Shown here piece by piece: positions 1 to 64,000 of a DNA stretch of 64,000 bases. Positions within the stretch are counted from its first letter, which is position 1; the number at the start of each line of letters is the position of its first letter. A program made the position numbers and the translations under genes. The notes under the pieces are model-generated. The model saw nothing but the letters and a program-made list of their open reading frames with translations. It had not been told where the DNA came from and did not search any database. The stretch spans positions 736,001 to 800,000 of the forward strand of contig CM000433.1 of NCBI GenBank assembly GCA_000165345.1. The letters run 5' to 3'.

Positions 1-738
1 GCCATCTGGTAGTTCATATGTCTTCTCTAATTCAGAAGATTCTTGAGATTTCTTCATTTCTTCCTCGTAATCTAAAGCAATGTAGCAGAGCTTTTCCTTA
101 ATATCTCTTACGATTTCTCTCTCAGCTGTTGTTGTAAAGCTGTAACCACGGTCGTGGAGAATCTTCATCAAGAAATCAGTTAAATCACGTCCAGCTAGAT
201 CTAATCTCATAATAGCATGTGGAATAGCATAACCTTCATAGATTGGAACAGTATGTGATACACCATCACCACTATCTAAAACAATACCAGTTGTACGACC
301 AGAGGCATACAATGATAAGACAGCCTGAATATTAACATACATTGCTGGTACATTGAATGTTTCAAACATTATTTGAGTCATTCTTTCACGATTTACCTTT
401 GGGTTCATTGGTGCTTCAGTCAATAATACTGGGTGTTCCTCAGGAGCAACACGTAATTCATTATAGAAAGTATGATGCCAGATCTTCTCCATATCTTCCC
501 AGTTTGTAACAATACCATGCTCAATTGGGTATTTCAAAGTCAAAATACCTCTCTTTGATTGAGCTTCATCACCAACATAACAGTCCTTTTGGTCCATACC
601 TACCATAACACCTGGCATTTTTGGGCGACCAACGATCGATGGGAAAACACATCTTGGAGCGTCATCACCTGCAACACCTGCCTTGACCATACCAGAACCA
701 TTATCAACAACCAATGCTTGTGTTTCTTCTTCACTCAT
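1..738 (-). CDS. ACT: Actin, 5' part of gene. The ATG is at 738 on the minus strand and the C-terminal part lies beyond the window start. No intron in the visible 246 codons.
   Basis: The reverse-strand translation from the ATG at 736-738 reads [114 protein letters not shown]...TYELPDG, a textbook actin sequence. The reading frame is open to position 1. Confidence 0.97.
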
Positions 739-1070
739 CTTTTGTTACTTGTGTAATATGCCCGAAATCTATGAAAAAAAAAAATCTATATTGTAAGTAA
801 GCTATATATAAAATATAAAAACTGCTCTATTAAACTACTACTTTGCTTGCCGTACAATTCTTATTATCTCTTTATCCAAGTATTTAAAGATATGTATACG
901 CACGCAGGAAAATAAAAATATACTTTGGATTTTTAATGCGCACTGTACGTATCGTAAAAAGATTCATCTCACTTTTTACATGTTGTCTATTCTAAATTTA
1001 TACTTGATTTTTATTTAATCTCTAAACTTTGTCATGTAATCGTCTATTAATACGTATTGGCGCGCGTCTA

Positions 1071-1101
1071 TGCATGGTGGGCGGCAAGGTGCATGCAATT
1101 T
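1071..1101. promoter_or_regulatory. G-box-like GTGGGCGGCAAGG plus TGCATGCA motif in the actin / H2B divergent intergenic region, about 340 nt upstream of the actin ATG.
   Basis: tgcatggtgggcggcaaggtgcatgcaatt. Confidence 0.4.
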
Positions 1102-2085
1102 GACATAAATGCATTCAATGCAAGATTTATATTTAATATAAAATTTGGTCTTTTTTTTTTACTAAAATCTAACCTTTTTTTATTTACATAACTAAGATTC
1201 GTTTAAATTAATACGTTTCACGTCGTAATATTTATCAAGTAATGTATGTAGCATTGTATACATGTGATGTACGAATTTGTATAAACCTGTAAAGTTTTTT
1301 TCAATTTAAAGTAGCAAATTAATCTTTATAATAAAAAATAACAAAAAAGTGTTGCTTATTATTGGTATTATTTTAATACTAGATAATAGAATTTCTTTTC
1401 TTTTAATCTTTCATTTATGTGTGCGATGCAATACAATGAATTGGCGGAAATATGTGTAGTTTCCTTTTCACTTAATAGTCCTTATATTAATATCAAAAAA
1501 CTATAAACAAATATTTAAAATGGTATAGCAAATTCATCAAATCTTCTTAGTTCTTTTATACTATAGCTTAGAATTTGTAAGTAAGTCTAATTTTTTATTT
1601 ATTTTGAACTCATTCTGTATCTAATGTATATACTTATGATGCTAAATGACTTATTTGGTCATTTTTATAGCCCTAACGCTTTCTATTATTACTGTTTATA
1701 ACCAACTCATTCTGAAGCCCACTATACCTTCCACTTTAAATCTGGTATTAACTATTGATACTATCCAAACCGAACACGCCGAATAAGGTGCACCTCCTCT
1801 CATAATCAAACCAATGTAAAAAACCAAGTATATACAGAAATAAATGAATTTTCAAACCCTAGTGCGCGTACATATTCATAGCAAATACCAATTCTCAACC
1901 TAATAAAAACAAGTTCTAATTACTCAACACTACTTATGATACAAATATTTATCTGAATATATAAATATAAATGCACTGATACATATATGAATATACCTGA
2001 TTCTACATCTCTTCTCATTACCTGTCAATTTCTTTCTTCTCCACCCTCTTCTCCCTATTAATACTAGAATAAATAAATTTTGCAC

Positions 2086-2100
2086 TTTCCCGCCAAAACC
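2086..2100. promoter_or_regulatory. E2F-like TTTCCCGCCAAAAC element about 190 nt upstream of the H2B ATG.
   Basis: tttcccgccaaaacc. This is the reverse complement of GTTTTGGCGGGAAA. Confidence 0.45.
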
Positions 2101-2290
2101 CTCAGTAACTGTGGGGCGCATGTATACGTCTCTTAGAAATAAAAGGAAGAATAAATAGTAAAATAGTAAAGGAGAGTAAGGTGTGGATATTAAGTGGATT
2201 TCTCTACAATTTCAACTTTGTGAAAAAAAAGGACAATCACAGTCCGCGGTTCTACACGAATTAGGAAAATTAAGCACAAATAGTATAAAA

Positions 2291-2638
2291 ATGGCCCCAA
2301 AAATGTCTTCAAAGAACAATAAAGGTGCAGCTCCAAAGAAGATCCACAAGAAGAAGAAGGAGAGTTACTCTACATATATCTACAAGGTATTGAAGCAAGT
2401 TCATCCAGAAACTGGAATCAGTAAAAAGTCTATGATGATTATGAACAGTTATATCTCTGACACCTTCGAGAAAATCGCTCAGCAAGCTGCTCAGCTTTGC
2501 CAAACTACCAAGAAGGATACTATCGCATCCAGAGAAATCCAAACTGCAGTCAGACTTGTTTTACCAGGTGAACTCGCAAAGCATGCAGTTTCTGAGGGTA
2601 CTAAGGCTGTTACCAAGTTCACTGGAGGACAAAAGTAA
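2291..2638 (+). CDS. H2B: Histone H2B (115 aa).
   Basis: [115 protein letters not shown] carries the canonical H2B signature ([11 protein letters not shown]...[24 protein letters not shown]). The ATG at 2291 is the first in-frame Met after the upstream ORF start. Confidence 0.95.
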
Positions 2639-3074
2639 GTCAATGAATCTTTTGATTCATTTTATTTCCATTTTCTCCATTCAAGAATCGGGGATCTGGA
2701 GAATCTAGCAGATCTCCTTATCTTAAATGGATCTTCTTTCGGAAACTAATGGGGATATCTTTGGTGTACATGAATTGGATTAGGTTTCTTAACAATTACT
2801 TAAGAAATTTATCCTATCAGTGCTGTTATACTAGAAAGTGATTCCAAGGGCTTATATTTCAAAATTCTAATTCAAGTAATAATAGGATTTAAGTATCATC
2901 AAATATGAATCCAATCAAAGGCTACTTATACCAGGCGTCACTAGACNCCACATTTTCTGTCACTTTATCAACTAAAATAGAATAATTAATGAATATGTAT
3001 ACTATATTTATATTGTTTCTTTTTCACTCTCCTGTCATAAATCTAGCCAGTGAATCTTCTGTTGATGTTGTAAC

Positions 3075-5594
3075 CTAGAGGTGGTAATAGTTTGTTAAAG
3101 AAAAATTTAAGGTAGGTGGAATTTTGCTACTGGATGTTACTCCTTTTGAACTTACCATTCTTTCTATTGCTTTTAGCTCTTTCAATATTTGTACAATACT
3201 AATCCTTTTTGGATAGGAATTCTCCCAACTAACTTTATTTACTTGTAATTCTATATTTGTATTATTTTGAACATTAAGTGTGGAAGAGGAGGTTGGATGG
3301 AAAGATGAAGATGAAGATGAAGATAAAGATTGGGAAGATGAAGATGATGAAAGAANANNAANAANAATGANTNTGGAANTNGNNNANAAGNTGTCATNNA
3401 NCNTNNNNTNGCNNTAGTCCAATAATCTCCTTAAAATGAAGAATATGTGATAATTTTGAAAACCCACAACATCTTGAAACAAGACCTTGGATGAGAGATA
3501 TATTGCTAAACAAAAGTGAGTCTTTAACAGGATTAAGATCTAATGTGGCGCCAGAATAACCAACATAAGCTTGAACTTGGAGATTCCCAAGCCCACCAAA
3601 AGGAGGTTGCCCATTAATCATTTCCCAAAGAATTGCTCCTATAGAATAAGAATCGATTGATTGACAGCGTTCAAACTTATTCTCTAGATATAGTCTTGCC
3701 GGCTCTAGTAGAGGAGAATTAGTTTTAAGAACTTCTGGAGGTAAATAGTTCAGGATTCTATCATCTGAAAGTCTAGGGGAGCTGGAAACCTGGTTTAAAA
3801 ATGAAAATTCATTTTCAATAGAAGAACAATTCAGATTTGGAAAATCCAAACTTGAATTAGAGTCAGTGTTAGTTGTAACTTTCTTATTTCCCAGTATATC
3901 CAAGTAAATACTATCGTTTGGATAAAAAGAAGCTTCCAGTAAACAATGTCCAAAGTCTGCAAGCTTAACTGATAAATCTTCCTCAATTAATATATTAGTA
4001 GGTTTTAAATTTAGATGAAATATACCTCTTTGTTTTAAATACAAACATCCTGTAGCTATTCCTTTAGCAATTTTGATAGCACTTTGAGTATGAATTCCAA
4101 AAGATAAATTATATTCTGGAATTTCTGGCCAAAATGATGGATTTTGACTTCTGGAATTTGGACTTAGAATTAGATTTAAACTGGACATGCTTAAATCCGA
4201 GATATTATTTAGCTCTGATCCAGTATTCATTTCAAAATCGGTTTCAAAATTTGGATTAAAATTTAAATTTGGTATATAATAAGTGAATTCAGGATTCATC
4301 TTAATCTCATCATGACTAACTTTTTCTGAATTGTTATTAATTGTATCTTTTAAATTATAATAATATGGTGGGAAATTCATTTTTATGGATTTTGAATCAG
4401 AATCTTTCCATACACAATTATACATGCAAATACAAGATCCTTTATATAGGAGCTTTTGAAGAGAACCATTATGTACATATTCAGTTATAACACAATGTAT
4501 ATCTGAAGAATAATGACAAAATCCCAAAGTTAAAATTAAACAAGGATGTCTTAAAGACCAAATAAGCTTGCATGTATTTTCCCAAAGCTTTAATTGTAAT
4601 ATCTTCCCTCTAAAGACTTTAATAACAACATCCTTTCCAAGCCATTTCCCAAGATAACAGCAGGAACTACTGGAAAAAACTGTAAACAGTGTGAATTACT
4701 ATTATTCAAAATCTATATATAATATTTAAATTGAAAGAACTTACCTCCCTTACTACATTTGCATGGAAAATCTGTCCTTTCTAACTTTTGGACGAAGATC
4801 AACTGTTCAAAAGGGATATTAATCCCAGAATAACTATATAGATTTAAAGGTCTTGATATGAATAAAGGCGGAAGAAAACTTTTTTTGGTGATTTCAGATT
4901 CAGTTGGATATTTAATAAATTGTCTAGGTAAGAACAATGGTCCAAAAACTAATCTAAATTGTTTAATACAATTGCTTAGCTTAATTCTATGACCAACTTT
5001 ATTAACTCCAAGTGCTCTAGCAATACCATTAGCTGATAAAAGATTGGAAGAAAGTAGCAAATCATCTAATGTTAATTTCTTATGAATGAGCTCAAAATAA
5101 TCATCCAATTCCCAATTTTTTAATAAATCCTTCAATAAATTATCAAATTTTTCTTGATCATGTAATTGATTGTTTTTGAAATACTCTAATTCTGGGTTTA
5201 TATCGTAATACTTTTCTATTCTTGAATTCCCTAATATCTTTCTCTTTTCATTAAACTTCCTGTCAATATTTATAATAGTTTTTGTTTTAAACAAGTTTTC
5301 ATCTATTTTTGGTATTTCATACCTTCCTAAGAAATACCCCCTACTAAACTCCCCAGCTTTATACTCAGATTCATACATACTTCCATCTAATGCTACCATT
5401 ATCCCTTTTCCTTTACGTCCTACTTTTGATACCTTTCCAACAAATTTGCTTTGATCTTTTTCCCTAAAATAAACTATTCCAACTTCTTCTAATATATTAT
5501 AGTAGCTTTGATGGTCTTTAAGTTCAAATTTTTTTTCTTTTGAGTTTAACTCAGTCTCTATACATATATCCCCATTGGAATATATTAACAACAT
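3075..5594 (-). CDS. SAM-domain protein kinase-like gene (TKL-like) in two exons: exon 1 at 5594..4745, a 65-nt intron at 4744..4680, and exon 2 from 4679 down to about 3075. The catalytic HRD is replaced by HLN, so it is probably a pseudokinase. The C-terminus crosses an N-containing low-quality tract.
   Basis: Exon 1 encodes a SAM-like motif (LTLDDLLLSSNLLSANGIARALGVNKVGHRIKLSNCIKQ). A GTAAGT donor sits at 4744-4739 and a TTTACAG acceptor ends at 4680. With those, the phase-1 junction restores the frame into the kinase ORF, which otherwise has no ATG. Exon 2 carries the kinase motifs: VVIKV (VAIK-like), HLNLKPTNILI (HRDLKPxN with D changed to N), KLADFGHC (DFG), PPEVL (APE-like) and SYSIGAILWEM. 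The Gly-loop is degenerate (LGKWLGKD). The 3' end frame is obscured by Ns at 3355-3420; ORF 3075..3482 probably supplies the Ser-rich C-terminal tail. Confidence 0.75.
3301..3420. repeat. (GAAGAT)n / GAA-GAT trinucleotide-type coding repeat (poly-Ser on the minus strand), followed by a run of ambiguous N calls at 3355-3420. There is also a single N at 2947.
   Basis: The stretch gaagatgaagatgaagatgaagataaagattgggaagatgaagatgatga is followed by about 30 scattered N characters. This looks like a low-quality base-calling region, probably due to the repeat. Confidence 0.8.
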
Positions 5595-5780
5595 TTTTTT
5601 GCTTACCTTTTCTATCCATCCGATAAATAGAAGTGTTTCAAAAGAGTTAATCTACATAACACACAGCATAAATGCACAAAAACTTTCCGTATCGGTACTT
5701 CATCATTTACTAATTATTCTCTTTTATTTTCTCTCTTGACATTAATTTAATTTGTGCAAATCTTTAGTCACTCAAAATAG

Positions 5781-5834
5781 TTCCCGCCATGTGGCGCCAT
5801 GTGGGATTTTTTTATTTCATTTTGCATGCAATGG
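5781..5834. promoter_or_regulatory. Tandem E2F-like elements (TTCCCGCCATG + TGGCGCCATG) followed by TTTGCATGCAATGG, in the divergent kinase / acyl-CoA synthetase intergenic region.
   Basis: ttcccgccatgtgggcgccatgtggg ... tttgcatgcaatgg. The exact string at 5781-5805 is ttcccgccatgtggcgccatgtggg. Confidence 0.45.
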
Positions 5835-6296
5835 GCCACTAGTATATTTCAAAGAACAAGGAGTCGAAAACAAGAGAATAAAGACAAGATAGTTAAACTG
5901 TATAAAAGAACAGAATAGAGTAAAAAACATGATAAGTTATTTATTGTATTTGAGAGAAAAGGAACGATAGTATAGCAAAAAGGGGGGTACCTCTAGTAAA
6001 GTTGTTATGAATATCGTAATTAACACAATATACTAAAATGTTGTTATATCTTTGTTGAGAATAAATCACTAACATGAAAAAATAAAATTAGAAAAACTTA
6101 TAAAGAAAAGAAAAACAAATTTTTTTATTCTGTTAAACGGGCTTGTGACAACTACATTGCTTTAATTTGTTTATGTATCAAATCATGAAATTTGTGTTTT
6201 TTTGATAATAGTTAATTAGTGATAAAATAATTTATATATCCTTTCTTGAATAAATGAATAATATATTAGTTTATTGAAATTTCTACTAACCACACA

Positions 6297-6310
6297 TTTC
6301 CCGCCAAAAC
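6297..6310. promoter_or_regulatory. E2F-like TTTCCCGCCAAAAC element about 500 nt upstream of the acyl-CoA synthetase ATG.
   Basis: catttcccgccaaaacaatgcat. Confidence 0.4.
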
Positions 6311-6812
6311 AATGCATTATAAATAAATACTAAGATAATAAGTTAAAGATTAATAAATTAACATTATGAACAAATGTAGTGAGGTACCAAAAAAATATAA
6401 ATTTTTTCAAATTATAATTTCTTATGGTTGAGTATTAAAGTGTTTTTAACATTGGATTTATAGGATTTAACAATTATTAATTTTTTTAATTTCTTAATAC
6501 GAAATTTAAACAATTATAATAATTATATTTCAAGTTTAATCTCTTTTTGAAGACTAAATTTCAATTAGTAAATATAATAGACTTAATTTTGAATAATAGT
6601 ACTAAGCCAAGTTTATAATCTGATTTGAACTTCGAAATTAATGTATTTTAAATCATAAAAATTTCAAGGTTTAGTTCAACAAATATATAAATATATATAT
6701 ATTTATTTATATGTTAAATATATAAATTTATTAATTCAATTAAGAAAATCCAGGAATCCGATAAAATTTGAGGACAAAAAAAAAGAGATAAGTGAATATT
6801 ATTGGAACTAAC

Positions 6813-8864
6813 ATGGGGAACATTACTTCAAACGTTTTTTATCAACATGATGATTTTATTTACTCCTGTCCAATAGAAGGAACAGGAGATTCAAATTCAA
6901 CTGAAATAAGACGCTGTAAAGAAACGATTAACTCTGAACTCACTTCAAATTTTCATGAAAAGTTGGAAAATTGCTGGGGAATCCTTCTTCACGGAAAAGA
7001 AGCTAGCAATAATGGTGACTATATGGGTGTTAGGGTGCCATTAAAAAATGGAGAATTGAGTGACTATAAGTTTGTAAAATATTCGTACGTAATAAGAAAA
7101 GCAAAAGAAGTGGGAAGTGGCTTACTTCATATTGGAGCAGTCCAGGAAAGAAGTTTTGAAGATTGTAATATAAAATTGAAATGTGTTGCGTTATTTGCGA
7201 AGAACTCTCTTAACTGGTCAATTACTGAGCAGGCTTGTAATGCATATGGAATTTCAACAATTCCTCTTTATGATGTGCTTGGAAATAGTGGATTGACTTA
7301 TATTTTGAATTCAACATTACCAAAGACAGTTTTCTGCTCGGTTAGTTGTTGTAAGAAGCTAATTCCATTACTTGAATCAATGAAGAGTGTTAAGTTTTTA
7401 ATTATGTTGGATAATGAGTCAAAGTTAATACAAGAAAGTGCTACTGATTATATAAAAGAAAATGTTACAATTATGGATTTTGATGATCTTATAAAAATCG
7501 GCAAGAGTAACTTGAGAGAGGTTTCACCTGGTAATTTGGAATCAATCCACTCAATCCATTACACATCAGGCACAACTGGTAATCCAAAAGGAGCAGTTTT
7601 AACTAATAGAGCTTGGGTTTCTTGTACTGCTGCTTTTGTATATGGACAATTGGGGCGTGAAGGTACAAAACTTGGCTCTAATGATAGACATATTAGTTAT
7701 CTTCCTCTTGCACATATTTTTGAAAGAATTGTTCATATGGTTATAACTTATTTGGGTGGTAAGATAGGTTTTTATAGTGGTGATGTCCAGAAAATTGTTG
7801 ATGATATCCAACTATTTAAACCAACGATTTTTATTACAGTTCCTAGAGTTTTGAATAGAATCCACGATGAAGTTATGATGAGTATTGAAGAAAAGCCAAA
7901 ACCATTACAGATGCTTTTCCACTTTGCTCTTAAACAGAAAGAAAGAAGTAATTCTCCTTTCCATTTTATTTGGGATTCAATTATCTTCAATAAGACCAAG
8001 AAAATCCTTGGAGGTAATGTTAAAGCAATTTTGAGTGGAGCTGCTCCATTAGATGAGACAGTTTTGACCAGAATAAGGTGTTTTTCTTGTTCTTATTGTT
8101 TTGAAGGATATGGTATGACCGAACTTCTCGCTGCTTGTATGTCTGAAATCAACGATAACTCCAAAAATATTATTGGTGGCCCCCCTGGATGTTATGAATT
8201 TAAACTTGTTTCAATCCCTGAGATGGATTACAGTGTGAAAAATGATCCTCCTACTGGAGAATTACTTATGAGAGGTCCCTCTTCCTTCAGTGGGTATTTT
8301 AGAAATGAAGAAGAAACCAAGGCTGTAAAGTGTGAGAAGGAAGGTTGGATAAGGACTGGGGATATTTGTCAGCTTCTCCCTAATGGCTCTATTAGAATAG
8401 TCGATAGAAGAAAGAATATATTCAAGCTTTCTCAAGGAGAGTATGTAGCTCCTGAAAAACTTGAGAACATATTTGTGATTTGTTGTGAACTAATATCCCA
8501 GGCACTTGTTATTGGCAGATCAACTGAAAGTTTCTTGGTTGCAATTTTTGTTCTTGATGAAGAATTTACCATGAAATATGTAAGAACCAATCAATTAGGA
8601 GATGATTTGAAATTCAAAGACGCTGTTACCCACCCTAAAATTATTGAGAAAATCAAATTAGACATTGAAAAGGCTGAATTGCAACACAAAATTCTCGGTT
8701 ATGAAAAAATTAGAGCATTCAAATGTATATCTACACCATTTTCTGTCGAAAACGAACTTCTTACCCCAACTTTCAAAGTTGTTAGGCACAAAGCCATCAA
8801 GTTCTATGAGGAATCAATTAATGAAATGTACAAGGATGGCTACTCAAAACCTAAGAATGAATGA
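6813..8864 (+). CDS. Long-chain fatty-acid-CoA ligase (acyl-CoA synthetase, AMP-binding family).
   Basis: AMP-binding motif I YTSGTTGNPKGAVLTNRA, motif II EGYGMTE, and motif III WIRTGDICQLLPNGSIRIVDRRKNIFKLSQGEYVAPEKLE. The first ATG is at 6813 (MGNITSNV...); the ORF track start at 6792 is a GTG. The stop is at 8862-8864. Confidence 0.9.
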   Translation: MGNITSNVFYQHDDFIYSCPIEGTGDSNSTEIRRCKETINSELTSNFHEKLENCWGILLHGKEASNNGDYMGVRVPLKNGELSDYKFVKYSYVIRKAKEVGSGLLHIGAVQERSFEDCNIKLKCVALFAKNSLNWSITEQACNAYGISTIPLYDVLGNSGLTYILNSTLPKTVFCSVSCCKKLIPLLESMKSVKFLIMLDNESKLIQESATDYIKENVTIMDFDDLIKIGKSNLREVSPGNLESIHSIHYTSGTTGNPKGAVLTNRAWVSCTAAFVYGQLGREGTKLGSNDRHISYLPLAHIFERIVHMVITYLGGKIGFYSGDVQKIVDDIQLFKPTIFITVPRVLNRIHDEVMMSIEEKPKPLQMLFHFALKQKERSNSPFHFIWDSIIFNKTKKILGGNVKAILSGAAPLDETVLTRIRCFSCSYCFEGYGMTELLAACMSEINDNSKNIIGGPPGCYEFKLVSIPEMDYSVKNDPPTGELLMRGPSSFSGYFRNEEETKAVKCEKEGWIRTGDICQLLPNGSIRIVDRRKNIFKLSQGEYVAPEKLENIFVICCELISQALVIGRSTESFLVAIFVLDEEFTMKYVRTNQLGDDLKFKDAVTHPKIIEKIKLDIEKAELQHKILGYEKIRAFKCISTPFSVENELLTPTFKVVRHKAIKFYEESINEMYKDGYSKPKNE

Positions 8865-9103
8865 ACTCTAATGAACTTTAATTGTTTCTGCTCAAAAATT
8901 TACTCAACCTTCCTTCCATAATGTTCTAATTTTTTTTTTCTCCATTTAATCTAGAATTAATTTTAAGTATTTTTTTTTCTAATTGTCCACATGAAATATT
9001 AAATTATTTCATTGAAATATTTTATTACGTGTTTACCTAAGTGACGACTATTGCTATATGATAAAATTTATATACCGGTGATTTGCAAGAATCCACTTGC
9101 AAA

Positions 9104-9127
9104 TTTGCATGCATGCAAGTTTGCATT
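9104..9127. promoter_or_regulatory. Nested TGCATGCATGCA palindromic motif about 400 nt upstream of the secreted coiled-coil protein gene. A G-box GCGGGGCGG follows at 9168-9176.
   Basis: tttgcatgcatgcaagtttgcat, then gtttcagcggggcggattat. Confidence 0.4.
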
Positions 9128-9519
9128 TTGTAAACATTTTTAAGCAAAAATGAATTTTTTGTTTCAGCGGGGCGGATTATAGTAGAGATCTTTGGAGCAT
9201 ATAAAGAAAATTACAGATCCCAGACAATAGTTAAATATAAAATATTATTATTAATTTTATTAAAGAATAACCAAATTAACCTCAAAAAGAGTAACAAGAG
9301 CTAATCTCTTGTGGTGTATAATTTGAGAAAATTTTATTATAAGATAAATAACTGCTAAAATTGTGGGGAAAGCCAAATATAGGTATAATAAATTTCCTAG
9401 TTCTTTCTCTTTCCCCCTTAAGTTTTATTTCTTCTAGTATTCAAAACTAATATTATTCTTAATGAAATGAATGGAAACTCTAATATAAAGTTCTAAAGAT
9501 AAGTTATAAAAGATTAAAA

Positions 9520-12500
9520 ATGTTCAGTTTGGTGTTAAAACTTTTTGTGTTGCTTTTAATGCACACACTAGTATCTTGTGAAAAATTTGAAGAACTTATA
9601 AAACCATTGAAGAAACAAGTTTTTGAACAAGTTGAGTTTCCAAATACTATTTGGGAATCTTTAACAATAGAAGAGGAAAAAGAATATAAAGAGATTTACG
9701 ATAATATAATTCTAGAGAAGCAAGTAGAATATAATATAATAATACGAGAATTTGAAGAATCTTTGGCAAATTATAAGGTAGAACAAGGAGAATTAGACAC
9801 AATATTAAGAAGTTTATCTAATTCAATTGATAAATTGGGGGGTTTAAACAAAGAAAATCAAATTCAGGAAATATTAGGAGGAAAAGGTATTGTTGAATTT
9901 TCTAAGTTGAATAGAAACCTTGAATTTGGCAAGGACTTGTTAGAAAAAGAATTGTTAATAAACAAAAATTCTATTGAAAATTCAGGCAATGAGATATTTA
10001 CTAATCTAAGGCAACCTGTGGATAATTTAGTACAAAAAGTTACAAATATAAGTAGTAATACAGAAAAATATCTTAAAGCCTTACAACTATTGAATGTATA
10101 TAGAGAAAGAAGTCACGAAATTTATAATTTAGAACAACTCATTTCAAAAAATACAGTTTCAATAGGTTTATTGGTAAGTGGTTGGACATATATATTAAGT
10201 GAAATTGAAACACTTATTAAAGATCAACTACAACCTCTTATTGATGTAAAGAATGAGAAGTTAACTTCAGGTCATGACATGTTGAAAAAGCTGGAACTTA
10301 TTAATTCCATAATAGATAGTACAATTTTGATAAAATATGGAAAGTTAGAAAATGAGAAAATTGATGAAAAAGGTGGAAATGAAAGTTTAATCAAGGAAAT
10401 TAAAATTAAGAATTTAGATATGGAAAAAATTTCAATTACTGATCAATTAATTAAGTGGAGACTTGAATTGATTCCATCTATTTTAAACATATTTCAAAGT
10501 CCACTATCTAAATTATTGATAGAAATCAATAAGTATATGATGGATGCCAACTTGTTAGATGGATTTGATCAAATCAACGAAAGGATTCAAGAAACAAATG
10601 AAGCTCATAATGAATTAAATCAAATTAAATCAAAAATTGACTCAATTTGGTTTAGTTTAAAGTATTTAAGCAAAGATGATGTTTTGGTTAAGAAAAATGA
10701 AAAAATAAAAAGTGTTACAGATTACGATGATGTCTATGATGAAAATAACCAAAAAATTTCACTATTGTTCAATCACTTAATTGAAGAGAAAAATCAAATT
10801 GAATCATTGTCTAGAAATTCAACATTTAGTGAAAATCATCAGATTTTTTTGGCCTTAAATACTTTAAAATGTTTGTCAGAATATTATCAAATATCAAAAG
10901 AAAATGATTTAAATGTTTTATTTACTTATTCAAAAATTAACCAAGAATGTGTGGGATTCTTTTTGAACAAGATCAATTCATATAATATAGAGGAAAATAA
11001 GGAGTTTATTAGCATTGGACAAATAAAGGATCCTGCCACAAGATTTGAAAATATAATTTTTCATTATATTTCCATAATATTCCCAAATTCAGAAGAAAAA
11101 GATGAAAATTCCTTTAATAATTATCCAATATCTGAATTAATGCAAGAACTTGAGTTAAGTTATAGTCATATAGATGTTAATGAAACAGAAAGTTTTGATT
11201 TGAGAAAAAATAATCGATTAAACAATATTAATGAAAAAATGGTTAAATATAATGATTATATTTTTGATTTTAAGAAAAATCTTGAGGGGATTAAGAAAAC
11301 AACATCATTGGAGAGTTTTGAAATCTTGAGACATTATTTATCTGATTTAACTAAAATATTTGAAGATCATGTAAAAGAATCCATAGGAAATAAGGATGAT
11401 GCATCTATTCTATTTGATCAATTATTAAAAGAATTTACAGTAATGTTGGAGGAATTATCAGAAAAAGAACTTAATAATGATCACTTAAAAGTCTCAATAA
11501 GTAAAAGATTTGAAGATATCCAATTCTTATTCAATGATTTTATTGCTAGAATCAACTTAGAATTTCAAAGATCAAATCGACTAAATTCTAAAGAGTTTGT
11601 TGATAATACTCAAACAAGTTTGGAAGAAATCGATGTTGAAATTAGAATATTTAATGAAGAACTAGCTCAAGTGAACGAATTTATGTACAAGAAACATTTA
11701 AATAATATTTTATCTCTTTCAACTTATGTATATACGTCAAAGTTATTATTAAATCCTGTAACTAATTTAAAGGATGAAAATAAACTAACTGGAGAATATT
11801 TCCCCGATCAATTTACTGATTTATTTAGAGAAAAGTATAGATATATCTTAAATTATTTAGGATACTATTATAAAATTTATCAAGATTTTAAAGAAAAGAA
11901 GAAAATCATTTTGGATAGAGAAAATCAAATCAATAATAAACTTTCGAATATAGAGTCTGAATTAATGAAAAGATCCAATATAACTACAATTAATTCATCT
12001 ATAATGCATAAAATTCAAAGACAACGTAAAATTGCAGAAAAAATACTTGCTGGTTATTTAATGCTAACAATTACATTATATCATTCAAGATCTGAGGATA
12101 TTAAAAATACAATAACTGCTTTAAATCATTCTATTTCTAATTTTGATCATCAAATTTCAGTCTTTCAAAAACAAAATAAACTTGATGGTAAAATTGGATT
12201 TAAAAGTGTAATCAAGAATATCTTAAGGTCAAGAAAATACTTAAAACTTCGAAAGTATTATAAAAGAATGAAAAAGTTTCAAAGCTATTTGTCTCATAAA
12301 AAGCAACAAATTTCTGAATTTTTAAAATTCTCAGAAAGTACATTAAATAGTTTAAATCAAGAATTAATAAAGATTGTCGATCAATATTTATGTAGAAAAA
12401 AAGGGGTGGAAAATGATTTAGAGTATTTTTATAATGAAAGAAATGATAATAATGAAAATATTGAACCAATACAAATTATTATGGGAGATTTGTACAATAT

Positions 12501-13296
12501 TTTCTCCAGAATAGGGAGGTTGGAATATTATCATTCTCCAAAATATTTGATGTCAAATTCTAAGCTTCTTGGTGAGGTATTGAAACAATATCGACAAATT
12601 AGTCATGAAATTAATCTATATCAAAAAAAATCGCAAAAAATATTTATTACTCAAGAAAAGACTTTAAATAATGCTTACAAATTAATCAGAATTGCAATTC
12701 CTGCATCATATATGATTAGTAAATATAACAAATTCCCTAAAGAATATCAAAGATTTACATTTAAAACAGGAAAATTAGATATTATTGGAGATGAACCAAA
12801 GCATATTAATATAAGAGGATGGGATTTAAAAAAAGGAAAAAAAAGTTTAGCTTTGGAAAATGAGTTAATAATTGAAAGAAAATATATAAAAAATGATCAA
12901 GAATTTTATGAAATAAAGAAACAAGTTGAAAAACAATTAAAAGAATACTCACTGCTTCCTGATCAAAAGATTAAAGATAAAATTGATACAAAAACTTTAA
13001 TTTTTTTTATTCCAGATGATTTAGTTGACCAAATGATATTTGAAATTGAAAGAAATCAAATAGCTTTAAGACAAGGTTATAATTCAAAACTTGATAAAGC
13101 TTCTATACAAACTTTAATGAATAACTATGTACATGAATTATTAAAGAGAAGAAAATCTCTATATAGTCAGCTTTCTTCAAAACCATTTATTACAAAACAA
13201 GCACAATGTTCAATTAAAGATGATAAAGAGATGGAAAATATTATTTCTTCTATTGAAGAAAAGAAAGAAAGAGAAAAATCCAACTCAATTCTCTAG
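9520..13296 (+). CDS. Secreted, coiled-coil-rich K/E/N/I-rich protein (1258 aa) with no recognised domain. Hypothetical.
   Basis: Uninterrupted 3.8-kb ORF. The N-terminal signal-peptide-like segment is MFSLVLKLFVLLLMHTLVSC. The remainder has heptad-like low-complexity composition. Confidence 0.7.
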   Translation: MFSLVLKLFVLLLMHTLVSCEKFEELIKPLKKQVFEQVEFPNTIWESLTIEEEKEYKEIYDNIILEKQVEYNIIIREFEESLANYKVEQGELDTILRSLSNSIDKLGGLNKENQIQEILGGKGIVEFSKLNRNLEFGKDLLEKELLINKNSIENSGNEIFTNLRQPVDNLVQKVTNISSNTEKYLKALQLLNVYRERSHEIYNLEQLISKNTVSIGLLVSGWTYILSEIETLIKDQLQPLIDVKNEKLTSGHDMLKKLELINSIIDSTILIKYGKLENEKIDEKGGNESLIKEIKIKNLDMEKISITDQLIKWRLELIPSILNIFQSPLSKLLIEINKYMMDANLLDGFDQINERIQETNEAHNELNQIKSKIDSIWFSLKYLSKDDVLVKKNEKIKSVTDYDDVYDENNQKISLLFNHLIEEKNQIESLSRNSTFSENHQIFLALNTLKCLSEYYQISKENDLNVLFTYSKINQECVGFFLNKINSYNIEENKEFISIGQIKDPATRFENIIFHYISIIFPNSEEKDENSFNNYPISELMQELELSYSHIDVNETESFDLRKNNRLNNINEKMVKYNDYIFDFKKNLEGIKKTTSLESFEILRHYLSDLTKIFEDHVKESIGNKDDASILFDQLLKEFTVMLEELSEKELNNDHLKVSISKRFEDIQFLFNDFIARINLEFQRSNRLNSKEFVDNTQTSLEEIDVEIRIFNEELAQVNEFMYKKHLNNILSLSTYVYTSKLLLNPVTNLKDENKLTGEYFPDQFTDLFREKYRYILNYLGYYYKIYQDFKEKKKIILDRENQINNKLSNIESELMKRSNITTINSSIMHKIQRQRKIAEKILAGYLMLTITLYHSRSEDIKNTITALNHSISNFDHQISVFQKQNKLDGKIGFKSVIKNILRSRKYLKLRKYYKRMKKFQSYLSHKKQQISEFLKFSESTLNSLNQELIKIVDQYLCRKKGVENDLEYFYNERNDNNENIEPIQIIMGDLYNIFSRIGRLEYYHSPKYLMSNSKLLGEVLKQYRQISHEINLYQKKSQKIFITQEKTLNNAYKLIRIAIPASYMISKYNKFPKEYQRFTFKTGKLDIIGDEPKHINIRGWDLKKGKKSLALENELIIERKYIKNDQEFYEIKKQVEKQLKEYSLLPDQKIKDKIDTKTLIFFIPDDLVDQMIFEIERNQIALRQGYNSKLDKASIQTLMNNYVHELLKRRKSLYSQLSSKPFITKQAQCSIKDDKEMENIISSIEEKKEREKSNSIL

Positions 13297-14125
13297 TTTA
13301 ATGGTCTAACTTTTTTTCAAATAAAAATTATATATTTATATAAAGTGTTACGATAATTAACAGTAATAGTACAGTACTTGAATAAATAGTGGATATGAAA
13401 GAAGTTTAATCAAAAACTAATTTGAATTTTTATAATATTAAAATACAAGTCAATTCTATCAATAAAAATTCATCAAAAATAGTATTTAAGATAAATCTAT
13501 TGCACACACACAAACACACGCAAAAAAGTGGGATTTAAAAGAAGTTTTTGAGACAAAAAGTCCAGTGTAATCTCTAAGATCAATAATATAAGTAATATAT
13601 TTATATATTTTGTAAGTATTGGGAAAAATAATAAGATATAAAAAGTTATTTATTCTATTACTTCAACTAAGATAATAATCATAATAATAACAGTAATATC
13701 AATACTTAATTTCCGTTTATATTAAGAAAAATTTACTCAATTAAGCCATAAATAATGAGTTTCTAATGGAGAGAGAGGGGGGGCATAAATTAATGTAATA
13801 TCAGAAGTGGCGCGCAAGTTGTGATCTAATAGAAAATAAATTCCCCTCTGAAACATTTATTTTGTTATTGGGTAAAATAAAAGTAATAATTGTACAGGGT
13901 TTGATAAATTAGCAGAGGAAAGAGTTGGATTTATTTTTCAAAAAAATACAAGTAGTTTTTTTTTGGTATAAACGATTATAGTGTAGTTAAAAACGACACT
14001 ATAGAAATTAATTACAAAGATAAAGTTGCCCCCAACCAATTACACTAACTGTAAAAAGAAAATTGAATTAATTCCAAAAAAAAATTTAGGAAATAAGAAA
14101 TAATAAGTGGGGAAGGGAAAAAAAA

Positions 14126-15058
14126 ATGTTAAAGGTTTCTCAGCTAAGAAATAATAAAGGTGGAGTTATGAGTTTGGGAGGAGAGACAGAACAACAGAGA
14201 TTTGATTCAACAAATATTATGGAAGAAAGTAAAAAGAATTCTTCTAGAGTCATAGTAAACTCTGGTTCAGCTGTAGGAATCAAGTATAAAGATGGCATTA
14301 TGCTAATTTCAAGCCCTTTATTATGTTATGGATCAATGAAGATGAATTCTGATATTTCAAGGTTCCATGTAATTGGATCAGGAATGATTGATTTATATGA
14401 TGAAAGACAAAAACTTAAAAGCAAAGATGAGGATATGAGTTCCGTTAATACTGATAAAAGACCATTGGTCAGAAAATTGACAGAAGTAGATGAAGATGCA
14501 AAAGTAAGATTTTATGAAGGAAAGCTTTCAGTAATAGTATCAACTGGGGAATTTAGTGATTTTCAAAACATTATTGAAAGAGTTGAAGAAAAAGCAGCTG
14601 AGGACTTTTTTGAAGGAAATTTCAAATCTGCCAAGGAGTATAGTGGATATATTTCAGCAGTTCATTATCAAAGAAGAAATAAGATGGATCCTTTATTGAA
14701 TGATATAATAGTTGCAGGACTGCGAAAAGATGGAAGTAAAGAAATTTATTCAGTGGATCCATTAGGTACTAGATTTGATGAAGACTTTATTGCTAGTGGA
14801 ATGGCTGAGTATCTTGCAATTACATTACTTAGAGATAAATATAAGCCAGATATGAGCTTTGATGAAGCAAAATTGATCTTGGAAGATTGCATGAAAAACT
14901 CATTTTATATTGAATGCAAAGGAGCTAGAATGGTTCAGATTGCCACAATTAATCAAGATGGTACCAGAATTTACCCAAAGTATCCTCTTGATGTTACTTG
15001 GAGGCATGATCTTTTTGTCAAATCTAACTTGGATAGAAAAGACTATGTTGGATTTTAA
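14126..15058 (+). CDS. PSMB4: Proteasome beta-type subunit (beta-7/PSMB4-like, non-catalytic) with an N-terminal extension and an internal insertion.
   Basis: SGSAVGIKYKDGIMLISSPLLCYGSMKMNSDISRFHVI...GSGMIDLYDE, YISAVHYQRRNKMDPLLNDIIVAGLRKDGSKEIYSVDPLGTRFDEDFIASGMAEYLAITLLRD and ARMVQIATINQDGTRI. These align by eye with the PSMB4/Pre4 blocks LGSYGSLARFRNISRI, SRRSKMNPLWNTMVIGG and RFQIATVTEKGVEI. Confidence 0.7.
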   Translation: MLKVSQLRNNKGGVMSLGGETEQQRFDSTNIMEESKKNSSRVIVNSGSAVGIKYKDGIMLISSPLLCYGSMKMNSDISRFHVIGSGMIDLYDERQKLKSKDEDMSSVNTDKRPLVRKLTEVDEDAKVRFYEGKLSVIVSTGEFSDFQNIIERVEEKAAEDFFEGNFKSAKEYSGYISAVHYQRRNKMDPLLNDIIVAGLRKDGSKEIYSVDPLGTRFDEDFIASGMAEYLAITLLRDKYKPDMSFDEAKLILEDCMKNSFYIECKGARMVQIATINQDGTRIYPKYPLDVTWRHDLFVKSNLDRKDYVGF

Positions 15059-15300
15059 GATGTAAGCCAAAGATCAAATGAATACTTCAAGTTAATGTGA
15101 ATGCCATGTTTCCTTATTTTCTATAATATAAATGTATGTATACATATTACATATTCAGTCATTATTTTACAGAAAAGAGAATATATCATGTACCACTAAT
15201 TGGCAGATAGAGGTTTTCTAGCTGTCGCCAATTCTACTACTTTGAATTTTAAAGATGATAATTCATTCTCTCATCCTAGTAAACACAGACAACTATATAT

Positions 15301-15380
15301 ATAGTCATTGGAAATGGGAGAGAGTATGGATGGATTAGATGGATAGATAAGAGAAAAAAGAAAGGTGGAAGAGAGAGATT
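15301..15380. repeat. GA-rich (homopurine on the plus strand) tract in the convergent 3' intergenic region between the proteasome subunit and SOD genes.
   Basis: gaaatgggagagagtatggatggattagatggatagataagagaaaaaagaaaggtggaagagagagatt. Confidence 0.5.
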
Positions 15381-15511
15381 CCTTTGATACTTTAGATTAA
15401 ATAGCATAGGATTAAACTTTTACTTTACACTAGGAAAGTATTCCTTTTACAAAATTAAAATGCTTGAAAGTTTGTACATTTTCTTTCTACTTGTTTCTAC
15501 TTCGTATGAAA

Positions 15512-16177
15512 TCAACTTAAATTTGATTCCACAAAGTCCCAGTTGATAATACTGAAGAATTGATCGACATAAGAACCTCTGTTGTTCCTATAATCTATGT
15601 AATAAGCATGTTCCCATACATCACAGGTTAGAACTGGTTTTCCAAGTCCGAGCTTCTCAGGATTGTCACCATCATGAGTTTGGACAATTTTAAGTTTTTG
15701 ATTGTTAATTGGGTCAATAACTACCCAAATCCAACCTGATCCAAAATGACCAGTTGCATTAGCGGTAAATGACTCCTTGAATGACTCAAAACTTCCAAAG
15801 GACTCTTCAATTAACTTTGAAACCTTTGAAGTTGGCTTATTAGTTTCTGATGGAGACCTTAAACAGCTCCAGTAGAATGTATGATTCCAAATCTGGGATG
15901 CATTGTTGTAGATTGGGCCAGAACTCTTCATTATTACTTTCATTAAGTCTGTTTCATTTTCAAATTCTGTAGATTTTATTAATGAATTCAACTTTGTAAC
16001 ATATCCTGCATGATGCTTGCCATAATGATAGTCTAATGTCTCAGGTGAAATAACAGGCTCTAGAGCCTTCTTGTCATATGGAAGAGGTGGCAATTCAAAC
16101 GGCATCCCTGAGAATAATCTACAAAATTTGTTAACTAACTTTTTAGAGTTATTATTAAATATAAATCTGATTGACAT
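15512..16177 (-). CDS. Iron (Fe/Mn-family) superoxide dismutase with a roughly 24-aa N-terminal extension before the conserved start.
   Basis: [38 protein letters not shown]...WNHTFYW...GSGWIWVV...[22 protein letters not shown]. These are the Fe/Mn-SOD signatures, including the metal ligands H, H, D and H. The upstream in-frame Met at 16177 adds [24 protein letters not shown] before MPFELPPL. Confidence 0.93.
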
Positions 16178-16981
16178 CTACGCCATGTGCGTTCGAAACT
16201 TGTTGGGGGGCGCACATTCTCGAAACAGAGGGGGCTTATGAATAGTCTCACCATTGAATTTTTTTTTTCTTTCAGATGTCTCCGAGAATTCCCGGCTAAT
16301 TCTAATTCAATTAAGTTAAGTTCAAATAAATTTGAGAACTTTAACTTCAATTATCACTGAATTTGAAAGCTTTTTTTTCACTCTAATCAAGAACACAACT
16401 ACCGATATAATTTATTACCGCTGGGGCTGATTTTCTCCTATTTTTAAAAACAGAAATACAAATTAAATTTGGGATTTCCGACGCTGAAAGTTCTATTTAT
16501 TTATTGAAATCTTAATTTTCTACATGAAAAAGACTACACACTTTACTGGGGAGAATATTATTATCCTAAATCTTGAAAATTTTGCTACTTTGTTATTTTT
16601 TTCAACTTCATTTTTCCTTTTGATTCCATTATTTGAATACTTATTTCTTTACTTTAATCACTAATTTCCAAATAAACTCTGACAATTACATTACACTTCA
16701 CTTTATTGTTGGCTGCTTTGCCTCAAATAATAAGATTCATCCATTATTTGATTTAATATCCATTTCTAGAAATATCTCATATTCTCAATACAACTCTGAT
16801 AACACCATTTTTTTTTTTTTTTACTTCTTTTCATTTTCTCATTCCTTCCCTCAGTAATATCATATTCTTTCTCTTAATTCAAACAAACTTATTTGTTTTT
16901 TAGAACAAATGTTATTTTTTCACACTTGATCATAATTTTCTTTCTTATTTACTATTCACATGTATGGTGCTAGTATCGACA

Positions 16982-17054
16982 GCCCCCTTAGCTTAGTTGG
17001 TAGAGCATTCGCTTAGTAAGCGAAAGGTCCCGGGTTCGATTCCCGTAGGTGGCT
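16982..17054 (+). tRNA. tRNA-Thr(AGU): tRNA-Thr (anticodon AGU), 73 nt, no intron.
   Basis: Manual cloverleaf: acceptor GCCCCCT/AGGTGGC, D-arm GCTT-AGTTGGTA-GAGC, anticodon arm TTCGC-TTAGTAA-GCGAA (anticodon AGT at 34-36), variable loop AGGTC, T-arm CCGGG-TTCGATT-CCCGT with the GGTTCGATTCC T-loop consensus. Two C.U mismatches remain (4-69 and 49-65). Confidence 0.7.
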
Positions 17055-17108
17055 CTCTTTTTACTGCGCACAAAAAAACATTTTTATTTCATGTTATTGA
17101 ATATGAAG

Positions 17109-19266
17109 TTAGAAATACAATTTATTTTGAATATGAATGTTACCATTTACATGATCATTATGATTGATTTCATTATTAAAACTATCTTCATCATCAAGTT
17201 CTGCGTGATCAGTATTATTATCTACATCTGTTTCTGCATCAGTTTCCATTTCTACTCCTTCAGCTTGTTCATTGAATATTGGAGGAATTTTATAGCATTC
17301 AGAATTGAAAATTTCCTGGGAACTAATATTATCGTTCTTAACACTTTTTTCAATACGTTTCTTTTCCATTCTCAAAAGGTCTAAATTTAAATAATAGAAT
17401 TGATGTAATATTTCAATGCACCATAAAAATTTATTCCTTGTATGAATCCCTGATATCGGGTCAAAAAAGTTATTATTTGTGACAATTCTACCATTAATCT
17501 GATTATTTTCTGAATCAAAAGTATCAGTACTTGAATATGTTGTACTAGTACTAGTAGTTGTCATACCACTAGTTTTTATTTGTTGATTAAATGAATTATT
17601 AATGTCAAAACCATTATTTAGTCCAAAATCTATTCCTAAATCCATTCCAAAAATATTATTATTATTGTAATTATATGATTCTCCAGTATTATATGTCTTA
17701 AATGATTTTTCTTCTGTTTTACATAAATAATGACTATTCGGAATTTTGTTGATTGCCAAGAAAGTTTTATCTACATATTCATGAAATATTTGTGGAGTTT
17801 TAAATAATGCATATTGGCTCATTAATTCTTCTGGATCTTTAAATTTATCGCTTGAATCATTTAAGAAATTATAATTAATCCAAAAATCATCTTTAATATA
17901 GCTTTTTATTTGTTTTTCAAATTGTTCTTTATGCTTTCCTTTATAATTAATAGCAAGTATATGTATCATAAATCTACATTTTTTACTTTTGAGTATTATT
18001 TCTGGTATTAATGAAGTTTCATTATCCAAATTATTGTTGTTATGTTTGTATTTGAGTAGGAAAATATATTTGGGTTTAATTGGAGGTATCATTTTTTCAC
18101 CTCGAGGATAGCTTAAGTAATATTTATACCATAACAACTTTGTAAAAAAAAGGAAATGTAATTTATATTAATTATATTTAAAAAAAAATATTAAAGAATT
18201 TAAAACTTACCTGTTCCTCATATGGTTGATAATTAATTTTCCAGGGTTTATCAGGACCAGCAAAATGTACAATTTTGTGTCTCATAGTATCTTTCCAATC
18301 ATCTCTTCCTGCCCAAAAATTATAGTCCATTGGCAATTCATCATAAGTACCATTACAATAAATATTTAAAGCGATCTGATCATTAATTCCCCATTTCTGA
18401 ACCAATGATAATGTATTATTCACAAAATTATTTTCTCTCAACTTTTTTAAACTCAATAACAGTACTCCAGCATTAAATGATCTACTTGCTTTGTATTGAA
18501 GGTGATCTATTAGCTCATCTTTTTTTAACCAGTCATTAATAATGTTTGAATTAGTCGAAGATCTTGCTACTATACCACACTCACTCTTTATTTCTGTCTT
18601 GAATAGTTGCCTAAAATATTTTGATTTATTAAAAAAAACAAAAATATATATTAGTTAATTCAATTTTGTTAATATAATTTTTTTAAAATTAATCCTCTCA
18701 AGTTATACATTTAAGTATAGAGAAAACCACATTCTATTTTTATTAGAAACTTACCTTAATGAATGGTTTACGATTGCATCAGTATCCACATATAAAATCT
18801 TATCAATTCTTTTGTCTATCATTTCTGGTAATAAAAGTCTGCACATTGTTGCCTCAGAAACATGCTTTAAAGTCTGTTTGTACTTGATTTTATATGTAAA
18901 AGGATAAAATATTAAAGTTAATTTTTCAGAAAACCCAAGTTCATCATTCAACTTTGACAGCATAGAATAATCACTTGGTGTTACATCCGGCATTGCTATT
19001 ATATGTACATTTGCATATTCTCCCAGACCTAAATTACTATAGATTGAATTGAGCAATGTTGGAAATAATGGAAAAACTTGTTTATCTGATGAAAAAGTTA
19101 TTTCATATTTTACTCTCAAAGAGTCATTCATTGACTTGAATATTGAACTATTTTTTCTGTGAAATATTTTAACACTCGAAATTCCCATTATAAAAGGTAC
19201 TGTAATACATATTATTGCTGAAAATATCACTATTACCAGTGATATTTTCTGCTTCAATGTTGCCAT
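17109..19266 (-). CDS. GT8-family glycosyltransferase (glycogenin/LPS-glycosyltransferase-like) in three exons: 19266..18755, 18610..18211 and 18137..17109. The introns are 144 and 73 nt. Signal-anchor N-terminus and a long N-rich C-terminal extension.
   Basis: Exon 1 carries an N-terminal TM segment and the DXD-region YVDTDAIV. Exon 2 carries NAGVLLLSLKKLREN and HFAGPDKPWK, both GT8 hallmarks. Donors AG|GTAAGT at 18754 and CAG|GTAAGT at 18210, with acceptors TTTTAG ending 18611 and ACAAAG ending 18138, restore frame between the three ORF-track fragments. Each fragment otherwise lacks a start or ends in the GTAAGT-encoded stop. Confidence 0.8.
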
Positions 19267-19330
19267 TTTTTATTTATTCTTCTTTTTCTTCTTCTAATTC
19301 TTCTGTTATAAAAGCTTGTTGTTCTCTTAG

Positions 19331-19380
19331 GCTACTACTAATACTACTACTAACTCTAATATCACTACTAAAACTACTAA
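19331..19380. repeat. Imperfect ACTACTA(A/T) mini-repeat in the 5' flank of the glycosyltransferase gene.
   Basis: gctactactaatactactactaactctaatatcactactaaaactactaa. Confidence 0.5.
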
Positions 19381-19663
19381 TTTTTGACCTTTAAATTATT
19401 TTTGTCCACATTACTATTATTAATCAAATATTACTTGATAAATAAGCTTGATTTTTTTTTAAATTGGAAGTTGAAATTATTATCCTTCAAATTTCAATAA
19501 TTTTTTTCTTCTTAGATTTAAACTTCTTTTTTATTAAAATATCTCAATTTAATTTATTCTCAAGTCTTGTGTGGATATCAAATAATTAAAGTTTAATACT
19601 TGGATTGCTCAGTTCTTCAATTATCTCTTGACTATTTAATTTTAAAGTTACTTATTGTATTAT

Positions 19664-19707
19664 TTTTAAAAATATTATTATTTTTAAAAATAATAATATT
19701 TTTAAAA
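19664..19707. repeat. Perfect 44-nt AT-only palindrome in the divergent intergenic region between the glycosyltransferase gene and the small Tim gene.
   Basis: TTTTAAAAATATTATTATTTTTAAAAATAATAATATTTTTAAAA. The two halves 19664-19685 and 19686-19707 are exact reverse complements. Confidence 0.85.
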
Positions 19708-19746
19708 TTCTTAGTAATTTTTTTTTTGCTGTCAAACAAAAACAGC

Positions 19747-19774
19747 TTTTGCATGCACCTGCCCTCATGCAAAC
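19747..19774. promoter_or_regulatory. TGCATGCA ... TCATGCAAAC pair about 145 nt upstream of the small Tim ATG.
   Basis: ttttgcatgcacctgccctcatgcaaac. Confidence 0.35.
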
Positions 19775-19916
19775 ATTTTTTTTAATTACACTTACGTGTC
19801 TTTTTTAATGGACACCGGTATTATGCATTGTGGCAGGAAAAAAAATAAAATAAAAATTAATAATAAAACTAATATATGAATATTTTGTAAATATTTTTTT
19901 TTATTTAAGAAAAAAT

Positions 19917-20608
19917 ATGGAAAAATCAGAAAAAGAAGATTCTACCATTAAAGAAGTTCAAACTATTTTGAAGACAGCAGTGACGCAAATAATGAATAAT
20001 GTAAGTCTTAACATAATTAATAACAACAATTACAGCGTAATGCGCAAATATATACATTATAATATTAAATTGATTTAAAATGAAATCTTCTCAAAATTTT
20101 AATTAGTCATCTAATGTTAAATAATGCAATATATTGGTAAATATTGAATAAGAAAGCATAAAAATAAAGAAAAAAAATCTCTTGAATATTTTTTTTTTCT
20201 TGATATATCTCTCTTTTTCAATAACAGTGATCACATGTAAAATATATTCACATATATATATATATCAAGTGATTTAAATTCCAAATATTTGAAATAAATG
20301 AACGTATTTTTAATAAAACTAACCAAAAAAATTTATTTGTTAGCAAGAAACACTGCATTGTTGTTATTTACCAATTTGTATTTACATCAAATGTTCACTT
20401 TTTATTTGAATTACTCTTAGGAAGTAAGAAAAGTCTGTTTTGAACAATGCTTTCAAAGCAAGAAATCGCACTCCCCTTTAAATATATTTGACCATCAATG
20501 TCTTTCTAGATGTATGGATAAGATGTTTCATGCACATTCAATTGTGGAGCAAGCTACTACTGAAAAAGTTAAAGATTTAGGTAGTTCTGAACATATTCAG
20601 AATATTTG
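19917..20608 (+). CDS. Small Tim (Tim8/9/10/13 family, twin CX3C) in two exons: 19917..20000 and 20421..20608. The intron is unusually long at 420 nt. Protein of about 90 aa.
   Basis: Exon 1 reads MEKSEKEDSTIKEVQTILKTAVTQIMNN and is followed by GTAAGT. Exon 2 begins directly after CTCTTAG, with an in-frame TAG immediately upstream and no usable internal ATG. Exon 2 encodes EVRKVCFEQCFQSKKSHSPLNIFDHQCLSRCMDKMF..., that is, C-x3-C, a 15-aa spacer, then C-x3-C, the small-Tim signature. Confidence 0.65.
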
Positions 20609-20873
20609 AAAAACTTTATAGGTTTTGAAATTATTTATATATTATTTTCTTTCACAATTCTCTTTGTCAATGCAACACACTGACATTTTCTTCGCTTAGT
20701 CATTTAATCCCAACATTTATTATTATTGGTAATGCCAATGCAAAACTGACAGATTTTAAGTTTTATTTTAAGAATCACTGCTTGATATAATACAACCAGA
20801 TGGTATTCATCCCAGCTAATTGCATTATAAAAATGAATATTACGATTAAATATATTCATTTGAAGCTTTAAAC

Positions 20874-21482
20874 TTATATCCCATCTCTAGGTAAGGCCCT
20901 CTTACACTCAACCCACTTCCCTTTAAGATAGTGATTACTATAAAATTTGGTAACGTTGTTTACTGCATCAACACTCTCAAATGTTACAAATCCGAAACCT
21001 CTAGGACGTCCATTATTTTTGTCAGTAATGAGTACTGCATCCTTAATATTTCCAAATCTTTGAAAATATATTTTAAATTCTTCTAAAGTGAGATCAGGAA
21101 GCCCACCAACAAAAATTTTACTAACATTCTTAATTCCCTTTGTAACAGCATTGTTATAATTTTCTGGTGTATTTTCATTTTTTGTTATGTCTTCAAAATA
21201 CTCTTTGATCATCAAATTGGTATTTCTAGGTGAAGCTCTTTTGCAGTCCACAACTTTGCCCATTATTATATGTGGGGTAATATTCTGAACAATCTCAACA
21301 GTTTTTGGATCCTTAAAAGTCACGAATCCAAAACCCCTGCTTCTCCCACTTACATTGTCATACATTACTACAGCGTCCAATATTACACCAAATTGCAAAA
21401 AGTATTCCATCAAAATTGATGAAGTTACTTGCTGAGAAAGTCCACCAACAAATATTTTTCCCGACTCTAAATTCATTGTCAT
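20874..21482 (-). CDS. RNA-binding protein with two RRM domains (hnRNP A/B / Musashi-like), 202 aa.
   Basis: There are two RRMs: KIFVGGLSQQVT...RGFGFVTFKD and KIFVGGLPDLT...RGFGFVTFES. They carry RNP-2 (IFVGGL) and RNP-1 (RGFGFVTF) motifs. Confidence 0.85.
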   Translation of the reverse strand: MTMNLESGKIFVGGLSQQVTSSILMEYFLQFGVILDAVVMYDNVSGRSRGFGFVTFKDPKTVEIVQNITPHIIMGKVVDCKRASPRNTNLMIKEYFEDITKNENTPENYNNAVTKGIKNVSKIFVGGLPDLTLEEFKIYFQRFGNIKDAVLITDKNNGRPRGFGFVTFESVDAVNNVTKFYSNHYLKGKWVECKRALPRDGI

Positions 21483-21925
21483 TTATTTATAGCTTTTCCA
21501 AAATTGAACTTATTCATGTATTTTGTATTTATATATGTTTAGAATAAAAAAAAAGAATTCAAAAAGAATTTACACAAATTTATTGTAAATCTTGTATTTT
21601 TATTCTATTTTTGTGTACATTAATTTCAGCACCCGGAAGTGAATATATAATCTGCTTAATGTTGTTGAGTTGTTGAAAGTTTGATTAAATCTCTATTACT
21701 AAATTCATTATAAATAAGAAATAATAGTAATTTCTCTTACTGTATTCTTATTCTTTTCTGATATTAATTTTTTAGATTATTTTACTATTATAAAGCTATA
21801 GAGTCCATAAATTTATTTCTAATATTAATAATATATTCTTCTTTCTTATCAATCTAGAAAGTTTCAAAAGAAAAAAAAAGAAAATAAAAGGTGTTTGAGA
21901 AAATAAAATAAGCAAAATTACTTGT

Positions 21926-21970
21926 TTGCATGTTGCCGCCTCTTCTCAATGGCCATATTGCATGCAATAG
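21926..21970. promoter_or_regulatory. TGCATG - GCCGCC - TGCATGCA cluster in the 1.1-kb divergent RRM / PRKRIP1 intergenic region.
   Basis: tttgcatgttgccgcctcttctcaatggccatattgcatgcaatag. Confidence 0.35.
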
Positions 21971-22590
21971 AATTTATAAATTTATAATTAATTTTTTTAT
22001 ATCCTCGGAATTTAGTAGAAAACGTGCATAAAACAAAAGTCAATTCAAAATTCTTTTTCCATGCCTCTTATTTCCTTAGAAATTTATTTATTATGAATAT
22101 TAATCAATTTGACTATTTTGATCTTTTTATTAGAGACTTTTATTATATACTTTATTATTTAGTAATTTACGTGGCGGATAATCTATTTATATAATTCAAC
22201 TATATTAATTAAATAAATACTTTAGTTGTTCAATTAGATTAATATTATTGCAATAGGAATAACCGGATAAAATTCATTCATGAAATTTTAGAAATTATAA
22301 GTTGAATATAACGAGTTATAATGCATACAAATATAATAAAATGAATAATAGCTCTTTAAATACAAATGTCAAAGAAACTATTTTAAATTAACTGACATAT
22401 TTCTCATATCTGTATAATTAATATATTGATTTTAGTTACTTTCTCTTTATTTAACTGTTAATATTATGTAAACAAAAATAGTTAATTAGCGCTAAGCATA
22501 ATATTAAGCGGAATTTTTACTAATTTAATTATTGAAATATTTGACATTAAAGCTAAATTTCAGTTTTAAAAATGCTTAAATAACAATACA

Positions 22591-23001
22591 ATGAATTCAA
22601 AGATAGAGAGTTTGAACAATTTAGATACTGAAGTTGTTCTATTATCTACTGGAAAGAAGGTTGAAGTTCAAAAAACAAAAGTGAAAAATGAACAAGAAGA
22701 GGATTCTTTTGATGATAAAGAAACTTTTGAGAGAATCCGTAATGTTGGAAGCTGTAGTTCAGCAGCAGGGAGTAATTTTTTTCACTCTTATAGAAAAATA
22801 AAACAAATAGAAGAAGAACGGCTAAACAAAATGGAAGAGGAATATTTAGAGGAGAAGGAAAAAAGGGAATTTAGCATGCAAAGAGAATCAAGAATAATGA
22901 GGTATATTGAATCCACAAGTAAGAAATCTGAAAAGAGAAAGAAAAAAAAGATGCAAAAGGTTTTAAAAAAGCAAAAAAATCTAAATAATAAAAATGAATA
23001 A
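22591..23001 (+). CDS. PRKRIP1: PRKRIP1-like (DUF1168) small basic nuclear protein, 136 aa.
   Basis: VGSCSSAAGSNFFHSYRKIKQIEEERL...KRKKKKMQKVLKKQK matches the PRKRIP1 core [24 protein letters not shown]...KRRKKRQKLKEKK, recalled from memory. Confidence 0.55.
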   Translation: MNSKIESLNNLDTEVVLLSTGKKVEVQKTKVKNEQEEDSFDDKETFERIRNVGSCSSAAGSNFFHSYRKIKQIEEERLNKMEEEYLEEKEKREFSMQRESRIMRYIESTSKKSEKRKKKKMQKVLKKQKNLNNKNE

Positions 23002-23059
23002 AGTATATTTATGTTTATTTTTCCTTATAATTTTAAGATCATTATAATTTAATTATATA

Positions 23060-23761
23060 TTAGGTTGTTGTTACAATTCTAAGTTTTGCTTGTTTTATAA
23101 GTTCATTTTGAATATTCACATCTTTAATCATTTCTTTGTATTTGTCAATATATTTGTTTAAGTTATATCTTGGAGTAATGTGAGAAAGATCAGGAGGGAC
23201 TGCCAAAGAAATAGGTAAATCAGGAAATATTTCAAGAATATTTTTGTCATTCTTAAATCTTTTGCTTTTTTTAGCCATTAATGTGTCATTTTCTGATTCT
23301 TCTGTTAAATCCTTGGCCGTTTCAATATTATATTCTGTCATTTCATCATTTATACCATCAAAACTGTTATTTCTCTTCTTTTCATTTATTTCACTTGAGT
23401 CTCTATCATTCATCATTAAAATACATTCCTCCTTAAAGTATCTCTTCTGCTCCTCTAATCTTTGTTGTTTTACAGAATCTGGAGCCAATTCACTTACAGG
23501 ACATGTTACAAATTCTCTAACAGACATTTCTCCTGCTAATATTCTTCGTCTCAAATCTAAGTTGTTAGGACGTTTTAAATTACTCATCAATTCAAACCTC
23601 CTCTGGCGAATTATTCTACTATCTTTACCTGCCATTACTTTTAGAAAGTCTTCTTCTATACTTTTGCTCAATGAGTATATATCCACATTCTTAAATGTCT
23701 TATTTTCCACCAAGCCTTGCTCAAGAGCATTCCTTAATTCCGTCTGCATAGAACCTTCCAT
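23060..23761 (-). CDS. TFIIS central-domain (TFS2M) protein, 233 aa, lacking the C-terminal zinc ribbon.
   Basis: RIIRQRRFELMSNLKRPNNLDLRRRILAGEMSVREFVTCPVSELAPDSVKQQRLEEQKRY resembles the TFIIS domain II consensus (RSLvfNLKDpkNpeLRrrVLsGeispeel..Mt.eElAs). No CxxC...CxxC ribbon is present. Confidence 0.6.
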   Translation of the reverse strand: MEGSMQTELRNALEQGLVENKTFKNVDIYSLSKSIEEDFLKVMAGKDSRIIRQRRFELMSNLKRPNNLDLRRRILAGEMSVREFVTCPVSELAPDSVKQQRLEEQKRYFKEECILMMNDRDSSEINEKKRNNSFDGINDEMTEYNIETAKDLTEESENDTLMAKKSKRFKNDKNILEIFPDLPISLAVPPDLSHITPRYNLNKYIDKYKEMIKDVNIQNELIKQAKLRIVTTT

Positions 23762-24015
23762 GTTTTCTTGTTTTTACCCTTGCCTTTTATTCAACCAGTT
23801 TAGTTTACCCTAGCTCAATTTACCATACACAATTCAGAACAAACACCCCTCTTAAAGCAATTATTAACAAGAATTAACTATAAAATCAGGATTCAAAAGA
23901 TTCTTCTAAATTTCTAACAACAATTTAATTTATCTAAAATTACAAAATGAAAACAACATTTCGTCAATTTTATTTGAAATTTTTTCTAGAAAAAATTGAA
24001 ATATTCAAAAAATCG

Positions 24016-24033
24016 ATATGGCGCCAAAATACT
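24016..24033. promoter_or_regulatory. E2F-like ATGGCGCCAAAAT element about 255 nt upstream of the TFIIS-domain gene start (23761).
   Basis: atatggcgccaaaatact. Confidence 0.4.
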
Positions 24034-24308
24034 CGTGAACTTGTAGTTTAGCTCTATTGGAACTTCTTGTTAATTCTATTGATAAAAAAAAAATCACTGA
24101 AAAAAGAACCTGCTCGGTCAATTAATTCAGTTTTCATATAGAAAAGGTTTAGACCACAAAAAAAAAGCAAAAAAAAAAGTTATTTAATGCTATAATTAGT
24201 ATTTTTCTAAAATTTTAAACATCTATACAATATTCGAAATCCTGTTAGTTTAGTCGAGTGCTAATAATTAAAATGGGAATTTTAGTATTTCGTATATTTC
24301 AGAAATCC

Positions 24309-24551
24309 CTAATCTAATTCAATCGAAAAATCCGGTTTTTTTGCCAAAGATGAATCGTTTTCCCTTCCACCATTCAAAATAAAAATAAACGCTATACAGA
24401 GCATTGGGGAAACTGCAAAAATAAGCTTTAACACGGTAAAAAGTATCCAGATCATCCTCTCACTCACACATAAAAAAGTATTAAATAGTTGTCTTCTTTT
24501 TTTCACCACAAATTTCCTCACTATAAGTAAAATCTTATTTAATATATTCAC
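24309..24551 (-). CDS. Possible small hydrophobic protein (80 aa). Low confidence. Supported only by its position behind E2F-like motifs.
   Basis: The ORF start at 24551 lies 43-80 nt downstream of the tandem TTTTGGCGCCAT / TTGGGCGCCAAC elements at 24594-24629. The product has two predicted hydrophobic helices. Confidence 0.25.
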   Translation of the reverse strand: MNILNKILLIVRKFVVKKRRQLFNTFLCVSERMIWILFTVLKLIFAVSPMLCIAFIFILNGGRENDSSLAKKPDFSIELD

Positions 24552-24593
24552 TGATTTCTTATTCCCTTACGTAAATTAGCCAAAGTAAAATGT

Positions 24594-24629
24594 CATTTTG
24601 GCGCCATATCAAAGTTGGGCGCCAACCTC
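24594..24629. promoter_or_regulatory. Two tandem E2F-like elements (TTTTGGCGCCAT and TTGGGCGCCAAC) 17 nt apart.
   Basis: cattttggcgccatatcaaagttgggcgccaacctc. Confidence 0.45.
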
Positions 24630-24831
24630 AATTTTGTATAAATAAGTGGAAGAACAATCAGAAAATAACGACTGCAAAGAAACAAAGTCGAGCAGTGATC
24701 ATTTTTAAATAATTAATTAAAAATATTCTAATAAAAGTCTAAAATGGTCAAAAAGAAACCATTTCATGAAAATTAAGTGATACAAATGCCAAAAATAAAG
24801 GCATTATATGAATTGTAGACTGGTTTAAATA

Positions 24832-27800
24832 CTAAAAGTATAAATTGTGTTCAGACTGTGGATTTACAGTATGTGATAGCTTTTCTTGATCATGAACTTG
24901 TTCAGTAGCGTTTGCATTGGCTGGAATAAATGCATTATTCATATTATTGTTATTGTAGCTAATAGTAGAGGAAGGAGTAGCAACCAATGTTTGAGCTGCC
25001 AAATCTGAACTGTTATGATCAATGCTGGAATTAAAAGTAATGGATGACATGTTATTTGTATTCATTTTAGTAATAGTAGTAGTAGTCGTAGTTGTTGTTG
25101 TGTTAACTGGGACTCCGAAATTTTCTACTGAAGAATTAATATTGGAGTGACTAGGAACAGGTTCTATAACTCCTTGATTAAAATGATGTTGGGATGGTGG
25201 TTTTGACTTGATTAAAGGAAGAGGAGTATCACTTGCCATCAGTTCTTCAGCTGTGACTCCATATTGTTTAAGTTGACGAGTAAGACTTCTTAAAGCTTTT
25301 CTTCTGTGGTCCATTACTGGTGGAGGATAAATAATGAATTCCGCAAGCCTCCTTCTAAAGCAATCATGCCTATGCTGCTTAATGCAAAAAGATCTAATCG
25401 TTGGAACACCAGTAGTTAATGTGGAAGCTTGAGATGGATCTCCATTTGATTGGAATTGAGAACCGTTTTCTGTTATGTTCATTTGCCCGTTATTAGATTC
25501 AGAGTTATTGTTATATCCTGTAGTCATAAGGCTCATAGCTAATCTTGACGAACTACCTATAGCTCTTAAACAGTTCAAAGCACTTTCCTTAAGTTCAGCA
25601 TCTGTTAGTCTAGAGAAAGGGATTGCTGGACTTCTATTTGGAGGTGGTCTCTTCTTTACAACTATTCCTGAAGCCACTAATTCTTTCTTATAAATTTCTC
25701 TCTGTTTTCTAGCCTCTTTAATTGCATCTTCTAGAGAAGGAACCTCTGTAGCTTCTCCCGATGATCTTGTTCTTTTAAGGTTTGTAGCTTTAATAGAAGC
25801 ACCAGAAGATGAACAAGGAGTTGTTTGATTGTATTGTAAGACAGAATTGGATTGTTGTTGAACCTTTTTTGGTGACTTATAATTACCTGAAATAAATGAT
25901 TCACCTTGAGAAATTAAAGGCTTTATTAGAATTCCATTCTTAGGGTTATCCTTGAATTTGTTTATTGTCCCATTTCTTATCTTAACAGACTCTTGTAGAA
26001 TCCCTCTTGAATAGTAATCCCAATAAATCCTTAAAGCATTGATATTTCTTATCATTAGAGGTGAGAAAATCGGATTTTCTTTATTCATTATATCCAATTG
26101 TGTTGTGAAAAGCTGTCTTTTAAGTCTCTCAGAATGACCAAGATCTCCTAAGATTTTACTTACAATCTTCAAAGATGATAAAGTTGAATGTAATAACTTT
26201 CCACCAGGATTTAACTTTCCCATTTGTTTCCCATGTTCTGGGCAAAAAACTTTCTGAGAAAAATAGTTCTCTCTTATTTCTGACCCTCTTATTGTACTAT
26301 TATCCAAATTTGGAGGTTGACAATTTGGAGAAACATACAATACATTAGAAGTTCCTCCATTAGATTGATTCCTATATAATCCTTGGCTTCCTGAAATTGA
26401 ACTATCTAAAAGCATATCATTCATTTGTATAGGTTCATCTATTTCAGCAATTGTTTCCATATAACATCCATATAACTTCAAACAAAGAGGATGAGCTGTT
26501 CTTGTACAACCAGGATGATTACAGGCCAAATTTACTCCATAACTGCTTTTACATATACAACAATATACGCTTGGAATCTCTAAAGTGTCTTGATCTGAAA
26601 ATTGCTCCAAGATGAACTGTTCCTCGTTTCTTATATCTCTAAAAGGAAATTGTTGTACAGATCCTTCAATACCTCCAAATCTTCTCACAAATGTTCCCTT
26701 ATTTTTACTTATAGTTCCATCCTTTTGTAATTTAACCAAAGATGTCATTCCTAAGTAATTTGCTGCTCCATAGACTTGTCCACATGCAAGCCTATAGATT
26801 CCTGGAGTATACAAGGAGCAGATAATATGTACAAATTGAGTTCTTTCTCCTGGTCTTCCAATGTGGTTTTGAGGTATTCCCTGAGCCTCAATAAGTGCAC
26901 CTCCTCGTCTTGGACATAGAATACAGGATGTGTTTTCGGGTCTAACTCCTTTAATACAAGCCTGACATACAAAGTCATTAATGCTTTCCATTTTCTCTCC
27001 TAAACCATAGCAACTCCAATGTACAGTTAATCCACAGCATTTACAGCTCACTAATATATTAGAAGCAAGTATTTCTTCTTCTTCTTCCCCTTCATTATCA
27101 GATATAGTTCTCTCTGGTAAAATAATGCTAAAGTTAGAATCATGACATTCCTCTCCAGAGCTTGATATCCGTACTATACCATTATTAGTATCCAAAGGAA
27201 CTTTTCTTTTCGAAGGAAAATCTGTTGAGTCATATTTAAGACAGACACTACAAATATCTCTATCATATTTATCAGGGTTCAGAGCATTGCAATAATATAC
27301 TTGGTTTTGTTTAAAGATCTCGCATGAACTCTTTTTGGTCATGTTTGGACTTGTAACATCCCAAGACTTGGATCTAGAAATAGATCTAGTTCTAGATCGT
27401 TGAATAACTCCAATTTGTGAGCTTCTACTAGATTTTTGATTATACTTGCTACTAAATAAATCAGGGAACATATCTCTATTAATGTATCTTTTCTTACGTA
27501 GATTCACCTCTTCATCAAGATTTCTGGTGATATTGCCATTGTTCCTGATATGAGACAAACAAAAGCAACGTATATTAACAAGTTGTAGAGCCTCATCCTG
27601 AACATTTCTCCATCCTTGAATGTATCCAACCAAAGTTTCTCCTCTGGAATAACATGGATCACAGTCAACCTCAATTTGTACTCCGTTAAGCCATGCACAA
27701 ATTGGATGGAAAAGTTGTATACAATTCTCATGATCACATTTAACAAGTCCAAAAGTATTGTCATTTCTACAAAAGACGCATCTTGGAGAACTATTGTTAA

Positions 27801-30800
27801 GAGTTTCATGATCCATATCTAAGATGGGTTGAGGTCCAGTAGAGCTATTTTCAAAGGATTCTTCCTGAGGTAGAGATAGATTCTGATTTTGATTCTGAAT
27901 TGGAGTCAAATTTCTTCCCTCATCTTCAATAGTGCCAGAATCTGAGTTAATTGACTCGAGTTTTAATAGTTTGCCTGAATCTGTATGATTCGAAAATACC
28001 GAAGAAGTGGATCTTTGTCCAAAGTCAGGAACTCCTGAAGCTCCAGTCCCTGCTCCTGCTCCTGTTCCTATTCCTGCTCCTATTCCTGTTCCTGTTCCCA
28101 TCCCAGTTCCTATTCCTGTCCCTGAAATATCAATACTAGAGCTAGATGTACCATTTTTACCGAGACTAAGTGCATGAGATGAATTGTTTTCCTTTCCTAT
28201 TCTTTTGTTTGTCCAACTCCTTTTAACTCTATCGACATTCCAGTTACTCAGATTCTTCCAATCTTCGCATGTAACCAATGGTAAGTGCCAAATAGCACAT
28301 ACAAGATGGACCCAAATTCCATCCTTATTGGTTCTTTTCATTGCTCCTCCTGAATGAGAACATAAGACACAAGAAATACTTCCTGGATTGAAAGCTATAA
28401 GATACTGGGTACCTAGAAATTTCTTCTCAAATTCACATCGATCACAAAGCCAACCATAAAAGTCAAGAAGTTCATTTAGTGGAATATTGACTCCATAACA
28501 GGCTACATGAGAAACTACTCCACATCTTACACATTCAACAAATGGTTTTAAAGTATCAGTTTCCCAGTTAAAACAGATGGAACAGACATTTGTTAAGTGC
28601 ATATTCTTTTCTTTAGACTCTAATAAAGCATCAAATTTGGATAATTTGGTCTTCTTTTCATCCTTAGGTTTTATCTCAAGATCTTTATTTTGATCTTGAT
28701 CTGATTCCATCTTTTTAGATGCATCAGCTTGTCTAAGAAATGCTGGATATAAGTCCTTATAACCATTAACCAGGAAAAACTTTAATTTGTTCCAAGAATT
28801 AACAATTTGGTATCTTTGTACCACATTCATCCAAATGAAAGGGATATCAGTAATTCTAACATTATTTTCGTTTTCATATATAATTCTGTTCTGGATCTTC
28901 AATCTAAGATTAGCAATAGAGTCAATAATTTCATTATATATTGGGAGAAATCTTTCCAGATTTGCTTCAACAAAATTAAAATCTTTATGATCAACAAAAT
29001 CATTCATCATATATGGATGAATAAAAAGTGTATCAGATTCTTGTTTAAGGTCTTCTTGATGGACAGAATCAGTATCTTCCATATTTTTCTTTTCTTCTTC
29101 TAAACTTTGTGCATTAATGTTGAATCTGTCCTTATCTTTAACTTCCCTAGTAAGTTTTATTGGCTTATAAGGATCTAACCAATATAACCCTCCTAATTCA
29201 ACACAACTGGGAGCATCTATATAACTCAAACCATTCTTATGAAGGTAAACCTTTTGGTCAGAATATGTTGAAATATAAGGATTTACTGATGGTAGGACAA
29301 AATCAACCCACCAGTAAATAGGATCATAACTTCTGTAAGTTCCCCATACATCTTCCCTATATAAGGGAGTCTCTAATGTATTCTGATTCTGTAATGAAGG
29401 ACTTGATCCTATAATTGTTCCTATTACTGGAGTTAAAGAGTTGTTAATATTATTGGTATTAATATTTGTGTTAGTTGTTTCAGATAAATTTGTTTCACAA
29501 GGATTATTCATAATATTGAACTCATCAATAAGATTTTCAAGATCAATTTGGCCATTATTAGTTGGTTGTTGAATTAAAAACATATTATTGTCGATTTCTT
29601 CTTGAACGGTATTTTGAGATTTTATTTGATTAGATACATTTAAGTTAACTAATGAATTAAGTTCATTCAAGTTACTCTTTATCTTCTCAAATATGTTAAC
29701 TGTATACAAATCTTGTTTATTGTTGATTTTAGCAGGAGTAAAGAATACCTTCTTGTGGCTTTGATCATAGTTAAAGAACACATCATGAAGATATCTCTCG
29801 ATATACTTGAATTGATAATAAGACAGATCAAGAGTTTGGAGAATATCCCATTTAACATTAAAATGATCCAGAATATCAGGAACTTGAAGTTTTTGATTCT
29901 GAATATCGGTTTTAGAAATATGAGAAAATGTGTGTGGTTCTTGACTTTGCTGAATATGAAGATTCGTATTTGCTGAATTTATTTCTGGGAAAGCATTTTT
30001 AGGAAATATGTGATGATCATGGGTAACGGAATCTGTTTCAAGATAATCATCTTCTGAAATACCAAGTTCTAATGGCGATTTTGGCTCCAAAGCAACTAAA
30101 GAAAGAGTTCTAGGGAGCTTAAATAAAAGAAAATAAGGTTTCTGAATTTCTAGAGGCATCTTTGATAGATTACCACCTCTACTCTTGAGAATTGATTTGG
30201 AAACAAGGTCAACAATAGCATCCAAACTACAACTTTTCATATATATTGGTGGTAATGAAAGGCTTGCCTTGTTAACATAGGGGCTAGCTCTCCCTATCTT
30301 TCCCCATGGGGGATCTGTAAAAAGAGTCTGTTCAAGAGTAGTCAACTCTTGGATGATTGGTTTTCTTTGTACTGGATTCGATGGAATAGTTTTTAAAATA
30401 ATATCCTTTTTAGCTCCCATTGGAATCTTTCTAAAAAAGGAGTCAAACCTGCTCCAACCAATTTTAGCCATTCTTGAAGATCCACCTGTAGAAGTTGGAG
30501 TATTTGTAGAGTTTTCGTTAATTAATGTTACAGAGGTTATATCCATATCCAGTTCACTCACAGAATACGTGTCCTTTCCTATTCTATTATCTAAGTTTCG
30601 TGCTTGTGAGCCAATTTTATCACCATCCTTGTCAAGAGAGGTTGATTCAATCTTGTATTTTGACTTATTCTTATGTCGGCCTCTCTTCGATTTACGTAAA
30701 ACTTTCTTATTTTTTCGTTTCACAGAAGAATTGGATGTAACCTGAGCAGAATTATTGAGACTATTCTTTGAATCATTAATAGTAGTAACAGCAACAGTAG

Positions 30801-31113
30801 TAGCTGTTTCATGTTCCTGAATATGAGTAGAATTTCCATCCGTCTGAATGTGAGACTGTTTGACCCCTGTGTCAGCAGTGACATACTTATTCCCTGTATC
30901 CTGATTAGCATCAGAATCCAAAAAAACCACCTTTTCTCCACTCTTTCTCATAGATCTAGTCACTCTCCGCTCTTCTGAGTCATTTTCTTTGTGATTAATT
31001 TCCAAGCCAGCTGCTTCCTTCTCCAAGTTTAAAGCTTGGATTCCAGATTTACTGTTTCTGCTAGGCTTTTGGTCCCTGGTTTTCATTTTGAAACCTTTTT
31101 CAAGTCGTCTCAA
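24832..31113 (-). CDS. 2093-aa chromatin-reader-like protein with two PZP modules (PHD, Zn-knuckle, extended PHD; as in BRPF/JADE/AF10) and low-complexity Thr- and Gly-rich tracts.
   Basis: PHD finger CSICFNWETDTLKPFVECVRCGVVSHVACYG...WLCDRC, then the knuckle CVLCSHSGGAMK and the ePHD WVHLVCAIWHLP. The second module is CSVCLKYD...CCGLTVHWSCYG...CQAC, CILCPRRGGALIE, FVHIICSLYTPG and CCICKSSYGVNLACNHPGCTRTAHPLCL. The ORF is uninterrupted. Confidence 0.85.
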   Translation of the reverse strand: MRRLEKGFKMKTRDQKPSRNSKSGIQALNLEKEAAGLEINHKENDSEERRVTRSMRKSGEKVVFLDSDANQDTGNKYVTADTGVKQSHIQTDGNSTHIQEHETATTVAVTTINDSKNSLNNSAQVTSNSSVKRKNKKVLRKSKRGRHKNKSKYKIESTSLDKDGDKIGSQARNLDNRIGKDTYSVSELDMDITSVTLINENSTNTPTSTGGSSRMAKIGWSRFDSFFRKIPMGAKKDIILKTIPSNPVQRKPIIQELTTLEQTLFTDPPWGKIGRASPYVNKASLSLPPIYMKSCSLDAIVDLVSKSILKSRGGNLSKMPLEIQKPYFLLFKLPRTLSLVALEPKSPLELGISEDDYLETDSVTHDHHIFPKNAFPEINSANTNLHIQQSQEPHTFSHISKTDIQNQKLQVPDILDHFNVKWDILQTLDLSYYQFKYIERYLHDVFFNYDQSHKKVFFTPAKINNKQDLYTVNIFEKIKSNLNELNSLVNLNVSNQIKSQNTVQEEIDNNMFLIQQPTNNGQIDLENLIDEFNIMNNPCETNLSETTNTNINTNNINNSLTPVIGTIIGSSPSLQNQNTLETPLYREDVWGTYRSYDPIYWWVDFVLPSVNPYISTYSDQKVYLHKNGLSYIDAPSCVELGGLYWLDPYKPIKLTREVKDKDRFNINAQSLEEEKKNMEDTDSVHQEDLKQESDTLFIHPYMMNDFVDHKDFNFVEANLERFLPIYNEIIDSIANLRLKIQNRIIYENENNVRITDIPFIWMNVVQRYQIVNSWNKLKFFLVNGYKDLYPAFLRQADASKKMESDQDQNKDLEIKPKDEKKTKLSKFDALLESKEKNMHLTNVCSICFNWETDTLKPFVECVRCGVVSHVACYGVNIPLNELLDFYGWLCDRCEFEKKFLGTQYLIAFNPGSISCVLCSHSGGAMKRTNKDGIWVHLVCAIWHLPLVTCEDWKNLSNWNVDRVKRSWTNKRIGKENNSSHALSLGKNGTSSSSIDISGTGIGTGMGTGTGIGAGIGTGAGAGTGASGVPDFGQRSTSSVFSNHTDSGKLLKLESINSDSGTIEDEGRNLTPIQNQNQNLSLPQEESFENSSTGPQPILDMDHETLNNSSPRCVFCRNDNTFGLVKCDHENCIQLFHPICAWLNGVQIEVDCDPCYSRGETLVGYIQGWRNVQDEALQLVNIRCFCLSHIRNNGNITRNLDEEVNLRKKRYINRDMFPDLFSSKYNQKSSRSSQIGVIQRSRTRSISRSKSWDVTSPNMTKKSSCEIFKQNQVYYCNALNPDKYDRDICSVCLKYDSTDFPSKRKVPLDTNNGIVRISSSGEECHDSNFSIILPERTISDNEGEEEEEILASNILVSCKCCGLTVHWSCYGLGEKMESINDFVCQACIKGVRPENTSCILCPRRGGALIEAQGIPQNHIGRPGERTQFVHIICSLYTPGIYRLACGQVYGAANYLGMTSLVKLQKDGTISKNKGTFVRRFGGIEGSVQQFPFRDIRNEEQFILEQFSDQDTLEIPSVYCCICKSSYGVNLACNHPGCTRTAHPLCLKLYGCYMETIAEIDEPIQMNDMLLDSSISGSQGLYRNQSNGGTSNVLYVSPNCQPPNLDNSTIRGSEIRENYFSQKVFCPEHGKQMGKLNPGGKLLHSTLSSLKIVSKILGDLGHSERLKRQLFTTQLDIMNKENPIFSPLMIRNINALRIYWDYYSRGILQESVKIRNGTINKFKDNPKNGILIKPLISQGESFISGNYKSPKKVQQQSNSVLQYNQTTPCSSSGASIKATNLKRTRSSGEATEVPSLEDAIKEARKQREIYKKELVASGIVVKKRPPPNRSPAIPFSRLTDAELKESALNCLRAIGSSSRLAMSLMTTGYNNNSESNNGQMNITENGSQFQSNGDPSQASTLTTGVPTIRSFCIKQHRHDCFRRRLAEFIIYPPPVMDHRRKALRSLTRQLKQYGVTAEELMASDTPLPLIKSKPPSQHHFNQGVIEPVPSHSNINSSVENFGVPVNTTTTTTTTTITKMNTNNMSSITFNSSIDHNSSDLAAQTLVATPSSTISYNNNNMNNAFIPANANATEQVHDQEKLSHTVNPQSEHNLYF
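28032..28125. repeat. Coding hexanucleotide microsatellite (CCTGYT)n inside the PHD gene. It encodes (GTGIGTGMGTGTGIGAGIGTGAGAGTGAS) on the minus strand.
   Basis: ctcctgaagctccagtccctgctcctgctcctgttcctattcctgctcctattcctgttcctgttcccatcccagttcctattcctgtccctgaa. Confidence 0.85.
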
Positions 31114-31456
31114 ACTAAACCTTTAGTTGTTATTTTTCTAATCCAACATCAATTTAAAGTAACTTTTTCATATTATCTGTTAATTTATTTATATATATTA
31201 ACCAAGTTTCTTTCAAAATATAAAGCTTTAAGTTTTCTTATAGTATTTCTTCCAAAACCTTTAGGCTATACCAATAATTCCGTCTATTGTACTAAAAGAA
31301 AGCTAAATTCCACAAAATCTGTAAATTTTCTACGTAAAATTCCGATTTTTATCAAATTTCTTTTTTCTGGATTATTTTTTCAATTTTTCCTGCCCTGACT
31401 TAATATATACCCGGTTACCGGTATTTAATTATTTAAATAAATATATCATGTCATAA

Positions 31457-31483
31457 AATTTTGGCGGCAAAATCACGGGAATA
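31457..31483. promoter_or_regulatory. E2F/G-box-like TTTTGGCGGCAAAATCACGGGAA element about 125 nt upstream of the WD40 gene ATG.
   Basis: aaattttggcggcaaaatcacgggaat. Confidence 0.4.
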
Positions 31484-31604
31484 ATAAAAAAAAAAAAAAA
31501 TCTAAAAAGCATAGCAAAAATTGTTCAAGGTTTGAAATTTAGAAAATTTGTATAGAAATTCTCTCCATAAAAAGAACCTTGAATTTTTCTGAAGATATAT
31601 TAAT

Positions 31605-33121
31605 ATGACAGAGAGTTTAGTGGGAATTTCTGGATCTTCCATGAGCTCACAGGAGGAAATTCTTGTGGTTGGAGGTAAGTCGTTTTTGACGTGTATTTAG
31701 ATTTAGGCTAACTTGACACCAATATTTTAATATTTAAGGGACTTATGATGGTGGAATAATTGGTTTAAGTTTGAGGCCTTATTCGAGTAAAAATAAGAAG
31801 TTTGAAAGTAAAAAGGTAGAACGTATAGAGGAGGATGCAAAGGATGATATGGATGAGGAACTTAATAAAGAAAAGAATAGTGGTGTTAACGGGATATTTG
31901 ATATGGTTTTTGCATTCAAGGCCCACATTGTAAGTTAGATTTTCATAATATTTTTCATTTTTACCAGAATTTTCTCTTCATTTCATTAACTTATAGGCTA
32001 GTATTAAAGACATGGATTCCAAAGGAAATATACTTGTAACTGCTAGTACGGATGAGACAATGAGGATTTACAATTTGAAAACCAGATGTGATAGTGGAAT
32101 GCTGACTAAACATCAGGGTAGCGTGACTTATGTATGTTTGTCTTGGAACTATAAATACTTAATTTCGTGTGGAGAGGATAAAGTTGTATGTATTTGGAGA
32201 TGTTCAAATTGGGATCCAATTAAAAGTTTTGATGATATTCATAACTGTATTCCGATTTCAGCAGATTTTCATCCTTCATTGAAACTTGCTTTAACTTTAG
32301 ATATTGAAGGAAATATATGCATGTTAAACCTCATAGAAGGAAATTTAGCAGCCAAATTCACTGTACCAGGAATGGAAAAAAATGGTCAAAATTTGAATAG
32401 AAGGTATGGACTTTTTACTCTGATAAAATTTAATATTTCAGGAACTTATTATGCTGTGCTTTCTCAAAGAGAGCTTATTATTTCAAATATAACTGATAAG
32501 GAAGATTGGTATTTAAGTTATTCTATTACTGATTTTGGAGTTGGGCCTTCACAAATAACTTCTTTCTGTTGGATTACAAATCAAATCTTTTTGGTTGGTT
32601 TTTCCAATGGACTAATTAGAATTCTTCAAGTAACTAAACAATGTCTAATAAATTTGGAAATTACCTTCACAGTTTCAAAAACAACTTCTGATGAAATTAA
32701 GAATCCACATCTTGGAAACAGAATTAAAGGAATTTGTATTATTGGTTATAACCATCTCAAGGATGAAAATCTTGGTAATTCTAATATATGTGGAAGATTA
32801 GTAACATGCGATTCTTCCGGTATTTTTGTTCTTTTTAACTTTAAATTGAAATTTAACAAAGAAATTGGTAATAGTTTATGTGAACTTGAAATTATGGATA
32901 TACTTGATTCTGATAATAGAATCACTTGCATGACAATTGAAGACAAAAACCCAATAGATCCTTTGTCTTTATTTTTGCCTTCAACTAGCCAGGAAAACTC
33001 AGAATCCATAGTTGATAAAGGTTGCTTGTCTAGCACTCCAACCAAAGGTAACAAAAAACTGAAGGTCATTAAGAAATCTAAGCTGGATAATTCAAAAAAG
33101 AAGGATAATTTAAAACAGTAG
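31605..33121 (+). CDS. WD40-repeat protein in three exons: 31605..31674, 31739..31929 and 31997..33121. The introns are 64 and 67 nt.
   Basis: Exon 1 (MTESLVGISGSSMSSQEEILVVGG) ends G|GTAAGT. The acceptor ATATTTAAG ends at 31738. Exon 2 ends AHI|GTAAGT at 31929. The acceptor CTTATAG ends at 31996, with an in-frame TAG just upstream of exon 3. The joined frame gives ...FAFKAHIASIKDMDSKGNILVTASTDETMRIYNL, a WD repeat. Further WD-like units follow (GEDKVVCIWR...). Confidence 0.8.
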
Positions 33122-33295
33122 ATAATAATCTGGTAGTTTATTTACTTGAATTAATATCTGATCTATATTATAGTATAACTTGAACTTTAACTGTTCTTTT
33201 AACTTGACAATATTTCAAAATATGAACTTTTTTTTTATTTATTTTGGTTGATTCCAGAATTCTGGATGTCTTTTAGAAACTGATAAACTTGAATT

Positions 33296-33625
33296 TTAGT
33301 CTTGTTTACTATTTTTGGATTTTTCTTTTTGTACATTATATTGATGTAATCCTAGAGTCAATGCAGCAAGAAAGAAGAATGAAGAAGAATTGAAGGTAAT
33401 GTATTTCTCTGGAACTAAAGTTTTCCAGAGTTTTTCTTGCATTCTAGCCTGATCTGCTATTTTGTCACCATTAATAATTTCAGATTTCTTATTTAAATTA
33501 AACTTGGAATTTTTGAAATATTTGAATATATGAAGAAATTGCTTGGAGTTACTTGTAAGAAATGACCTTCTTACAAGTAAACTACTTAGATTAAGTAAAT
33601 TTCCATGGGATGTGGGAAATATCAT
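33296..33625 (-). CDS. Possible small protein (109 aa) with a basic N-terminus and a C-terminal hydrophobic helix. Hypothetical.
   Basis: The ORF start at 33625 sits 50-67 nt downstream of the E2F-like CTGGGCGCCAAACTTGG element (33675-33692) and about 330 nt downstream of a 31-nt perfect palindrome. The C-terminal segment FFFLAALTLGLH is hydrophobic. Confidence 0.3.
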   Translation of the reverse strand: MIFPTSHGNLLNLSSLLVRRSFLTSNSKQFLHIFKYFKNSKFNLNKKSEIINGDKIADQARMQEKLWKTLVPEKYITFNSSSFFFLAALTLGLHQYNVQKEKSKNSKQD

Positions 33626-33952
33626 CCTAAATTTAATAAATTAAAGTTTTTATTATACATGGCATTATTTTTAGACTGGGCGCCAAACTTGGAATTAATT
33701 TAAATGCATTTTAAAAGTAAATCAAGGTAAATGAATAAGAATTAAATAGAGAAAAAATTTTAAGAGAGTATATTGAGGGTTAAATCAAAGAAGATTAAAA
33801 AAATAATACATTAGGAATTAAATTGGAGATGTGTATCAAAGTATTTAACTTAGAATATATGAGATTTGTTAAATTACAATAGCTAGCTTTTGTTAAAATA
33901 GCCTTAAAAAAAGTCTTAATAGAATCATTTTGGGAATATTTAGGCTTTAATA

Positions 33953-33983
33953 CATAGTTTGCATGCATTACATGCAAACTATG
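33953..33983. repeat. Perfect 31-nt palindrome (13-nt arms, 5-nt spacer) containing TGCATG cores.
   Basis: CATAGTTTGCATG-CATTA-CATGCAAACTATG. The arms are exact reverse complements. Confidence 0.85.
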
Positions 33984-34061
33984 TATGAATATATTTATAT
34001 ATATATATATTTAAATCATTAAATTTTTAGAAGCTACCAGCTTATTGTTTTTTTTTACCTT

Positions 34062-34694
34062 TTAATTTTGTTCTTGTTTCATTAATTTAGTAATAATTTT
34101 GGGGGTCTTAAATAGTCGAAAACCATTAGAAATTGGCATTAAAGGGTAAATATCTTCAAAGAAGTAGTAGGTGTGTCCTACAATAATTCCCATTAAGTTA
34201 TCCCAAGGTCTCCATCCAATGACTAAACCCATACCCATTAATACCCATGGCAAGTAAGGAGCTCTTACGGTGAATATGAAAACCGACATTCTAGCAGATG
34301 GATTTCTTCTTCCCCAAATATAAGTCATTACGTTGATAACTGCTCCACTAAAAAGATATCCAGCTCCAAAGAAATATGAAAGGAGAAGAAGCATCCAAGA
34401 ACATGTTATTAGCATCCAAAGAAAGTCAGCTGGTCTACTGTGGAAAACTACATCTTCCAAAGACGCACAGTAATATAGAAGTACATAGGCATTCCAAAAG
34501 AAGTGAAGGCTGAATGTTCCAAAAAAGAAAAAACAAGTTGCAAGTCTCCATATTTGGTATTCGTTGATCACAAGTAGCCAATTTAAATACAAATTAAAGG
34601 GTGAAATAATATCTAGAGTGCATAACACCATCAATAAGGTTGAGATAGCGAAGTAGACCTTCGTTACTGGCGGAATATTATTCACTACCAACAT
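34062..34694 (-). CDS. Derlin (Der1-like ERAD membrane protein), 210 aa.
   Basis: Four to six TM helices. The VYFAISTLLMVLCTL...LYLNWLLV...IWRLATCFFFFG...NVMTYIWGRRNP...IGWRPWDNLMGIIVGHTYYFFEDIYP pattern is typical of the Der1 family. Confidence 0.85.
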   Translation of the reverse strand: MLVVNNIPPVTKVYFAISTLLMVLCTLDIISPFNLYLNWLLVINEYQIWRLATCFFFFGTFSLHFFWNAYVLLYYCASLEDVVFHSRPADFLWMLITCSWMLLLLSYFFGAGYLFSGAVINVMTYIWGRRNPSARMSVFIFTVRAPYLPWVLMGMGLVIGWRPWDNLMGIIVGHTYYFFEDIYPLMPISNGFRLFKTPKIITKLMKQEQN

Positions 34695-34764
34695 TTTTTT
34701 CTTCTTCTTGTTATTTTACAAGCCAACTTTTCTATATTCTCACATTAATACTTATTGGATTTAT

Positions 34765-34811
34765 GCGTTGGGCGCCACTACTTGGCGCTCAACGCTAACA
34801 GTTGCATGCAC
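34765..34811. promoter_or_regulatory. Imperfect palindromic double E2F-like site (GCGTTGGGCGCCA...TTGGCGCTCAACGC) plus TGCATGCA, 70-115 nt upstream of the Derlin start codon.
   Basis: gcgttgggcgccactacttggcgctcaacgctaacagttgcatgca. Confidence 0.45.
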
Positions 34812-35152
34812 AGAAATTATTCTGAAGAAGAGAAAGGCTAAGAAGAAAGAAGGTGAGGGGTGCATAGGTTTTGGTAGGAGGTGGAGAATGGGAGATAGGC
34901 GAGCTGGGGAATATGGGGAACAAGCAGTGCACCAATGGGTTGGTGATAAGCAAGAAGCATTGTATCAATCTCTTTTTTAAGTAAAGTAATGTTATTATAA
35001 TCTAGATAATTAAGAATTAGGTTAATTTAGAATTCAAAGAGTTTTGAGTTTAGATGATTACATAAAGATTGTAGACTTAGAAAAAAAATTTTAATAAGCT
35101 ATTCTTATATGTTAAAAGGGATAAAATAAATTGATTGAACTATGCTAAAGAA

Positions 35153-36358
35153 TTATCTGGCACGAGGAGCAAATATTGGAACAATAGCATCAACTTGGTC
35201 TTTTCTATTCATAAGGATCATTTCGGCAATCCAAGTAAGATTTCTAATTTCTTGTTCCTTAAGCCTGGCCCAGGCATAAAATACACCATAATTCATCTGC
35301 TGATCAAAAACAAGCTCACACATGGAGACAGTTTCAGCATATAATAAATCTTCTAAACTCTTAAATTGTCTATCAGCAAGATTCTTGTGACTTGAAGATT
35401 TCTTCTTATCAGTAGATTCATCCTTATCATCAGCAAGTCCAAAATCATTGGCAGTGTCATTAACATAGAATGCTTTGCATTGGTCATAGAGAGCACTGTA
35501 TTTTGAATATGGCTCCAAAGCAGCTCTTACACGAGTATCATTCCAGGCCTTTCTAATTTGTTCTGTGCCTTCTGGATATAAGTAACCAAAGCTTGGATAT
35601 AATGTAGAAGCACTCGAGAAATTAAAATTGAGTGAGTTTAAGGTAATTGCAAGAAGTCTAAAGTCCGCCTCACATTTTAAGACATGGCTCATAACTTCAG
35701 CAGATGTAGGATTCAAAGTTTGACAGAATCTATAGAAATCCTCAAGCCAAGATTTCTTAAGAGAACTTCTGAGAATCTCTAAATCCATTTCCTTAACAAT
35801 TGAGGTAACATCCTCATTTTCACCACTAAAGGATGTCAAAAATTCATCAAAGTATGGTCCAATTGGAGTCTCAATGAGAATTGACTTGTAAAGCTCATCA
35901 AAAGATGAAGACAAATCTAAAGCAACAAAAGCTCTTATTTCTGGGAAATATCCCAATGGGTCTAAACGAGCAAGAAGCTCTTCTGCTGGCTTCTTATTCA
36001 AAGCACCTTGGATCAAATTTACCACATTATCAATCATCTTCTCATAAGTAATGTAATTTAAAAACTTTCCCAATGGCTCATAAGCCTGAGATTGTAACAT
36101 CCTAAATTCATGAGCAAATTTTTCTCTACACTTTTGAGTTATCACATTCACTGACAGAGGAAGTGGCTCATCTTGCATAAATGTACCATAGTCTGTCTCT
36201 TCTAGTGCTGTTCTCATGTCTTCCAAAGTTTCAGCTTGGCCAATTAGGTGGTATTCATCCATTGTTATAAATCCTGATCTATACCCTCGAACCATTGCCT
36301 CCAAATACCCATCCTTTAAGTTAAATGTCAAAAGTTCCATCTTGAATTTAGTACTCAA
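35153..36358 (-). CDS. ATP6V0D: V-type ATPase V0 subunit d, 401 aa.
   Basis: MELLTFNLKDGYLEAMVRGYRSGFIT...ETLEDMRTALEETDYGTF...AYEPLGKFLNYITYEKMIDNV...LYPEG...FGVFYAWARLKEQEIRNLTWIAEMI matches subunit d blocks ([70 protein letters not shown]). Confidence 0.93.
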   Translation of the reverse strand: MSTKFKMELLTFNLKDGYLEAMVRGYRSGFITMDEYHLIGQAETLEDMRTALEETDYGTFMQDEPLPLSVNVITQKCREKFAHEFRMLQSQAYEPLGKFLNYITYEKMIDNVVNLIQGALNKKPAEELLARLDPLGYFPEIRAFVALDLSSSFDELYKSILIETPIGPYFDEFLTSFSGENEDVTSIVKEMDLEILRSSLKKSWLEDFYRFCQTLNPTSAEVMSHVLKCEADFRLLAITLNSLNFNFSSASTLYPSFGYLYPEGTEQIRKAWNDTRVRAALEPYSKYSALYDQCKAFYVNDTANDFGLADDKDESTDKKKSSSHKNLADRQFKSLEDLLYAETVSMCELVFDQQMNYGVFYAWARLKEQEIRNLTWIAEMILMNRKDQVDAIVPIFAPRAR

Positions 36359-36460
36359 TAATAGAACTCCTTTTTCACGCCTTTTTTCTTCTTATTTATT
36401 TTTAATTCCCTCTTGTTTTTCTTAACATAATAGCCTTTTCCGCATTAATTTAGCGGCCAC

Positions 36461-36495
36461 ATTGGCGCCATCTATATTTTGGCGGGAATTTCCGG
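36461..36495. promoter_or_regulatory. TTGGCGCCAT + TTTTGGCGGGAATTTCCGG E2F-like pair about 105-135 nt upstream of the V-ATPase subunit d ATG.
   Basis: attggcgccatctatattttggcgggaatttccgg. Confidence 0.45.
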
Positions 36496-37118
36496 TATGG
36501 CATTTTTTATATTATCAAAAATGCAAAATCAATATGGGAATAAGGAGGTAAAACGATTTTAAAAGATTTTTTTTCCTGTTTACATTAAAATAAGCCATAA
36601 GTTGAATTATATTATATATATCATATTTTTCTGATTGATTTTATTAGTAAAAGTTTTCATTCGTTTTTTTACGTCCCGTTCTTATTATTATTTTTTTTGG
36701 ACTAGTTTCAAATTGTGCAACTTTAACTATAATAATACATGCAATTCTCTTGATTGAGGATTTTTTTTAAAAATAAATATAAGTCCATACATTAATCTAA
36801 ATAATAAAGAAATGAAAAATAACAAGGAAATTAACATATATGGCGATTATAATACAGAAAAAAACAGGAAATGTTGGAAAAGTACGTAAGAATGGATAAT
36901 ATATTTTAAAACTTAAATATGAAAGTTACTTTATTTAGTTAATTCGTTAAATGTTATTATTACAGTAGGTCTAATAATCATCCTCATCAACCAATAAATA
37001 TATTTCGTTTATGGTATTTTGCATCAATTTTTTTGTATTAAAAATCATATATCATATAAAGTAAAGATCTTTGTTATTTTGTCTATTTGCTCAATAATTA
37101 TATTCTCATAATAAAAAA

Positions 37119-37146
37119 AACCGGGAAAATCTCGGCGCCATATATT
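37119..37146. promoter_or_regulatory. CCGGGAAAATCTCGGCGCCATAT E2F-like element about 125 nt upstream of the cyclophilin ATG.
   Basis: aaccgggaaaatctcggcgccatatatt. Confidence 0.4.
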
Positions 37147-37270
37147 AATACAGTCATGGCAATTAATATATTATTAATTACCAAAAATAAAGGTTGGGAG
37201 TGACTAGGATATTTGGAAATTATGCAAATGCTTGAGTAAATCCTTATATATTTAGTTATTGATTAAATTA

Positions 37271-38111
37271 ATGGAGTCAGGATTGAAAGCACAAGGTGAG
37301 GTATCACCTCGTTCAGATGCAAGCCCAAATACTTTAATAAAGTTACCTACAAAGAAAAATACCCATGTATTTTTTGATATTTCTATTGGAGGAACTCCAA
37401 CAGGAAGGGTGGTATTTGAGTTATTTACAGAAATTGCTCCTTTGACGTCTGAGAATTTTAGAGCCCTATGCACTGGTGAGAAGGGTAGAAGCCAAAATGG
37501 AGTGGATCTGCATTATAAGGGATGTAAATTTCACAGAATTATCCCAGAATTTATGTGTCAAGGCGGAGATATATCTTCAGGTAATGGTACAGGAGGAGAG
37601 TCAATTTATGGACCTACTTTTGATGATGAGAATTTTGTATTAAAGCATAATTCTGCTGGATTATTATCTATGGCTAATTCTGGTCCAAATACAAATTCTT
37701 CCCAATTCTTTATTACAACCATTCCATGCCCTTGGTTAGATGGCAGACATGTTGTTTTTGGCAAGGTAAGTTAAATTATCCTTATTAATATAACTTTGAA
37801 CCCAGACGTGTTCCAGATCTTTATATTTTTATTTTTTAAAAATGAATCTAATTAAAGATTTGGGTCTAAGATGGGTAATACTAAGCTCCAGTATTTTTGT
37901 CTGGTTTTAGTTTATACAATGTTAAACTAAGATCCTATAATACTGGTATAATCAAGTTTTACATAAAACTTATATTTTACCAGCTTTTGTTAATTATTTC
38001 GTATTTCAGATTTTAACAGGTGCTGATGTAGTTGCTAGTATGGAGAGATTTGGTTCTAGCAACGGAAAGACCAGCGTTTCAGTTGTGATTGCTGACTGTG
38101 GTCAAATTTAA
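37271..38111 (+). CDS. Cyclophilin-type peptidyl-prolyl cis-trans isomerase in two exons: 37271..37765 and 38010..38111. The intron is 244 nt. About 30-aa N-terminal extension.
   Basis: [21 protein letters not shown]...[11 protein letters not shown]...[19 protein letters not shown]...GTGGESIYG...[20 protein letters not shown]...[11 protein letters not shown]|GTAAGT. The acceptor TTTCAG ends at 38009. Exon 2 reads [33 protein letters not shown], the typical cyclophilin C-terminus. Confidence 0.9.
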
Positions 38112-38214
38112 CCCAAAACTAGAACAAAGCTAAAAAGATTAAAAAGAGATTATTTTTATTTATTTTTATATTAATGCTATTATTCCTAAAATAATAATTT
38201 TTGGTTTTTTAAGC

Positions 38215-38877
38215 CTAATTTTCCAAGATCTTTTTGATTTGCTCTGTAACTTCTTTAGGAGGTAGCTTAGCATTCACTCTCTTTAGTATTCCTAGGTCTT
38301 CATAAAACTTCACTAATGGAGCAGTCTGTTTATGGAATACATCAAGACGAACCTTCACAGCTTCTGCATTATCATCATCTCTCCATACAAGAGGCTCACC
38401 TGTGACATCATCTATACCTGGCTGCTTTGGAGGATTATACTTTACATGGTAAATTCTTCCAGATGCTGGGTGAGTGCATCTTCCAGAAATTCTTTCAATA
38501 ATCTCAGAATCGTCAATTTCAAAGTAAATTACACTAGTTAAAGAATCTCCAATTTCACTTAGTATCTTTGCTAATCCCTCAGCTTGTGGAATTGTTCTTG
38601 GAAATCCGTCCAAGACAAACCCATTTACACATACTCCCAAATCAAACTTTTCCTTAACTAATCCAAGTACAATTTCATCTCCAACAAAGTTCCCTGATTC
38701 AATAATACTTTTCGCTTCCAAACCAATTTTTGTGCCATTTTTTATTGCTTCTCTCAGCATATCACCAGTAGATAAATGTGCCAATCCATACTCTTTCTTG
38801 ATGAATTCACATTGGGTACCTTTCCCACTTCCTGGAGCTCCAATAAGAATTAAATTATGCTTTTTCGAATTTGACAT
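38215..38877 (-). CDS. ADK: Adenylate kinase, 220 aa.
   Basis: P-loop GAPGSGKGTQ. Also HLSTGDMLR, the NMP-binding GFVLDGFPRT, and the LID region GRCTHPASGRIYH...DD. Confidence 0.95.
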   Translation of the reverse strand: MSNSKKHNLILIGAPGSGKGTQCEFIKKEYGLAHLSTGDMLREAIKNGTKIGLEAKSIIESGNFVGDEIVLGLVKEKFDLGVCVNGFVLDGFPRTIPQAEGLAKILSEIGDSLTSVIYFEIDDSEIIERISGRCTHPASGRIYHVKYNPPKQPGIDDVTGEPLVWRDDDNAEAVKVRLDVFHKQTAPLVKFYEDLGILKRVNAKLPPKEVTEQIKKILEN

Positions 38878-38975
38878 TTTCTATTCAATGCAGCTTTTCT
38901 TTTTTATTTGGGTTTAAATAAACTGAAAAAGAAAATGTTTCCTTTCTGGCATTATTGCTCTTAATTTATAGGCCA

Positions 38976-39017
38976 CGATTTCCCGCCTTTTGCCGGTATT
39001 AAGTGGGGCGCGGTACC
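38976..39017. promoter_or_regulatory. E2F/G-box-like cluster (TTTCCCGCCTTTTGCCGG ... GTGGGGCGCGGTACC) in the divergent adenylate-kinase / Vps51-like intergenic region, about 100 nt upstream of the AK ATG.
   Basis: cgatttcccgccttttgccggtattaagtggggcgcggtacc. Confidence 0.45.
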
Positions 39018-39377
39018 TGTATTTAAGAATAATAATTGAAAGAAATACATTTTTTTTTTTTTTTTTCTAAATGACTTGAAGATTCACAAAAAAACAAAAC
39101 AAAAAACAGTGATTGGCAATATTTAGATTAAATAAGGAATTATTCAAGACAAGTAGTGGCCCCTATACTGTGGGATTTAAGCTATTATTCCAGTAATAGC
39201 AGTATCATAAACTACATTCAATACTTGTACTTTGAAATCTAAGTAAAAATAGAGTGAGGAAGAGGAAACGAAGTATTATTTAGACATATACAGTAACTAT
39301 TCTGAGTTATTTTCTCTATATATTTCTTTTTTTTAATGTAAACTTTTAAAGTTTCTTTTTGTTTTCTCAATTAAACA

Positions 39378-42300
39378 ATGTCAATTCTAGTGGATGGTCA
39401 GGCATTATCAGTAACAGATCTCTTCCAAAAATATGATTTAGATGAAATTAGTGATATTCTGGTTAAGATAAAAAAAGAGATTTTTGTGAGAACAAATGAA
39501 GTTAAAAAAGTCATTGGATCTAATCCAGACTTAATGATTGATTTTGGAGAGAATGTTTCGAATATTTATGATGCAAGTACCAAATTGAATATCAGCACAT
39601 TTGAGCTACTTAATGATATTGATAAATTTAGTAATAGTCTTAATGATCGAATTTCAGACTTTGTTCAAGAAGAGCTCCCAGATGTAATAAATAAAGAAGA
39701 TTTAACCTCTATTTTGAGTTATCAAGAGAAACATGAGAAACTTTACTTTGGTATCCTAGAATCCTTCTCAAAGAAAAGCTTTGTACAAAGTTATGAGCTA
39801 TATTTGAAACATAAACAATTTGTAAGTGAGGATACCTCAGATTCAGATAATTATCTATTTAAAGATTCTTTCTTTATTAAGCAAAGTATTTCCAGTAATT
39901 GTTATACATTTATCCAAAGTTGTGAGAAGCTAACTTCAGTTGAATTGGCACAATTAATTATGATCAGATATTTACTAGAGATTGAGGATAAACATTCTGA
40001 TCATTTGGAATATATTGAATCTGACTTCAAGACAATTCTAGAAAATGCATTGATTTTAAGGGTTGACGAGACTATTAAAGGTTTAAAGTATGCGAGGATT
40101 ACAGATAGTGATGATATTGTAAATATGGAGGAGCGTAATAATAGGCTTTGCCAGACTTTCATGATAGCTATGACTGTTTTGGTTGATATTTATGAGCTTA
40201 AAGAGTCAATATTACTTGTTTACTCTGAATTTAAACAGAAAGGATGGTGTCAATTTCAATCTTTGGATGATATTTCAGCCTGTGTATTACTTTTAAACAA
40301 CAGCGAGCATATATCAAGGCTTTTATCAGTTCTATTGGAAGAGTTTAAATCTATGGGAAAAGAAAAAGTGGCTGAAACTAGCCATATAGAAAATATTGAT
40401 ACGAATTACAGTAAAGAGCCTGAGAGAATAAAACAAAGTTTTAGGTCCAGATTCCTTTCTAGAATATATCTGAATCTATTTAATACAATTAGTCATGGAG
40501 TGGGTATAGAAATATTAAGAAATTCATTTTTCCCAATTTTGATTTCAAGTATTGAGGAAGATCTACTAAAGTTTCTTTTGAATGGGAATAAGAAAGAATT
40601 ATTGGATTTAATTTTGATATCTGAGGAAAATATCGAGTTTTGCTTTAACAAGAAAATGAATAATATCTTTGGAGATAATGATACAATTAAATGGTTATTG
40701 TTCAAGAACGAATCTTTTGAGATACTACTAGAAGAGATAAAGGATACAGAAGAACTTCTTGATAAAATTGAACCTTCAGAAAAGAATTCCATCCTCAGAG
40801 GTATCTCTGAAAGATGCTTTGGGTCTGTTATAAACAAGTTTATTGAATTTAACAGAATATTACTATGGTCTATTAAAGGTAAGGATTTTAAGCAAATCCC
40901 AGAAATTGTAACAAAGGATAAAGATGATCCATTTGTGAATATTCATAAATTCTCTAATGTTTTAATACAAGGAAAACGGTTAGAGGTTCTTGAATCTTAT
41001 CTTATTGAATATCTTTCAACAGACCAGGAAGATTCTAGCTTTTCCTTTCAATCTTTGACACAGGATTTCAATATTGGTCTTGGGAATGTTAATTGGAAGA
41101 CCCTTTTAAGAGTTTGTAATGAAATTAGTGCATCTATTGAGGATTCTTCTTTAACTACTCAAACCATTATGCTTAGCGCATTAGGAGAATTTGCAAAATC
41201 ATATATAAGCTCTGAATACCTTGTTAGGCACATTCAAAATATAAAAACACTAAACAATATTTTGTACTCATTAATGATTCATAAAGAAGATCTTTCTCAA
41301 AAAATATGTATTTACCAGTCACTTTTACAGAGAATCATTAACAAGTTGAATGATAAATGCCTTATTAATAAAGAAACTCTACCTCTTTCATCTTTATATC
41401 ATCAATTTGGTTTTATTGGAGAAAATTCAGTTACTCCTCATACTTTGTTATTACAGTTTTGCTTTGAACTTTATATGATATCAACGCAACTAGCTTCTGA
41501 AGCCCAAAAATCCACCTTTGATTTGGCTTGCAGATCTTATTTTAAAGCTTATATAATTCCATTGCAGATCGATGCCATTAAATTCCTCACAGAATTGTAC
41601 TTTAAACTGGAAGATTCTCCTCAAAGCAATGAGAATTCAAACGAAAAATTAAAAGACAACAAAGATCAGTTAGTTAAGTCTATTTCTTGCCTTTATAGTG
41701 ATATTTTATGGAGCACGAGATTCTCCGTCTGCAAAAATTCTATAATACAAGATGATAAAATTAATAATTTAGATCATCTGGAAGGATTTTCATCAACAAT
41801 AGATATTGTAAAGACCATTTTAAAATCTGAAAATCTGACTTCAATTGAAAATGGGATCCTTAAACTACTTAAAGAAGCTCAAGAAGACTATGATCTAGAG
41901 GCTTGCCACCAGTTACCCAAAGTACAGGACTTATTTGCAAATAATGTACAGAGATTCCCAACTTCACCTTTAGTAAAATCTTCCTCTATGGGATCCATTT
42001 CAAACAAAATTGCCATTGCAAATGATAAAACTCTTAAAGCCAACATGGATTCAAATAGCGTTTCTGGCAATAGTGACTATGGCCAGTTCCTATTAACCCA
42101 TTATTCTGATATTCTCAAAAACTATAACAAGTCAGAAGCCATTCGTGTTGCCTCTAAAGTTTCGAGTGTAGTTAATAGCTTTGAATCTGTCAATAATACA
42201 AACAATTCTAACATTAAAGAAGAAAAAGTTAGTGGATGGTTTTCTATGGGTAGTGGTGGACATCATGAAGAATCTTCTCCCAGTATTACTAAGAGTGATA

Positions 42301-42437
42301 ATGGCGCGGGCTCTTTTATTAATAATAATGGATCAGGTGTTATCGGAATTAATAAGAAAATAGATACCCAGTCTATCTGGCAGGTTTCCAATCTACTCAA
42401 GGAAACGGTCAAGGATAGAGTTTTTGGTCAACAATAA
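39378..42437 (+). CDS. Vps51/COG1/Dor1-family (CATCHR) tethering-complex subunit-like protein, 1019 aa. The family assignment is tentative.
   Basis: The N-terminus LSVTDLFQKYDLDEISDILVKIKKEIFVRTNEVKKVIGSNPDLMIDFGENVSNI follows the Vps51-domain pattern. COG1 has LFE.HgaEEIR.LE.RVR.EIE.KKEELRQMVGERYRDLIEAADTI for comparison. The rest is helical with no other motif recognised. Confidence 0.45.
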   Translation: MSILVDGQALSVTDLFQKYDLDEISDILVKIKKEIFVRTNEVKKVIGSNPDLMIDFGENVSNIYDASTKLNISTFELLNDIDKFSNSLNDRISDFVQEELPDVINKEDLTSILSYQEKHEKLYFGILESFSKKSFVQSYELYLKHKQFVSEDTSDSDNYLFKDSFFIKQSISSNCYTFIQSCEKLTSVELAQLIMIRYLLEIEDKHSDHLEYIESDFKTILENALILRVDETIKGLKYARITDSDDIVNMEERNNRLCQTFMIAMTVLVDIYELKESILLVYSEFKQKGWCQFQSLDDISACVLLLNNSEHISRLLSVLLEEFKSMGKEKVAETSHIENIDTNYSKEPERIKQSFRSRFLSRIYLNLFNTISHGVGIEILRNSFFPILISSIEEDLLKFLLNGNKKELLDLILISEENIEFCFNKKMNNIFGDNDTIKWLLFKNESFEILLEEIKDTEELLDKIEPSEKNSILRGISERCFGSVINKFIEFNRILLWSIKGKDFKQIPEIVTKDKDDPFVNIHKFSNVLIQGKRLEVLESYLIEYLSTDQEDSSFSFQSLTQDFNIGLGNVNWKTLLRVCNEISASIEDSSLTTQTIMLSALGEFAKSYISSEYLVRHIQNIKTLNNILYSLMIHKEDLSQKICIYQSLLQRIINKLNDKCLINKETLPLSSLYHQFGFIGENSVTPHTLLLQFCFELYMISTQLASEAQKSTFDLACRSYFKAYIIPLQIDAIKFLTELYFKLEDSPQSNENSNEKLKDNKDQLVKSISCLYSDILWSTRFSVCKNSIIQDDKINNLDHLEGFSSTIDIVKTILKSENLTSIENGILKLLKEAQEDYDLEACHQLPKVQDLFANNVQRFPTSPLVKSSSMGSISNKIAIANDKTLKANMDSNSVSGNSDYGQFLLTHYSDILKNYNKSEAIRVASKVSSVVNSFESVNNTNNSNIKEEKVSGWFSMGSGGHHEESSPSITKSDNGAGSFINNNGSGVIGINKKIDTQSIWQVSNLLKETVKDRVFGQQ

Positions 42438-42722
42438 ATATTGAATAGTCTATAATTCCAGGTTGAATCTAGATTTTTTTTTCAAAATTGATTTTCTTTA
42501 ATTAATAATGGATTAATATACTAGTATTTAATATTATATAATAGTTTTTCCATCTTTTTGTTTTAAGTTATATTTCTATTTGATCTACCTTTCAAGAAAT
42601 CACATTTTCAATCGTTATCATGTAAAAAAAATAGCTATTAAGAAGCATTCGTAAATAATTTTTATAGTTTATGAAAGACAATATTTATTTATAATTTTGT
42701 GCTTGCAATAATTTACTGGAGA

Positions 42723-42757
42723 TTTGCATGCACCAAATGCATTTATTTGGCGGGAAC
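42723..42757. promoter_or_regulatory. TTTGCATGCACC ... TTTGGCGGGAAC pair in the intergenic region upstream of the Kazal glycoprotein gene. A second TTTTGCATGCAAATT lies at 43049-43063.
   Basis: tttgcatgcaccaaatgcatttatttggcgggaac. Confidence 0.4.
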
Positions 42758-43413
42758 ATCAATACAGTTACAAAAATTATTTTTTTCTGTAACTTCATTT
42801 ATCAATTTTTCAAATTCAGCAAAGTGTAAGCCAATAAATAAATTCAATAAAAAATGAACGACAGGGAAATATAGTTTCTGATTATATCTTATTTTAAATC
42901 GTACTCACACAATAAATGCAGCTCCAAAATCAAGGAAGGGGGGAGAGTGGGGGGTATACTGGAGGTAATTTAAAAAGGCCAGGTCTCTTTGCATAAATAA
43001 TAATCATAGATAACTGGATAAAAATTCTCCATTACACTTATGTTTTTTGTTTTGCATGCAAATTATTGTCACTTATACCCCACACCCTCTCAAACATAAC
43101 TTTAAAATTTAAACTTTATGTGCGCCAGGGTTGGCAAATATTATCGCGCGTCTTGTCTCCCCAATATATATATTATACAGGGGGTTGATCACAAGAATAA
43201 ACGAAAGAGGTTACACAGCGTTTATGTTAGAAGAACAGGACGTAAATGTAATAAATTTCGTGAAGTAGTTGCTTTGCAAGTTGTATTCCGATTATAGTAA
43301 GGGTAAATAGGTAAATTTGCTTTACAAAAGAATATATTAATAAGTGAGGACAAGCTAATATTTAGTGAGAAAAAAAAGCTCAATAAATAACTGAAGAATA
43401 TTTGAATTGAAGG

Positions 43414-45255
43414 ATGATAAAACTACTTATTTCTATTTTCTTAGTCACTCCAGGGCTGGTAGTTAAAGGGGAACAATTAATTAGGTGCGACTCAAGCCCA
43501 ATGAACCTTTGTGGTTCAGATTTAGTGATTTACAAATCTGAATGTGATTTTTTGGCTTCAAAGGCTAGGTTAAGCGACTTGACTATTCTTGATTTAACTG
43601 ATTGTGTTAATGGTAATTTTAGTGAGTTAAATGTTACAGAGAGTAGTTCAAACTTAGATAATAGGTCATTAAGAGGGAGCAGCATATCAAAGAAAGATTC
43701 AGATAAAACTTCTGAAAATGTAACTTTATCACTGAAAAATGATACAGAAATGAATTTACCTGATTTAATGGATGATAATAACGAAAATATAGTTAACAAT
43801 TATACATTTGTTAATGGTTCTACTTCAGATGGAAAACATCTACAAGACATATCACTGACAGATTCTATATACAATAGTGGAGATAATATATTAAATGCAT
43901 TTTACATGGGCAAACATAGTCCAATTTTTCAAAATATTAACAAGTATAATGTGAAAATGATTAATGTTATCGTAGAGAATTTTGATATTTCTACATTTAT
44001 TTTATCAAATGGTAAATATAATCTTTCAAGATTTTCAATGCTAGTCTTAGAGTCTGTTATTAAGATATTGAAAAACCAAAGGTCGAAGATAGATAATTAT
44101 TTGTCTCGATTAAAAAGTACAAAGTTAGAAAGCACGGATAGTGATAATGCAACATATCCTTATAAAGTTGTGGATAGAAGAAACGATTCAAGTATAATTG
44201 GCCAGGAAGAATACGATGGTTTGAACGTGACATTCAAGTTTTCCAACTCAAGCAATGCAAATAGTTTCTTAGATTCACAAATATTAACAGATTTAGCACT
44301 TAAATATTCAAGCAAGGTTAATGTTAGTAGTATTGATAATAACCATAAAAAAGCTATTAGTAATAGATTACTGGTTGCTTCAGAAAATGATTATGCTCCT
44401 ATTAAAGAAATTGACTCCAATTTAACCGATAGCCACTTTGTTGTTGATAATTGCGAAGTAAATATTCCACCTTATCAAGGAGCTCAGTTGGTTCCCAATT
44501 TCCATTGTATCTTCCCCCAAAACTCTACAGGTAATAATTTTGAAGTTGCTTGCAATAATATTCTTAGTTTGGCCCAAATAGCCATTATGAACACATTTGG
44601 AAATAATTCAAATTTAAATCTGATTCCATACAAAGTGTTAAATCCAATCATGAACGTAACTAGTTTATCAGAAGGTAATATCAGAATTTTGTCGAGCAAT
44701 CAATCTTGGGAGGGTGAAAGTCAGGAGAAATTTGTTCTGGATTTCTTTGATTTATTATTATCCCCATTGAATTTTACAAATGAGATAATGGACCTCGAAA
44801 TTGGTGAGATCTTTGTGAACTTTGATTTTAGTCTCTTATCTAATGGTGACTTTATTGACTCTTCGGTCTCAAATGTCAATGATACCACCAATTTGGAAGA
44901 AATAGATGAGATTTTTAAGTTAGACTCTATTTTAAAGGATTTAAATTTAATTCTGAAATCGAATAACACAGATAACTCTACGTTATCAGGTTCATTGAGA
45001 ATCACAAGTGAAACATTACCAAAAATGGACTCAAATTATACAACTGATGGCATATCTAGAGATTTCCCTCCTGCATTTGATAGGGTAAGAGGACCAGATT
45101 GCGTAGTTAAATGTGATGACAATATTGACTTACATTGTGCAAACAACGGAATAGCATACAAGAACCTTTGTGAATTCAGAAATGCTCAATGCGATGATCA
45201 AGGCTTAATTTTCGTTGGCTTTGGAAAATGTTTGCCTCTGGTTATTAAAACTTAA
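43414..45255 (+). CDS. Secreted glycoprotein with many N-glycosylation sequons, flanked by N- and C-terminal Kazal-like Cys modules. 613 aa.
   Basis: Signal peptide MIKLLISIFLVTPGLVVKG. The N-terminal module is CDSSPMNLCGSDLVIYKSECDFLASKA...C and the C-terminal module is CVVKCDDNIDLHCANNGIAYKNLCEFRNAQCDDQGLIFVGFGKC (Kazal-like spacing). More than 20 N-x-S/T sequons lie in between. Confidence 0.8.
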   Translation: MIKLLISIFLVTPGLVVKGEQLIRCDSSPMNLCGSDLVIYKSECDFLASKARLSDLTILDLTDCVNGNFSELNVTESSSNLDNRSLRGSSISKKDSDKTSENVTLSLKNDTEMNLPDLMDDNNENIVNNYTFVNGSTSDGKHLQDISLTDSIYNSGDNILNAFYMGKHSPIFQNINKYNVKMINVIVENFDISTFILSNGKYNLSRFSMLVLESVIKILKNQRSKIDNYLSRLKSTKLESTDSDNATYPYKVVDRRNDSSIIGQEEYDGLNVTFKFSNSSNANSFLDSQILTDLALKYSSKVNVSSIDNNHKKAISNRLLVASENDYAPIKEIDSNLTDSHFVVDNCEVNIPPYQGAQLVPNFHCIFPQNSTGNNFEVACNNILSLAQIAIMNTFGNNSNLNLIPYKVLNPIMNVTSLSEGNIRILSSNQSWEGESQEKFVLDFFDLLLSPLNFTNEIMDLEIGEIFVNFDFSLLSNGDFIDSSVSNVNDTTNLEEIDEIFKLDSILKDLNLILKSNNTDNSTLSGSLRITSETLPKMDSNYTTDGISRDFPPAFDRVRGPDCVVKCDDNIDLHCANNGIAYKNLCEFRNAQCDDQGLIFVGFGKCLPLVIKT

Positions 45256-45690
45256 TAATTAGGCTATGATATAATAATGAATGTTTAATGAAGGCTGGAG
45301 TAATTAGATACTATTAATCATTTCATTATTTCAAATTCAAAGCGAGGTAAAGCTCGTAATTTAGTAATTAAAAACATCCTAGAGTCTCCTTAATTTTGTG
45401 TTTACATTTTTTATTTATTGTTTATCTAATTCTTTGTTCCCCTGTAATTTAAATTGATAAATGCAAATTTTGTAAGACTTTTATCCCGCCCATAATTTCC
45501 TGATCTGTCCGTGACAATTAGGAATTATGAAGAAAAATTAATGAAAAAAATAATGTAATTTGAGAAAAAACAAGCAAAATAATGATTAAGAATATTTGAT
45601 AGGTGGATTAATGTTTAGGAAAGGCTTTAGTTTAAGTCAATTGATTTCTAAATACCTCTGAAAATATGGTTAATTGATTGTAGATTTAAA

Positions 45691-48600
45691 ATGAGTTTAA
45701 ATCATACGGAAGTTTGTATTTTTTCACAAAAAGCTAATATAGTTTATATGAAGTTGCTAAAAGTAGCCCTGAAACCATCAATATTTATGTTAGATTTAGA
45801 TAAAGAAGATGATAGCGATGATTTTAAGGATTTCTTTTTGGAACTTTACTTCAAAAGACTCAATATTAACAAGAAAGGAGATTGTGAAGTAAACTTAACC
45901 CGGGATGTAAAAAATTCAATGATTCCTTCTTCGAAAATTTTTTATTTGATTTATAAAAAAAGCGATCCACATGATTTTTTTGCATGCAGCCATGCAGATA
46001 AAATAATTTCATTCAATACCGGCGTGTCCACATTACTAAGAAATGTGTGCAAATACATGCATTTGGTATTTGTTTTGGATTTAGGGTCATTACTATGGTT
46101 CTCAGAATTATTTGATGATATAGAACAGTTGGGGGTGTATTTAGATGAATTTTTGTTAAGTTTAGAAAATATATTAAATGGTGTTTCAAGATTATCTGAG
46201 TATTTAAAGTATCTACAAGAAGATGTAGAAGTGAGATTTTCCGTTTTTTTGTTTGGGTTGAATCAAGAGGAATCTTGTTTTAAACTGATATTTTATGAAA
46301 TTCCACTAATTTCTTGGATTTCTGAAACAGAACTTTTTATTGAAAACTTGCAAAAAGAGATTCAGCAAATATTAAAGACTCATTTGGAATTCAAGGAAGG
46401 TATACCAAACTTTCCAAGGAACTTGTGGAGTATTGAGATTCTTGCATTATTGAATTCGTTTTCATCTTCTTTCGTTCATTCACTAATTGTTATTACAACG
46501 GGAGTAATATCTTCCAGACTTTTTTCTAAAGAAAATTCTTCATCATTAGTTTGCAAGAATAGTTACTTATTACATCACTGTTATTCAAATGATATTCAAG
46601 TTCATTTTTTGGTTATTAACAAGTTTAATATAGACCTGGAAGAATCAGAAATTGGATTGAATCCTTCATTAGACACTTTGGAGTTTGTTGCAGCAACTTG
46701 TAATTCAACTTTAACAGTAACTGAGTTTGGAGTAAATGAACAAGATGCGAGGAAGATAGCTATTGATTTGTTACTCAGACCGGATATTTATAATATTCCT
46801 TCGGATATTGTATCAGAAGTTAAAAATGAATTTAATAATTTGACGGAGATTTATGGCTACAAAGTAAGTCAAAAATTATCTCTGATTGAGATTTTATTAA
46901 ATAAATTAAGAAACAGTTTTAATTTTGTTGGAGAAACAATAATTGAGGTTCCCTTAATTTTATATTCAAAATTTCACAAGCTGATTGAAATTATTTGCGT
47001 AATTGAGAATTATAAAGATATTCAAGATAATCATTGTTCAGGATTTTGGTACATCAAATTCTATATCAAAAATCTGGGGAATGTTATTTCTACTTCTGAT
47101 GAATTTTCTTTATTAAAAAAATTACTAGAGTCTAAAGAAGAGATTAAAAAGCCCAAGTCATTTAATAAACCTAATAGATTGACTTATTTTCTTTACTCTT
47201 TTATACTCAAAATCCGTCAATTGGATACTTGGATGGAGAATTTGGTTGAAAATTATTCAAAAACTAAAGACCCTCCAGCTTTTCCAAGTGGTTTGAATAG
47301 CTTATTTCTCCCAAGTATTATTCGGCATAAGATTGACTTAGTTTTGGAGAGCGATCAAAGTTTACTCAAGGAGGGAGTTTTTGATGGTTTTAAGGGTTCT
47401 TGGGAACTTTTACAAGATAAATTGGTAGAAATGGGATTTAAAGCTTTTATATTAGAAAATCAACAGTTTGAGTATGACTTTCCAATAATAGAAAAGGATA
47501 AAATCTTAATATATTATAATTTGTTTCCAAAGATGAATACTAGTGAAATCGAGTTCAAGTGTGAAGATCATGGAATCTTGAGAATTTTAAGATCCTGGGC
47601 AAAAACTGATTCTTTACTGGAAAATCTTAACTCAAATGGGTCTGAAAAAGCCAACAACTTTATGGCAATTTGGTTGGATGCCCAGAGAATCATTATTAAA
47701 ACACCTGATCATGAAAAAAGTAATAGTGAAGAAATAGAAAGCCAATCTTCATTAGTAATTTTTAATATCCTATATTATGGGTTTAGCCCAGAATATTGCC
47801 AGGAATATACAAAGTGGTTTAAAGAAAAAATTATTAAGTACGGAATTGATTCTGATGAGGCCGACTTAAGTCTTTTAAGATTTTCACTAGTAACAAATAA
47901 TTTCTATGAAAGCGTTATAAATGGAGAAAGATGTTTGGAAAAGTCATGGAGCTATGTGCTTTGGAGTGAAAAGGTAAATTATAGCTATCAAGAACAAGAA
48001 CCAATGGATTTGAATGGAAGAGTCATAATAAATATATCAAATTCTAGATATTTGGATGGGTGGATCTTGCTTAATAGAAGAAATGACAAATATCAATTAA
48101 GCTCAACCTGGTACAAAGTCCGTGATTTCCAAATCAGAAACAATTTCAAGTTAAAGGTAGTATTTATTTATGATCTTAAATTTCAATTTGGAAACAATAC
48201 AAATAGTAGTAGGCTAATATGCAGAATTTTAATGTCAAGTTCTATTGGAAAAACTGATATTATTAATGAAACCTATGGAGAATACTTTTCATTTAATAAA
48301 TTCGCAGAAAAAATTCATTTTCAAGACAATAAAATAATACAAACAATCTCATTAATAGATTATTTGTATACTTCAAGCCATTTAAGGAAGAATATTGTAT
48401 ACCTTAGAAATAATAATGATGAAGAGGTAAACGAAAAAAGTAAAGGAGAAAATAATTCTGAAATAAAGTCTGAAAGCTTTCATCAAAATCTATGCAAGAG
48501 TAAATTTGGAGCAGTAAACTCTAATTATTACAATATCATTTTTAGTGGCCTTACAAATTCGAAAGAATTTAATAAATACAAGAGAATAATCCAAAGTAAA

Positions 48601-51600
48601 TCATTTTATGGAAATGATAATAAAATTTCATTATCAATTCGAGAAATTTCAAATCTTTTTCTCACATTTAATAATAATGAAATTAAGTTAGATTCAGATG
48701 ATAAAGATACATTCAAGCTAGTTTTACCATTTAATTTAGGAAACGGCAACTATAAAGATGCTGAACAGGAATTGGATAAAGAATTTATCAATAAATTTAA
48801 ACCTTTCTGTTTTATAGAGATACCTCTAATTAACGCAGGAAATTTATTTACTTCTCAGCTTAATTCCAATAGTAGAAAGAAGAATTCTGACATTGAAGCA
48901 AGAAGAAAGTATTTGGAGGGCGCATCAGAAAGTTCATTTGAGAAGTTTCTTTATAAGATGTCAAAGATCACAGATAGATCCGTTAGAGTAGATGAAAATG
49001 AGTGGTATACAATATTGTTTATAGATGAAAGTGACTTAGATGGAAAGTTTGAGGACGAGGAAAGTTTGACAATTAATGAAGATTTAAAACCTATTCCTGG
49101 TGATAAAAAAGAAGAAATGAACAATGAAAATTCAATAAGAAAGTTATATACTAATCAGATCTATGATTATATGATAATTACTCATATTAGGCTTCACAGG
49201 TCTAGCTATAATGTACCAACAAGTTCAGTATTAGGAGTTTATCTATGCTCATATTATAATATTAGCTATGGAATAACTGGGAAAAAGAACAATATTGAAT
49301 TAGGAATTAACGAAAAAAATAAGCTTAATAAGGTAAGACAATTCGTGGAATTATATATTTTAAGAGTAAAAGAAATTTGGGATTCTATTAAATTTAATAT
49401 GATTTCCCAATACTATCTATTAGGGATACCAATTTGTTCTAAAGATATTGCAAGGATACAAAATGAAAATGAATTCAATGAAGAGAAGACTCAACCACCT
49501 TCTTCCATTGGCGGATTAAATAAGAGTTTAATAGAAGATCCCATATCAGTTCGTGGAATTGACCTTGATTTAGATCCAGAATTTGACTTCATTAAAGAAG
49601 ATAATACACATCAAGAGAATTTTCAAAGCTTATTATATGGATTAAGCTCTAATCAGGAACATCTTTCAGAAAAGGGAACATATTCTGATCCAGATACTTG
49701 CTCAGATATAGCTTTTGATGCAAATGAATATAATGAAGTTAGAAGAGAAGTTTGTAAGTATCTTAAATGCAATATATTCAGATTTAAGCTTAGCCTTTCA
49801 AGCTTTAAAATAGTTTTATCTCGAAAATTTACAAAAAATGTGGAATTGGACAAAGGTTTGGATGAATTGGATGAATTAGCAAATTTTATTGGAGAAGAAC
49901 TTGAAAGTCGTATGAAAAATGCATTGAGAGTGAAATTGGTTCATTTTGATTGTCAAGATTTAAATTGTTTTTTAGTTTTCTGTGGAGTACTTGATTTGTG
50001 TAAAGGGAGTACTAAGAATATTTTAGTAACTGTTTCATTAATGAAAAACGAGCAAAATTTAGGAATTTCTTACCTTGAACTAGCCAAATTTTGGACAAGA
50101 TTTAAGAATACAAGTTTTAACCCTACCTGGTTTCACTGCTTGGTTTGGAAGAGTTTAACAGAAAGAGACAATTTAGAACTTAAAGTGACTGTATTCACAT
50201 CCATTGATAAGAAGTACATTAGAGTCAACAGAATAAATACTGAGCTTTGGTCAATTATTAAGTTAGAAAAAGAAGTCTTCGTTTCAAAATTAAGAAGTGT
50301 AATTTCATCTTGGATGACTGATATGACCATGGAGCTTTCTTTCATACATGGAAATGAAATTTCTGGGGATATTAATGATGAATCATATAGAATGAGTCTT
50401 TTTGCTTGCTTTGGAAGAGATTTATTATTGGAATGTTTACAAGGAGTTAAAGAGAAAATTTGGAATGATGGGGATGAGATATTTTCAGGAGAGTCATTTG
50501 AGAAAGGCGAACTCGTATCTTCTGGATCACTCATTTTTAGAAGAGACATTCAGCTTCCTTTGATCAAACCTACTACTAAATTTGAAAATTATATTGCAGT
50601 AATTAATTTACTTTCATCTCAAGCTGATTATATTCCAATCAAAAGAAAACCACAATTAGTCTTAATATGGCATGGATCTAAGTTTCCAACTGAGAGTTTA
50701 TCAATCAGAAATCCAAGCTTAAAATGCAAGCTCAGAAGAGGCCTTATTAACAGGTTAATTGAGCATACTAGAGTACTTGCTGAGATCTCTAACCCTGATG
50801 AATTGATAAGTAATGAATTGGTACTTAAACTTGCTTTAAAGATTTATTTCCCATCTTCAATTATTACTGGAATGAGTATTGCTTCACAAAATAAATTTAG
50901 ATGCAGATTATGTGATTTTTATATAGATCTAAATGGCTTACGTGAATCTATTAATTTCCTTTTTTCAGCAATGCAAAGCAGATTCATTAGTATTTGGAAG
51001 GAAGCAACATGTGATTTCTTATTACAAAATGTCACTATTTCAAAGATGGTTAGTTATCTGATGGTACCTAAATTTGTTTCATCTGATTATTCAAGCTTGA
51101 GATTAGAAATTGATAAAAGAAAACCAGAAATCTCAATTTTAGATTCAAATGATCAAGAAGAAATTTTTGGACAAATTTCAATTACGTCAGAATGGCTATA
51201 CGAAGTTCCTTTTGAAATTTCTCCAGCAAGATTTAGAAGAATGAAAAAAAATAGTCTTAATAATTTGCTTAAAAGAAAGTTGGATCCTGATTATTACGAA
51301 AATCCTGGAGAAGTAATTCTATGGGATGGTAGAATTGTTAAAGTACCTAATTATATATTTTGGTTAAAAAAACATGAGGAAGTGTTTATTGAAATTCCAT
51401 CTGAACTTTATGATGCTCCATTAATTGATATTTTGTTTGGAGGAGGAAACTTGGATATTTCAAGTATTGATAAATATAGCAAAGAACTATCTTCAATTGA
51501 AAAAAATTTATTCGGAAATTCTGATTTTGGAAAGGAGCTTAATAAAGCTTCTGAGCTTCGATTTTCGAAAGAAATAGAATTTATTTCATTAATATATCCA

Positions 51601-54600
51601 AAAGGATGGTTATTATACTCTGAAGATGCAACTACTTCAACCAATACACTTGGAACTGGATCAATATTTCTAATTAAACCAGATTATCTTTTTATTGATA
51701 TTAAAAACAAGGATTTGAAATTACAAAGAAAAAGAAGAAAAGATTTTATTAATCAAAATGAGTCATACCAAAGTTATTCTGTAGAACTTTCTCTTTCAAA
51801 TTTAAATGTTACAAAACCTAAATCCAAAATTGGGATTTCTCTTTCTTTCTTTGGAAAAAGAAAGCCTTCAAAGAGTACAAAATTATACTTTTATAGAGAA
51901 TTAAAGTTTACATTGCAGAGATTAATTTCTAATTGGAACAATAACCTCAACACTATAGTTCTTTCTAAAACAGTTCGTGAGAGACAAGTTGGAGAAATAT
52001 ATTGGAACTCAAAGAATGAATTAAACAGTGATAGTAATCAAAAGGTGGAGATGCCTTGTCATCTAACTTTAATCTTGAAATTAAGCAAAGTATACCATAA
52101 TTTTGTTGTTGCTTCAGTTTGGAATATGGTTAAACATAGTAATATTATTTTAAAAAGTGGGGATTTGTTTGCAATACTGGCAAGTATATTAACATATTAC
52201 AATATCAAATATAAAGAAATTGATAGAGGAATTCGTATTTTTACTAAAAGTATTGATATTGATTCAAAATCTGAGGAATTTGAATATCAAATTGATATAT
52301 CAGTATTTTCAGGAATTAATGGTAGGATCTTAGATATTTCGGATCCATGGGCTGCAGGAAATAAGCTTGGTCAAGATCCCTATTTAAATTTAGAAAAATA
52401 TATTAATGACTGTCTACTTCCAGTTTTTGAAGATGAAATACAACAGTCTACAAATCCATATTGGGACTTTAATACAGTCTTTGAATTTGTATTCTTTAAT
52501 AAAAATAATCAGTTTGATAATATTAATAATTGTAATATAAATGAAACCATTTCTTGGAATCTAATAAGAGATTCAAATGGTAAATTAATACAGATACAAA
52601 GAAACTTACCAATACACATCATTCCAGAAAATAACTCAAATGAAACAAAAAAGCAAAAATCTCCTCACTCATTTATCCAAACAAGTTCTCGGTACGAATC
52701 TGATAATATGGAATTACCAATATATTTAATGCCATGTATTTATTTGGGAGCAGATGTATTCTATAAAGGAAAACTAATCTATTTGGATGAGAGACTAGAA
52801 ACTAATGAAATGACTAAGCATAAAGCAAATGGTGTAAGTTTGTTTATTAATTCACTTTTGAATTTAATGTTTATGGAACTATTGATTAAGCTAAAGCTTG
52901 CAACTAACGATAATTGGGTTCTAAAAGATAACTTACAGTTTTCCAAGAAAGAATCGAATATTCAAACAAATGATAATTTAGATGATTGTTCATTAATTGT
53001 TAGTAATAGTTATGCTGAAGCTCATGGAGTAACTATTAGAGATATACATAAATATAGAGATAATATCCAAAACTTTTTTCAGGCAATAATTAATAATAGA
53101 AATAATATTGAAAGATTCTTACCTTTAAAGCCAGCACCTAAACATAACACAATCTTAGAAATTTATCCAATACCAAGTTTAATTCTACAAGATATTAATG
53201 GAGAAAAAGATGAGACTCAAATTTATTTTCCTTCTTGGAGTGTAGCTGAATTTATTAAAACATTAAGAGATGAAATTATGCTCATTCAAAATAATAAAAC
53301 TAACTTATCAGAAAAAAGGAATATAAAGACTGTCATTTCTGGATATACTTGCATAATTCATGATAATAAAGAAATTGATATAGAAGAAAAGGTACTGAAA
53401 AAAGAAGATGGAATTTCATTATCTAATAATTCTTCAATTCATATCAAATTTCCTATTAGAGGAAGCCAATCATTTAAAAATGCTGATGTTGGAGAATGTG
53501 GATGGCATGTTTTGAAATATAAATCTCAAATAAAATACTTGAATTATTTATGTAATCAAACAGATTTGAACATTAACAATTGGGTGGATTCATTATATGT
53601 AATGAATAATATCTCTCCTAATATTAATAATTCGATTGGGAACAAAAATGATTTAGACTTTAACGAAATTTATGGTTCATTTTTTAATATTTCTGGTGGA
53701 AAAGAAAGACCATGTATAATAGTAAATATTCATTCAGGTAATGAAACTGAAATTGAATGTTTGATCATTCTTGAGCTTACTCCTAGTGGAATATTGATTG
53801 CATGTTGGAATGCTCCTGTTTTAATTATAAGCAGGCTTCAGAAAATGATTAAGGGATTTGTATTTGAAAGTTGTATCAAAATAATTTGGTCATTACAGTT
53901 ATCAATTTGGTACAAATATAATGTCATTTATAGAAAGCACATTTTTGTATTGGATTTGTCAAAATTTCATTTAGATTTTAAGCAAGATTCCAGTATTAAT
54001 AATAATGAATCATCAGGGTTTTCTATGATTAATAATAACTATTATCCGAGAATATGTGAGATTACCACAGATATTATTTCATATATTTGGAAGAATCAAT
54101 ATTTCAATACAAATTTGAAATGGAGTCATACTGAAGATTTGTATAAAAAGGAGCTTATGATTGAATGCAAAATTAATAGATTAAAGTTGGAGGATGTTGT
54201 AATTCCAAATATTATAATGGGAAAGATATTAGATTTGAAATTTGAAGACTTATTTGATAGAAATAATAATAAGGAATTTAATTGGTTCATTCCTTCTATC
54301 ATTAACAAAATAAGAATTTTAAATTCTGATAATTTAATGAAAAGGTGGAATAATTACTTCTTTAAATATAAATTATGGTTATTTGTTAATCAATTTTTGA
54401 TTGAATGTTTTGCAATTAAAAGTTTAAGACAAGAAATTTCTACAAAAATATTTTCAAAGAATATAATTCTTCAAGTTAGTAAAAGTAATATGATCTTTAA
54501 ATATCAACAGATTATTAATTTCTTAAAGAAGAGAGTTGAGACTTATAATATTGATTATTCAAAATATTATAAAACTTATAAAATTAATTGTCAAGAGAAA

Positions 54601-56820
54601 GAAGATAGTTTATTAAGTGATGAAAATATTATTCAAACTCATTATAACTTATTAACTTATCTTCAAAATTCTCATAATATTATTAATACATTAATTTCAG
54701 CAACAGCTCAAAATCAAGATAATCATTTCATATTAATTCATCCAAATAAAATGACTGAAGAATTTATTAAGAATCGAAATAAAACTGATAATAATGATAA
54801 AGAAAAACAATTAAATGATGAAAATATTAGTAGTTGTGAATTTTGTATGGTAAATCCAAAAGATATTTCTATCAGAATAATATTAACCACTTTATTCAGA
54901 TGTTCAATTGATGTTTTGGATCGATTATATAATGAAAAAAAAGCTGAGTCAAATTTAAATGATGATGAATATAGTTTTAAAGGATTGGAATCTTTTGATT
55001 TAGATTCTAATAATTACAAATATGAAGAACAATATATTCAAAATGAACAAAAGAATTCAATTCTATATAATGAACAAGAAGAGAATTTCAACACCAAAAA
55101 AATAGTGATAGAGAAATTAAAATGTTTTGATAATAAAGGTGAGTTATTGATCTTTATTGAAGATATATCTGGGATCCCATTTCAAAATTTTTCTTCTGAT
55201 CTTGAGAATATGTATATAATTAAGGATTTAACTATAAAATTGGATGAATTATTTAAAGAAAATGGATTTATTCGAGTTACAAATTCTTATAGTGAAATTA
55301 TTAATAAAGAATACTTATATAAAAATAATTATTGTATTTCAGTAATTAGTAGTATATTTAGTGGGTTAAATATACATGAAAGAATTGAAATGAAGAATTT
55401 AAGTTATTTAATGGAAACAGAAATTGGTTCTGAGAGAGAAATCATTATATATATAAAAACAATACATATCAAGAAATATAACTTTTCAATACCTATATGT
55501 ATTTTTTTAAGTTTGTATAAATGTAAAATAAAGATAATATATTTATCAAGTATTTTCAATGATGGTACATTATATATAAATCAAAGTATTCTAGAGTTTA
55601 TTGAAATGCTTAATATTAAAAAGTTGATTTTTGAATATATATTATCATATACTGGATCTTTAATTTGGAATATTTGGAATCAAAAAAATATTATTTTGAA
55701 TTTAGAAAACCTTCAATATTTGGAAAATAGGGTTTCTGATTTAAGATTATCATCTGATCAGTTAATTGAATTGACATTATGGTTAAATAAATTTTCACAA
55801 AATTATCCAAATATTATTAAAGATTCAAATTTGATGATATTTAAGATATGGTTCTCTAGAAATCTTAAAATAAATAATAATCAGTTAATTTCAATACAAA
55901 ATAGCTTTAACCATTATATTGAATCAGAAAAGTTAAGTTATAGAATAAAAATCTTACCAAATTCAAGTAATAAAGTACTTATATTATTCCAATCATTAGT
56001 TAGAAATGAATTAATTGGATTAATCATAGATTATTTTAAATTTGATGAAATAATAACAAATGAAGAATTACCAATGGATTGTTTTATTATAAAAAGTAAA
56101 CCAGAATTGAAAGAATGTCGCCATGAATCAAAATTTTCTGATCAAGAAAAGGTTAGATGGGAAATAACCAATACACTAAGTTCTATACAAGAATATATAA
56201 AAAGAAATCAATTGGTAAAAAAAATCCAAGTATATGGAATAACTTTTTCACAAAAGTTTATTGATGATTTGGCAAATAATCAATTTTCAATTAATATATC
56301 TTTAAATAATCAATTATTAAAACAATTACCAATTATAAAGATTCAAAATTTATTATTTAAAAATGATATTAAAATGATAATTTTTAAACCAATGTTGAAA
56401 ATTCAAGAAAATATAAATGTAATAATATCATTATTTAGACGATTTTGGATGAAGAATGATGCAATTCGATTCTTTAATTCTTTATATATAATAAAAGATT
56501 CCGAAATTTTTGATGAATCTTTACAAGATAGGATTATTTCTGTGGTAATTAAACATAAAAGAAGAGAGTTAATTTTGATAAGATTTTTCACAACTTTTAA
56601 AGTTGATAAAAGTAATGATATGGAATGGATTTTTAATGAAATAAAGTTTACTTTTAAAGATGAAGATAAAATTAAAAGATATTTCTTAATTAATAATAAA
56701 GATGATAATAATATTGAATTAGGGTATCAGAAAAATAATAAAATAATAAAAGAAGAATTATTTGAATTAATATTAAAATCAATAGAATTTATTTTGGATA
56801 ATAATAATACAAGCAAATAA
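45691..56820 (+). CDS. Giant uncharacterised protein, 3709 aa, single uninterrupted 11.1-kb ORF.
   Basis: A continuous ORF with coding-like composition throughout. No signal peptide, no P-loop, no Zn-finger, no recognisable catalytic motif found by eye. The C-terminal third is I/N/K-rich. Confidence 0.85.
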   Translation: MSLNHTEVCIFSQKANIVYMKLLKVALKPSIFMLDLDKEDDSDDFKDFFLELYFKRLNINKKGDCEVNLTRDVKNSMIPSSKIFYLIYKKSDPHDFFACSHADKIISFNTGVSTLLRNVCKYMHLVFVLDLGSLLWFSELFDDIEQLGVYLDEFLLSLENILNGVSRLSEYLKYLQEDVEVRFSVFLFGLNQEESCFKLIFYEIPLISWISETELFIENLQKEIQQILKTHLEFKEGIPNFPRNLWSIEILALLNSFSSSFVHSLIVITTGVISSRLFSKENSSSLVCKNSYLLHHCYSNDIQVHFLVINKFNIDLEESEIGLNPSLDTLEFVAATCNSTLTVTEFGVNEQDARKIAIDLLLRPDIYNIPSDIVSEVKNEFNNLTEIYGYKVSQKLSLIEILLNKLRNSFNFVGETIIEVPLILYSKFHKLIEIICVIENYKDIQDNHCSGFWYIKFYIKNLGNVISTSDEFSLLKKLLESKEEIKKPKSFNKPNRLTYFLYSFILKIRQLDTWMENLVENYSKTKDPPAFPSGLNSLFLPSIIRHKIDLVLESDQSLLKEGVFDGFKGSWELLQDKLVEMGFKAFILENQQFEYDFPIIEKDKILIYYNLFPKMNTSEIEFKCEDHGILRILRSWAKTDSLLENLNSNGSEKANNFMAIWLDAQRIIIKTPDHEKSNSEEIESQSSLVIFNILYYGFSPEYCQEYTKWFKEKIIKYGIDSDEADLSLLRFSLVTNNFYESVINGERCLEKSWSYVLWSEKVNYSYQEQEPMDLNGRVIINISNSRYLDGWILLNRRNDKYQLSSTWYKVRDFQIRNNFKLKVVFIYDLKFQFGNNTNSSRLICRILMSSSIGKTDIINETYGEYFSFNKFAEKIHFQDNKIIQTISLIDYLYTSSHLRKNIVYLRNNNDEEVNEKSKGENNSEIKSESFHQNLCKSKFGAVNSNYYNIIFSGLTNSKEFNKYKRIIQSKSFYGNDNKISLSIREISNLFLTFNNNEIKLDSDDKDTFKLVLPFNLGNGNYKDAEQELDKEFINKFKPFCFIEIPLINAGNLFTSQLNSNSRKKNSDIEARRKYLEGASESSFEKFLYKMSKITDRSVRVDENEWYTILFIDESDLDGKFEDEESLTINEDLKPIPGDKKEEMNNENSIRKLYTNQIYDYMIITHIRLHRSSYNVPTSSVLGVYLCSYYNISYGITGKKNNIELGINEKNKLNKVRQFVELYILRVKEIWDSIKFNMISQYYLLGIPICSKDIARIQNENEFNEEKTQPPSSIGGLNKSLIEDPISVRGIDLDLDPEFDFIKEDNTHQENFQSLLYGLSSNQEHLSEKGTYSDPDTCSDIAFDANEYNEVRREVCKYLKCNIFRFKLSLSSFKIVLSRKFTKNVELDKGLDELDELANFIGEELESRMKNALRVKLVHFDCQDLNCFLVFCGVLDLCKGSTKNILVTVSLMKNEQNLGISYLELAKFWTRFKNTSFNPTWFHCLVWKSLTERDNLELKVTVFTSIDKKYIRVNRINTELWSIIKLEKEVFVSKLRSVISSWMTDMTMELSFIHGNEISGDINDESYRMSLFACFGRDLLLECLQGVKEKIWNDGDEIFSGESFEKGELVSSGSLIFRRDIQLPLIKPTTKFENYIAVINLLSSQADYIPIKRKPQLVLIWHGSKFPTESLSIRNPSLKCKLRRGLINRLIEHTRVLAEISNPDELISNELVLKLALKIYFPSSIITGMSIASQNKFRCRLCDFYIDLNGLRESINFLFSAMQSRFISIWKEATCDFLLQNVTISKMVSYLMVPKFVSSDYSSLRLEIDKRKPEISILDSNDQEEIFGQISITSEWLYEVPFEISPARFRRMKKNSLNNLLKRKLDPDYYENPGEVILWDGRIVKVPNYIFWLKKHEEVFIEIPSELYDAPLIDILFGGGNLDISSIDKYSKELSSIEKNLFGNSDFGKELNKASELRFSKEIEFISLIYPKGWLLYSEDATTSTNTLGTGSIFLIKPDYLFIDIKNKDLKLQRKRRKDFINQNESYQSYSVELSLSNLNVTKPKSKIGISLSFFGKRKPSKSTKLYFYRELKFTLQRLISNWNNNLNTIVLSKTVRERQVGEIYWNSKNELNSDSNQKVEMPCHLTLILKLSKVYHNFVVASVWNMVKHSNIILKSGDLFAILASILTYYNIKYKEIDRGIRIFTKSIDIDSKSEEFEYQIDISVFSGINGRILDISDPWAAGNKLGQDPYLNLEKYINDCLLPVFEDEIQQSTNPYWDFNTVFEFVFFNKNNQFDNINNCNINETISWNLIRDSNGKLIQIQRNLPIHIIPENNSNETKKQKSPHSFIQTSSRYESDNMELPIYLMPCIYLGADVFYKGKLIYLDERLETNEMTKHKANGVSLFINSLLNLMFMELLIKLKLATNDNWVLKDNLQFSKKESNIQTNDNLDDCSLIVSNSYAEAHGVTIRDIHKYRDNIQNFFQAIINNRNNIERFLPLKPAPKHNTILEIYPIPSLILQDINGEKDETQIYFPSWSVAEFIKTLRDEIMLIQNNKTNLSEKRNIKTVISGYTCIIHDNKEIDIEEKVLKKEDGISLSNNSSIHIKFPIRGSQSFKNADVGECGWHVLKYKSQIKYLNYLCNQTDLNINNWVDSLYVMNNISPNINNSIGNKNDLDFNEIYGSFFNISGGKERPCIIVNIHSGNETEIECLIILELTPSGILIACWNAPVLIISRLQKMIKGFVFESCIKIIWSLQLSIWYKYNVIYRKHIFVLDLSKFHLDFKQDSSINNNESSGFSMINNNYYPRICEITTDIISYIWKNQYFNTNLKWSHTEDLYKKELMIECKINRLKLEDVVIPNIIMGKILDLKFEDLFDRNNNKEFNWFIPSIINKIRILNSDNLMKRWNNYFFKYKLWLFVNQFLIECFAIKSLRQEISTKIFSKNIILQVSKSNMIFKYQQIINFLKKRVETYNIDYSKYYKTYKINCQEKEDSLLSDENIIQTHYNLLTYLQNSHNIINTLISATAQNQDNHFILIHPNKMTEEFIKNRNKTDNNDKEKQLNDENISSCEFCMVNPKDISIRIILTTLFRCSIDVLDRLYNEKKAESNLNDDEYSFKGLESFDLDSNNYKYEEQYIQNEQKNSILYNEQEENFNTKKIVIEKLKCFDNKGELLIFIEDISGIPFQNFSSDLENMYIIKDLTIKLDELFKENGFIRVTNSYSEIINKEYLYKNNYCISVISSIFSGLNIHERIEMKNLSYLMETEIGSEREIIIYIKTIHIKKYNFSIPICIFLSLYKCKIKIIYLSSIFNDGTLYINQSILEFIEMLNIKKLIFEYILSYTGSLIWNIWNQKNIILNLENLQYLENRVSDLRLSSDQLIELTLWLNKFSQNYPNIIKDSNLMIFKIWFSRNLKINNNQLISIQNSFNHYIESEKLSYRIKILPNSSNKVLILFQSLVRNELIGLIIDYFKFDEIITNEELPMDCFIIKSKPELKECRHESKFSDQEKVRWEITNTLSSIQEYIKRNQLVKKIQVYGITFSQKFIDDLANNQFSINISLNNQLLKQLPIIKIQNLLFKNDIKMIIFKPMLKIQENINVIISLFRRFWMKNDAIRFFNSLYIIKDSEIFDESLQDRIISVVIKHKRRELILIRFFTTFKVDKSNDMEWIFNEIKFTFKDEDKIKRYFLINNKDDNNIELGYQKNNKIIKEELFELILKSIEFILDNNNTSK

Positions 56821-56855
56821 AAAATAAAGAAAATTAAGAGATAATAGTAAAATAA

Positions 56856-58333
56856 TTAATAAAAAGGATTAAAATTGAAATATTTATGGATAATTTCTTT
56901 AATACCTTCAAGATCAATTTGTTGTATTTGTTTAAGCTTATCATCAATACTGGTATAATGGTTATTGACTATTAAATCTCTACCAATTTCCTCAAATAAT
57001 GTTCCAGAATTTTCATATAATGAAGTTAATTGATATGAAAGAATTCTCTTAACTCTAATAATATCGTCTTCAGTAATTAATGAATGTAGGTTTTTAAATC
57101 GAGAGCTAATTAATTTGGCATTTTCCATAATAGCTTTGTGACTAAGATCACTATTGCTTTTAAGGTACCATCCAAATAAGCCTAATAATGAATTAAAAAA
57201 GAAAACTAAGAATAGGAATGAAGATATAACTTACCTGTATCTTTATAACAAGTATTAAAAGTTTCAAAGAATTCAACATGGTCTTTAATACCAGAAAGAA
57301 TCCTTTCAATAATTTGGTTTTTATATCCAGTTACTCTATTAATATTATTGGTTCCATATTCCCCTAGCATACTTTGGAGAAACATAACTTTAAGAAAATC
57401 TTTGGAATTCCAAGATGTACCATTGTATGCCATAGCAAGAAGAGTCTTTCCATCACTATTGTTTTTTTTGTGTACTAATACAGGATGATTTTTATCAGAG
57501 TTAATTTCGTTCAAATATTGAGAATTGGATAAATTAATATTTTTATATCCCTTTAAACCAAGTAGATTTCTGGAGTTATTTGAATCATTTCCAAAATAAG
57601 TTTCAGCAATATTCTTAAAAGAATTATGGTCAATATTACCAACTCCTAAAATCATCATTTTCTCTGGAATATAATTAGTACGTATATAATTGATCAAATC
57701 TTCTCTTTTGAATCCAAGAATATTTTCTTTTGGACCAAGAATAGTATTTCCAAGTGGATGATTCTTATACATTTCTTTATGTAAATCATCAAAAATAATC
57801 TCTTCTTCAGATTTGCTTACTTCTTCCATTTCTCTTAAGACAACTCCTTTTTCTTGTTCAATAGCAGATTTACAAAATTTGGAGTTTTTAATAATATCAC
57901 TCAAAAGATCCATGCACTTTGGTAGGTCTTGATTAAAGCATCTGATTTGATAAACCGTTTGTTCGCGAGTAGTATATGCATTCAAATGGGCACCTAAGTC
58001 TTCAATTTGGCTTTCAATTTCTTTTCTAGATCTATTGTATGTACCTTTAAATATGAGATGTTCCAAAAAATGAGCAATCCCATTTTTTCCTGGGTCTTCA
58101 TTTCTACTTCCAGAATCTACCCATAATCCAAAAGTTAGAGAATTAGGGATACTGTCAATTCCAAACTTCATGGTTGCAACTCTCATCCCATTTGAGAGTT
58201 TGGAGATCTTTAAATCTGGATCATTTCTTTTAAAACTCAGAGTGCTGTTAAATCTTGCATATCTAGTAGGCAATACTCGTAACAAATTTGAACATCCAAG
58301 TTTTAGTATGGAGTTTTTTAAAATTAAGCTCAT
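56856..58333 (-). CDS. M16 (insulinase-family) metallopeptidase, mitochondrial-processing-peptidase beta-like, in two exons: 58333..57235 and 57181..56856. The intron is 53 nt. N-terminal presequence-like segment.
   Basis: Inverted zinc-binding motif HFLEHLIFKGT with downstream E residues (EIESQIEDLGAHLNAYTTRE). The donor ACAG|GTAAGT (intron starts 57234) and acceptor CATTATTAG (ends 57182) join ...CYKDTG to LFGWYLKSNSDLSHKAIMENAKLISS... in frame. The N-terminus is MSLILKNSILKLGCSNLLRVLPTRYARFNSTLSF. Confidence 0.85.
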
Positions 58334-58727
58334 TTTTTTTTCTACCCTTTTTTTATCAAAAGCTTGAGAACTTTTTATTTAAAAATGATACAAAAAAATA
58401 ATAATAATAAATAAATCCTCTATCTGAGAGCTCTTGTGCTTTTACCTGGATTTTTTCTCGATTTTAATAATCAAAGCATTATTAAATCTATATAATCTTG
58501 CAATGCAATGAAAGAGGCTTTAACCTTAAATGCATTTCCTTTTAGTTAAATTCAAAATATTTTAATTAGCAAGGTAACCCTCAGATAATTATGGGTAAGA
58601 CTCCTTTATTGGTAAAGTAATCTCAAATTATTACGCTTTCCACTTCTTTTTCAATCCTTTTTTTTCCATACAAATTTTAGGGAAAAAAAATCAAGCCTTA
58701 AATGACAAATATAGTGCGCGCTCTTTG

Positions 58728-58817
58728 TTTTGCCATTAGGCGGGAAGCGTGGTACCGGCATGTTGCTATTTTTGAGGTGCATGTGAGGGGGGGAGTTGCA
58801 TGCGCGATTGCATGTGA
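58728..58817. promoter_or_regulatory. GC-rich motif cluster in the divergent MPP-like / transporter intergenic region: a G-box/E2F-like AGGCGGGAAGCG, then GGTACCGGCATG, then TGCATGCGCGATTGCATG.
   Basis: ttttgccattaggcgggaagcgtggtaccggcatg ... gttgcatgcgcgattgcatgtg. Confidence 0.45.
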
Positions 58818-59219
58818 ATACTTGCAAGCCGGTAAATTAGAATTGCGTCAGAGGGAGAATTAAAATAATTTCAGATATAAAAAATTGATCAATAGGGTTT
58901 AATGAGAGTAAAATTGAAAGAATATTAAATTCAAAGAGACTTTGGATTGATAAATTTGAATATAAATGAATATATTAGTTATTTTACATCAATTAAAACT
59001 TGCACGAATTTAAATAAATAAGTAACAGCAAGAATTTAAAGACTTGATCTTACCTCAGTAAGATTTATTTTGAGAGGTCTAAAGCAAATAATTAGTGATA
59101 GGGAGAAGAAAAAAAAACTAAAATACCAAAAAATTGAATTGACATACAATTATTAAAAGAGTGGATAAAAAAAATATAATTTCATTTTAAAAAAACACAA
59201 AAATTAGATTGGAACAAAA

Positions 59220-60707
59220 ATGATGGATAATCAAATTAAGATAGAACATGGATATGGAGTTAAGAAAGCAATTGAAAGCAAGCATTTGGTTTTCTTAATG
59301 TGGATTGTACTAAGCTTAATATTTACGCTTTATTCCAAATGGTTAATGAATAATTACTTTCCTTATCCTATTACAATGTCCCTAATTCATATGATCATTG
59401 CTTCAGTTCTAAGCCATGTGTTTGGAGGTTTTGTTAATAAAAGATTTGGAGATAAATCCAGATTTTCTTCTATTGGAGAATTGAGTTTCCAAGAAAAAAA
59501 GAGTATTTTGGCTTTTAGTATAATTGTGGCACTGAATATTTGGTTCTCCAATGCCTCTTTACACTTGGTTTCCATTTCTCTTCATCAAATGGCAAGAACT
59601 ACAATTCCACTCTTCACTATGGCATTGGGTATCCTTTTTTTCAAACACAAATATAGATTGTCTCAGATTCCTCCTGTCATTTTGGTTATTGTAGGAGTAG
59701 CCATCACAGTGAATGGTACTCCAGAACTAAGTATTTATGGCTTGTTTATAGTATTCATGGGATGTTGTGTTTCTTCTTTGAAAGGAATTGTTGCTCAGAA
59801 GTTACAGGTTGAGAACCTGAAGATTAATGCAATAATTATGCTTCAATATGTTGGACCTGTTGCATCTTTAACTTTGGGATTTTTTTCAGTAATTCTTGGA
59901 GAAGCACAAAAGATATCAAAAAAAAGCGAAAATATGGATAAAATTTCATTTTTGATGACAAATGTACTGTTAATATTTGCAGGAATATTGGCTTTTGGTT
60001 TAAATATTTTAAGCCTAATGAGTTCTTCCATAGTATCACCTCTAGCTATGAATATTGCAGGTAATGTGAAGCAACTTCTGACATGTTTACTTGGATGTTT
60101 TATTTTTGGAAATACTGTAACTGATAAATTACTTTTGGGTATTTTACTAACTAGTTTGGGTGCCTTATGGTATTCTCTCGATAAGCAAAAGGATTCTGGT
60201 AAGAAAAAAGTCAGGTATGTAAAGGGAAGGTATATTGATAGGGTTGGACTGGGAATTCCAAATGAAATGGGCACCCCACACAATAAAAGGGTTAACAACA
60301 AAAATCCTAGCTTAGAATCTATTGAGATTAAACAAATTGGGGATTGTAATAAAACCCAAATTGTTCAGATATCCAAAGAATCAGAAAGTCATCTAGAAGA
60401 AGATGTTATTCTTGAGCTTACTAACCAAATAGATGGAACTGAAATTAGCCTTGAAGATGATCACCATATCTCTTCTAAAGAAGTAAGTTGTTACCTAAAG
60501 ATGGAAAGTATTATAGAAGAGGAGGAATGCCAAGAAATTCAAGTCAATTTAGAGCCTGAGGGCTTAGAGGAGGTCGATAATGGAGATTATACTTTTAAAA
60601 AAATAGCAGATTTAAACAATAATATGGATATTATAGTTTTGGAGTCTGGCGCCAAAAGTTCACAAAATTTGGATGAGAATAGAGATTATAGTAACATTCA
60701 GAGTTAG
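59220..60707 (+). CDS. Multi-pass membrane transporter of the TPT/NST (triose-phosphate / nucleotide-sugar transporter, DMT superfamily) type, with a roughly 170-aa acidic C-terminal tail.
   Basis: About 9-10 hydrophobic helices in the first 320 aa (LVFLMWIVLSLIFTLYS..., ITMSLIHMIIASVLS..., ILAFSIIVALNIWFSNASL..., RTTIPLFTMALGILFF...), an arrangement typical of TPT-family transporters. The hydrophilic tail is E/D-rich. Confidence 0.7.
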   Translation: MMDNQIKIEHGYGVKKAIESKHLVFLMWIVLSLIFTLYSKWLMNNYFPYPITMSLIHMIIASVLSHVFGGFVNKRFGDKSRFSSIGELSFQEKKSILAFSIIVALNIWFSNASLHLVSISLHQMARTTIPLFTMALGILFFKHKYRLSQIPPVILVIVGVAITVNGTPELSIYGLFIVFMGCCVSSLKGIVAQKLQVENLKINAIIMLQYVGPVASLTLGFFSVILGEAQKISKKSENMDKISFLMTNVLLIFAGILAFGLNILSLMSSSIVSPLAMNIAGNVKQLLTCLLGCFIFGNTVTDKLLLGILLTSLGALWYSLDKQKDSGKKKVRYVKGRYIDRVGLGIPNEMGTPHNKRVNNKNPSLESIEIKQIGDCNKTQIVQISKESESHLEEDVILELTNQIDGTEISLEDDHHISSKEVSCYLKMESIIEEEECQEIQVNLEPEGLEEVDNGDYTFKKIADLNNNMDIIVLESGAKSSQNLDENRDYSNIQS

Positions 60708-61020
60708 AAAAAAAATGGAATTAAAGGCAAAGAGACTATATTTTTAAGTGCTAGACCTTAGATTTTCCTAGGTGTCTATTTATTGATAAATTTTTTTTTC
60801 TAATTCAAATTAGAATTATGGTTTGAATCTATTAAAGATGCATGGTTGCATAATTGAGCCAATAGAGGGGTCCTCGCGAAAGCGTAGAAGTATAATGTCT
60901 ATAAAGAATGGAGGTATTGGATTTCAAGGAAGGCTGAATAAGCAAGAATTAACGAATAGAGAAATAGATGGTAGACAGGGACCAGATAAAGAAGTCTGAA
61001 AGGTTGAATTGAAAAGATAT

Positions 61021-61140
61021 TAAGAAAAGGAGGAAAGTTAGAAAAAGGGGGGAATAATAGAAAGAGGAAGAGAGAGAAAGAGAGAGAGGGAAGAAGAAAG
61101 TAAGAGTGAGAAAAAAGATAAAAGGAGAGAGATAGTAATT
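61021..61140. promoter_or_regulatory. Near-pure homopurine (GA-rich, GAGA-like) tract on the sense strand immediately upstream of the TSP adhesin start codon (61242). It is the core of a roughly 270-nt purine-rich block at 60935-61200.
   Basis: ttaagaaaaggaggaaagttagaaaaaggggggaataatagaaagaggaagagagagaaagagagagagggaagaagaaagtaagagtgagaaaaaagataaaaggagagagatagtaa. The same block is pyrimidine-rich on the other strand. Confidence 0.5.
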
Positions 61141-61241
61141 TAAGGTCTGATAGAGGAGGTAGTAAAGTGGAGGAAGGAGGTTTATCAAAGGATGAAACTG
61201 AGACACTTATTGTTTGAAAATAAAGGAAGAAGCTTGAATTA

Positions 61242-64000
61242 ATGAATAAGATTAAGTTATTAGCATATATTTTGTGGATATTTCAGGCCTTCTTGGAGAT
61301 TACGGAAGGAGTAGTTAAAAAGGTTCCGATAGTGAGTTCTTCGGGACTTGTTTGCGAAGATAATCCATCTGTAGCAGAAAGTGGTTATTCATGTTCATTT
61401 CTGGCAAGAAGATTTGGAGGTTTTCTTGGATGTGAAAAATTGCTCAAGGATTTGGCTCAAGATAGTTTACCTCCAGGGATACCAGGGAATACAAGAGTAG
61501 TGGATGCATGCCCAAGTTCTTGTAATAAGTGTCGGGAATGCTCTCCAGGATGTGCTTTATGGTTTATAGGCAATGGAGTTTGCGATCCAGAATGCGACAA
61601 TCTTTCCTGTCAGTTTGATGGAGGAGATTGTTGGAAGGTTGATTGCAAACTTTCAGCCTGGTCTTCTTGGTCAGCATGCTCTGTAACTTGTGGGCCGGGA
61701 GGAAGAGTAACTAGAACAAGACAAATAGTTGTAAGTCCAAGAAATGGAGGAGAAACATGTGGAGCTCTCAAGGCTGAAGAAACCGGATGTAATTCCCATA
61801 TTCCCTGTCCCTTGAGTTGTACTGTCTCTGAATGGGGTAATTGGTCACGATGTTCTTTAACTTGTGGAATAGGTCACCAAATGAGAGAGAGGTCGGTAAT
61901 TAAGGCTCCAAAGGACCAGAATCTATTTCAATGTCCAGAAACTAGACAGATAAGAGAGTGCATACAAGATACATGCTCAAGCAATTGTACTTTGGGAGAG
62001 TTTAAATTCAAGTCAGCTGTTTCTGGATCTCCCTGTTTAATGGAGAAAGGATGCGTAGAAAGGAGAGAAATACTTCATCCTCCTTTTAAGCCTGAACTTG
62101 GAAATTTTACTTGCAAAGTGGAGGAAAGACCTTCAGATTGTTTAGGTCTGCATTTGGGTTGTCCAGGCCCCTGCGAGTTTTCAGAATGGTCAGGATGGTC
62201 CTTGTGCTCATATTACAAAAATGAAGGGCTTGGATTTGATGATGAAGCTTCCAAGTATAAGTTGTTAAAGAAGAGAAGAAGGGTTGCAAGAAGAAGAATG
62301 AGAGACGCGAATTGTGAGGATGAATTGGAATATAAAGAATGTGATGAATCAGAGAGACATGGTGTTGAAGCCTTGGTGAGATGCAACATGGGAGATTGGT
62401 CATCTTGGTCTTCTTGTTCGACAAGCTGTGGCCTTGGATCCAGGTTAAGAGCTAGATGGTTATTAAGCGAGCCTGAGAATGAGGAGGCTTTATCGGAGAA
62501 TCTGATTAATTCGGAAAGTGTTTGTGGTCCTCTTTTTCAGACTAAGGCTTGCAATGATAGATCTTGCTTGACCGAGGGATGCAAAGTATCTGATTGGGGG
62601 CAATGGTCAGCTTGTTCAAGTAAGTCTTGTAATTTCCCAGGGCTCTCAAAGAGACAAAGAAGTGTCATATCATTACCAAGAAAGGGTGACTGCCCAGTTT
62701 TAGAGGAAAGTAGAGACTGCTTAGGAGCATGTGACCATTCGGTTTCAGTAAGTAAGTCCAACTGTATGTTTGGAGATTGGTCATCCTGGTCAACATGTCA
62801 GGACGACTGTTATACTAGGTATAACAATAGTAGCGGCGCAAATAGGAGTGAAAAGGAGAAGCCTAAAAGGTACAGACACAAAATGATAATATTTAATCCA
62901 AAGGACAAGGATTGCTCCAAAGAAAATGAATATTTAGAGGTTGAAAACTGTGAAGGAGGCTGCGAAAATGCAAATGTGGAGATTTGCCAGGTAAGTGAAT
63001 GGGGACCTTGGAGCAGCTGTAGTGCAAATTGTGATGGAGGATCAAGAAGGAGGATCAGAGAGAGGATAAACTCCGGAAGAGGAGTTGGGAAGGCAGGGTC
63101 ACGCCCATTGACAAGAGGGGTTTCTAGTAGTTGTCCTTCACTCTTAGAAGTGGAGAAATGCAATACTCATCCCTGTGAGTATAGTTGTGAGCTTTCCCCA
63201 TGGTACTCGAATTCCAAAAAAAGTACTGGTCCTCAGGATAGAAGAGGAAATAGAAGCGATGCAATGCTTGAAGATGAAAGGAATGAGGATATAGTTATTT
63301 CAGATTGTTCTACAAAATGTGGAATTGGAGTTGTGGAAAGATCAAGAAGAATTCTGAGTGGAGGGTTTGTCATTTCTAGTAATGAAGAGCAAAATCAGTA
63401 TACCTCCAAGGTATGCGGCCCTTTAAAGGATACTATTAAGTGTGTGAGAATCTCAGAAGGGTGTAGTGTTGATTGTCAAGTTGGAGAATGGAGTTCTTGG
63501 TCAGCTTGCTCAAAAAGTTGTGGAGAAGGATTCCAAAATAGGTCTAGAGAGCTTTTAGTTCCTTCTTTGGGAAGGAAATGTGAATTGGCTACCGAAGAAC
63601 TAAGAGAATGTTTTGAAAGACCTTGCCCAAGCTCCTGTCAAGTTTCACCTTGGTCGGAGTGGACAATGTGTTTAGGAGGATGCGATGAAAAACCTTACAA
63701 GAGAAGGGAAAGAAAAATACTGGAAGCTCCTGCTCCTGGACAAAATTGTTTAGCATTAGAAGAGAAGGTAGATGCTGAAGAGGAGTGTCCAAGAATTGAG
63801 AGGTGTCCCTCTGACTGTAAAGTAGGAGAATGGTCTTCCTGGTCTGAATGTGACGCAAAATGTGGGATTGGAGTAGAAAAAAGACTTAGGAAGGTGGTAA
63901 AAAGGGAATCAAAGGGAGGTGCGCCGTGTCCAAATCTGGAGGACTTACGTCCCTGCTCAAGAGAAGCCTGTAAGTCTGACTGTGTATTAGGGGAATGGAC
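61242..64000 (+). CDS. Thrombospondin type-1 repeat (TSP1) adhesin with N-terminal signal peptide and a Notch/LNR (Lin-12) module. At least 10 TSP1 repeats. The ORF is open to the window end (3' partial).
   Basis: Signal peptide MNKIKLLAYILWIFQAFLEI. LNR module CALWFIGNGVCDPECDNLSCQFDGGDC. Repeated W-x-x-W-x-x-C-S-x-x-C-G motifs with basic tails follow, for example WSSWSACSVTCGPGGRVTRTR, WGNWSRCSLTCGIGHQMRERS, WSSWSSCSTSCGLGSRLRAR, WGPWSSCSANCDGGSRRRIRER, WSSWSACSKSCGEGFQNRSREL and WSSWSECDAKCGIGVEKRLRKV. No stop codon to 64000. Confidence 0.9.
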   Translation, partial: MNKIKLLAYILWIFQAFLEITEGVVKKVPIVSSSGLVCEDNPSVAESGYSCSFLARRFGGFLGCEKLLKDLAQDSLPPGIPGNTRVVDACPSSCNKCRECSPGCALWFIGNGVCDPECDNLSCQFDGGDCWKVDCKLSAWSSWSACSVTCGPGGRVTRTRQIVVSPRNGGETCGALKAEETGCNSHIPCPLSCTVSEWGNWSRCSLTCGIGHQMRERSVIKAPKDQNLFQCPETRQIRECIQDTCSSNCTLGEFKFKSAVSGSPCLMEKGCVERREILHPPFKPELGNFTCKVEERPSDCLGLHLGCPGPCEFSEWSGWSLCSYYKNEGLGFDDEASKYKLLKKRRRVARRRMRDANCEDELEYKECDESERHGVEALVRCNMGDWSSWSSCSTSCGLGSRLRARWLLSEPENEEALSENLINSESVCGPLFQTKACNDRSCLTEGCKVSDWGQWSACSSKSCNFPGLSKRQRSVISLPRKGDCPVLEESRDCLGACDHSVSVSKSNCMFGDWSSWSTCQDDCYTRYNNSSGANRSEKEKPKRYRHKMIIFNPKDKDCSKENEYLEVENCEGGCENANVEICQVSEWGPWSSCSANCDGGSRRRIRERINSGRGVGKAGSRPLTRGVSSSCPSLLEVEKCNTHPCEYSCELSPWYSNSKKSTGPQDRRGNRSDAMLEDERNEDIVISDCSTKCGIGVVERSRRILSGGFVISSNEEQNQYTSKVCGPLKDTIKCVRISEGCSVDCQVGEWSSWSACSKSCGEGFQNRSRELLVPSLGRKCELATEELRECFERPCPSSCQVSPWSEWTMCLGGCDEKPYKRRERKILEAPAPGQNCLALEEKVDAEEECPRIERCPSDCKVGEWSSWSECDAKCGIGVEKRLRKVVKRESKGGAPCPNLEDLRPCSREACKSDCVLGEW

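Follow-up and report, generated by a model that had tools for sequence, protein, structure and literature searches.

Introduction

The pTKL (pseudo-tyrosine-kinase-like) protein of Plasmodium falciparum (PfpTKL, PF3D7_1106800) was described as possessing Asn instead of Asp in subdomain VIB and about 50 inserted residues in the activation loop, and as lacking the glycine triad (PMC6544628). The protein binds ATP, independently of its DFG motif, and displays neither kinase nor ATPase activity with three substrates; no activity was registered on MBP or extracts, the N1272D revertant being also inactive, and the SAM domain of the protein binds a partner protein (PMC6544628). Cryptosporidium is not represented in the published phylogeny of pTKL (PMC6544628). 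Another Plasmodium TKL, PfTKL3, self-associates through its SAM domain, which its activity requires, and SAM-SAM cross-talk has been suggested (Abdi, 2010, PMC2933843). The kinome list of C. parvum is limited to kinases with intact triads (Artz, 2011, PMC3227725), and the gene analyzed here is not in it. A search of the literature on cgd5_3180, cgd5_3190, CPATCC_002445 and Cryptosporidium pseudokinases revealed no paper describing this gene as a pseudokinase or pTKL.

The gene lies in a stretch of 64,000 nucleotides (GenBank assembly GCA_000165345.1, contig CM000433.1, positions 736,001 to 800,000 of the forward strand), which is referred to below as the window and to which all coordinates relate. 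With a probability of roughly 0.8, we read it as a single three-exon gene of the pTKL family, encoding a module that transfers no phosphate, possibly binds ATP and acts as a scaffold.

Gene structure and quality of the assembly

The minus strand of the window from 5594 to 3024 represents one gene of C. parvum chromosome 5, of which the old models cgd5_3190 and cgd5_3180 are both parts and which corresponds to the merged 806-aa model CPATCC_002445. Its parts, and the low-quality stretch within it, are as follows:

4745..5594, minus strand: exon 1, residues 1-283 and the first base of codon 284
4680..4744, minus strand: intron 1, 65 nt, GTAAGT...ACAG, phase 1
3156..4679, minus strand: exon 2, the remaining kinase domain and three inserts, equal to the finished assembly except at 3352..3416
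3075..3155, minus strand: intron 2, 81 nt, GTAAGT...CTAG, phase 0, spliced in models P0012 and P0013
3024..3074, minus strand: exon 3, 51 nt, VTTSTEDSLARFMTGE and the stop codon TGA at 3024..3026
3352..3416: low-quality stretch with 25 Ns, 4 extra bases and 1 mismatch in the alignment to CP029784.1

An earlier note on this DNA, made from the letters alone, had described a gene of two exons at 3075-5594. A minus-strand gene with a GT..AG intron at 4744..4680 is borne out by the reading frame and the spliced translation, but three exons were found: a second intron (3155..3075) is followed by a last exon at 3074..3024, which moves the end of the gene from 3075 to 3024. The spliced translation is identical to the merged public 806-aa model P0013. 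Exon 1 encodes MORN-like repeats, a SAM domain and, after a linker, the first part of the kinase N-lobe with the IPFEQL motif and the beta1 region. For intron 1, the acceptor at 4680 alone maintains the reading frame, and the resulting junction of exons 1 and 2, ...CSKG|VFSSSSCCYLGKW, agrees with models P0012 and P0013; older annotations end at this intron and thereby divide the gene. For intron 2, C. parvum, C. canis, C. bovis and C. andersoni all have their GTAAGT donor in one and the same place, together with an acceptor that keeps the frame, and the 51-nt last exon is absent from the annotations of the latter three species, as well as from the older ones of C. parvum and C. hominis. As a source of the N-terminus, a mini-exon farther upstream (ATGGATAGAAAAG|GTAAGC, approximately 5618..5601) was considered and rejected, since the sole downstream acceptor would remove the conserved SNGDICIE segment of the MORN region and the merged public model begins at 5594.

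Positions 2950..5700 of the window (2751 bases) were compared with the finished C. parvum assembly CP029784.1 and are identical to it outside the low-quality stretch. The 25 Ns span 3356..3414, spurious bases occur at 3416, 3415, 3368 and 3352, and a mismatch at 3412; across this stretch CP029784.1 reads ...EIIGHSKKRLMTSSIQFPQSCSSSS.... The frameshift in the window is thus an artefact of the Ns and the four spurious bases, and a false in-frame TGA arises in the same stretch at 3394..3396. In the finished assemblies, positions 3352-3416 are already resolved.

Kinase domain and catalytic motifs

The kinase domain is of the TKL type, with a RAF/CTR1-like eukaryotic protein kinase fold. It matches the Pfam profiles Pkinase (67.8 bits at a cut-off of 31.7) and PK_Tyr_Ser-Thr (65.8 bits at a cut-off of 23.1), both of which also match all six Cryptosporidium orthologs. 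CTR1 and RAF are the top matches by sequence, in phmmer as well as in the profile search, and B-Raf and C-Raf are the top Foldseek hits of the AF2 model (core pLDDT above 90), with target-normalised TM values of 0.71-0.77; the pseudokinase ILK ranks ninth. The model was obtained from an alignment of 62 sequences, a run with six Cryptosporidium sequences (mean pLDDT 34) having been set aside for the kinase domain. The following motifs were located:

3994..4017, minus strand: catalytic loop HLNLKPTN, residues 505-512, aligned to HRDLKxxN of CTR1 and B-Raf
4663..4679 and 4745 (first base of V284), minus strand: glycine-loop position VFSSSS, residues 284-289, astride intron 1
4618..4620, minus strand: beta3 (VAIK) lysine K304, retained and invariant in Cryptosporidium
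4579..4581, minus strand: alphaC Glu E317, retained
3949..3957, minus strand: DFG, residues 525-527, Asp kept
3733..3741, minus strand: PPE, the equivalent of APE, residues 597-599, P598 and E599 invariant
3204..3206, minus strand: subdomain XI Arg R774, invariant in the Cryptosporidium alignment
3156..3206, minus strand: end of exon 2 with R774 and part of helix alphaI (KRISIVQILKELKAIERM), AF2 helix 777-804 with pLDDT 86-96

The change of the catalytic HRD to HLN, which the earlier note had pointed out, is confirmed: in the alignments, each residue of HLNLKPTN falls in the column of its counterpart in HRDLKSPN of CTR1 and HRDLKSNN of B-Raf. Asn507 (codon AAT at 4009..4011), which replaces the catalytic Asp, occupies the catalytic-base column in single-sequence and profile alignments alike, and the profile alignment places no alternative Asp at this position. 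Leu506 stands in place of Arg, and the Mg-binding Asn512 of the loop is kept. None of the Cryptosporidium orthologs restores HRD: C. parvum, C. hominis, C. canis, C. andersoni, C. bovis and C. ryanae all read HLNLKPxN, and Asn507 is invariant in a 16-sequence alignment of the family. Additionally, the ortholog profile scores the engineered kinase-dead CTR1 D676N (3p86) at 76.3 bits, above the wild type (3ppz) at 72.9 bits. By its sequence the protein is a pseudokinase, a term that requires the loss of one or more of VAIK-Lys, HRD-Asp and DFG-Asp, the HRD Asp being absent at the aligned position.

The glycine loop is degenerate, as had been claimed, though not where it had been placed: LGKWLGKD (residues 293-300) is the beta2-beta3 segment and aligns with AEWHGSDV of CTR1, whereas IGAGSFG of CTR1 was aligned by the profile to VFSSSS, where GxGxxG is replaced. 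Gly at the loop position is absent from every Cryptosporidium ortholog and family member aligned, and intron 1 coincides exactly with the position of the missing loop.

The VAIK lysine (K304), DFG (525-527) and PPE (597-599) are present as previously reported, and the features kept comprise the beta3 Lys, alphaC Glu, catalytic-loop Asn, DFG Asp, APE Glu, alphaF Asp and subdomain-XI Arg. Apart from HLNLKPxN, the residues K304, E317, N512, D525, P598, E599, D626 and R774 are invariant in the six Cryptosporidium sequences, the DFG Phe varying among species (DVG, DIG). The position of K304 is occupied by K in myzozoan relatives and by R in the metagenomic HKN group. The retained Lys, Glu, Asn and DFG Asp would also fit a low-activity or unconventional kinase.

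Accessory domains, inserts and C-terminal tail

Outside the catalytic core, the protein comprises the following regions, to which a third insert (residues 691-768, between helix alphaH and the conserved alphaI, pLDDT below 50 over 695-767) is to be added:

5322..5486, minus strand: degenerate MORN-like beta-hairpin repeats, approximately residues 37-91
4932..5168, minus strand: SAM domain, approximately residues 143-221
4099..4434, minus strand: insert 1, residues 366-477, from the N-lobe/hinge to helix alphaE, disordered and fast-evolving
3766..3924, minus strand: activation-segment insert, residues 536-588, 53 aa, pLDDT below 50 over 542-585
3300..3368, minus strand: Ser-rich tract SCSSSSSSSSSSQSLSSSSSSSF, residues 720-742, a TCATCT-type microsatellite within the third insert

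The AF2 model displays beta-hairpins at 40-91 with pLDDT of 64-85, and the N-terminal profile of the family, in which the Cryptosporidium rows are aligned, matches MORN1 at E=9e-32, with G39, G53, G62 and G64 invariant. The C. parvum sequence alone gave no significant match to Pfam MORN, and one Cryptosporidium ortholog matched at E=0.25. The N-terminal SAM-like module proposed in the earlier note likewise stays below threshold when C. parvum is taken alone (SAM_2 at E=0.02, SAM_1 at E=0.07), and is supported as a SAM domain by the orthologs, the family profile and the model: four of the six Cryptosporidium orthologs match Pfam SAM_1/SAM_2 (best E=5.8e-5), the family SAM profile matches the SAM domains of liprin, SARM1 and CNK in PDB (best E=2e-19), and the region folds into a helical bundle with pLDDT of 87-95. 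As in the pTKL family, the SAM domain sits between the N-terminal, here MORN-like, repeats and the kinase domain.

Within the protein, a strongly conserved core is broken up by the three disordered inserts, which evolve fast. In comparison with the non-hominis species, two of the three core blocks are 62-87% identical and the APE-alphaH block 47-75%, while the inserts reach 2-29%. Insert 1 (pLDDT below 50 over 372-475) is 2-4% identical in C. bovis and C. ryanae and 29% in C. canis, with 62-87% in the core blocks beside it in all non-hominis species, and is the counterpart of the gap between the 'BTK-like' lobe and KD of PfpTKL; for the activation-segment insert the identity to these species is 9-26%. 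The published whole-gene dN/dS of 1.27 for the comparison of C. parvum with C. bovis (PMC7371110) could be read as relaxed constraint. Interpretation of this value above 1 as decay was set aside, since the region-wise identities reveal a conserved core with fast inserts; judging from these identities, the inserts are the probable source of the elevated value.

The poly-Ser tract had been placed at the C-terminus, on a trinucleotide repeat containing the Ns. A Ser tract is indeed present, on a hexanucleotide repeat (3302..3347, period 6 by TRF), and the Ns adjoin and partly overlap it; however, the tract is not C-terminal to the fold, lying in the low-confidence insert 691-768 ahead of helix alphaI. 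Its length differs among isolates and species (P0013, P0017, C. hominis variants).

The actual C-terminus, encoded by exon 3, carries the conserved helix/tail motif EDSLARFMTGE, the family form of which is (E/D)(D/E)(A/S)LxxF(M/I)xG. It is found at the C-terminus in Vitrella, Selenidium (as the close variant ETELLRFMDGV), the pTKL of P. vinckei and P. knowlesi and metagenomic relatives; in Chromera it is followed by a C-terminal extension, and C. canis, C. bovis and C. andersoni encode it too, in last exons that their annotations lack. The motif was observed here and is not described in the literature consulted. Because a few active-looking HCD TKLs carry it as well, it is the mark of a wider subfamily.

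Family relationships

A word-index protein search reached almost nothing outside Cryptosporidium. In an exhaustive profile search covering 1.84 billion representatives, the nearest relatives beyond the genus were those of Selenidium (E=7e-45) and Vitrella (3e-39), with Chromera and Plasmodium lower. The relatives in these four genera share H/W/P-x-N-L-K-P-x-N, the absence of a G-loop and the C-terminal motif, be it in its usual or in a closely similar form. Besides Cryptosporidium and Plasmodium, the Asn-for-Asp MORN-SAM module is encountered in chromerids, in an archigregarine and in eukaryotes with compact genomes.

The P. falciparum sequence among the relatives (P0194) agrees with the landmarks of PfpTKL, the spacing of RKVLF 1219, N1272 and DFG 1290 being exact with a strain offset of 61 residues, and its MORN (19-63) and SAM (approximately 299-364) regions agree with the published ones. 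The kinase core of the Cryptosporidium protein is only about 20-25% identical to that of PfpTKL overall. In a neighbor-joining tree of 144 TKL domains, based on NJ distances only and on blocks for which the family itself was the model, the smallest clade to include Cryptosporidium as well as Plasmodium comprises 23 members (bootstrap 100/300) from Cryptosporidium, Plasmodium, chromerids, Selenidium and metagenomic relatives; none of them possesses the catalytic Asp, and the other 121 domains all lie outside. PfTKL1, PfTKL3, PF3D7_0926000 and the other C. parvum TKLs are not identifiable by name in this data set. Considering the weak bootstrap, the family-modelled NJ blocks and these unnamed TKLs, we regard the gene as the Cryptosporidium member of the apicomplexan/chromerid pTKL family and its orthology as no more than probable.

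The RVxF PP1-binding motif has no positionally conserved match in five Cryptosporidium orthologs; the original description itself confines the motif to Plasmodium (PMC6544628), which makes it a feature of that subgroup and not a defining one of the family. The N-terminal Met-Gly start, present in most relatives, is missing in C. parvum. Consequently, inferences on the partners and localisation of PfpTKL are not directly transferable.

Activity and alternative readings

The alignment of Asn507, the absence of any HRD-restoring ortholog and the assays of PfpTKL make a pseudokinase, probably a scaffold, the best-supported reading. The catalytically dead protein predicted in the earlier note is in line with the invariance of Asn507, the lack of another Asp for its role and the inactivity of PfpTKL; it is from the latter protein that we infer the inactivity of the Cryptosporidium one. 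Slow phosphotransfer has been reported for some kinases in which Asn takes the place of the HRD Asp (HER3, JAK2 JH2). A weakly or unconventionally active kinase, transferring phosphate slowly despite Asn507 or performing another nucleotide-dependent reaction, would accord with the finding that K304, E317, N512 and D525 are strictly conserved throughout a deeply diverged genus, and N512 and D525 throughout the family, a pattern for which nucleotide or metal binding is the obvious explanation, as well as with the binding of ATP by PfpTKL (PMC6544628). We nevertheless consider such an enzyme unlikely, because every family member lacks the glycine-rich loop and PfpTKL was inactive on three substrates and was not rescued by restoration of the Asp (PMC6544628). 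Additionally, the Phe and Gly of DFG and even the VAIK Lys drift in other branches (DPN, DFA, DYF, VVIR), which argues against a conserved catalytic requirement.

Two further readings concern the locus itself. Division into two independent genes, one for a 293-aa SAM protein (cgd5_3190) and the other for an N-terminally truncated 448-aa kinase-like protein (cgd5_3180), follows the original annotations of C. parvum Iowa II and C. hominis TU502 and several recent ones, which separate the models. However, the 448-aa model begins past beta5 and thus lacks the whole N-lobe, which (YLGKWLGKDVVIK...ITEY) falls in the unannotated gap between the models, its first strand (IPFEQL...) sitting in 'cgd5_3190'; moreover, a phase-compatible 65-nt GT..AG intron connects both models, and the AF2 fold contains a single continuous kinase domain, so that two genes are very improbable. 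The 25 Ns, the frameshift and the in-frame stop at 3394..3396, along with the cutting of the locus into two ORFs by older annotations, might indicate that HLN is a sequencing or assembly error or that the locus is a decaying pseudogene. Hardly any credence is left to this reading, which the comparisons of orthologs, family and assemblies have already refuted: the region of the catalytic loop (3994..4017) is clean and the same in an independent finished assembly, every difference falls within 3352..3416, other assemblies have an intact ORF, and two of the three core blocks are 62-87% conserved. A sequencing error is excluded for the Asn, which all Cryptosporidium species compared share with distant relatives in Selenidium, Vitrella, Chromera and Plasmodium.

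Possible role and significance

Returning to the pseudokinase reading, the mechanism that we propose leans on the Plasmodium homolog PfpTKL. By analogy with it, the protein would transfer no phosphate, and its folded, possibly ATP-binding pseudo-active site could be used as a module for scaffolding or of a conformational kind. Through its SAM domain it might contact other proteins or oligomerise, plausible partners being the parasite's two active SAM/MORN TKLs, cgd8_2430 and cgd3_4310, and the MORN-like repeats may tether it to the membrane or cytoskeleton. The Plasmodium-specific functions, namely RVxF-mediated PP1 binding and export into the erythrocyte, are not predicted to carry over to Cryptosporidium.

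A more far-reaching version, possible in our opinion, if doubtful, is that the Asn-for-Asp, G-loop-less MORN-SAM pseudokinase is an ancient module and no peculiarity of Plasmodium, a nucleotide-dependent switch controlling active SAM-TKLs. The pocket of Lys, Glu, Asn and DFG Asp together with the EDALxxFxxG tail would form the switch, and control would be allosteric, via SAM hetero-oligomers, as in KSR-RAF or HER3-HER2. If so, the protein would be a central regulator of TKL signalling in Cryptosporidium, which has three recognised TKLs, and not a redundant scaffold.

The gene, hitherto split and unrecognised, is the counterpart of the known Plasmodium pTKL and would hardly surprise specialists in kinases or Apicomplexa. 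It adds one pseudokinase to the very small signalling repertoire of C. parvum (three TKLs), and the pTKL family probably covers Cryptosporidium, a gregarine and chromerids as well, a spread that would place the loss of the catalytic Asp before the radiation of Apicomplexa. In drug discovery, this 'Ser/Thr protein kinase' is better not regarded as a conventional ATP-competitive target. The annotation is to be corrected by merging both ORFs and appending the 51-nt last exon.

Comparison with known systems

The order of MORN or MORN-like repeats, SAM domain and C-terminal TKL kinase domain is common to the Cryptosporidium protein and the active TKLs PfTKL3 (PF13_0258), PfTKL1, cgd3_4310 and cgd8_2430 (PMC2933843, PMC3227725). 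These possess intact catalytic triads and measurable activity, whereas the Cryptosporidium protein lacks the catalytic Asp and the G-loop. CTR1 and RAF of the TKL group provide the best sequence and structure matches of the kinase core, and the Asn of HLN is at the very position that was mutated to Asn in CTR1 D676N (PDB 3p86) to kill this kinase. The relation is at the level of the group (about 15-30% identity), and these kinases differ in having intact G-loops, no MORN or SAM and none of the three inserts.

ILK, similar by structure, has also lost its catalytic base while keeping the fold and part of the nucleotide-binding apparatus, and acts as a scaffold or allosteric partner. HER3 and JAK JH2 are pseudokinases with Asn or another residue at the position of the HRD Asp, with scaffold or allosteric roles. 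The losses in metazoan pseudokinases occurred independently, in unrelated lineages and with other accessory domains, and the likeness is in the working principle only.

The closest system is the Plasmodium pTKL (PF3D7_1106800 / PBANKA pTKL; Gnangnon et al., 2019, PMC6544628). With 806 versus 1483 aa, the Cryptosporidium protein has roughly half its size; it keeps the His of the catalytic loop (W or P in Plasmodium), has PPE and not APE as well as an extra third, Ser-rich insert, and is devoid of the RVxF PP1-binding motifs and the Met-Gly N-terminus. After MORN motifs in Plasmodium and MORN-like repeats in Cryptosporidium, both have SAM and a TKL-type kinase domain, in which a long insert parts the N-lobe from the C-lobe (the 'BTK-like domain' and KD in P. 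falciparum); both lack the glycine triad, carry Asn for the Asp of subdomain VIB, keep DFG and have an activation-loop insertion of about 50 residues, and the extreme C-terminal EDAL..FM.G tail is shared with the P. vinckei and P. knowlesi orthologs.

Gene model and sequence quality

The region is AT-rich eukaryotic DNA, and the locus is a single intact, conserved gene, for which the following parts were established:

5594..4745, minus strand: exon 1 (open reading frame and merged public models)
4744..4680, minus strand: intron 1, 65 nt, GTAAGT...ACAG, phase 1 (sole acceptor preserving the frame)
3155..3075, minus strand: intron 2, GTAAGT...CTAG, phase 0 (spliced in merged models)
3074..3024, minus strand: exon 3 (last), 51 nt, encoding VTTSTEDSLARFMTGE and the stop (merged models and species comparison)

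At the first junction CSKG is followed by VFSSSSCCYLGKW, precisely as in the merged public models for C. parvum (CPATCC_002445, 806 aa) and C. hominis (802 aa). The earlier note had described two exons ending at 3075, which proved to be the stop of the unspliced reading; a second intron and the 51-nt exon extend the gene to 3024. As the genomic comparison revealed, GTAAGT directly follows the equivalent helix in C. canis, C. bovis and C. andersoni, and an in-frame acceptor then leads to tails ending in AEDSLTRFMTGE, EEDSLTEFMTGSY and AEDVLTGFMTGH, respectively, each closed by a stop. The last exon is absent from the public protein models of these species, which end in or just after intron 2. 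The regions concerned are:

~3790..3953 of L003, C. andersoni tail
~4070..4175 of L004, C. bovis tail
~3810..3949 of L005, C. canis tail

In older annotations and several recent ones the locus appears as two genes, for a 293-aa 'hypothetical/SAM domain protein' and for a 448-aa kinase fragment deprived of its N-lobe. The protein search assigned the region to Cryptosporidium: the C-terminal 448 residues matched a 'Ser/Thr protein kinase' of the C. parvum group at 100% identity, and the cluster drawn at 90% identity includes entries for C. parvum Iowa II, C. hominis and C. tyzzeri. The two-gene reading is refuted by the alignments of orthologs and family, including the N-lobe, and by the cross-species exon comparison.

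Window positions 2950..5700 (2751 bases) were aligned to the finished C. parvum-type chromosome CP029784.1 and found identical apart from 3352..3416. Within that stretch the window carries 25 Ns and one mismatch besides four surplus bases, at 3416, 3415, 3368 and 3352; CP029784.1 reads EIIGHSKKRLMTSSIQFPQSCSSSSSSSSSSQSLSSSSSSSFHPTSS there. Because the surplus bases put the reading out of frame, both the apparent frameshift and the in-frame TGA at 3394..3396 are base-calling artefacts.

Kinase fold and catalytic residues

The Pfam Pkinase and PK_Tyr_Ser-Thr models matched well over threshold, and the best PDB-sequence match was CTR1 from Arabidopsis, with B-Raf and C-Raf next. The segment FHLNLKPTN aligned gap-free with VHR(D/N)LKSPN of CTR1 and IHRDLKSNN of B-Raf; a profile of six Cryptosporidium orthologs reproduced this register, scoring 76.3 bits against CTR1 D676N, an engineered kinase-dead form (PDB 3p86), vs 72.9 bits against the wild type (3ppz). 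The change of HRD to HLN at the catalytic position, claimed in the earlier note, is thus confirmed, and H505-L-N-L-K-P-x-N512 is invariant in all six sequences. Equally invariant (6/6) are K304 (VAIK), E317 (alphaC), D525 and G527 of the DFG, the Phe of which varies, P598-E599 (APE, here PPE), D626 and R774; the VAIK Lys, DFG and PPE are present in C. parvum as proposed. The glycine loop is indeed lost, not at LGKWLGKD, as had been suggested, but at VFSSSS (residues 284-289), over which the profile alignment sets IGAGSFG of CTR1; LGKWLGKD pairs with '(A)EWHGSDV' of the beta2-beta3 segment, and no ortholog possesses a Gly at the glycine-loop position. The domain has a TKL fold with the G-loop lost and the other catalytic-site residues retained.

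N-terminal modules, predicted structure and inserts

The proposed SAM-like module was sub-threshold in Pfam for the C. parvum sequence alone (E=0.02), but is supported by four of the six orthologs (best E=5.8e-5), by the family profile, which picks up SAM domains of known structure with E-values as low as 2e-19, and by confident AF2 helices. The N-terminus was modelled as beta-hairpins, and its family profile matched MORN1 (E=9e-32, four invariant glycines); the Cryptosporidium MORN repeats are degenerate and lack significance when searched alone.

In the AlphaFold model, built from a 62-sequence alignment, both kinase lobes (pLDDT mostly >90), the SAM bundle and the C-terminal helix 777-804 were confident, and three inserts (residues 372-475, 542-585, 695-767) were of low confidence. 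In Foldseek, RAF kinases headed the hits (target-normalised TM 0.71-0.77), and ILK, a TKL pseudokinase, came ninth. The poly-Ser tract lies inside the third insert, ahead of helix alphaI, and not at the C-terminus after the fold, as previously stated:

~3300..3368, minus strand: poly-Ser tract, residues 720-742 (TRF period 6 at 3302..3347)

Its length varies within one 90% cluster, from SLSSSSSSSF (the 806-aa model) and SLSSSSSF (P0017) to SLSSSF (C. hominis); differing between isolates and species, this microsatellite could serve as a typing marker. Compared with the non-hominis species, C. parvum shows 62-87% identity in two of three core blocks, 47-75% in the APE-alphaH block and only 2-29% in the inserts. 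The published whole-gene dN/dS of 1.27 for C. parvum compared with C. bovis (PMC7371110) is explained by this divergence of the inserts around a conserved core, decay not being needed.

Relatives and the C-terminal tail

After Cryptosporidium, an exhaustive profile search retrieved Selenidium pygospionis (E=7e-45), Vitrella brassicaformis (3e-39), a series of eukaryotic proteins from metagenomes and, lower, Chromera velia and Plasmodium vinckei. All listed relatives lack the G-loop, carry Asn in the catalytic-base column (HLN, HKN, HSN, WLN, PLN) and have in common the pre-kinase motif IPFEQL and the C-terminal tail or a close variant; most start with Met-Gly-Asn. Proteins of Vitrella, Plasmodium and, with the close variant ETELLRFMDGV, Selenidium terminate in the tail, which in Chromera is followed by an extension. 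Every sequence of the 16-member family alignment has Asn at the position of N507. An NJ tree was computed from 144 TKL domains; its smallest clade with Cryptosporidium and Plasmodium comprised 23 members, none with Asp and with none of the 121 other domains inside, at low bootstrap support (100/300). Both in the genus and in the wider family, the Asn is fixed.

A group of metagenomic relatives (413-539 aa; L006, P0025, P0028, P0031, P0043, P0049, P0077, P0104) comes from eukaryotes whose gene arrangements are compact and apparently intron-free. Its members carry HKNLKPSN, have VVIR in place of the VAIK Lys motif, which is thereby lost too, have DFG replaced by DYF and end in the near-invariant SANSAAEDALITFISGR. 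One of the loci is:

3189..4751 of L006, JGI metagenome 3300022752: metagenomic relative

The active-looking TKLs P0060, P0088 and P0103 (P0034 as a variant) also end in (E/D)(E/D)SLxxFxxG. The former three have HCDLKSSN, P0103 with an intact G-loop too, and P0034 and P0060 start with Met-Gly. The tail motif is consequently older than the loss of the catalytic Asp.

Neighbourhood

2183..2638, plus strand: histone H2B, convergent, downstream
2934..2949, plus strand: stem-loop GGCGTC-ACTA-GAC(N)CC then ACA, perfect 6-bp stem, 4-nt loop
6792..8864, plus strand: AMP-binding acyl-CoA synthetase-like gene, divergent, upstream

Among the loci compared (L001-L005), those of C. parvum, C. canis and C. 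bovis have both flanking genes in this arrangement; C. andersoni has a mitochondrial-carrier gene upstream instead. The stem-loop, situated on the H2B strand between 2638, the H2B stop, and 3024, the end of the gene described here, ~290 nt past the H2B CDS, resembles a histone mRNA 3' stem-loop; the Rfam Histone3 match is weak (11.5 bits, gathering score 34, E=9). The window has one copy vs 0.02 expected by chance, and the opposite strand reads ATGTGGCGTCTAGTGACGCC, without any difference between C. parvum, C. canis, C. bovis and C. andersoni (L002-L005 included). An isolated N at 2947 within it is the sole ambiguous window base outside 3356..3414. A GC-rich repeated motif, cccGCCATGTGGCGCCATGTGGg (5784..5805), stands ~190-210 nt 5' of the start codon in AT-rich intergenic surroundings; its GGCGCC core recalls E2F-like sites, which are reportedly common upstream of Cryptosporidium genes.

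Interpretation and comparison with Plasmodium pTKL

The Plasmodium members of the family are pTKL: the P. falciparum sequence P0194 matches the landmarks of PF3D7_1106800 (MORN 19-63, SAM ~299-364), and its RKVLF/Asn/DFG spacing equals the published 1219/1272/1290 with a 61-residue strain offset. The gene thus belongs to a family holding an experimentally inactive, ATP-binding protein, and the Cryptosporidium protein is probably likewise non-catalytic. The dead scaffold or pseudokinase predicted by the earlier note is favoured by the fixed Asn, the lost G-loop and this kinship. It would serve as a conformational or scaffolding module that relies on SAM-mediated interactions and is possibly localised via its MORN repeats.

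A sequencing error or pseudogene is refuted by the constancy of the Asn in orthologs and family alignment and by the clean match to CP029784.1 outside the low-quality stretch. The main rival, residual or unconventional kinase activity in a domain with most catalytic-site residues retained, appears quite unlikely; in PfpTKL both kinase and ATPase activities are absent and the N1272D revertant is still inactive (PMC6544628). PfpTKL binds ATP even with mutated DFG (PMC6544628).

Public databases already carried an annotation of the gene, and the family had been characterised in Plasmodium; the published pTKL phylogeny contains no Cryptosporidium sequence (PMC6544628), and the C. parvum kinome paper, restricted to intact triads, does not list the gene (PMC3227725). 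New are its assignment to the pTKL family, the genus-wide fixed Asn, the corrected three-exon model, with a conserved last exon that had been overlooked in several species, and the family-wide C-terminal motif.

PfpTKL is a MORN-SAM pseudokinase devoid of the glycine triad, with the VIB Asp replaced by Asn, an activation-loop insert of ~50 residues and an N-lobe separately annotated as 'BTK-like' (Gnangnon et al., PMC6544628). It binds SERA5 via the SAM domain and PP1 via an RVxF motif, and blood stages of P. berghei can do without pTKL (PMC6544628). No conserved RVxF motif was found in the Cryptosporidium orthologs, and the motif is limited to Plasmodium (PMC6544628); the RVxF/PP1 and host-cell export functions are therefore not expected to carry over. 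P. falciparum has two more SAM/MORN kinase-like proteins without catalytic residues, and self-association and activation of PfTKL3 depend on its SAM domain (Abdi et al., PMC2933843).

Follow-up and report, generated by a model that had tools for sequence, protein, structure and literature searches.

Conserved, complementary ends in the long small Tim intron of Cryptosporidium, a candidate for structure-assisted splicing

Introns of Saccharomyces cerevisiae such as those of RPS17B and RPL7A/B contain zipper stems, helices of at least 6 bp that run from the 5' splice site side to the branch point side (PMC12350175, PMC12311795), with linkers that range from 42 to 85 nt and a primary sequence that is only 20–30% conserved (PMC12350175). 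The 688 introns of Cryptosporidium parvum have a mean length of 99 nt and a G+C content of 22% (PMC4637869), and Li et al. 2022 (PMC9465071) describe 23 intron-encoded ncRNAs in this species that were suggested to aid intron retention. As for the gene considered here, the small Tims (Tim9/Tim10/Tim8/Tim13; PF02953) resemble one another in a twin CX3C motif, a length of roughly 90 aa and a helix-loop-helix fold. Cryptosporidium has a single, homohexameric small Tim, reported to be a hexameric intermembrane-space chaperone with disulfides inside each molecule (Alcock et al. 2012, Mol Biol Evol 29:113, as summarised in PMC5584982).

Here, we analysed the small Tim locus within a 64-kb window (the whole stretch of C. 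parvum DNA under study, to which all positions refer). Exon 1 (19917–20000, forward strand; 84 nt, 28 codons, MEKSEKEDSTIKEVQTILKTAVTQIMNN) ends in ATGAATAAT and encodes the start of an N-terminal helix, which is interrupted in phase 0 by a spliceosomal intron of 420 nt (20001–20420, forward strand; GTAAGT...TAG, 20% G+C) with its GTAAGT donor at 20001–20006 and a ...CTCTTAG acceptor whose last base is 20420. Exon 2 (20421–20609, forward strand) comprises 62 codons followed by TGA and encodes the twin CX3C core (EVRKVCFEQC...CLSRC) and the C-terminal helix. The TAG of the acceptor (20418–20420) is in frame with exon 2 and the first in-frame ATG of exon 2, at 20514, comes only after the first CX3C, which leaves exon 2 unable to start a small Tim alone. 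The first-pass annotation had read the 84-nt exon 1, the donor at 20001, the 420-nt intron and the in-frame TAG ahead of an exon 2 without a usable ATG from the letters of the window, and all of these were found again here: the layout recurs in other Cryptosporidium genomes, and the model is the same as the existing C. parvum GenBank model, with an identical 90-aa protein. Its CDS end at 20608 is moved to 20609, since the TGA stop codon occupies 20607–20609.

The 90-aa spliced product matched the C. parvum entries QOY41849.1, WKS78071.1 and KAL5368847.1 residue for residue (NCBI, UniRef); C. parvum GenBank entries identical to it carry the name Tim10/DDP, and 91-aa orthologues of C. hominis and C. 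meleagridis share its 90% cluster. Against the Pfam family zf-Tim10_DDP (PF02953) the spliced protein scored 33.0 bits, compared to a gathering cut-off of 22.3, and its alignment reached back to profile position 7, inside exon 1. Exon 2, where a textbook small-Tim core (CFEQC...CLSRC) had been noted earlier, scored 30.9 bits alone. All 12 orthologues compared matched the same family (best E-value 3.1e-10), with the four cysteines invariant among them and K12, E13, V14 and M26 invariant in the part encoded by exon 1. The twin motif of the spliced product reads C34-X3-C38, a spacer of 16 residues (F39–Q54, rather than the 15 aa counted at first), and C55-X3-C59; small Tim spacers measure about 11–16 residues.

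Yeast Tim10 was the best sequence match of the C. parvum protein among solved structures, and a phmmer search of PDB sequences aligned residues 21–69 with it, spanning the exon junction at 28/29. A profile of the 12 orthologues likewise placed yeast Tim10 on top (E = 3.5e-7), followed by Tim8, Tim13, Tim12 and Tim9. A single-sequence AlphaFold2 model gave a helix-loop-helix with helices at residues 3–43 and 53–82 (mean pLDDT 68.7), for which the top Foldseek match in the PDB was 7cgp_O of the human TIM22 complex, with TM scores of 0.61/0.71 and a probability of 0.93 but E = 0.35; the small Tim fold is supported by the sequence matches to chains of Tim10, Tim8, Tim13 and Tim9. Overall, C. parvum carries its single small Tim (Tim10/DDP-family) gene at this locus, gene and model both being in the databases already, and homology marks the product as an intermembrane-space chaperone that acts in the mitosome import pathway. 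The earlier suggestion of a lone small Tim in a reduced mitosome import pathway is in line with Alcock et al. 2012 (summary in PMC5584982).

The cluster entry of the exact 90-aa small Tim also lists the name 'RRM domain containing protein [Cryptosporidium parvum]', which is borne as well by WRK32562.1, a partial model of 102 aa. The gene convergent with small Tim, at 20874–21482 on the reverse strand, is an RRM gene that is 100% identical to that of C. parvum Iowa II. Together with the small Tim match, this identifies the window as C. parvum. The RRM name on small Tim entries looks like a product-name mix-up with this neighbour.

Syntenic loci were fetched from 12 other Cryptosporidium genomes with the RRM gene as an anchor, giving 13 loci in total. 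The comparison set comprised C. hominis, C. meleagridis, chipmunk genotype I, C. ubiquitum, two C. canis isolates, C. felis, C. ryanae, C. bovis, a C. andersoni-type contig and the Logan assemblies L010 and L013. A tblastn search found exon 2 in all 13 loci, and in every one the intron opens with GTAAGT, closes with YAG and is followed by exon 2 at one shared phase-0 codon boundary. A complete, ATG-started exon 1 of 24–29 codons preceded the donor in 12 of them, the 13th being C. canis isolate B, in which the contig ends inside exon 1. Conservation of the exon 1 protein extended, still recognisably, to the C. andersoni-type contig. Thus, conserved protein on both sides, an interior whose length differs between taxa (63–420 nt) and an in-frame stop that is soon reached together characterise this sequence as a spliceosomal GT-AG intron.

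Reading on from exon 1 adds 25 further codons before a stop (53-aa ORF, 19917–20078). A read-through isoform of this kind was considered and rejected, as in the intron alignment the C. canis frame stops after 6 codons. A recursive or alternative acceptor at TTAATTAG (20098–20105) was likewise rejected: its use leads to a stop after 5 codons, and its AG is lost in C. ubiquitum and L013.

In C. ubiquitum, C. canis, C. felis, C. ryanae, C. bovis and chipmunk genotype I, an intact small Tim lies between the RRM and Glyco_transf_8 genes. It is absent from the called genes of all six of these assemblies, and a search of the protein database returned none for them. The sole small Tim of these species thus seems to be missing from the six annotations, and comparisons based on proteomes may wrongly conclude that these species are devoid of any small Tim. 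The gene is annotated in the current records of C. parvum, C. hominis and C. meleagridis.

The length of the intron varied greatly between species. It measured 63 nt in the C. andersoni-type contig, which belongs to the gastric clade, and among the intestinal species 195 nt in C. bovis, 212 nt in C. ryanae, 270 nt in C. felis, 309 nt in both C. canis isolates, 395 nt in L010, 397 nt in L013, 403 nt in C. ubiquitum, 411 nt in chipmunk genotype I, 414 nt in C. meleagridis, 419 nt in C. hominis and 420 nt in C. parvum. It was longest in the nearest relatives of C. parvum, its length broadly tracked protein identity to C. parvum, and the differences in size fell mostly within the poorly conserved middle. 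The first-pass description of this intron as unusually long stands: at 420 nt it is about four times the published C. parvum mean (99 nt; PMC4637869), compared to 144 nt (18611–18754) and 73 nt (18138–18210) for two introns of the neighbouring Glyco_transf_8 gene on the reverse strand, both GTAAGT...AG.

Because the same site and boundaries are found in all 13 Cryptosporidium loci, the intron is, on comparative grounds, old and common to the whole genus. On the usual Cryptosporidium phylogeny, the length series falls along the intestinal lineage as stepwise growth. From these 13 within-genus loci and that phylogeny, we infer that the intron grew rather than shrank in the intestinal lineage. 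One orthologous intron ranging from 63 to 420 nt, in a genus noted for losing and shortening its introns, offers a clean case in which to study intron growth.

Upstream of the gene, at 19727–19822 on the forward strand (about −190 to −95 from the ATG), we observed a block of about 95 nt with hardly any variation across the taxa from C. parvum to C. felis; neither the intron nor other intergenic DNA is conserved nearly as well. Within the block are TGCATGCA, CTCATGCAAA and ACGTGTC...GACACCGGTATT, the first of which we take to be an ApiAP2-type motif. Three hairpins are possible within it, with no variation by which to test their pairing, and Rfam gave no match to 19727–19822. The block is probably a promoter or 5'UTR, and it could also be a small ncRNA.

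Between small Tim and the RRM gene, at 20774–20841, lies a palindromic hairpin that scored 26 and 22 bits on the two strands against mir-374, for which the gathering score is 54. This is probably a chance match or a 3'-end hairpin; for C. parvum, PMC9465071 reports no miRNAs. A tRNA gene (16982–17054, forward strand; RF00005, 58.4 bits) lies just downstream of the glycosyltransferase gene and was the only Rfam match at the gathering score in the 64-kb window.

Conservation within the intron was profiled on an alignment of the nine long introns. Both ends were well conserved, and the middle (about 20160–20340) was poorly conserved, at 0.1–0.5; the mean pairwise column identity of the intron interior was 0.54. 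The two highest-scoring 12-nt windows began at 20024 and 20358 and reached 0.94 each, compared to 0.83 for the 5' splice site and 0.54 for the intron mean. Both windows are overlapped by the arms of a long-range stem. The 5' arm (20019–20035, forward strand) has the core AATAACAACAAT at 20019–20030 and the 3' arm (20353–20368, forward strand) has the core ATTGTTGTTATT at 20357–20368, and the two cores are perfect 12-nt complements. In C. parvum, the stem gains 3 more bp past a mismatch and a bulge, where CAG at 20033–20035 pairs with CTG at 20353–20355. The predicted duplex energy for C. parvum was −15.9 kcal/mol over the core region, falling to −22.3 kcal/mol in the extended stem. The stem was present in both the MFE and centroid structures and was the sole helix in the RNAalifold consensus, and its mean pair probability in full-intron ensembles ranged from 0.37 to 0.99 across nine taxa (0.96 in C. 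parvum). No other copy of the arm motif was found in the 64-kb window with up to 1 mismatch allowed.

Complementary end segments were present in the taxa with introns of at least 309 nt, and the stem arms were absent from C. felis, C. ryanae and C. bovis. We compared the best duplex between a zone 10–55 nt after the donor and a zone 40–110 nt before the acceptor with that in 500 dinucleotide shuffles, and the best end-bridging duplexes had energies of −20 to −28 kcal/mol vs −9 to −15 kcal/mol in the shuffles. In each of C. parvum, chipmunk genotype I, C. ubiquitum, L013 and L010 (introns of at least 395 nt), no more than 1 of 500 shuffles attained the observed duplex energy; these tests are not independent between species, as the long introns are homologous. 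The energy of the C. canis duplex was reached by 23 of 500 shuffles, and in C. felis and C. ryanae the end-bridging duplex was not significant relative to 500 shuffles. The pairing found in C. bovis was a hairpin in the middle of the intron, which 21 of 500 shuffles equalled. Taking the C. parvum intron alone, a perfect 12-bp helix arose by chance in 27 of 2000 shuffles.

Within the stem, 11 of 16 pairs never varied and 2 of 16 changed on both sides. At one pair, A-U is replaced by G-U in C. canis and by G-C in L010, and at another A-U is replaced by G-U in C. ubiquitum; mismatches comprised one A-C in L010, one in each C. canis isolate, and a U-C in the trio of C. parvum, C. hominis and C. 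meleagridis. The changes in the more divergent lineages were mostly pair-preserving. Covariation was not significant in this underpowered set, the observed measures being reached by 75–167 of 500 column shuffles. The path from the 5' splice site to the branch point in the predicted folds of four taxa was not shorter than in shuffles (17 vs 22.5 ± 9), and we rejected this metric as support, since such closure is predicted for any long A+T-rich RNA.

A second perfect complement, of 11 nt, was found between 20133–20143 (ATTGGTAAATA) and 20365–20375 (TATTTACCAAT). The latter segment shares 4 nt with the 3' arm, and this pairing was conserved only in the C. parvum–C. ubiquitum group. The two pairings would compete, and on the basis of this predicted overlap splicing may possibly be switchable.

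Several other explanations of this locus were weighed. The absence of small Tim from the gene calls of six other assemblies would fit a gene model that is simply wrong, whether through a different first exon, translation of the unspliced message or decay into a pseudogene. Against this, the GTAAGT donor, YAG acceptor and phase are shared by 13 loci, the exon 1 ORF is complete in 12, the four cysteines do not vary, and homology to Tim10 and to the Pfam family continues across the exon junction, in addition to the in-frame TAG directly 5' of exon 2 and the lack of an ATG ahead of the first CX3C. Furthermore, the published IOWA-ATCC annotation, which carries the small Tim model, declares its introns to be 100% supported by RNA-seq (PMC8744675). 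Neither the spliced nor the unspliced junction had a match among JGI metagenome contigs, an outcome that is uninformative. We give virtually no credence to an erroneous model, and on its conserved sequence features we regard the model as settled, short of inspecting reads. If the gene and its intron are genuine, the intron might have been kept long by a hosted ncRNA, such as a snoRNA, or by a DNA regulatory element to which the conserved blocks belong. The 5' third of the intron was clearly better conserved than the middle, and three blocks are only partly explained by splice signals and the core stem: 20045–20056, which in several species can lengthen the stem inward; 20094–20105, TTTAATTA(G), which 10 of 13 taxa retain, among them C. 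felis with its otherwise poorly aligning intron; and 20133–20144, which holds the 11-nt complement of 20365–20375. The intron-encoded ncRNAs described for C. parvum in PMC9465071 point in the same direction. However, the covariance-model scan of the intron that the first-pass annotation had proposed gave no credible Rfam match (whole window at the gathering score; 19500–20900 at E ≤ 10, chance-level matches only), and the single gathering-score match in the window is the tRNA elsewhere. Moreover, the C-box TGATGA was absent from all 13 orthologous introns and CTGA from the C. parvum intron, as the first-pass report of no C/D-box motifs had it; RNAalifold on the conserved 5' (1–165) and 3' (300–420) parts alone gave an open chain with an energy of 0, with no local consensus structure; and no intron ORF exceeded 43 aa.

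An intron-encoded snoRNA was accordingly discarded as a candidate, being without C/D boxes, Rfam match or local fold, although H/ACA boxes are too degenerate to be excluded by motif alone. We consider a hosted element of any kind unlikely. Of the two roles that had been proposed for the long intron, that of an ncRNA host found nothing in its favour in the Rfam, C-box and local folding searches, whereas that of a regulatory element gains some support from the strongly conserved blocks, the best two of which are complementary to each other. Those two segments could instead be the relic terminal inverted repeats of a mobile element that enlarged the intron and now has no function. They do form an inverted repeat around a variable, expanded middle, and in C. 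parvum TTA stands outside each arm, but the flanking TTA is lost in C. canis and C. ubiquitum, the arm motif is unique in the window, and conservation within the intron peaks at the arms, above even that of the 5' splice site, which is the opposite of neutral decay. Cryptosporidium genomes are reported to lack transposable elements, which also counts against such an origin. A mobile relic is very improbable in our judgement.

The case for a splicing stem is that the two best-conserved blocks are each other's complements and are placed where a stem bridging the intron must sit. A putative branch-point motif, TTCAC, lies at 20394–20398 on the forward strand, with its A at 20397, in the fourth most conserved window (start 20394, 0.86). 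Nine taxa retain TTNAC at the corresponding place in the alignment, and this motif is the likeliest candidate for the branch point. The 5' arm begins 18 nt past the donor and the 3' arm ends about 28 nt before the putative branch point, so that in C. parvum the linkers add up to 46 nt (18 + 28) if the branch-point A is at 20397, approximately the size of the whole 63-nt intron of the C. andersoni-type contig. Linker sums ranged from 33 to 61 nt across nine taxa (about 33 nt in C. canis), the corresponding linear distance being about 280 to 396 nt. Judging from its arms and their placement, the two best-conserved stretches probably fold the intron ends together for splicing. [quoted passage not shown] We infer that the stem would form in vivo and help splicing.

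Taken together, we think it highly likely that this is a single small Tim gene with a genuine, old intron of 420 nt, the ends of which are conserved and complementary in introns of at least 309 nt. More tentatively, and with somewhat more doubt than belief, we suggest that expression of small Tim in intestinal Cryptosporidium may depend on a zipper stem that loops out about 320 nt. If this is true, it would provide a clear zipper stem outside yeasts and would show a route to intron growth in a genome that is otherwise shedding or shortening its introns. The end-bridging stem is thus a candidate for structure-assisted splicing in an apicomplexan, and as C. parvum can now be genetically modified, a test of the stem is feasible. 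The small Tim gene, its model and its biology are already known, the protein having been characterised in 2012; the length series, the zipper-like stem and the annotation gaps appear to be modest additions, of which we found no description in the literature searched.

Among the described systems, the Cryptosporidium small Tim of Alcock et al. 2012 comes from the same organism and pathway and shows no difference at the protein level. Yeast small Tims form alternating two-subunit hexamers, whereas that of Cryptosporidium forms homohexamers (summary in PMC5584982). With the intronic snoRNAs and ncRNAs of C. parvum (PMC9465071), the small Tim intron shares retention in an intron-poor, compact genome and a conserved interior; unlike them, it is without boxes or an Rfam match, and its only conserved structure spans the whole intron. 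The zipper stems of S. cerevisiae resemble the stem described here in linking a stretch soon after the 5' splice site to one a little ahead of the branch point, in introns of roughly 400 nt amid otherwise short introns. The pairing by which such stems are recognised (PMC12350175) was found here as 12 perfect bp plus 3 more, with a pair probability of 0.96. Given a branch point at 20397, which is putative, the C. parvum linker sum of 46 nt falls inside the yeast range of 42–85 nt, and that of C. canis, at about 33 nt, is below the yeast minimum. The arms of the apicomplexan stem are conserved at 0.94, in contrast to 20–30% for the primary sequence of yeast zipper stems.

Follow-up and report, generated by a model that had tools for sequence, protein, structure and literature searches.

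Growth at the surface of the gut epithelium exposes Cryptosporidium to digestive proteases, and the protection and building of that interface are poorly understood. A 64,000-nucleotide stretch of Cryptosporidium parvum chromosome 5 analyzed here (the window) carries a single frame at 43414..45255 (forward strand, as are all features of the protein given below) whose product has a Kazal-type module at each end. What kind of protein is this, and would its Kazal-type ends be expected to inhibit proteases?

Gene identity, secretion signal, and stage of expression

The frame runs from ATG to TAA, and both protein identity and primer mapping establish it as cgd5_3380, a complete intronless gene encoding 613 amino acid residues followed by a TAA stop. 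Specifically, i) the product is 100% identical to C. parvum EAK88032.1/QOY41861.1; ii) the published cgd5_3380 qPCR primers map inside the frame at 43490-43510 (+) and 43663-43683 (-); and iii) the neighboring genes match cgd5_3390, cgd5_3400, and cgd5_3410. A chance open reading frame is ruled out by conservation, synteny, a dN/dS below 1, and transcription. The gene is already annotated, the signal peptide and Kazal domain are both known from public annotation, and cgd5_3380 is not a new kind of molecule. We found no biochemical, localization, or glycoproteomic data on cgd5_3380 in the literature, and it is absent from the supplements of two recent secretome and proteome papers.

A secretory product was predicted at the outset, and the N-terminus agrees: by hydropathy and the -3/-1 rule, residues 1-19 (MIKLLISIFLVTPGLVVKG; 43414..43470) form a signal peptide with a single Lys in the n-region, a hydrophobic core of 8-9 residues (Kyte-Doolittle ~2.2-2.6), and V-K-G at -3/-1 of a predicted cleavage site before E20, with G19 and E20 unchanged across all nine aligned orthologs. 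A hydropathy scan of the protein revealed no second hydrophobic stretch, no transmembrane segment, and no GPI-type tail, and a GPI- or transmembrane-anchored surface antigen is ruled out by the absence of a hydrophobic tail. The further suggestion that the protein is a surface antigen is not borne out, since a membrane anchor is absent and oocyst and sporozoite transcripts are near zero.

Published expression data place the gene in intracellular stages. Extracellular samples reach an FPKM of at most 1.3, compared with 22-215 for most intracellular ones (log2 ratio -7.5), transcripts being almost absent from oocysts and sporozoites; the qRT-PCR signal is zero at 2 h, peaks twice (6 h and 36 h), and falls by 72 h; and log2 CPM values stand at 6.7 for asexual stages, 7.75 for in-vitro females, and 5.2 for in-vivo females, so that sorted in-vitro females lie about 2-fold above asexual stages and in-vivo females 6-fold below in-vitro females. 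This profile argues against an oocyst-wall protein. It should be emphasized that transcript timing is no proof of the final location of the protein.

The two Kazal-type ends

The C-terminal module (aa 563-606, 45100..45231) is a non-classical 6-Cys Kazal domain (C1-x3-C2, C4-x6-C5) whose spacing is exactly that originally predicted, C563-x3-C567-x7-C575-x6-Y582-x3-C586-x6-C593-x12-C606, and its six Cys are invariant across 11 orthologs. With Pfam Kazal_2 it scores 25.9 bits (gathering cut-off 22.8), and its profile matches agrin (2.2e-20), follistatin (5e-9), ovomucoid (3.6e-7), and the Anemonia elastase inhibitor (1.3e-6) in the PDB. An AF2 model of moderate confidence (pLDDT 74; strands 24-26 and 50-53, helix 35-44) retrieves only Kazal or follistatin-type structures among its top 50 Foldseek matches in the PDB, and superimposes on OMTKY3 at 0.9-1.1 A rmsd over 42 columns. 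The module thus has the Cys pattern of the Kazal family (Pfam PF00050/PF07648, MEROPS I1), C-x(n)-C-x7-C-x6-Y-x3-C-x(2-6)-C-x(n)-C, scores above the curated profile threshold, and is predicted to adopt the Kazal fold, which consists of a short beta-hairpin, one alpha-helix, and a third strand. Immediately upstream lies a leader, FPPAFDRVRG (aa 551-560, 45064..45093), which ortholog alignment, conservation profile, and paralog comparison identify as the best-conserved 10 residues of the protein and as a feature common to all units in the multi-Kazal paralogs of Cryptosporidium; in the AF2 model, residues 1-8 of this 10-residue leader have pLDDT <50.

The N-terminal module (aa 25-64, 43486..43605) reads C25-x7-C33-G-S-D-x3-Y40-x3-C44-x19-C64, and is identified as Kazal-type by Pfam Kazal_1, PDB profile matches, and HHalign. 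Its four Cys correspond to C2, C3, C4, and C6; the C5 position is Ala or Lys, a C1 is impossible because just 5 residues separate the signal peptide from C25, and the C1-C5 disulfide is absent, leaving the six-Cys pattern incomplete. The C. parvum sequence alone scores 19.3 bits with Kazal_1, just under the cut-off of 21, and all nine orthologs match both Kazal families (best E-values 1.3e-9, for Kazal_1 on the N-terminal module, and 2e-8); the module profile matches agrin (1.4e-10) and ovomucoid (1.7e-5) in the PDB; and HHalign aligns the two modules of cgd5_3380 with 91.8% probability, C2, C3, C4, and C6 in register. We take the N-terminal module to be a Kazal-derived 4-Cys variant, with Ser27 as the probable P1; decay of the module in C. 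andersoni has left only two Cys. The original prediction of Kazal modules at both ends therefore stands as regards profile, Kazal_2 being above threshold in the C-terminal module and Kazal_1 being matched in 9/9 orthologs; a complete set of six Cys, however, is found at the C-terminal end only.

The closest relatives of the C-terminal module are Cryptosporidium multi-Kazal secreted paralogs such as C. felis KAF7456930.1 (9-11 Kazal units) and C. andersoni OII76041.1. These share with it a genus-specific extended unit, leader included (G-P-F-D-R-V-R-G-P-D-C...E-F-R-N-A-Q-C-D-D...G-x-C), and resemble cgd5_3380 in having a signal peptide and in lacking disulfides in some units; they differ in that their units follow one another in tandem, joined by linkers that are short or rich in Thr, and carry canonical loops with Arg, Lys, or Met at P1, whereas cgd5_3380 has a single C-terminal unit with an acidic loop, a distinct 4-Cys N-terminal module, and ~500 unrelated, sequon-rich residues in between. 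TgPI-1 of Toxoplasma gondii, which resides in dense granules and carries four non-classical Kazal domains (PMC12147184), is likewise a secreted protein of a gut-acquired apicomplexan with short C1-C2 spacing. The domains of TgPI-1, however, lie in tandem with short spacers, its reactive sites are directed at trypsin and at chymotrypsin/elastase, and its activity is proven; in cgd5_3380, the two modules are separated by 498 non-Kazal residues, the loops are atypical, N-glycosylation is predicted to be heavy, and no sequence relationship between the two was found outside the Kazal domain.

The spacing C-x3-C-x7-C-x6-Y-x3-C-x6-C recurs in the Anemonia sulcata elastase inhibitor (PDB 1y1b), infestin, rhodniin, and dipetalin, and the Anemonia protein and other non-classical inhibitors are direct profile and fold matches of the C-terminal module; these inhibitors are small and free with a hydrophobic or basic P1, whereas the module caps the C-terminus of a 613-residue glycoprotein and its P1 residue is Asp. 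Agrin and follistatin, which gave the best of the PDB profile matches above, belong with the Kazal-like domains of follistatin, agrin, and the SPARC family, which share with the module both C4-x6-C5 and a C-E-x-R-x-A-x-C helix motif, and which are mainly binding or structural modules of large extracellular glycoproteins. Animal FS domains are preceded by a Cys-rich FOLN/EGF-like subdomain, whereas FPPAFDRVRG is free of Cys and no Cys occurs between C380 and C563; the likeness implies no common ancestry beyond the Kazal fold.

Would the C-terminal module inhibit a protease in the canonical manner? The putative reactive-site loop, C567-D-D-N-I-D-L-H-C575 (45112..45138), was placed by register with OMTKY3 and by comparison with ortholog and paralog loops; Cys16 of OMTKY3 corresponds to C567 and Leu18 to Asp569, making Asp569 the P1 residue and P2/P1 Asp/Asp. 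C. parvum and most orthologs have Asp/Glu at P2/P1, Asn/Gln/His at P1', and Ile/Val at P2' (consensus for intestinal species, C-[DEGN]-[DE]-x-[IV]-D-[LY]-H-C), and P1 is acidic in 10 of 12 orthologs; P1 is Lys in the C. felis ortholog, and C. andersoni has a near-canonical loop, C-T-S-E-F-D-P-H-C. The ten orthologs from intestinal species that have a standard 7-residue loop all keep D572 and H574, and C. andersoni also keeps H574, while the 8-residue loop of C. xiaoi has neither. Against a Laskowski-type consensus (P3 Cys, P2 Thr/Pro, P1 specificity residue, P1' Glu/Asp, P2' Tyr/Phe, and Pro before C3), the C. parvum loop fits only at P3 Cys, whereas the C. andersoni ortholog conforms, as do the 6-Cys paralog units with their C-T-R-E-Y, C-P-K-F-Y, C-S-K-Y-Y, or C-T-M-E-F loops (canonical form C-T-R-E-Y-x-P-I-C).

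Of 544 related non-classical Kazal units used for comparison, 61% have Thr or Pro at P2 and 49% have Tyr at P2'; Asp or Glu occupies P1 in 19%, and we therefore dropped the idea that an acidic P1 is exceptional. Acidic P2 and acidic P1 occur together in 9/544 (1.7%), and only this combination and the non-aromatic P2' appear unusual in the cgd5_3380 loop. In the OMTKY3 P1 variant series, an acidic P1 binds trypsin-, chymotrypsin-, and elastase-type enzymes very weakly. The Foldseek matches nonetheless include OMTKY3 Asp18 and Glu18 variants in canonical complexes with serine protease (PDB 1sgd and 1sge), and an acidic P1 is not rare, so some protease inhibition could still occur. Judged by their residues, the Kazal loops of cgd5_3380 do not look like those of classic gut-protease inhibitors, and protease inhibition by its Kazal modules is only an analogy.

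A fast-evolving, sequon-rich middle

Between the modules lies a genus-specific middle region (aa 65-550, 43606..45063) which has no match in Pfam or PDB sequence searches. The more than 20 sequons originally claimed are confirmed by count: there are 23 N-x-S/T (x not P), all within aa 68-541, compared with 11.9 +/- 3.0 in composition-preserving shuffles (~2x; p ~4e-4), and the N-x-T class is ~4x in excess (14 observed, 3.5 expected). The sequon excess is present in 12/12 orthologs, and N203, N271, N370, and N453 are invariant. No other large open reading frame in the window has a comparable sequon excess or any N-x-T excess; the nearest are frames of 2093 residues (39 sequons, 27.6 expected; ratio 1.4, p ~0.009) and 221 residues (6 sequons, 2.6 expected; p ~0.03), neither with N-x-T excess, and the conserved sites of cgd5_3380 are among the densest sets in the window. 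The N-x-T bias agrees with the Thr-site bias that the title of Haserick et al. 2017 mentions (as cited in PMC5549699); that study, a C. parvum N-glycoproteome (MCP), took in 16 oocyst proteins according to a review. With predicted ER entry and N-x-S/T sequons, cgd5_3380 has the features expected of a secretory N-glycoprotein, and its sequons probably carry glycans. Cryptosporidium mucin-like glycoproteins are defined by long consecutive Ser/Thr runs carrying O-GalNAc (PMC5549699); the longest Ser/Thr run in cgd5_3380 is 3 residues, and a mucin-like O-glycoprotein of the gp40/15, gp900, or gp20 type is ruled out.

The middle had been pictured as a simple stalk, a description at odds with its several conserved hydrophobic blocks (about aa 171-220, 271-280, 361-370, 441-470, and 491-500) and with a conserved Cys pair, C347...C365 (44452..44508), that occupies invariant alignment columns; C380 is not conserved. 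Within a variable stretch, alignment, conservation profile, and comparison with paralog leaders also identify a conserved LDNRSLRG motif (aa 81-88, 43654..43677), in which R84, L86, R87, and G88 are invariant and which resembles the FDRVRG leader of the Kazal units. AF2 on the full-length alignment of nine orthologs gave a mean pLDDT of 29.

The unusual architecture noted at the outset appears confined to one genus: when 1.84 billion representative proteins were searched, Cryptosporidium alone yielded full-length relatives (among the best 150 of 216 matches), and in those same 150 HMMER matches no protein from outside Cryptosporidium had its best match outside the Kazal positions. There are 12 full-length orthologs, all from Cryptosporidium (nine used for the full-length alignment and Pfam runs, 12 for the sequon and loop comparisons), with synteny extending out to C. 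andersoni; gene order is the same in C. andersoni and C. meleagridis. Purifying selection acts strongly on both Kazal ends and the middle is fast-evolving, with dN/dS 0.06 for the N-terminal module, 0.20 for the C-terminal segment (aa 549-613), and 0.58 for the middle, compared with 0.07-0.20 for neighboring genes.

Candidate roles

We propose that cgd5_3380 is made by intracellular stages (trophozoite/meront and female) rather than stored in sporozoites; that the signal peptide would direct it into the ER, where ~20-25 N-x-T-biased sequons would receive the simple high-mannose N-glycans of the parasite, forming a coat over a fast-evolving, genus-specific core; that each end would be capped by a disulfide-knotted Kazal module kept nearly constant by selection; and that this soluble glycoprotein, specific to Cryptosporidium, would pass into the parasitophorous vacuole, or into the interface between parasite, host, and lumen, and act there as a scaffold shielded by glycans and resistant to proteases. 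The Kazal knots, chiefly the acidic-loop C-terminal module, would then serve as stable binding or narrow-specificity modules and not as a broad trypsin/chymotrypsin/elastase inhibitor of the TgPI-1 type. Taken as a whole, we give this explanation an even chance of being right. "Scaffold" is the default reading because AF2 failed to give a model of the middle, and conservation of the loop within the intestinal clade, a point against binding modules, also fits a specific protease target.

Might cgd5_3380 instead be a true canonical Kazal inhibitor, analogous to TgPI-1 and directed against host gut or neutrophil serine proteases, the middle being a spacer for two inhibitory heads? The strong conservation of two Kazal-type ends, the protease-rich habitat of the parasite, the coccidian-type short C1-C2 spacing described for TgPI-1 (PMC12147184), a C-terminal framework nearly identical to that of paralog units with P1 Arg, Lys, or Met, and the Lys and near-canonical loops of the C. 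felis and C. andersoni orthologs would all fit. But the residues from P2 to P2' depart from the usual Thr/Pro, specificity residue, Glu, and Tyr; the N-terminal module has Ser at P1, lacks the C1-C5 disulfide, and is decayed in C. andersoni; the parasite's own multi-Kazal proteins already supply canonical loops; and the very weak binding of acidic P1 residues noted above counts against it as well. We consider such an inhibitor unlikely, but worth keeping in view. Quite unlikely in our judgment is an inhibitor of narrow specificity for a protease that cuts after acidic residues, be it host granzyme B, a Glu-specific gut bacterial protease, or a parasite subtilisin-like maturase: the prevalence of acidic P1 residues among orthologs, the invariance of D572 and H574 in standard-loop intestinal orthologs, purifying selection on the C-terminal domain, and the canonical binding of Asp18 and Glu18 ovomucoid variants to serine protease speak for it, but acidic P1 residues are common in related Kazal units of unknown function, so that no special target is required, and the host cytosol is no place for a disulfide-bonded, N-glycosylated protein. 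In a more elaborate and still more speculative form, which we regard as a long shot, the conserved acidic loop (P2-P1 Asp-Asp or Glu-Glu, P3' Asp) would make the C-terminal module an inhibitor or decoy for intestinal-lymphocyte granzyme B or a Glu-specific microbial protease, held at the parasite-host interface by the N-glycan-coated core; if so, this would be the first apicomplexan Kazal protein with a target beyond trypsin-, chymotrypsin-, and elastase-type enzymes.

It is improbable, too, that the protein is a precursor cut at R-S-L-R|G (aa 84-88) and R-V-R|G (aa 557-560) to free the Kazal modules from a glycoprotein core. Both motifs are (near-)invariant and lie in or beside variable sequence, FDRVRG precedes every multi-Kazal paralog unit, RSLR fits a minimal R-x-x-R site, and furin-type processing of gp40/15 is known in Cryptosporidium (PMC5549699); but DRVR|G has no Arg at P4, C. 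andersoni has SHLRG in place of the first motif, and the leader may be a mere structural part of the Kazal domain. An oocyst-wall or other sexual-stage structural glycoprotein would be in keeping with Cys-rich modules, many N-glycan sites, and the 2-fold rise of transcripts in sorted in-vitro females, yet it is very improbable given good expression in sorted asexual stages, the 6-fold lower level in in-vivo females, qRT-PCR peaks at 6 h and 36 h with a drop by 72 h, and almost no transcripts in oocysts.

Whether as the glycan-shielded secreted scaffold we favor or in another role, cgd5_3380, with its genus-wide conservation, expression while the parasite lies in its vacuole, and two presumably protease-resistant knots, makes a sensible target for tagging and knockout, and would be well suited to probing the role of N-glycans in a parasite whose glycan repertoire is very simple.

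The 976-bp intergenic region 5′ of the gene (42438..43413) contains TGCATGCA at 42725 and 43053, and GGCGGGAA at 42749.

Gene identity, secretion, and relatives

The window is AT-rich (G+C about 30%) and rich in long intronless ORFs. The 613-residue product of cgd5_3380 (ORF 43414..45255, forward strand) matches C. parvum Iowa II EAK88032.1 and IOWA-ATCC QOY41861.1 (on CP044418.1, about 1.017 Mb along the 1.086-Mb chromosome) at 100% identity, and the cgd5_3380 qRT-PCR primers of Mauzy et al. 2012 can be placed exactly at 43490-43510 (+) and 43663-43683 (-). EAK88032.1 is publicly labeled 'protein with signal peptide and possible kazal domain'; because existing records name both features, the core of the original prediction was already in public annotation.

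The signal peptide is well borne out: the N-terminus, MIKLLISIFLVTPGLVVKG|EQ, has an n/h/c layout with V and G at -3/-1 in a rule-based call, and both G19 and E20 are invariant among nine aligned orthologs. Hydropathy revealed neither a second hydrophobic segment nor a GPI-type tail.

A word-indexed search returned nine proteins, all from Cryptosporidium (38-100% identity). Three more, 633 aa long in C. felis, 572 aa in C. xiaoi, and 355 aa in C. andersoni, came from an exhaustive HMMER scan covering 1.84 billion representatives; among the best 150 of 216 hits, the best match of each non-Cryptosporidium protein is confined to Kazal positions. C. andersoni and C. meleagridis share the gene order cyclophilin, adenylate kinase, ~1000-aa protein, Kazal protein, ~3700-3900-aa protein, so that by position the gene is orthologous in both the gastric and the intestinal branch of the genus; in the gastric branch the ortholog is shorter, and its N-terminal module has only 2 Cys. 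Between C. parvum and C. meleagridis, dN/dS (Nei-Gojobori) is 0.49 for the whole gene, 0.06 for the N-terminal module, 0.58 for the middle, 0.20 for the C-terminal segment (aa 549-613), and 0.07-0.20 for three neighboring genes; the few intraspecific differences seen also fall in the middle.

Two Kazal-type modules and a sequon-rich middle

The C-terminal module passes as a Kazal domain on every line of evidence: i) its spacing, C563-x3-C567-x7-C575-x6-Y582-x3-C586-x6-C593-x12-C606, is exactly as originally described, and with 25.9 bits the module clears the Pfam Kazal_2 cut-off of 22.8; ii) a profile of 11 orthologs matches the solved structures of agrin (2.2e-20), follistatin (5e-9), ovomucoid (3.6e-7), and the non-classical Anemonia elastase inhibitor (1.3e-6); and iii) the AlphaFold2 model (pLDDT 74 overall, about 85 in the core) fits the turkey ovomucoid third domain with an rmsd of about 1.0 A across 42 columns, and the best 50 Foldseek matches in the PDB are all Kazal or follistatin-type.

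The N-terminal module, C25-x7-C33-G-S-D-x3-Y40-x3-C44-x19-C64, had also been called Kazal-like, and here the profile likeness stood but the module has only four Cys, and the C. parvum sequence alone scores 19.3 with Pfam Kazal_1, just below the threshold of 21. Nonetheless, nine of nine orthologs match both Kazal families (best E 1.3e-9), the module profile picks out agrin at 1.4e-10 and ovomucoid at 1.7e-5, and HHalign pairs the two modules with 91.8% probability, with C2, C3, C4, and C6 in register and an equal C4-C6 distance. Judged by these alignments, the module is a Kazal-derived 4-Cys variant predicted to lack the C1-C5 disulfide. In multi-Kazal paralogs of C. felis (P0012) and C. andersoni (P0015), full 6-Cys units with canonical loops alternate with units of a second form, which have Phe/Tyr and Ser in place of C2 and C4 and therefore no C2-C4 disulfide. 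Loss of a single disulfide seems to be a recurrent theme of Cryptosporidium Kazal domains.

Between the modules, the claim of more than 20 N-x-S/T sequons held up on counting: all 23 lie within aa 68-541, against 11.9 +/- 3.0 expected by shuffling (p about 4e-4), and N-x-T accounts for 14 (3.5 expected) despite Ser being 2.4 times commoner than Thr. No comparable excess was found in 16 other large ORFs of the window; the nearest are the 2093-aa ORF at 24832-31113 (-), with a mild excess of 39 sequons over 27.6 expected (p about 0.009), and an ORF with 6 over 2.6 (p about 0.03), and N-x-T is in excess in neither. Each of the 12 orthologs has between 16 and 29 sequons, or 1.7-2.6 times what shuffling predicts, and each is enriched in N-x-T; N203, N271, N370, and N453 are invariant in nine aligned orthologs, several others come close to invariance, and the remainder turn over. 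The middle also has conserved hydrophobic blocks (about aa 171-220, 271-280, 361-370, 441-470, and 491-500) and a conserved Cys pair (C347, C365). Pfam and PDB sequence searches found no matching family or solved structure, and AlphaFold2 gave no usable model from nine sequences (pLDDT 29).

We conclude that cgd5_3380 is a real, expressed, genus-wide gene whose soluble secretory product bears two Kazal-type knots and an excess of sequons that is conserved and biased toward N-x-T.

Reactive-site loops, expression, and alternative readings

The closest sequence relatives are Cryptosporidium multi-Kazal proteins, and TgPI-1 is the closest characterized analogue; among structures, the nearest belong to non-classical Kazal inhibitors and to the Kazal-like domains of follistatin and agrin. 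Together with its leader FPPAFDRVRG and its helix motif C-E-F-R-N-A-Q-C-D-D, the C-terminal module closely copies the repeat units of multi-Kazal secreted proteins in C. felis (9-11 units) and C. andersoni, whose 6-Cys units bear textbook loops (C-T-R-E-Y-x-P-I-C, C-P-K-F-Y-D-P-I-C, C-S-K-Y-Y-N-P-I-C, C-T-M-E-F-N-P-I-C); the C. andersoni ortholog itself retains a near-canonical C-T-S-E-F-D-P-H-C. A canonical TgPI-1-like inhibitor would suit this framework, but the register of the turkey ovomucoid third domain (Cys16 = C567, Leu18 = position 569) makes the C. parvum loop C-D-D-N-I-D-L-H-C, and therefore P1 Asp. Of 12 orthologs, eight have Asp and two have Glu at P1, while C. felis has Lys there and C. 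andersoni has Ser; in the N-terminal module P1 is Ser in most species. Acidic and small polar P1 residues make ovomucoid variants weak binders of trypsin-, chymotrypsin-, and elastase-type enzymes. We therefore regard canonical inhibition as rather unlikely, even though the Asp18 and Glu18 variants still form canonical complexes (entries 1sgd, 1sge). Inhibition of an acid-specific protease would accommodate the acidic P1, yet we surveyed 544 Kazal units from 146 related proteins and had to drop the idea that such a residue is exceptional: because 19% of units have Asp or Glu there, acidic P1 alone is not rare, and we consider this alternative quite improbable. Acidic residues at both P2 and P1 occur in 1.7% of units; P2 is Thr or Pro in 61%, and P2′ is Tyr in 49%.

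In Matos et al. 2019, cgd5_3380 FPKM is <=1.3 in every oocyst and sporozoite sample and 22-215 in most intracellular samples (log2 extracellular/intracellular -7.5); in Mauzy et al. 2012, the transcript is undetectable at 2 h, peaks at 6 h, dips at 12 h, peaks again at 36 h, and is down by 72 h; and in the sorted cells of Tandel et al. 2019, log2 CPM is 6.70 for asexual stages, 7.75 for in-vitro females, and 5.19 for in-vivo females. Growing intracellular stages therefore transcribe the gene. Neither the invasive nor the environmental stage stores its mRNA, and it lacks the strongly female-specific expression of wall-protein-type genes, so that an oocyst-wall protein, for all its expression in females, is very improbable. 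With moderate confidence we favor a protein whose sequons would be glycan-occupied, which would be delivered to the vacuole or host interface, and whose Kazal modules, rather than inhibiting broadly, may be stable binding modules or modules of narrow specificity. The parasite has N-glycosylation machinery, and Thr sites are reportedly preferred by its oligosaccharyltransferase. A processed precursor, compatible with the other readings, is doubtful: a conserved L-D-x-R-S-L-R-G (43654-43677, aa 81-88), within an otherwise variable stretch, echoes the F-D-R-V-R-G leader of the C-terminal module (45064-45093, aa 551-560), which precedes every unit of the Cryptosporidium multi-Kazal paralogs. This motif may be a processing site, since RSLR conforms to R-x-x-R, or what is left of a lost Kazal unit.

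The layout is in three parts: a 4-Cys Kazal, a genus-specific sequon-rich core of ~500 aa, and a 6-Cys Kazal. The protein does not qualify as a tandem multi-Kazal inhibitor, a follistatin/agrin FS domain, or a mucin. No description of this layout was found in the literature that could be searched; the Kazal annotation pre-exists, and no part of the protein is new in kind.

Genomic surroundings

Upstream, the long (976 bp) intergenic region 42438-43413 contains two copies of the palindrome TGCATGCA (42725, 43053) and a putative E2F-like box, GGCGGGAA, at 42749. Downstream, in keeping with the cgd5_3380 assignment, lie cgd5_3390 (45691-56820, +), a 'very large hypothetical protein' (3709-aa intronless ORF) which C. 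meleagridis and C. andersoni likewise keep beside the Kazal gene and for which contig look-ups gave no precomputed Pfam domain; cgd5_3400 or INS-23 (57206-58333, -), a small, 375-aa M16 protease that is one of C. parvum's divergent insulinase-like proteases; and cgd5_3410, a triose-phosphate-transporter family protein of 495 aa. The sole Rfam/ARAGORN match within the window is a tRNA-Thr (AGT) at 16982-17055 (+). The ORF at 61242-64000 (+), with a G+C of 0.36-0.42 vs about 0.30, extends past the window end and encodes a secreted product with a Notch/LNR-like Cys motif and many thrombospondin type-1 repeats (W-S-x-W-S ... C-S-x-T-C-G); judged by position, it is probably the TSP-family adhesin cgd5_3420.

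What the first reader, a model, noticed from the sequence alone, without database searches (positions are those of the whole stretch)
45691..56820. 3709-aa orphan giant ORF with no recognisable domain
This 11.1-kb intron-free reading frame is the largest gene in the window. It has no signal peptide, no nucleotide-binding, zinc-binding or catalytic motif, and no repeat architecture that I can assign to any known giant-protein family (VPS13/BLTP, Tra1, dynein, midasin, BEACH and so on). The N-terminal two-thirds has ordinary, non-repetitive composition, suggesting a folded multidomain protein rather than a low-complexity artefact. It sits between a secreted glycoprotein gene and a mitosomal peptidase gene. 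Whatever its function, it is a large fraction of a tiny genome's coding budget.
Basis: seen in the sequence. Interest (0 to 1): 0.55.

Follow-up and report, generated by a model that had tools for sequence, protein, structure and literature searches.

The report
Giant Cryptosporidium protein with SZT2-like domain
The 3,709-residue "orphan" gene is real, is conserved across the genus Cryptosporidium, and is invisible to standard domain databases, but its N-terminus is a von Willebrand-A-like domain whose closest relative is the N-terminus of human SZT2, the giant scaffold of the KICSTOR nutrient-sensing complex, in a parasite reported to lack the TOR pathway that SZT2 serves.

Summary
The ORF (window 45691-56820, +, 3709 aa) exists exactly as described. 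It is C. parvum cgd5_3390 / Q5CRC2, called "hypothetical" in every source. It is a real gene: dN/dS against C. meleagridis is 0.19 along its whole length, equal to the neighbouring M16 peptidase. Full-length orthologues of 3,600-3,900 aa occur across the genus, down to C. muris at 27-34% identity. Pfam, PDB sequence profiles and an exhaustive phmmer search of 1.84 billion proteins (aa 1201-2400) find nothing outside Cryptosporidium, and there are no internal repeats. So "orphan by sequence" holds.

No collinear similarity is detectable beyond this domain, and C. parvum is reported to lack TOR. Best reading: a highly diverged SZT2-type, non-enzymatic scaffold (about 0.5). Main rival: a lineage-specific giant sharing only that domain.

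The parts
45691..56820 (+). Complete coding sequence of the giant protein (3709 aa + stop), C. parvum cgd5_3390 / UniProt Q5CRC2
   Evidence: ORF listing and translation; identical NCBI gene model; dN/dS 0.186; genus-wide full-length orthologues
46048..46728 (+). N-terminal vWA-like (SZT2/SABA-like) domain, aa ~120-346: b1-a1-b2-b3-a2-a3-b4-a4-b5-a5-b6
46075..46089 (+). b1-a1 loop motif LDLGS (aa 129-133), the decayed counterpart of the MIDAS DxSxS motif (C. muris LDLSFS; human SZT2 LDLSPS)
   Evidence: Genus alignment; verified SZT2 sequence; paired by hhalign
46444..46728 (+). Segment with statistically supported similarity to human SZT2 aa 246-330 (aa 252-346; contains SLIVITTGVIS = vWA 'TDG' strand, and GLNPSLDTLEFVAATCNSTLTV)
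   Evidence: hhalign 37.7 vs shuffles 13.5+-2.5, 0/400, Gumbel P~2e-6; it is the only block of 31 above the reversed-sequence control; BLASTP C. muris vs SZT2 E=2e-5; it recurs in 4 lineages
49741..52890 (+). Most conserved central region (aa 1351-2400) with dense genus-invariant motifs (e.g. WKEATCDFLLQN, YPKGWLLYSEDATT..GTGSIFLIKPDY, SLSFFGKRKPSK); fold unknown
   Evidence: Conservation profile; lowest dN/dS blocks; AF2 failed at pLDDT 33; the fold search returned only noise
54724..54846 (+). Genus-invariant H3012, H3017, C3049, C3052 (HFILIHP...SSCEFCM) in an otherwise poorly conserved stretch; possible metal-binding site
   Evidence: Invariant columns of the 6-sequence alignment; hhalign pairs CEFCM with SZT2's single CxxC (CYFCV, aa 3001) but not significantly, p~0.06

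Best explanation
The ORF encodes a real, cytosolic, non-enzymatic giant scaffold conserved across the genus Cryptosporidium. Most likely it is a very diverged member or sister of the SZT2 lineage; SZT2 is the ~3,400-aa linker of the KICSTOR complex. SHOWN: it is one constrained gene. It has no TM segment, no nucleotide-binding or catalytic motif and no repeats. Its N-terminal ~230 residues form a vWA-like domain that is specifically more similar to the SZT2 N-terminal domain than to generic vWA domains or to DEPDC5. This domain lies at the same distance from the N-terminus in both proteins, and both have nearly the same total length. INFERRED: like SZT2 (and like the vWA-like SABA domain of DEPDC5, which docks NPRL2), the N-terminal domain serves as a protein-protein docking module. 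The remaining ~3,300 residues of mixed alpha/beta modules would assemble several partner proteins, probably on an endomembrane. The metal-site (MIDAS-like) residues DxSxS...TDG are intact in human SZT2 and in the gastric species C. muris and C. andersoni but decayed in the intestinal species, so in C. parvum docking would be metal-independent. Because C. parvum is reported to lack TOR complexes, its output cannot be canonical mTORC1 inhibition. I infer a TOR-independent role in nutrient status or membrane tethering.
Confidence: 0.5

Rival explanations
1. It is a lineage-specific giant scaffold that shares only an ancient vWA/SABA-like docking domain with SZT2 and DEPDC5 (domain-level homology, not orthology). 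The remaining ~3,300 residues would be an apicomplexan or Cryptosporidium invention, serving a parasite-specific structure or complex.
Against: It does not explain why the best sequence match is specifically SZT2 rather than DEPDC5 or generic vWA domains. It also does not explain why the domain sits at the same offset (aa ~250-345 vs ~246-330) in two proteins of nearly equal and very unusual length (3,709 vs 3,432 aa). The negative whole-length test had low power: a single human sequence as target, an extreme compositional gap, and only 27% identity even in the best domain.
Confidence: 0.35
2. It is a true orphan. The N-terminal resemblance to SZT2 is convergent or coincidental (a generic Rossmann-like beta-alpha-beta domain with a VITxG strand), and the protein has no relative outside the genus.
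For: There are no database-level significant sequence hits. The fold searches rest on low-confidence models. SZT2 was tested only after it topped a weak Foldseek list.
Against: The targeted tests are strongly significant and agree with each other: hhalign P~2e-6 and BLASTP E 2e-5 with composition adjustment. The same region is the top HSP in four lineages, while the reversed control stays at E>=1.4. Five motifs align collinearly across the domain. The ancestral-looking C. muris motifs LDLSFS/ITDG are identical in pattern to SZT2 LDLSPS/ITDG. Only a handful of hypotheses were tested (SZT2, DEPDC5, 5 controls).
Confidence: 0.1
3. It is not one functional gene: an annotation artefact, a pseudogene or a fusion of several genes.
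Against: An 11.1-kb frame with no stop is conserved at 3,596-3,887 aa in eight species spanning the genus. dN/dS is 0.09-0.31 in every 300-codon block. Synteny with the same neighbours holds in C. meleagridis.
Confidence: 0.02

Closest known systems
SZT2 (KICSTOR complex protein SZT2; InterPro IPR033228; human Q5T011, 3,432 aa; PDB 9o5a_D, 9o5d_E, 9v0j_D)
   Same: Both are giant proteins (3,709 vs 3,432 aa), soluble, without enzymatic motifs, and invisible to Pfam. Both have an N-terminal vWA-like domain at the same offset with collinear motifs: hhhhLDLSxS, VITxG/VITDG, GxxPxxExxxFxA. SZT2 is the best fold-search hit and the best targeted sequence hit.
   Different: No detectable similarity over the remaining ~90% of the protein. 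The organism is reported to lack TOR complexes and possibly Rag/GATOR1, which are SZT2's only known functional context. MIDAS-like residues have decayed in C. parvum (LDLGS, ITTG). KPTN/ITFG2/KICS2 partners could not be looked for.
DEPDC5 / Iml1 (GATOR1/SEACIT subunit), SABA domain
   Different: The sequence score is at background (19.8 vs 14.1+-2.6). There are no Pfam IML1, DEP or DEPDC5_CTD hits. DEPDC5 is 1,603 aa, less than half the size.
Intracellular vWA domains of Ku80, TFIIH p44/p34, Rpn10, integrin I-domains
   Different: Sequence scores are at background (11-14) except integrin aM (22) (control sequences recalled from memory, unverified). None is part of a giant protein. Pfam VWA models do not hit, even for C. 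muris.
   Same: Size only.
   Different: No Chorein_N, VPS13, Apt1, FAT/PIKK, AAA or BEACH Pfam hits in any of six orthologues. No Walker A. No N-terminal TM anchor. The predicted secondary structure is mixed alpha/beta, not an all-beta groove or an alpha-solenoid (low confidence).

Membership tests
SZT2 family (IPR033228) | N-terminal vWA-like domain with hhhhLDLSxS (b1) and VITDG (b4) motifs about 100-330 residues from the N-terminus | tested here: met
   hhalign 37.7 vs shuffles 13.5+-2.5, P~2e-6. Collinear 230-column alignment pairing b1, b2, b4, b5 and a5-b6. BLASTP E 2e-5. Foldseek ranks 1-2. C. muris keeps LDLSFS/ITDG.
SZT2 family (IPR033228) | Collinear homology along the whole ~3,400-aa protein | tested here: inconclusive
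   The banded chain of 47 blocks against SZT2 scores 29.5 vs decoys 25.8+-6.3 (7/27), not significant. The N-terminal third gives p~0.05. The test had low power because only one verified SZT2 sequence was available and no family MSA could be built.
SZT2 family (IPR033228) | Giant single polypeptide (~3,000-3,500 aa), soluble, with no catalytic domains | tested here: met
   3,709 aa, and 3,596-3,887 aa across the genus. No TM segment, no catalytic or NTP motifs, no Pfam domains.
SZT2 family (IPR033228) | Assembles KPTN-ITFG2-KICS2 and binds GATOR1 at the lysosome | not testable with these tools
   The Cryptosporidium proteome could not be searched for partners, and no interaction or localisation data were found.
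SZT2 family (IPR033228) | Occurs in organisms with a Rag-GATOR1-TORC1 pathway | tested here: not met
   Tested through the literature only: no TOR-complex subunit is detected in C. parvum (PMC3236823), and TOR-less parasites also lack Rag and GATOR1 (PMC5745459; stated for P. falciparum, while the C. parvum row of Table 1 was not legible). This is a contextual feature, not a structural one.
vWA domain superfamily (fold level) | b1-a1-b2-b3-a2-a3-b4-a4-b5-a5-b6 Rossmann-like sandwich | tested here: met
vWA domain superfamily (fold level) | MIDAS metal site DxSxS...T...D | tested here: not met
   In C. parvum the residues are LDLGSL and ITTG (decayed). DxSxS and TDG are present only in C. muris and C. 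andersoni. Pfam VWA models do not match any lineage at E<=10.
DEPDC5/Iml1 family | IML1 N-terminal region, DEP domain and DEPDC5 C-terminal domain | tested here: not met
   No Pfam IML1, DEP or DEPDC5_CTD hit in six orthologues. hhalign against DEPDC5 1-429 is at background.
VPS13/BLTP bridge-like lipid transfer proteins | Chorein_N or an N-terminal TM anchor followed by a repeating beta-groove | tested here: not met
   No Pfam hits, no TM segment, no internal repeats by HMM-HMM comparison, and mixed alpha/beta prediction.

The most novel reading that the evidence does not exclude
Cryptosporidium, which has discarded TOR and probably Rag/GATOR1, has nevertheless kept a full-size orthologue of the KICSTOR scaffold SZT2 under purifying selection. 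If so, SZT2 is far older than animals and fungi (pre-dating the opisthokont-alveolate split) and has an ancestral TOR-independent function, for example tethering a complex to an endolysosomal or vacuolar membrane. That function could be studied in isolation in this parasite.
Probability: 0.35. Interest if true: 0.75.

Novelty: new variant of a known kind. Interest (0 to 1): 0.5.

Why it matters
Three reasons. First, it turns one of the largest "hypothetical proteins" of a medically important, minimal-genome parasite from a blank into a testable hypothesis: an SZT2-type docking scaffold. A defined domain (aa ~120-350) is available to mutate, and there are clear predictions for interactors. Second, if orthology holds, it extends SZT2/KICSTOR deep into eukaryote evolution; the searchable literature holds no paper mentioning SZT2 together with Apicomplexa, and KICSTOR was first considered vertebrate-restricted (PMC11836306). 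It would also reveal a TOR-independent role of a human epilepsy gene. Third, it is a methodological caution. SZT2-type proteins are invisible to Pfam, so "no domain" for giant eukaryotic ORFs can simply mean that the family has no model.

Tried and rejected
- The search for homologous proteins was run three times (aa 1-1200, aa 1251-2050, N-terminal profile A3) and returned nothing, not even the query's own cluster representative. The full-length run timed out. These negatives are uninformative.
- Pfam on the full protein, on six orthologues and on four isolated N-terminal domains gave nothing: only SSRP1_C at E 0.089 and similar noise.
- PDB sequence search with the single sequence, the full-length profile and the N-terminal profile gave only chance hits: Cas7f E 0.06, a phage tail fibre E 1.2.
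- A JGI metagenome scan with two conserved peptide patterns found no relative.
- AF2 of aa 1351-2550 (pLDDT 33) and aa 1-480 (pLDDT 44) were both low-confidence. The Foldseek search with the middle-region model gave only START/Bet v 1-like noise. The AFDB50 library was unavailable.
- Internal duplication is rejected. BLAST hints (aa 351-425 vs 1121-1188) were not confirmed by hhalign over 435 block pairs; no pair reached probability 30, and the hinted pair scored 0.1.
- The HMMER family profile against SZT2 with filters off was not significant.
- Second anchors to SZT2 are rejected or unproven: CFIEIPL/CVHEIPF, CEFCM/CYFCV, and muris 716-760 vs SZT2 2051-2096.
- Literature: there is no mention of cgd5_3390 or Q5CRC2 in searchable full texts or in the supplements held for two Cryptosporidium papers; two further papers had no supplements held. 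The C. parvum hyperLOPIT paper and Peng et al. 2017 are not held.
- Considered and rejected as identities: VPS13/BLTP, PIKK/Tra1, dynein/midasin, BEACH, separase and DEPDC5 itself (see the membership tests).

Full report
OBSERVATION. The window holds one uninterrupted ORF from 45691 to 56820 on the + strand, 3709 codons plus stop. It is by far the largest ORF in the window; the next is 2093 aa. Exact-sequence look-ups identify it as Cryptosporidium parvum cgd5_3390 (XP_626264.1, QOY41862.1 CPATCC_002467, UniProt Q5CRC2) on record CP044418.1 of assembly GCA_015245375.1. The public gene model is this same intron-free ORF, and every source names it "hypothetical" or "uncharacterized". Window G+C is ~0.30.

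IS IT A REAL GENE? Yes. The 90% cluster contains orthologues of 3,596-3,709 aa from C. hominis, C. meleagridis and C. tyzzeri. The C. meleagridis locus is syntenic, with the same Kazal-like, M16 peptidase and TPT-transporter neighbours. Nei-Gojobori dN/dS between C. parvum and C. meleagridis is 0.186 over 3,687 codons and 0.09-0.31 in every 300-codon block. That compares with 0.176 for the adjacent M16 peptidase and 0.49 for the adjacent secreted Kazal-like protein. An exhaustive phmmer search with aa 1201-2400 against 1.84 billion representatives returned only five proteins. All are Cryptosporidium and all "hypothetical": C. hominis 98%, C. canis 54%, C. ryanae 40%, C. muris 34% (with C. andersoni in its cluster), and a C. 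felis N-terminal fragment. A six-sequence alignment shows conservation along the entire length (27-92% identity to C. parvum), with several hundred invariant positions. Variable linkers lie at about aa 900-1050, 1250-1350, 2000-2050, 2400-2450 and 3000-3150.

These were confirmed:
- no Pfam family at E<=10, nor in any of six orthologues at E<=1;
- no PDB sequence relative by phmmer or by the family profile, whose best hits are Cas7f at E 0.06, i.e. chance;
- no TM-like hydrophobic window;
- no Walker A, HExxH or RING pattern;
- no meaningful tandem repeats;
- no internal repeats by BLAST or by 435 profile-profile block comparisons;
- no relative in JGI metagenomes.

The word-index homology tool returned nothing in three attempts, not even the query's own cluster representative, so those negatives carry no weight.

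A DOMAIN AFTER ALL. In the N-terminal alignment, which adds the C. felis fragment, residues ~120-350 read as a beta-alpha-beta domain. In the gastric species C. muris and C. andersoni the first strand ends in LDLSFS and the fourth is I(I/L)TDG. These are the DxSxS and "TDG" signatures of a von Willebrand A (vWA) domain. In C. ryanae they are LDLSSL/ITNG, and in C. parvum LDLGSL/ITTG. Pfam VWA models and PDB profiles do not detect this. AlphaFold2 with the seven-sequence MSA gave a low-confidence model (mean pLDDT 44; 50-65 in the core elements). Its element order between aa 122 and 361 is b1-a1-b2-b3-a2-a3-b4-(a4)-b5-a5-b6-a6, which is the vWA topology.

SEQUENCE TESTS AGAINST VERIFIED SZT2. 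My recalled human SZT2 sequence was checked against the deposited sequence. Residues 1-850 are identical in the printed alignment. Residues 851-3432 align in one stretch at 5,922 bits, the same bits per residue as the exact part. DEPDC5 1-429 was verified in the same way.

Results:
(i) The HMMER family profile against SZT2 with all filters off is not significant.
(ii) hhalign of the family block aa 121-360 against SZT2 1-420 scores 37.7. Global shuffles give 13.5+-2.5 (max 25.0) and 15-residue local shuffles give 14.3+-2.6 (max 27.9). None of 400 reaches the real score in either case; extreme-value P is ~2e-6 and ~7e-6. A second block built from alignment A3 gives 28.7 (P~3e-4).
(iii) Of 31 blocks covering the whole protein scanned against all 3,432 residues, only the two overlapping blocks containing this domain stand out. 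They score 38.9 and 37.8, aligning aa 252-344 to SZT2 246-328. The best score of any block against reversed SZT2 is 20.1.
(iv) With a permissive alignment threshold, the match extends collinearly over 230 columns. It pairs YRFVIELDLSPSTG with MHLVFVLDLGSLLW, IIVITDGVTS with LIVITTGVIS, and [22 protein letters not shown] with GLNPSLDTLEFVAATCNSTLTV.
(v) Specificity. Generic vWA domains score 11-14 (Rpn10, TFIIH p44, Ku80 and CMG2; recalled from memory, used only as negative controls). The integrin aM I-domain scores 22 and aligns at its VVITDG strand. DEPDC5 scores 19.8 against shuffles of 14.1+-2.6.
(vi) Plain BLASTP of the C. muris domain against SZT2 1-418 gives 31.6 bits and E 2e-5. In full-length vs full-length comparisons, the same SZT2 segment is the top HSP for C. 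muris (E 1e-3), C. andersoni (0.017), C. felis (0.46) and C. canis (1.4), while reversed SZT2 gives nothing better than E 1.4.

I conclude that the N-terminal domain is homologous to the SZT2 N-terminal domain. It sits at the same offset in two proteins of nearly the same, very unusual, length.

LIMITS. Nothing beyond this domain could be tied to SZT2.
- A collinear-chain test on aa 361-1390 is marginal (13.3 vs 7.6+-3.3; 3 of 60 decoys).
- The unbiased banded chain over the whole remainder is not significant (29.5 vs 25.8+-6.3; 7 of 27).
- A genus-invariant H3012/H3017/C3049/C3052 cluster (CEFCM) is paired by hhalign with SZT2's only CxxC (CYFCV, aa 3001), but at p~0.06 and after I had spotted it by eye.
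- An apparent second anchor (SZT2 CVHEIPFHF) is matched by two different Cryptosporidium segments and is therefore chance.
- The AF2 model of aa 1351-2550 is unusable (pLDDT 33) and returns only helix-grip noise.

The power of these tests is low: one human target sequence, an extreme compositional gap, and only 27% identity in the best domain.

BIOLOGICAL CONTEXT. SZT2 is the linker that assembles KICSTOR and binds GATOR1 (PMC11866974; PMC11836306). It has no Pfam family, only IPR033228, and its own N-terminal 513 residues get no Pfam hit at E<=10. This explains why routine annotation leaves the Cryptosporidium protein an orphan. KICSTOR components occur in early-diverging fungi, so the complex predates animals. 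However, van Dam et al. 2011 detected no TOR-complex subunit in C. parvum. Tatebe & Shiozaki 2017 report that TOR-less intracellular parasites such as P. falciparum also lost Rag and GATOR1. No paper in the library mentions SZT2 together with Apicomplexa.

INTERPRETATION. Weighing the evidence:
- For orthology: the domain match, identical placement and matching giant size.
- Against orthology: the missing pathway and the lack of downstream signal.

I put ~0.5 on a highly diverged SZT2-lineage scaffold, ~0.35 on a lineage-specific giant that shares only the SABA/vWA-like docking domain, ~0.1 on coincidence, and ~0.02 on an artefact.

Mechanistically I infer a non-enzymatic assembly platform. 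Its N-terminal vWA-like domain would dock a partner, as DEPDC5's SABA domain docks NPRL2. Docking would be metal-independent in C. parvum, where the MIDAS-like residues have decayed, and possibly metal-dependent in C. muris. The output would be TOR-independent.

NOVELTY AND SCORE. The gene itself is known and annotated as hypothetical. What I could not find reported is a recognisable SZT2-type domain in it and the possibility of a KICSTOR-like scaffold in a TOR-less apicomplexan. I rate it a new variant of a known kind, with interest 0.5. The decisive work is a family-vs-family HMM comparison, confident structures, a search for partner genes, and tagging with IP-MS.

Noticed in passing
window 46075-46089 and 46480-46512 (aa 129-133, 264-274); orthologues P0013, P0017, P0012, P0011, P0014: The MIDAS-like residues of the N-terminal domain form a decay series across the genus. 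C. muris and C. andersoni have LDLSFS + I(I/L)TDG, the same pattern as human SZT2 (LDLSPS + ITDG). C. ryanae has LDLSSL + ITNG, and C. parvum, C. meleagridis, C. canis and C. felis have LD(L/M/F)GS + ITTG. A metal site may have been lost in the intestinal lineages.
   Followed up: partly
window 54724-54846 (aa 3012-3052): H3012, H3017, C3049 and C3052 are invariant in all six aligned orthologues, although the surrounding 50-residue blocks are only ~21% conserved. SZT2's single CxxC (aa 3001) aligns to it, but not significantly (p~0.06).
   Followed up: partly
window 56856-58333 (- strand): The M16 (MPP-like) peptidase gene is split by a short intron: the exon ORFs are 57206-58333 (375 aa) and 56856-57128 (90 aa). 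The NCBI model joins them into 474 aa, while the Logan gene calls list them as two genes. The N-terminus looks like a targeting presequence.
   Followed up: partly
window 61224-64000 (+ strand, runs off the end): The G+C rise (0.36-0.42) and strong G skew (+0.33) at the window's end correspond to a Cys-rich secreted protein. It carries thrombospondin type-1 repeats (WSxWSxCSxTCG) and an LNR-like module, and is a 1,540-aa gene in the public contig.
   Followed up: partly
window 24832-31113 (- strand): The second-largest ORF (2,093 aa) carries multiple PHD / PHD-like zinc fingers (zf-HC5HC2H_2 E 1.6e-23) and is probably a chromatin reader. Also in the window: V-ATPase subunit d (35153-36358, -), an AMP-binding acyl-CoA-synthetase-like gene (6792-8864, +), a proteasome subunit (14126-15058, +), and two further long ORFs without Pfam hits (9520-13296, 1,258 aa; 39378-42437, 1,019 aa).
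   Followed up: no
P0013 aa 716-760 and P0017 aa 769-813 (= parvum aa ~718-756, window ~47842-47958) vs human SZT2 aa 2051-2096: A non-collinear BLASTP HSP recurs in both gastric species (E 0.03 and 0.08; 32% identity over 47 aa), better than anything against reversed SZT2 (E>=1.4). It is unexplained: it could be chance, or a module type repeated within SZT2-like proteins.
   Followed up: partly
tools: The word-index homology search never retrieved the query's own 90%-cluster representative (P0002) or members of the query alignment, although the exhaustive search found them. The AFDB50 fold library was not installed. Negative results from these tools should not be read as absence.
   Followed up: yes
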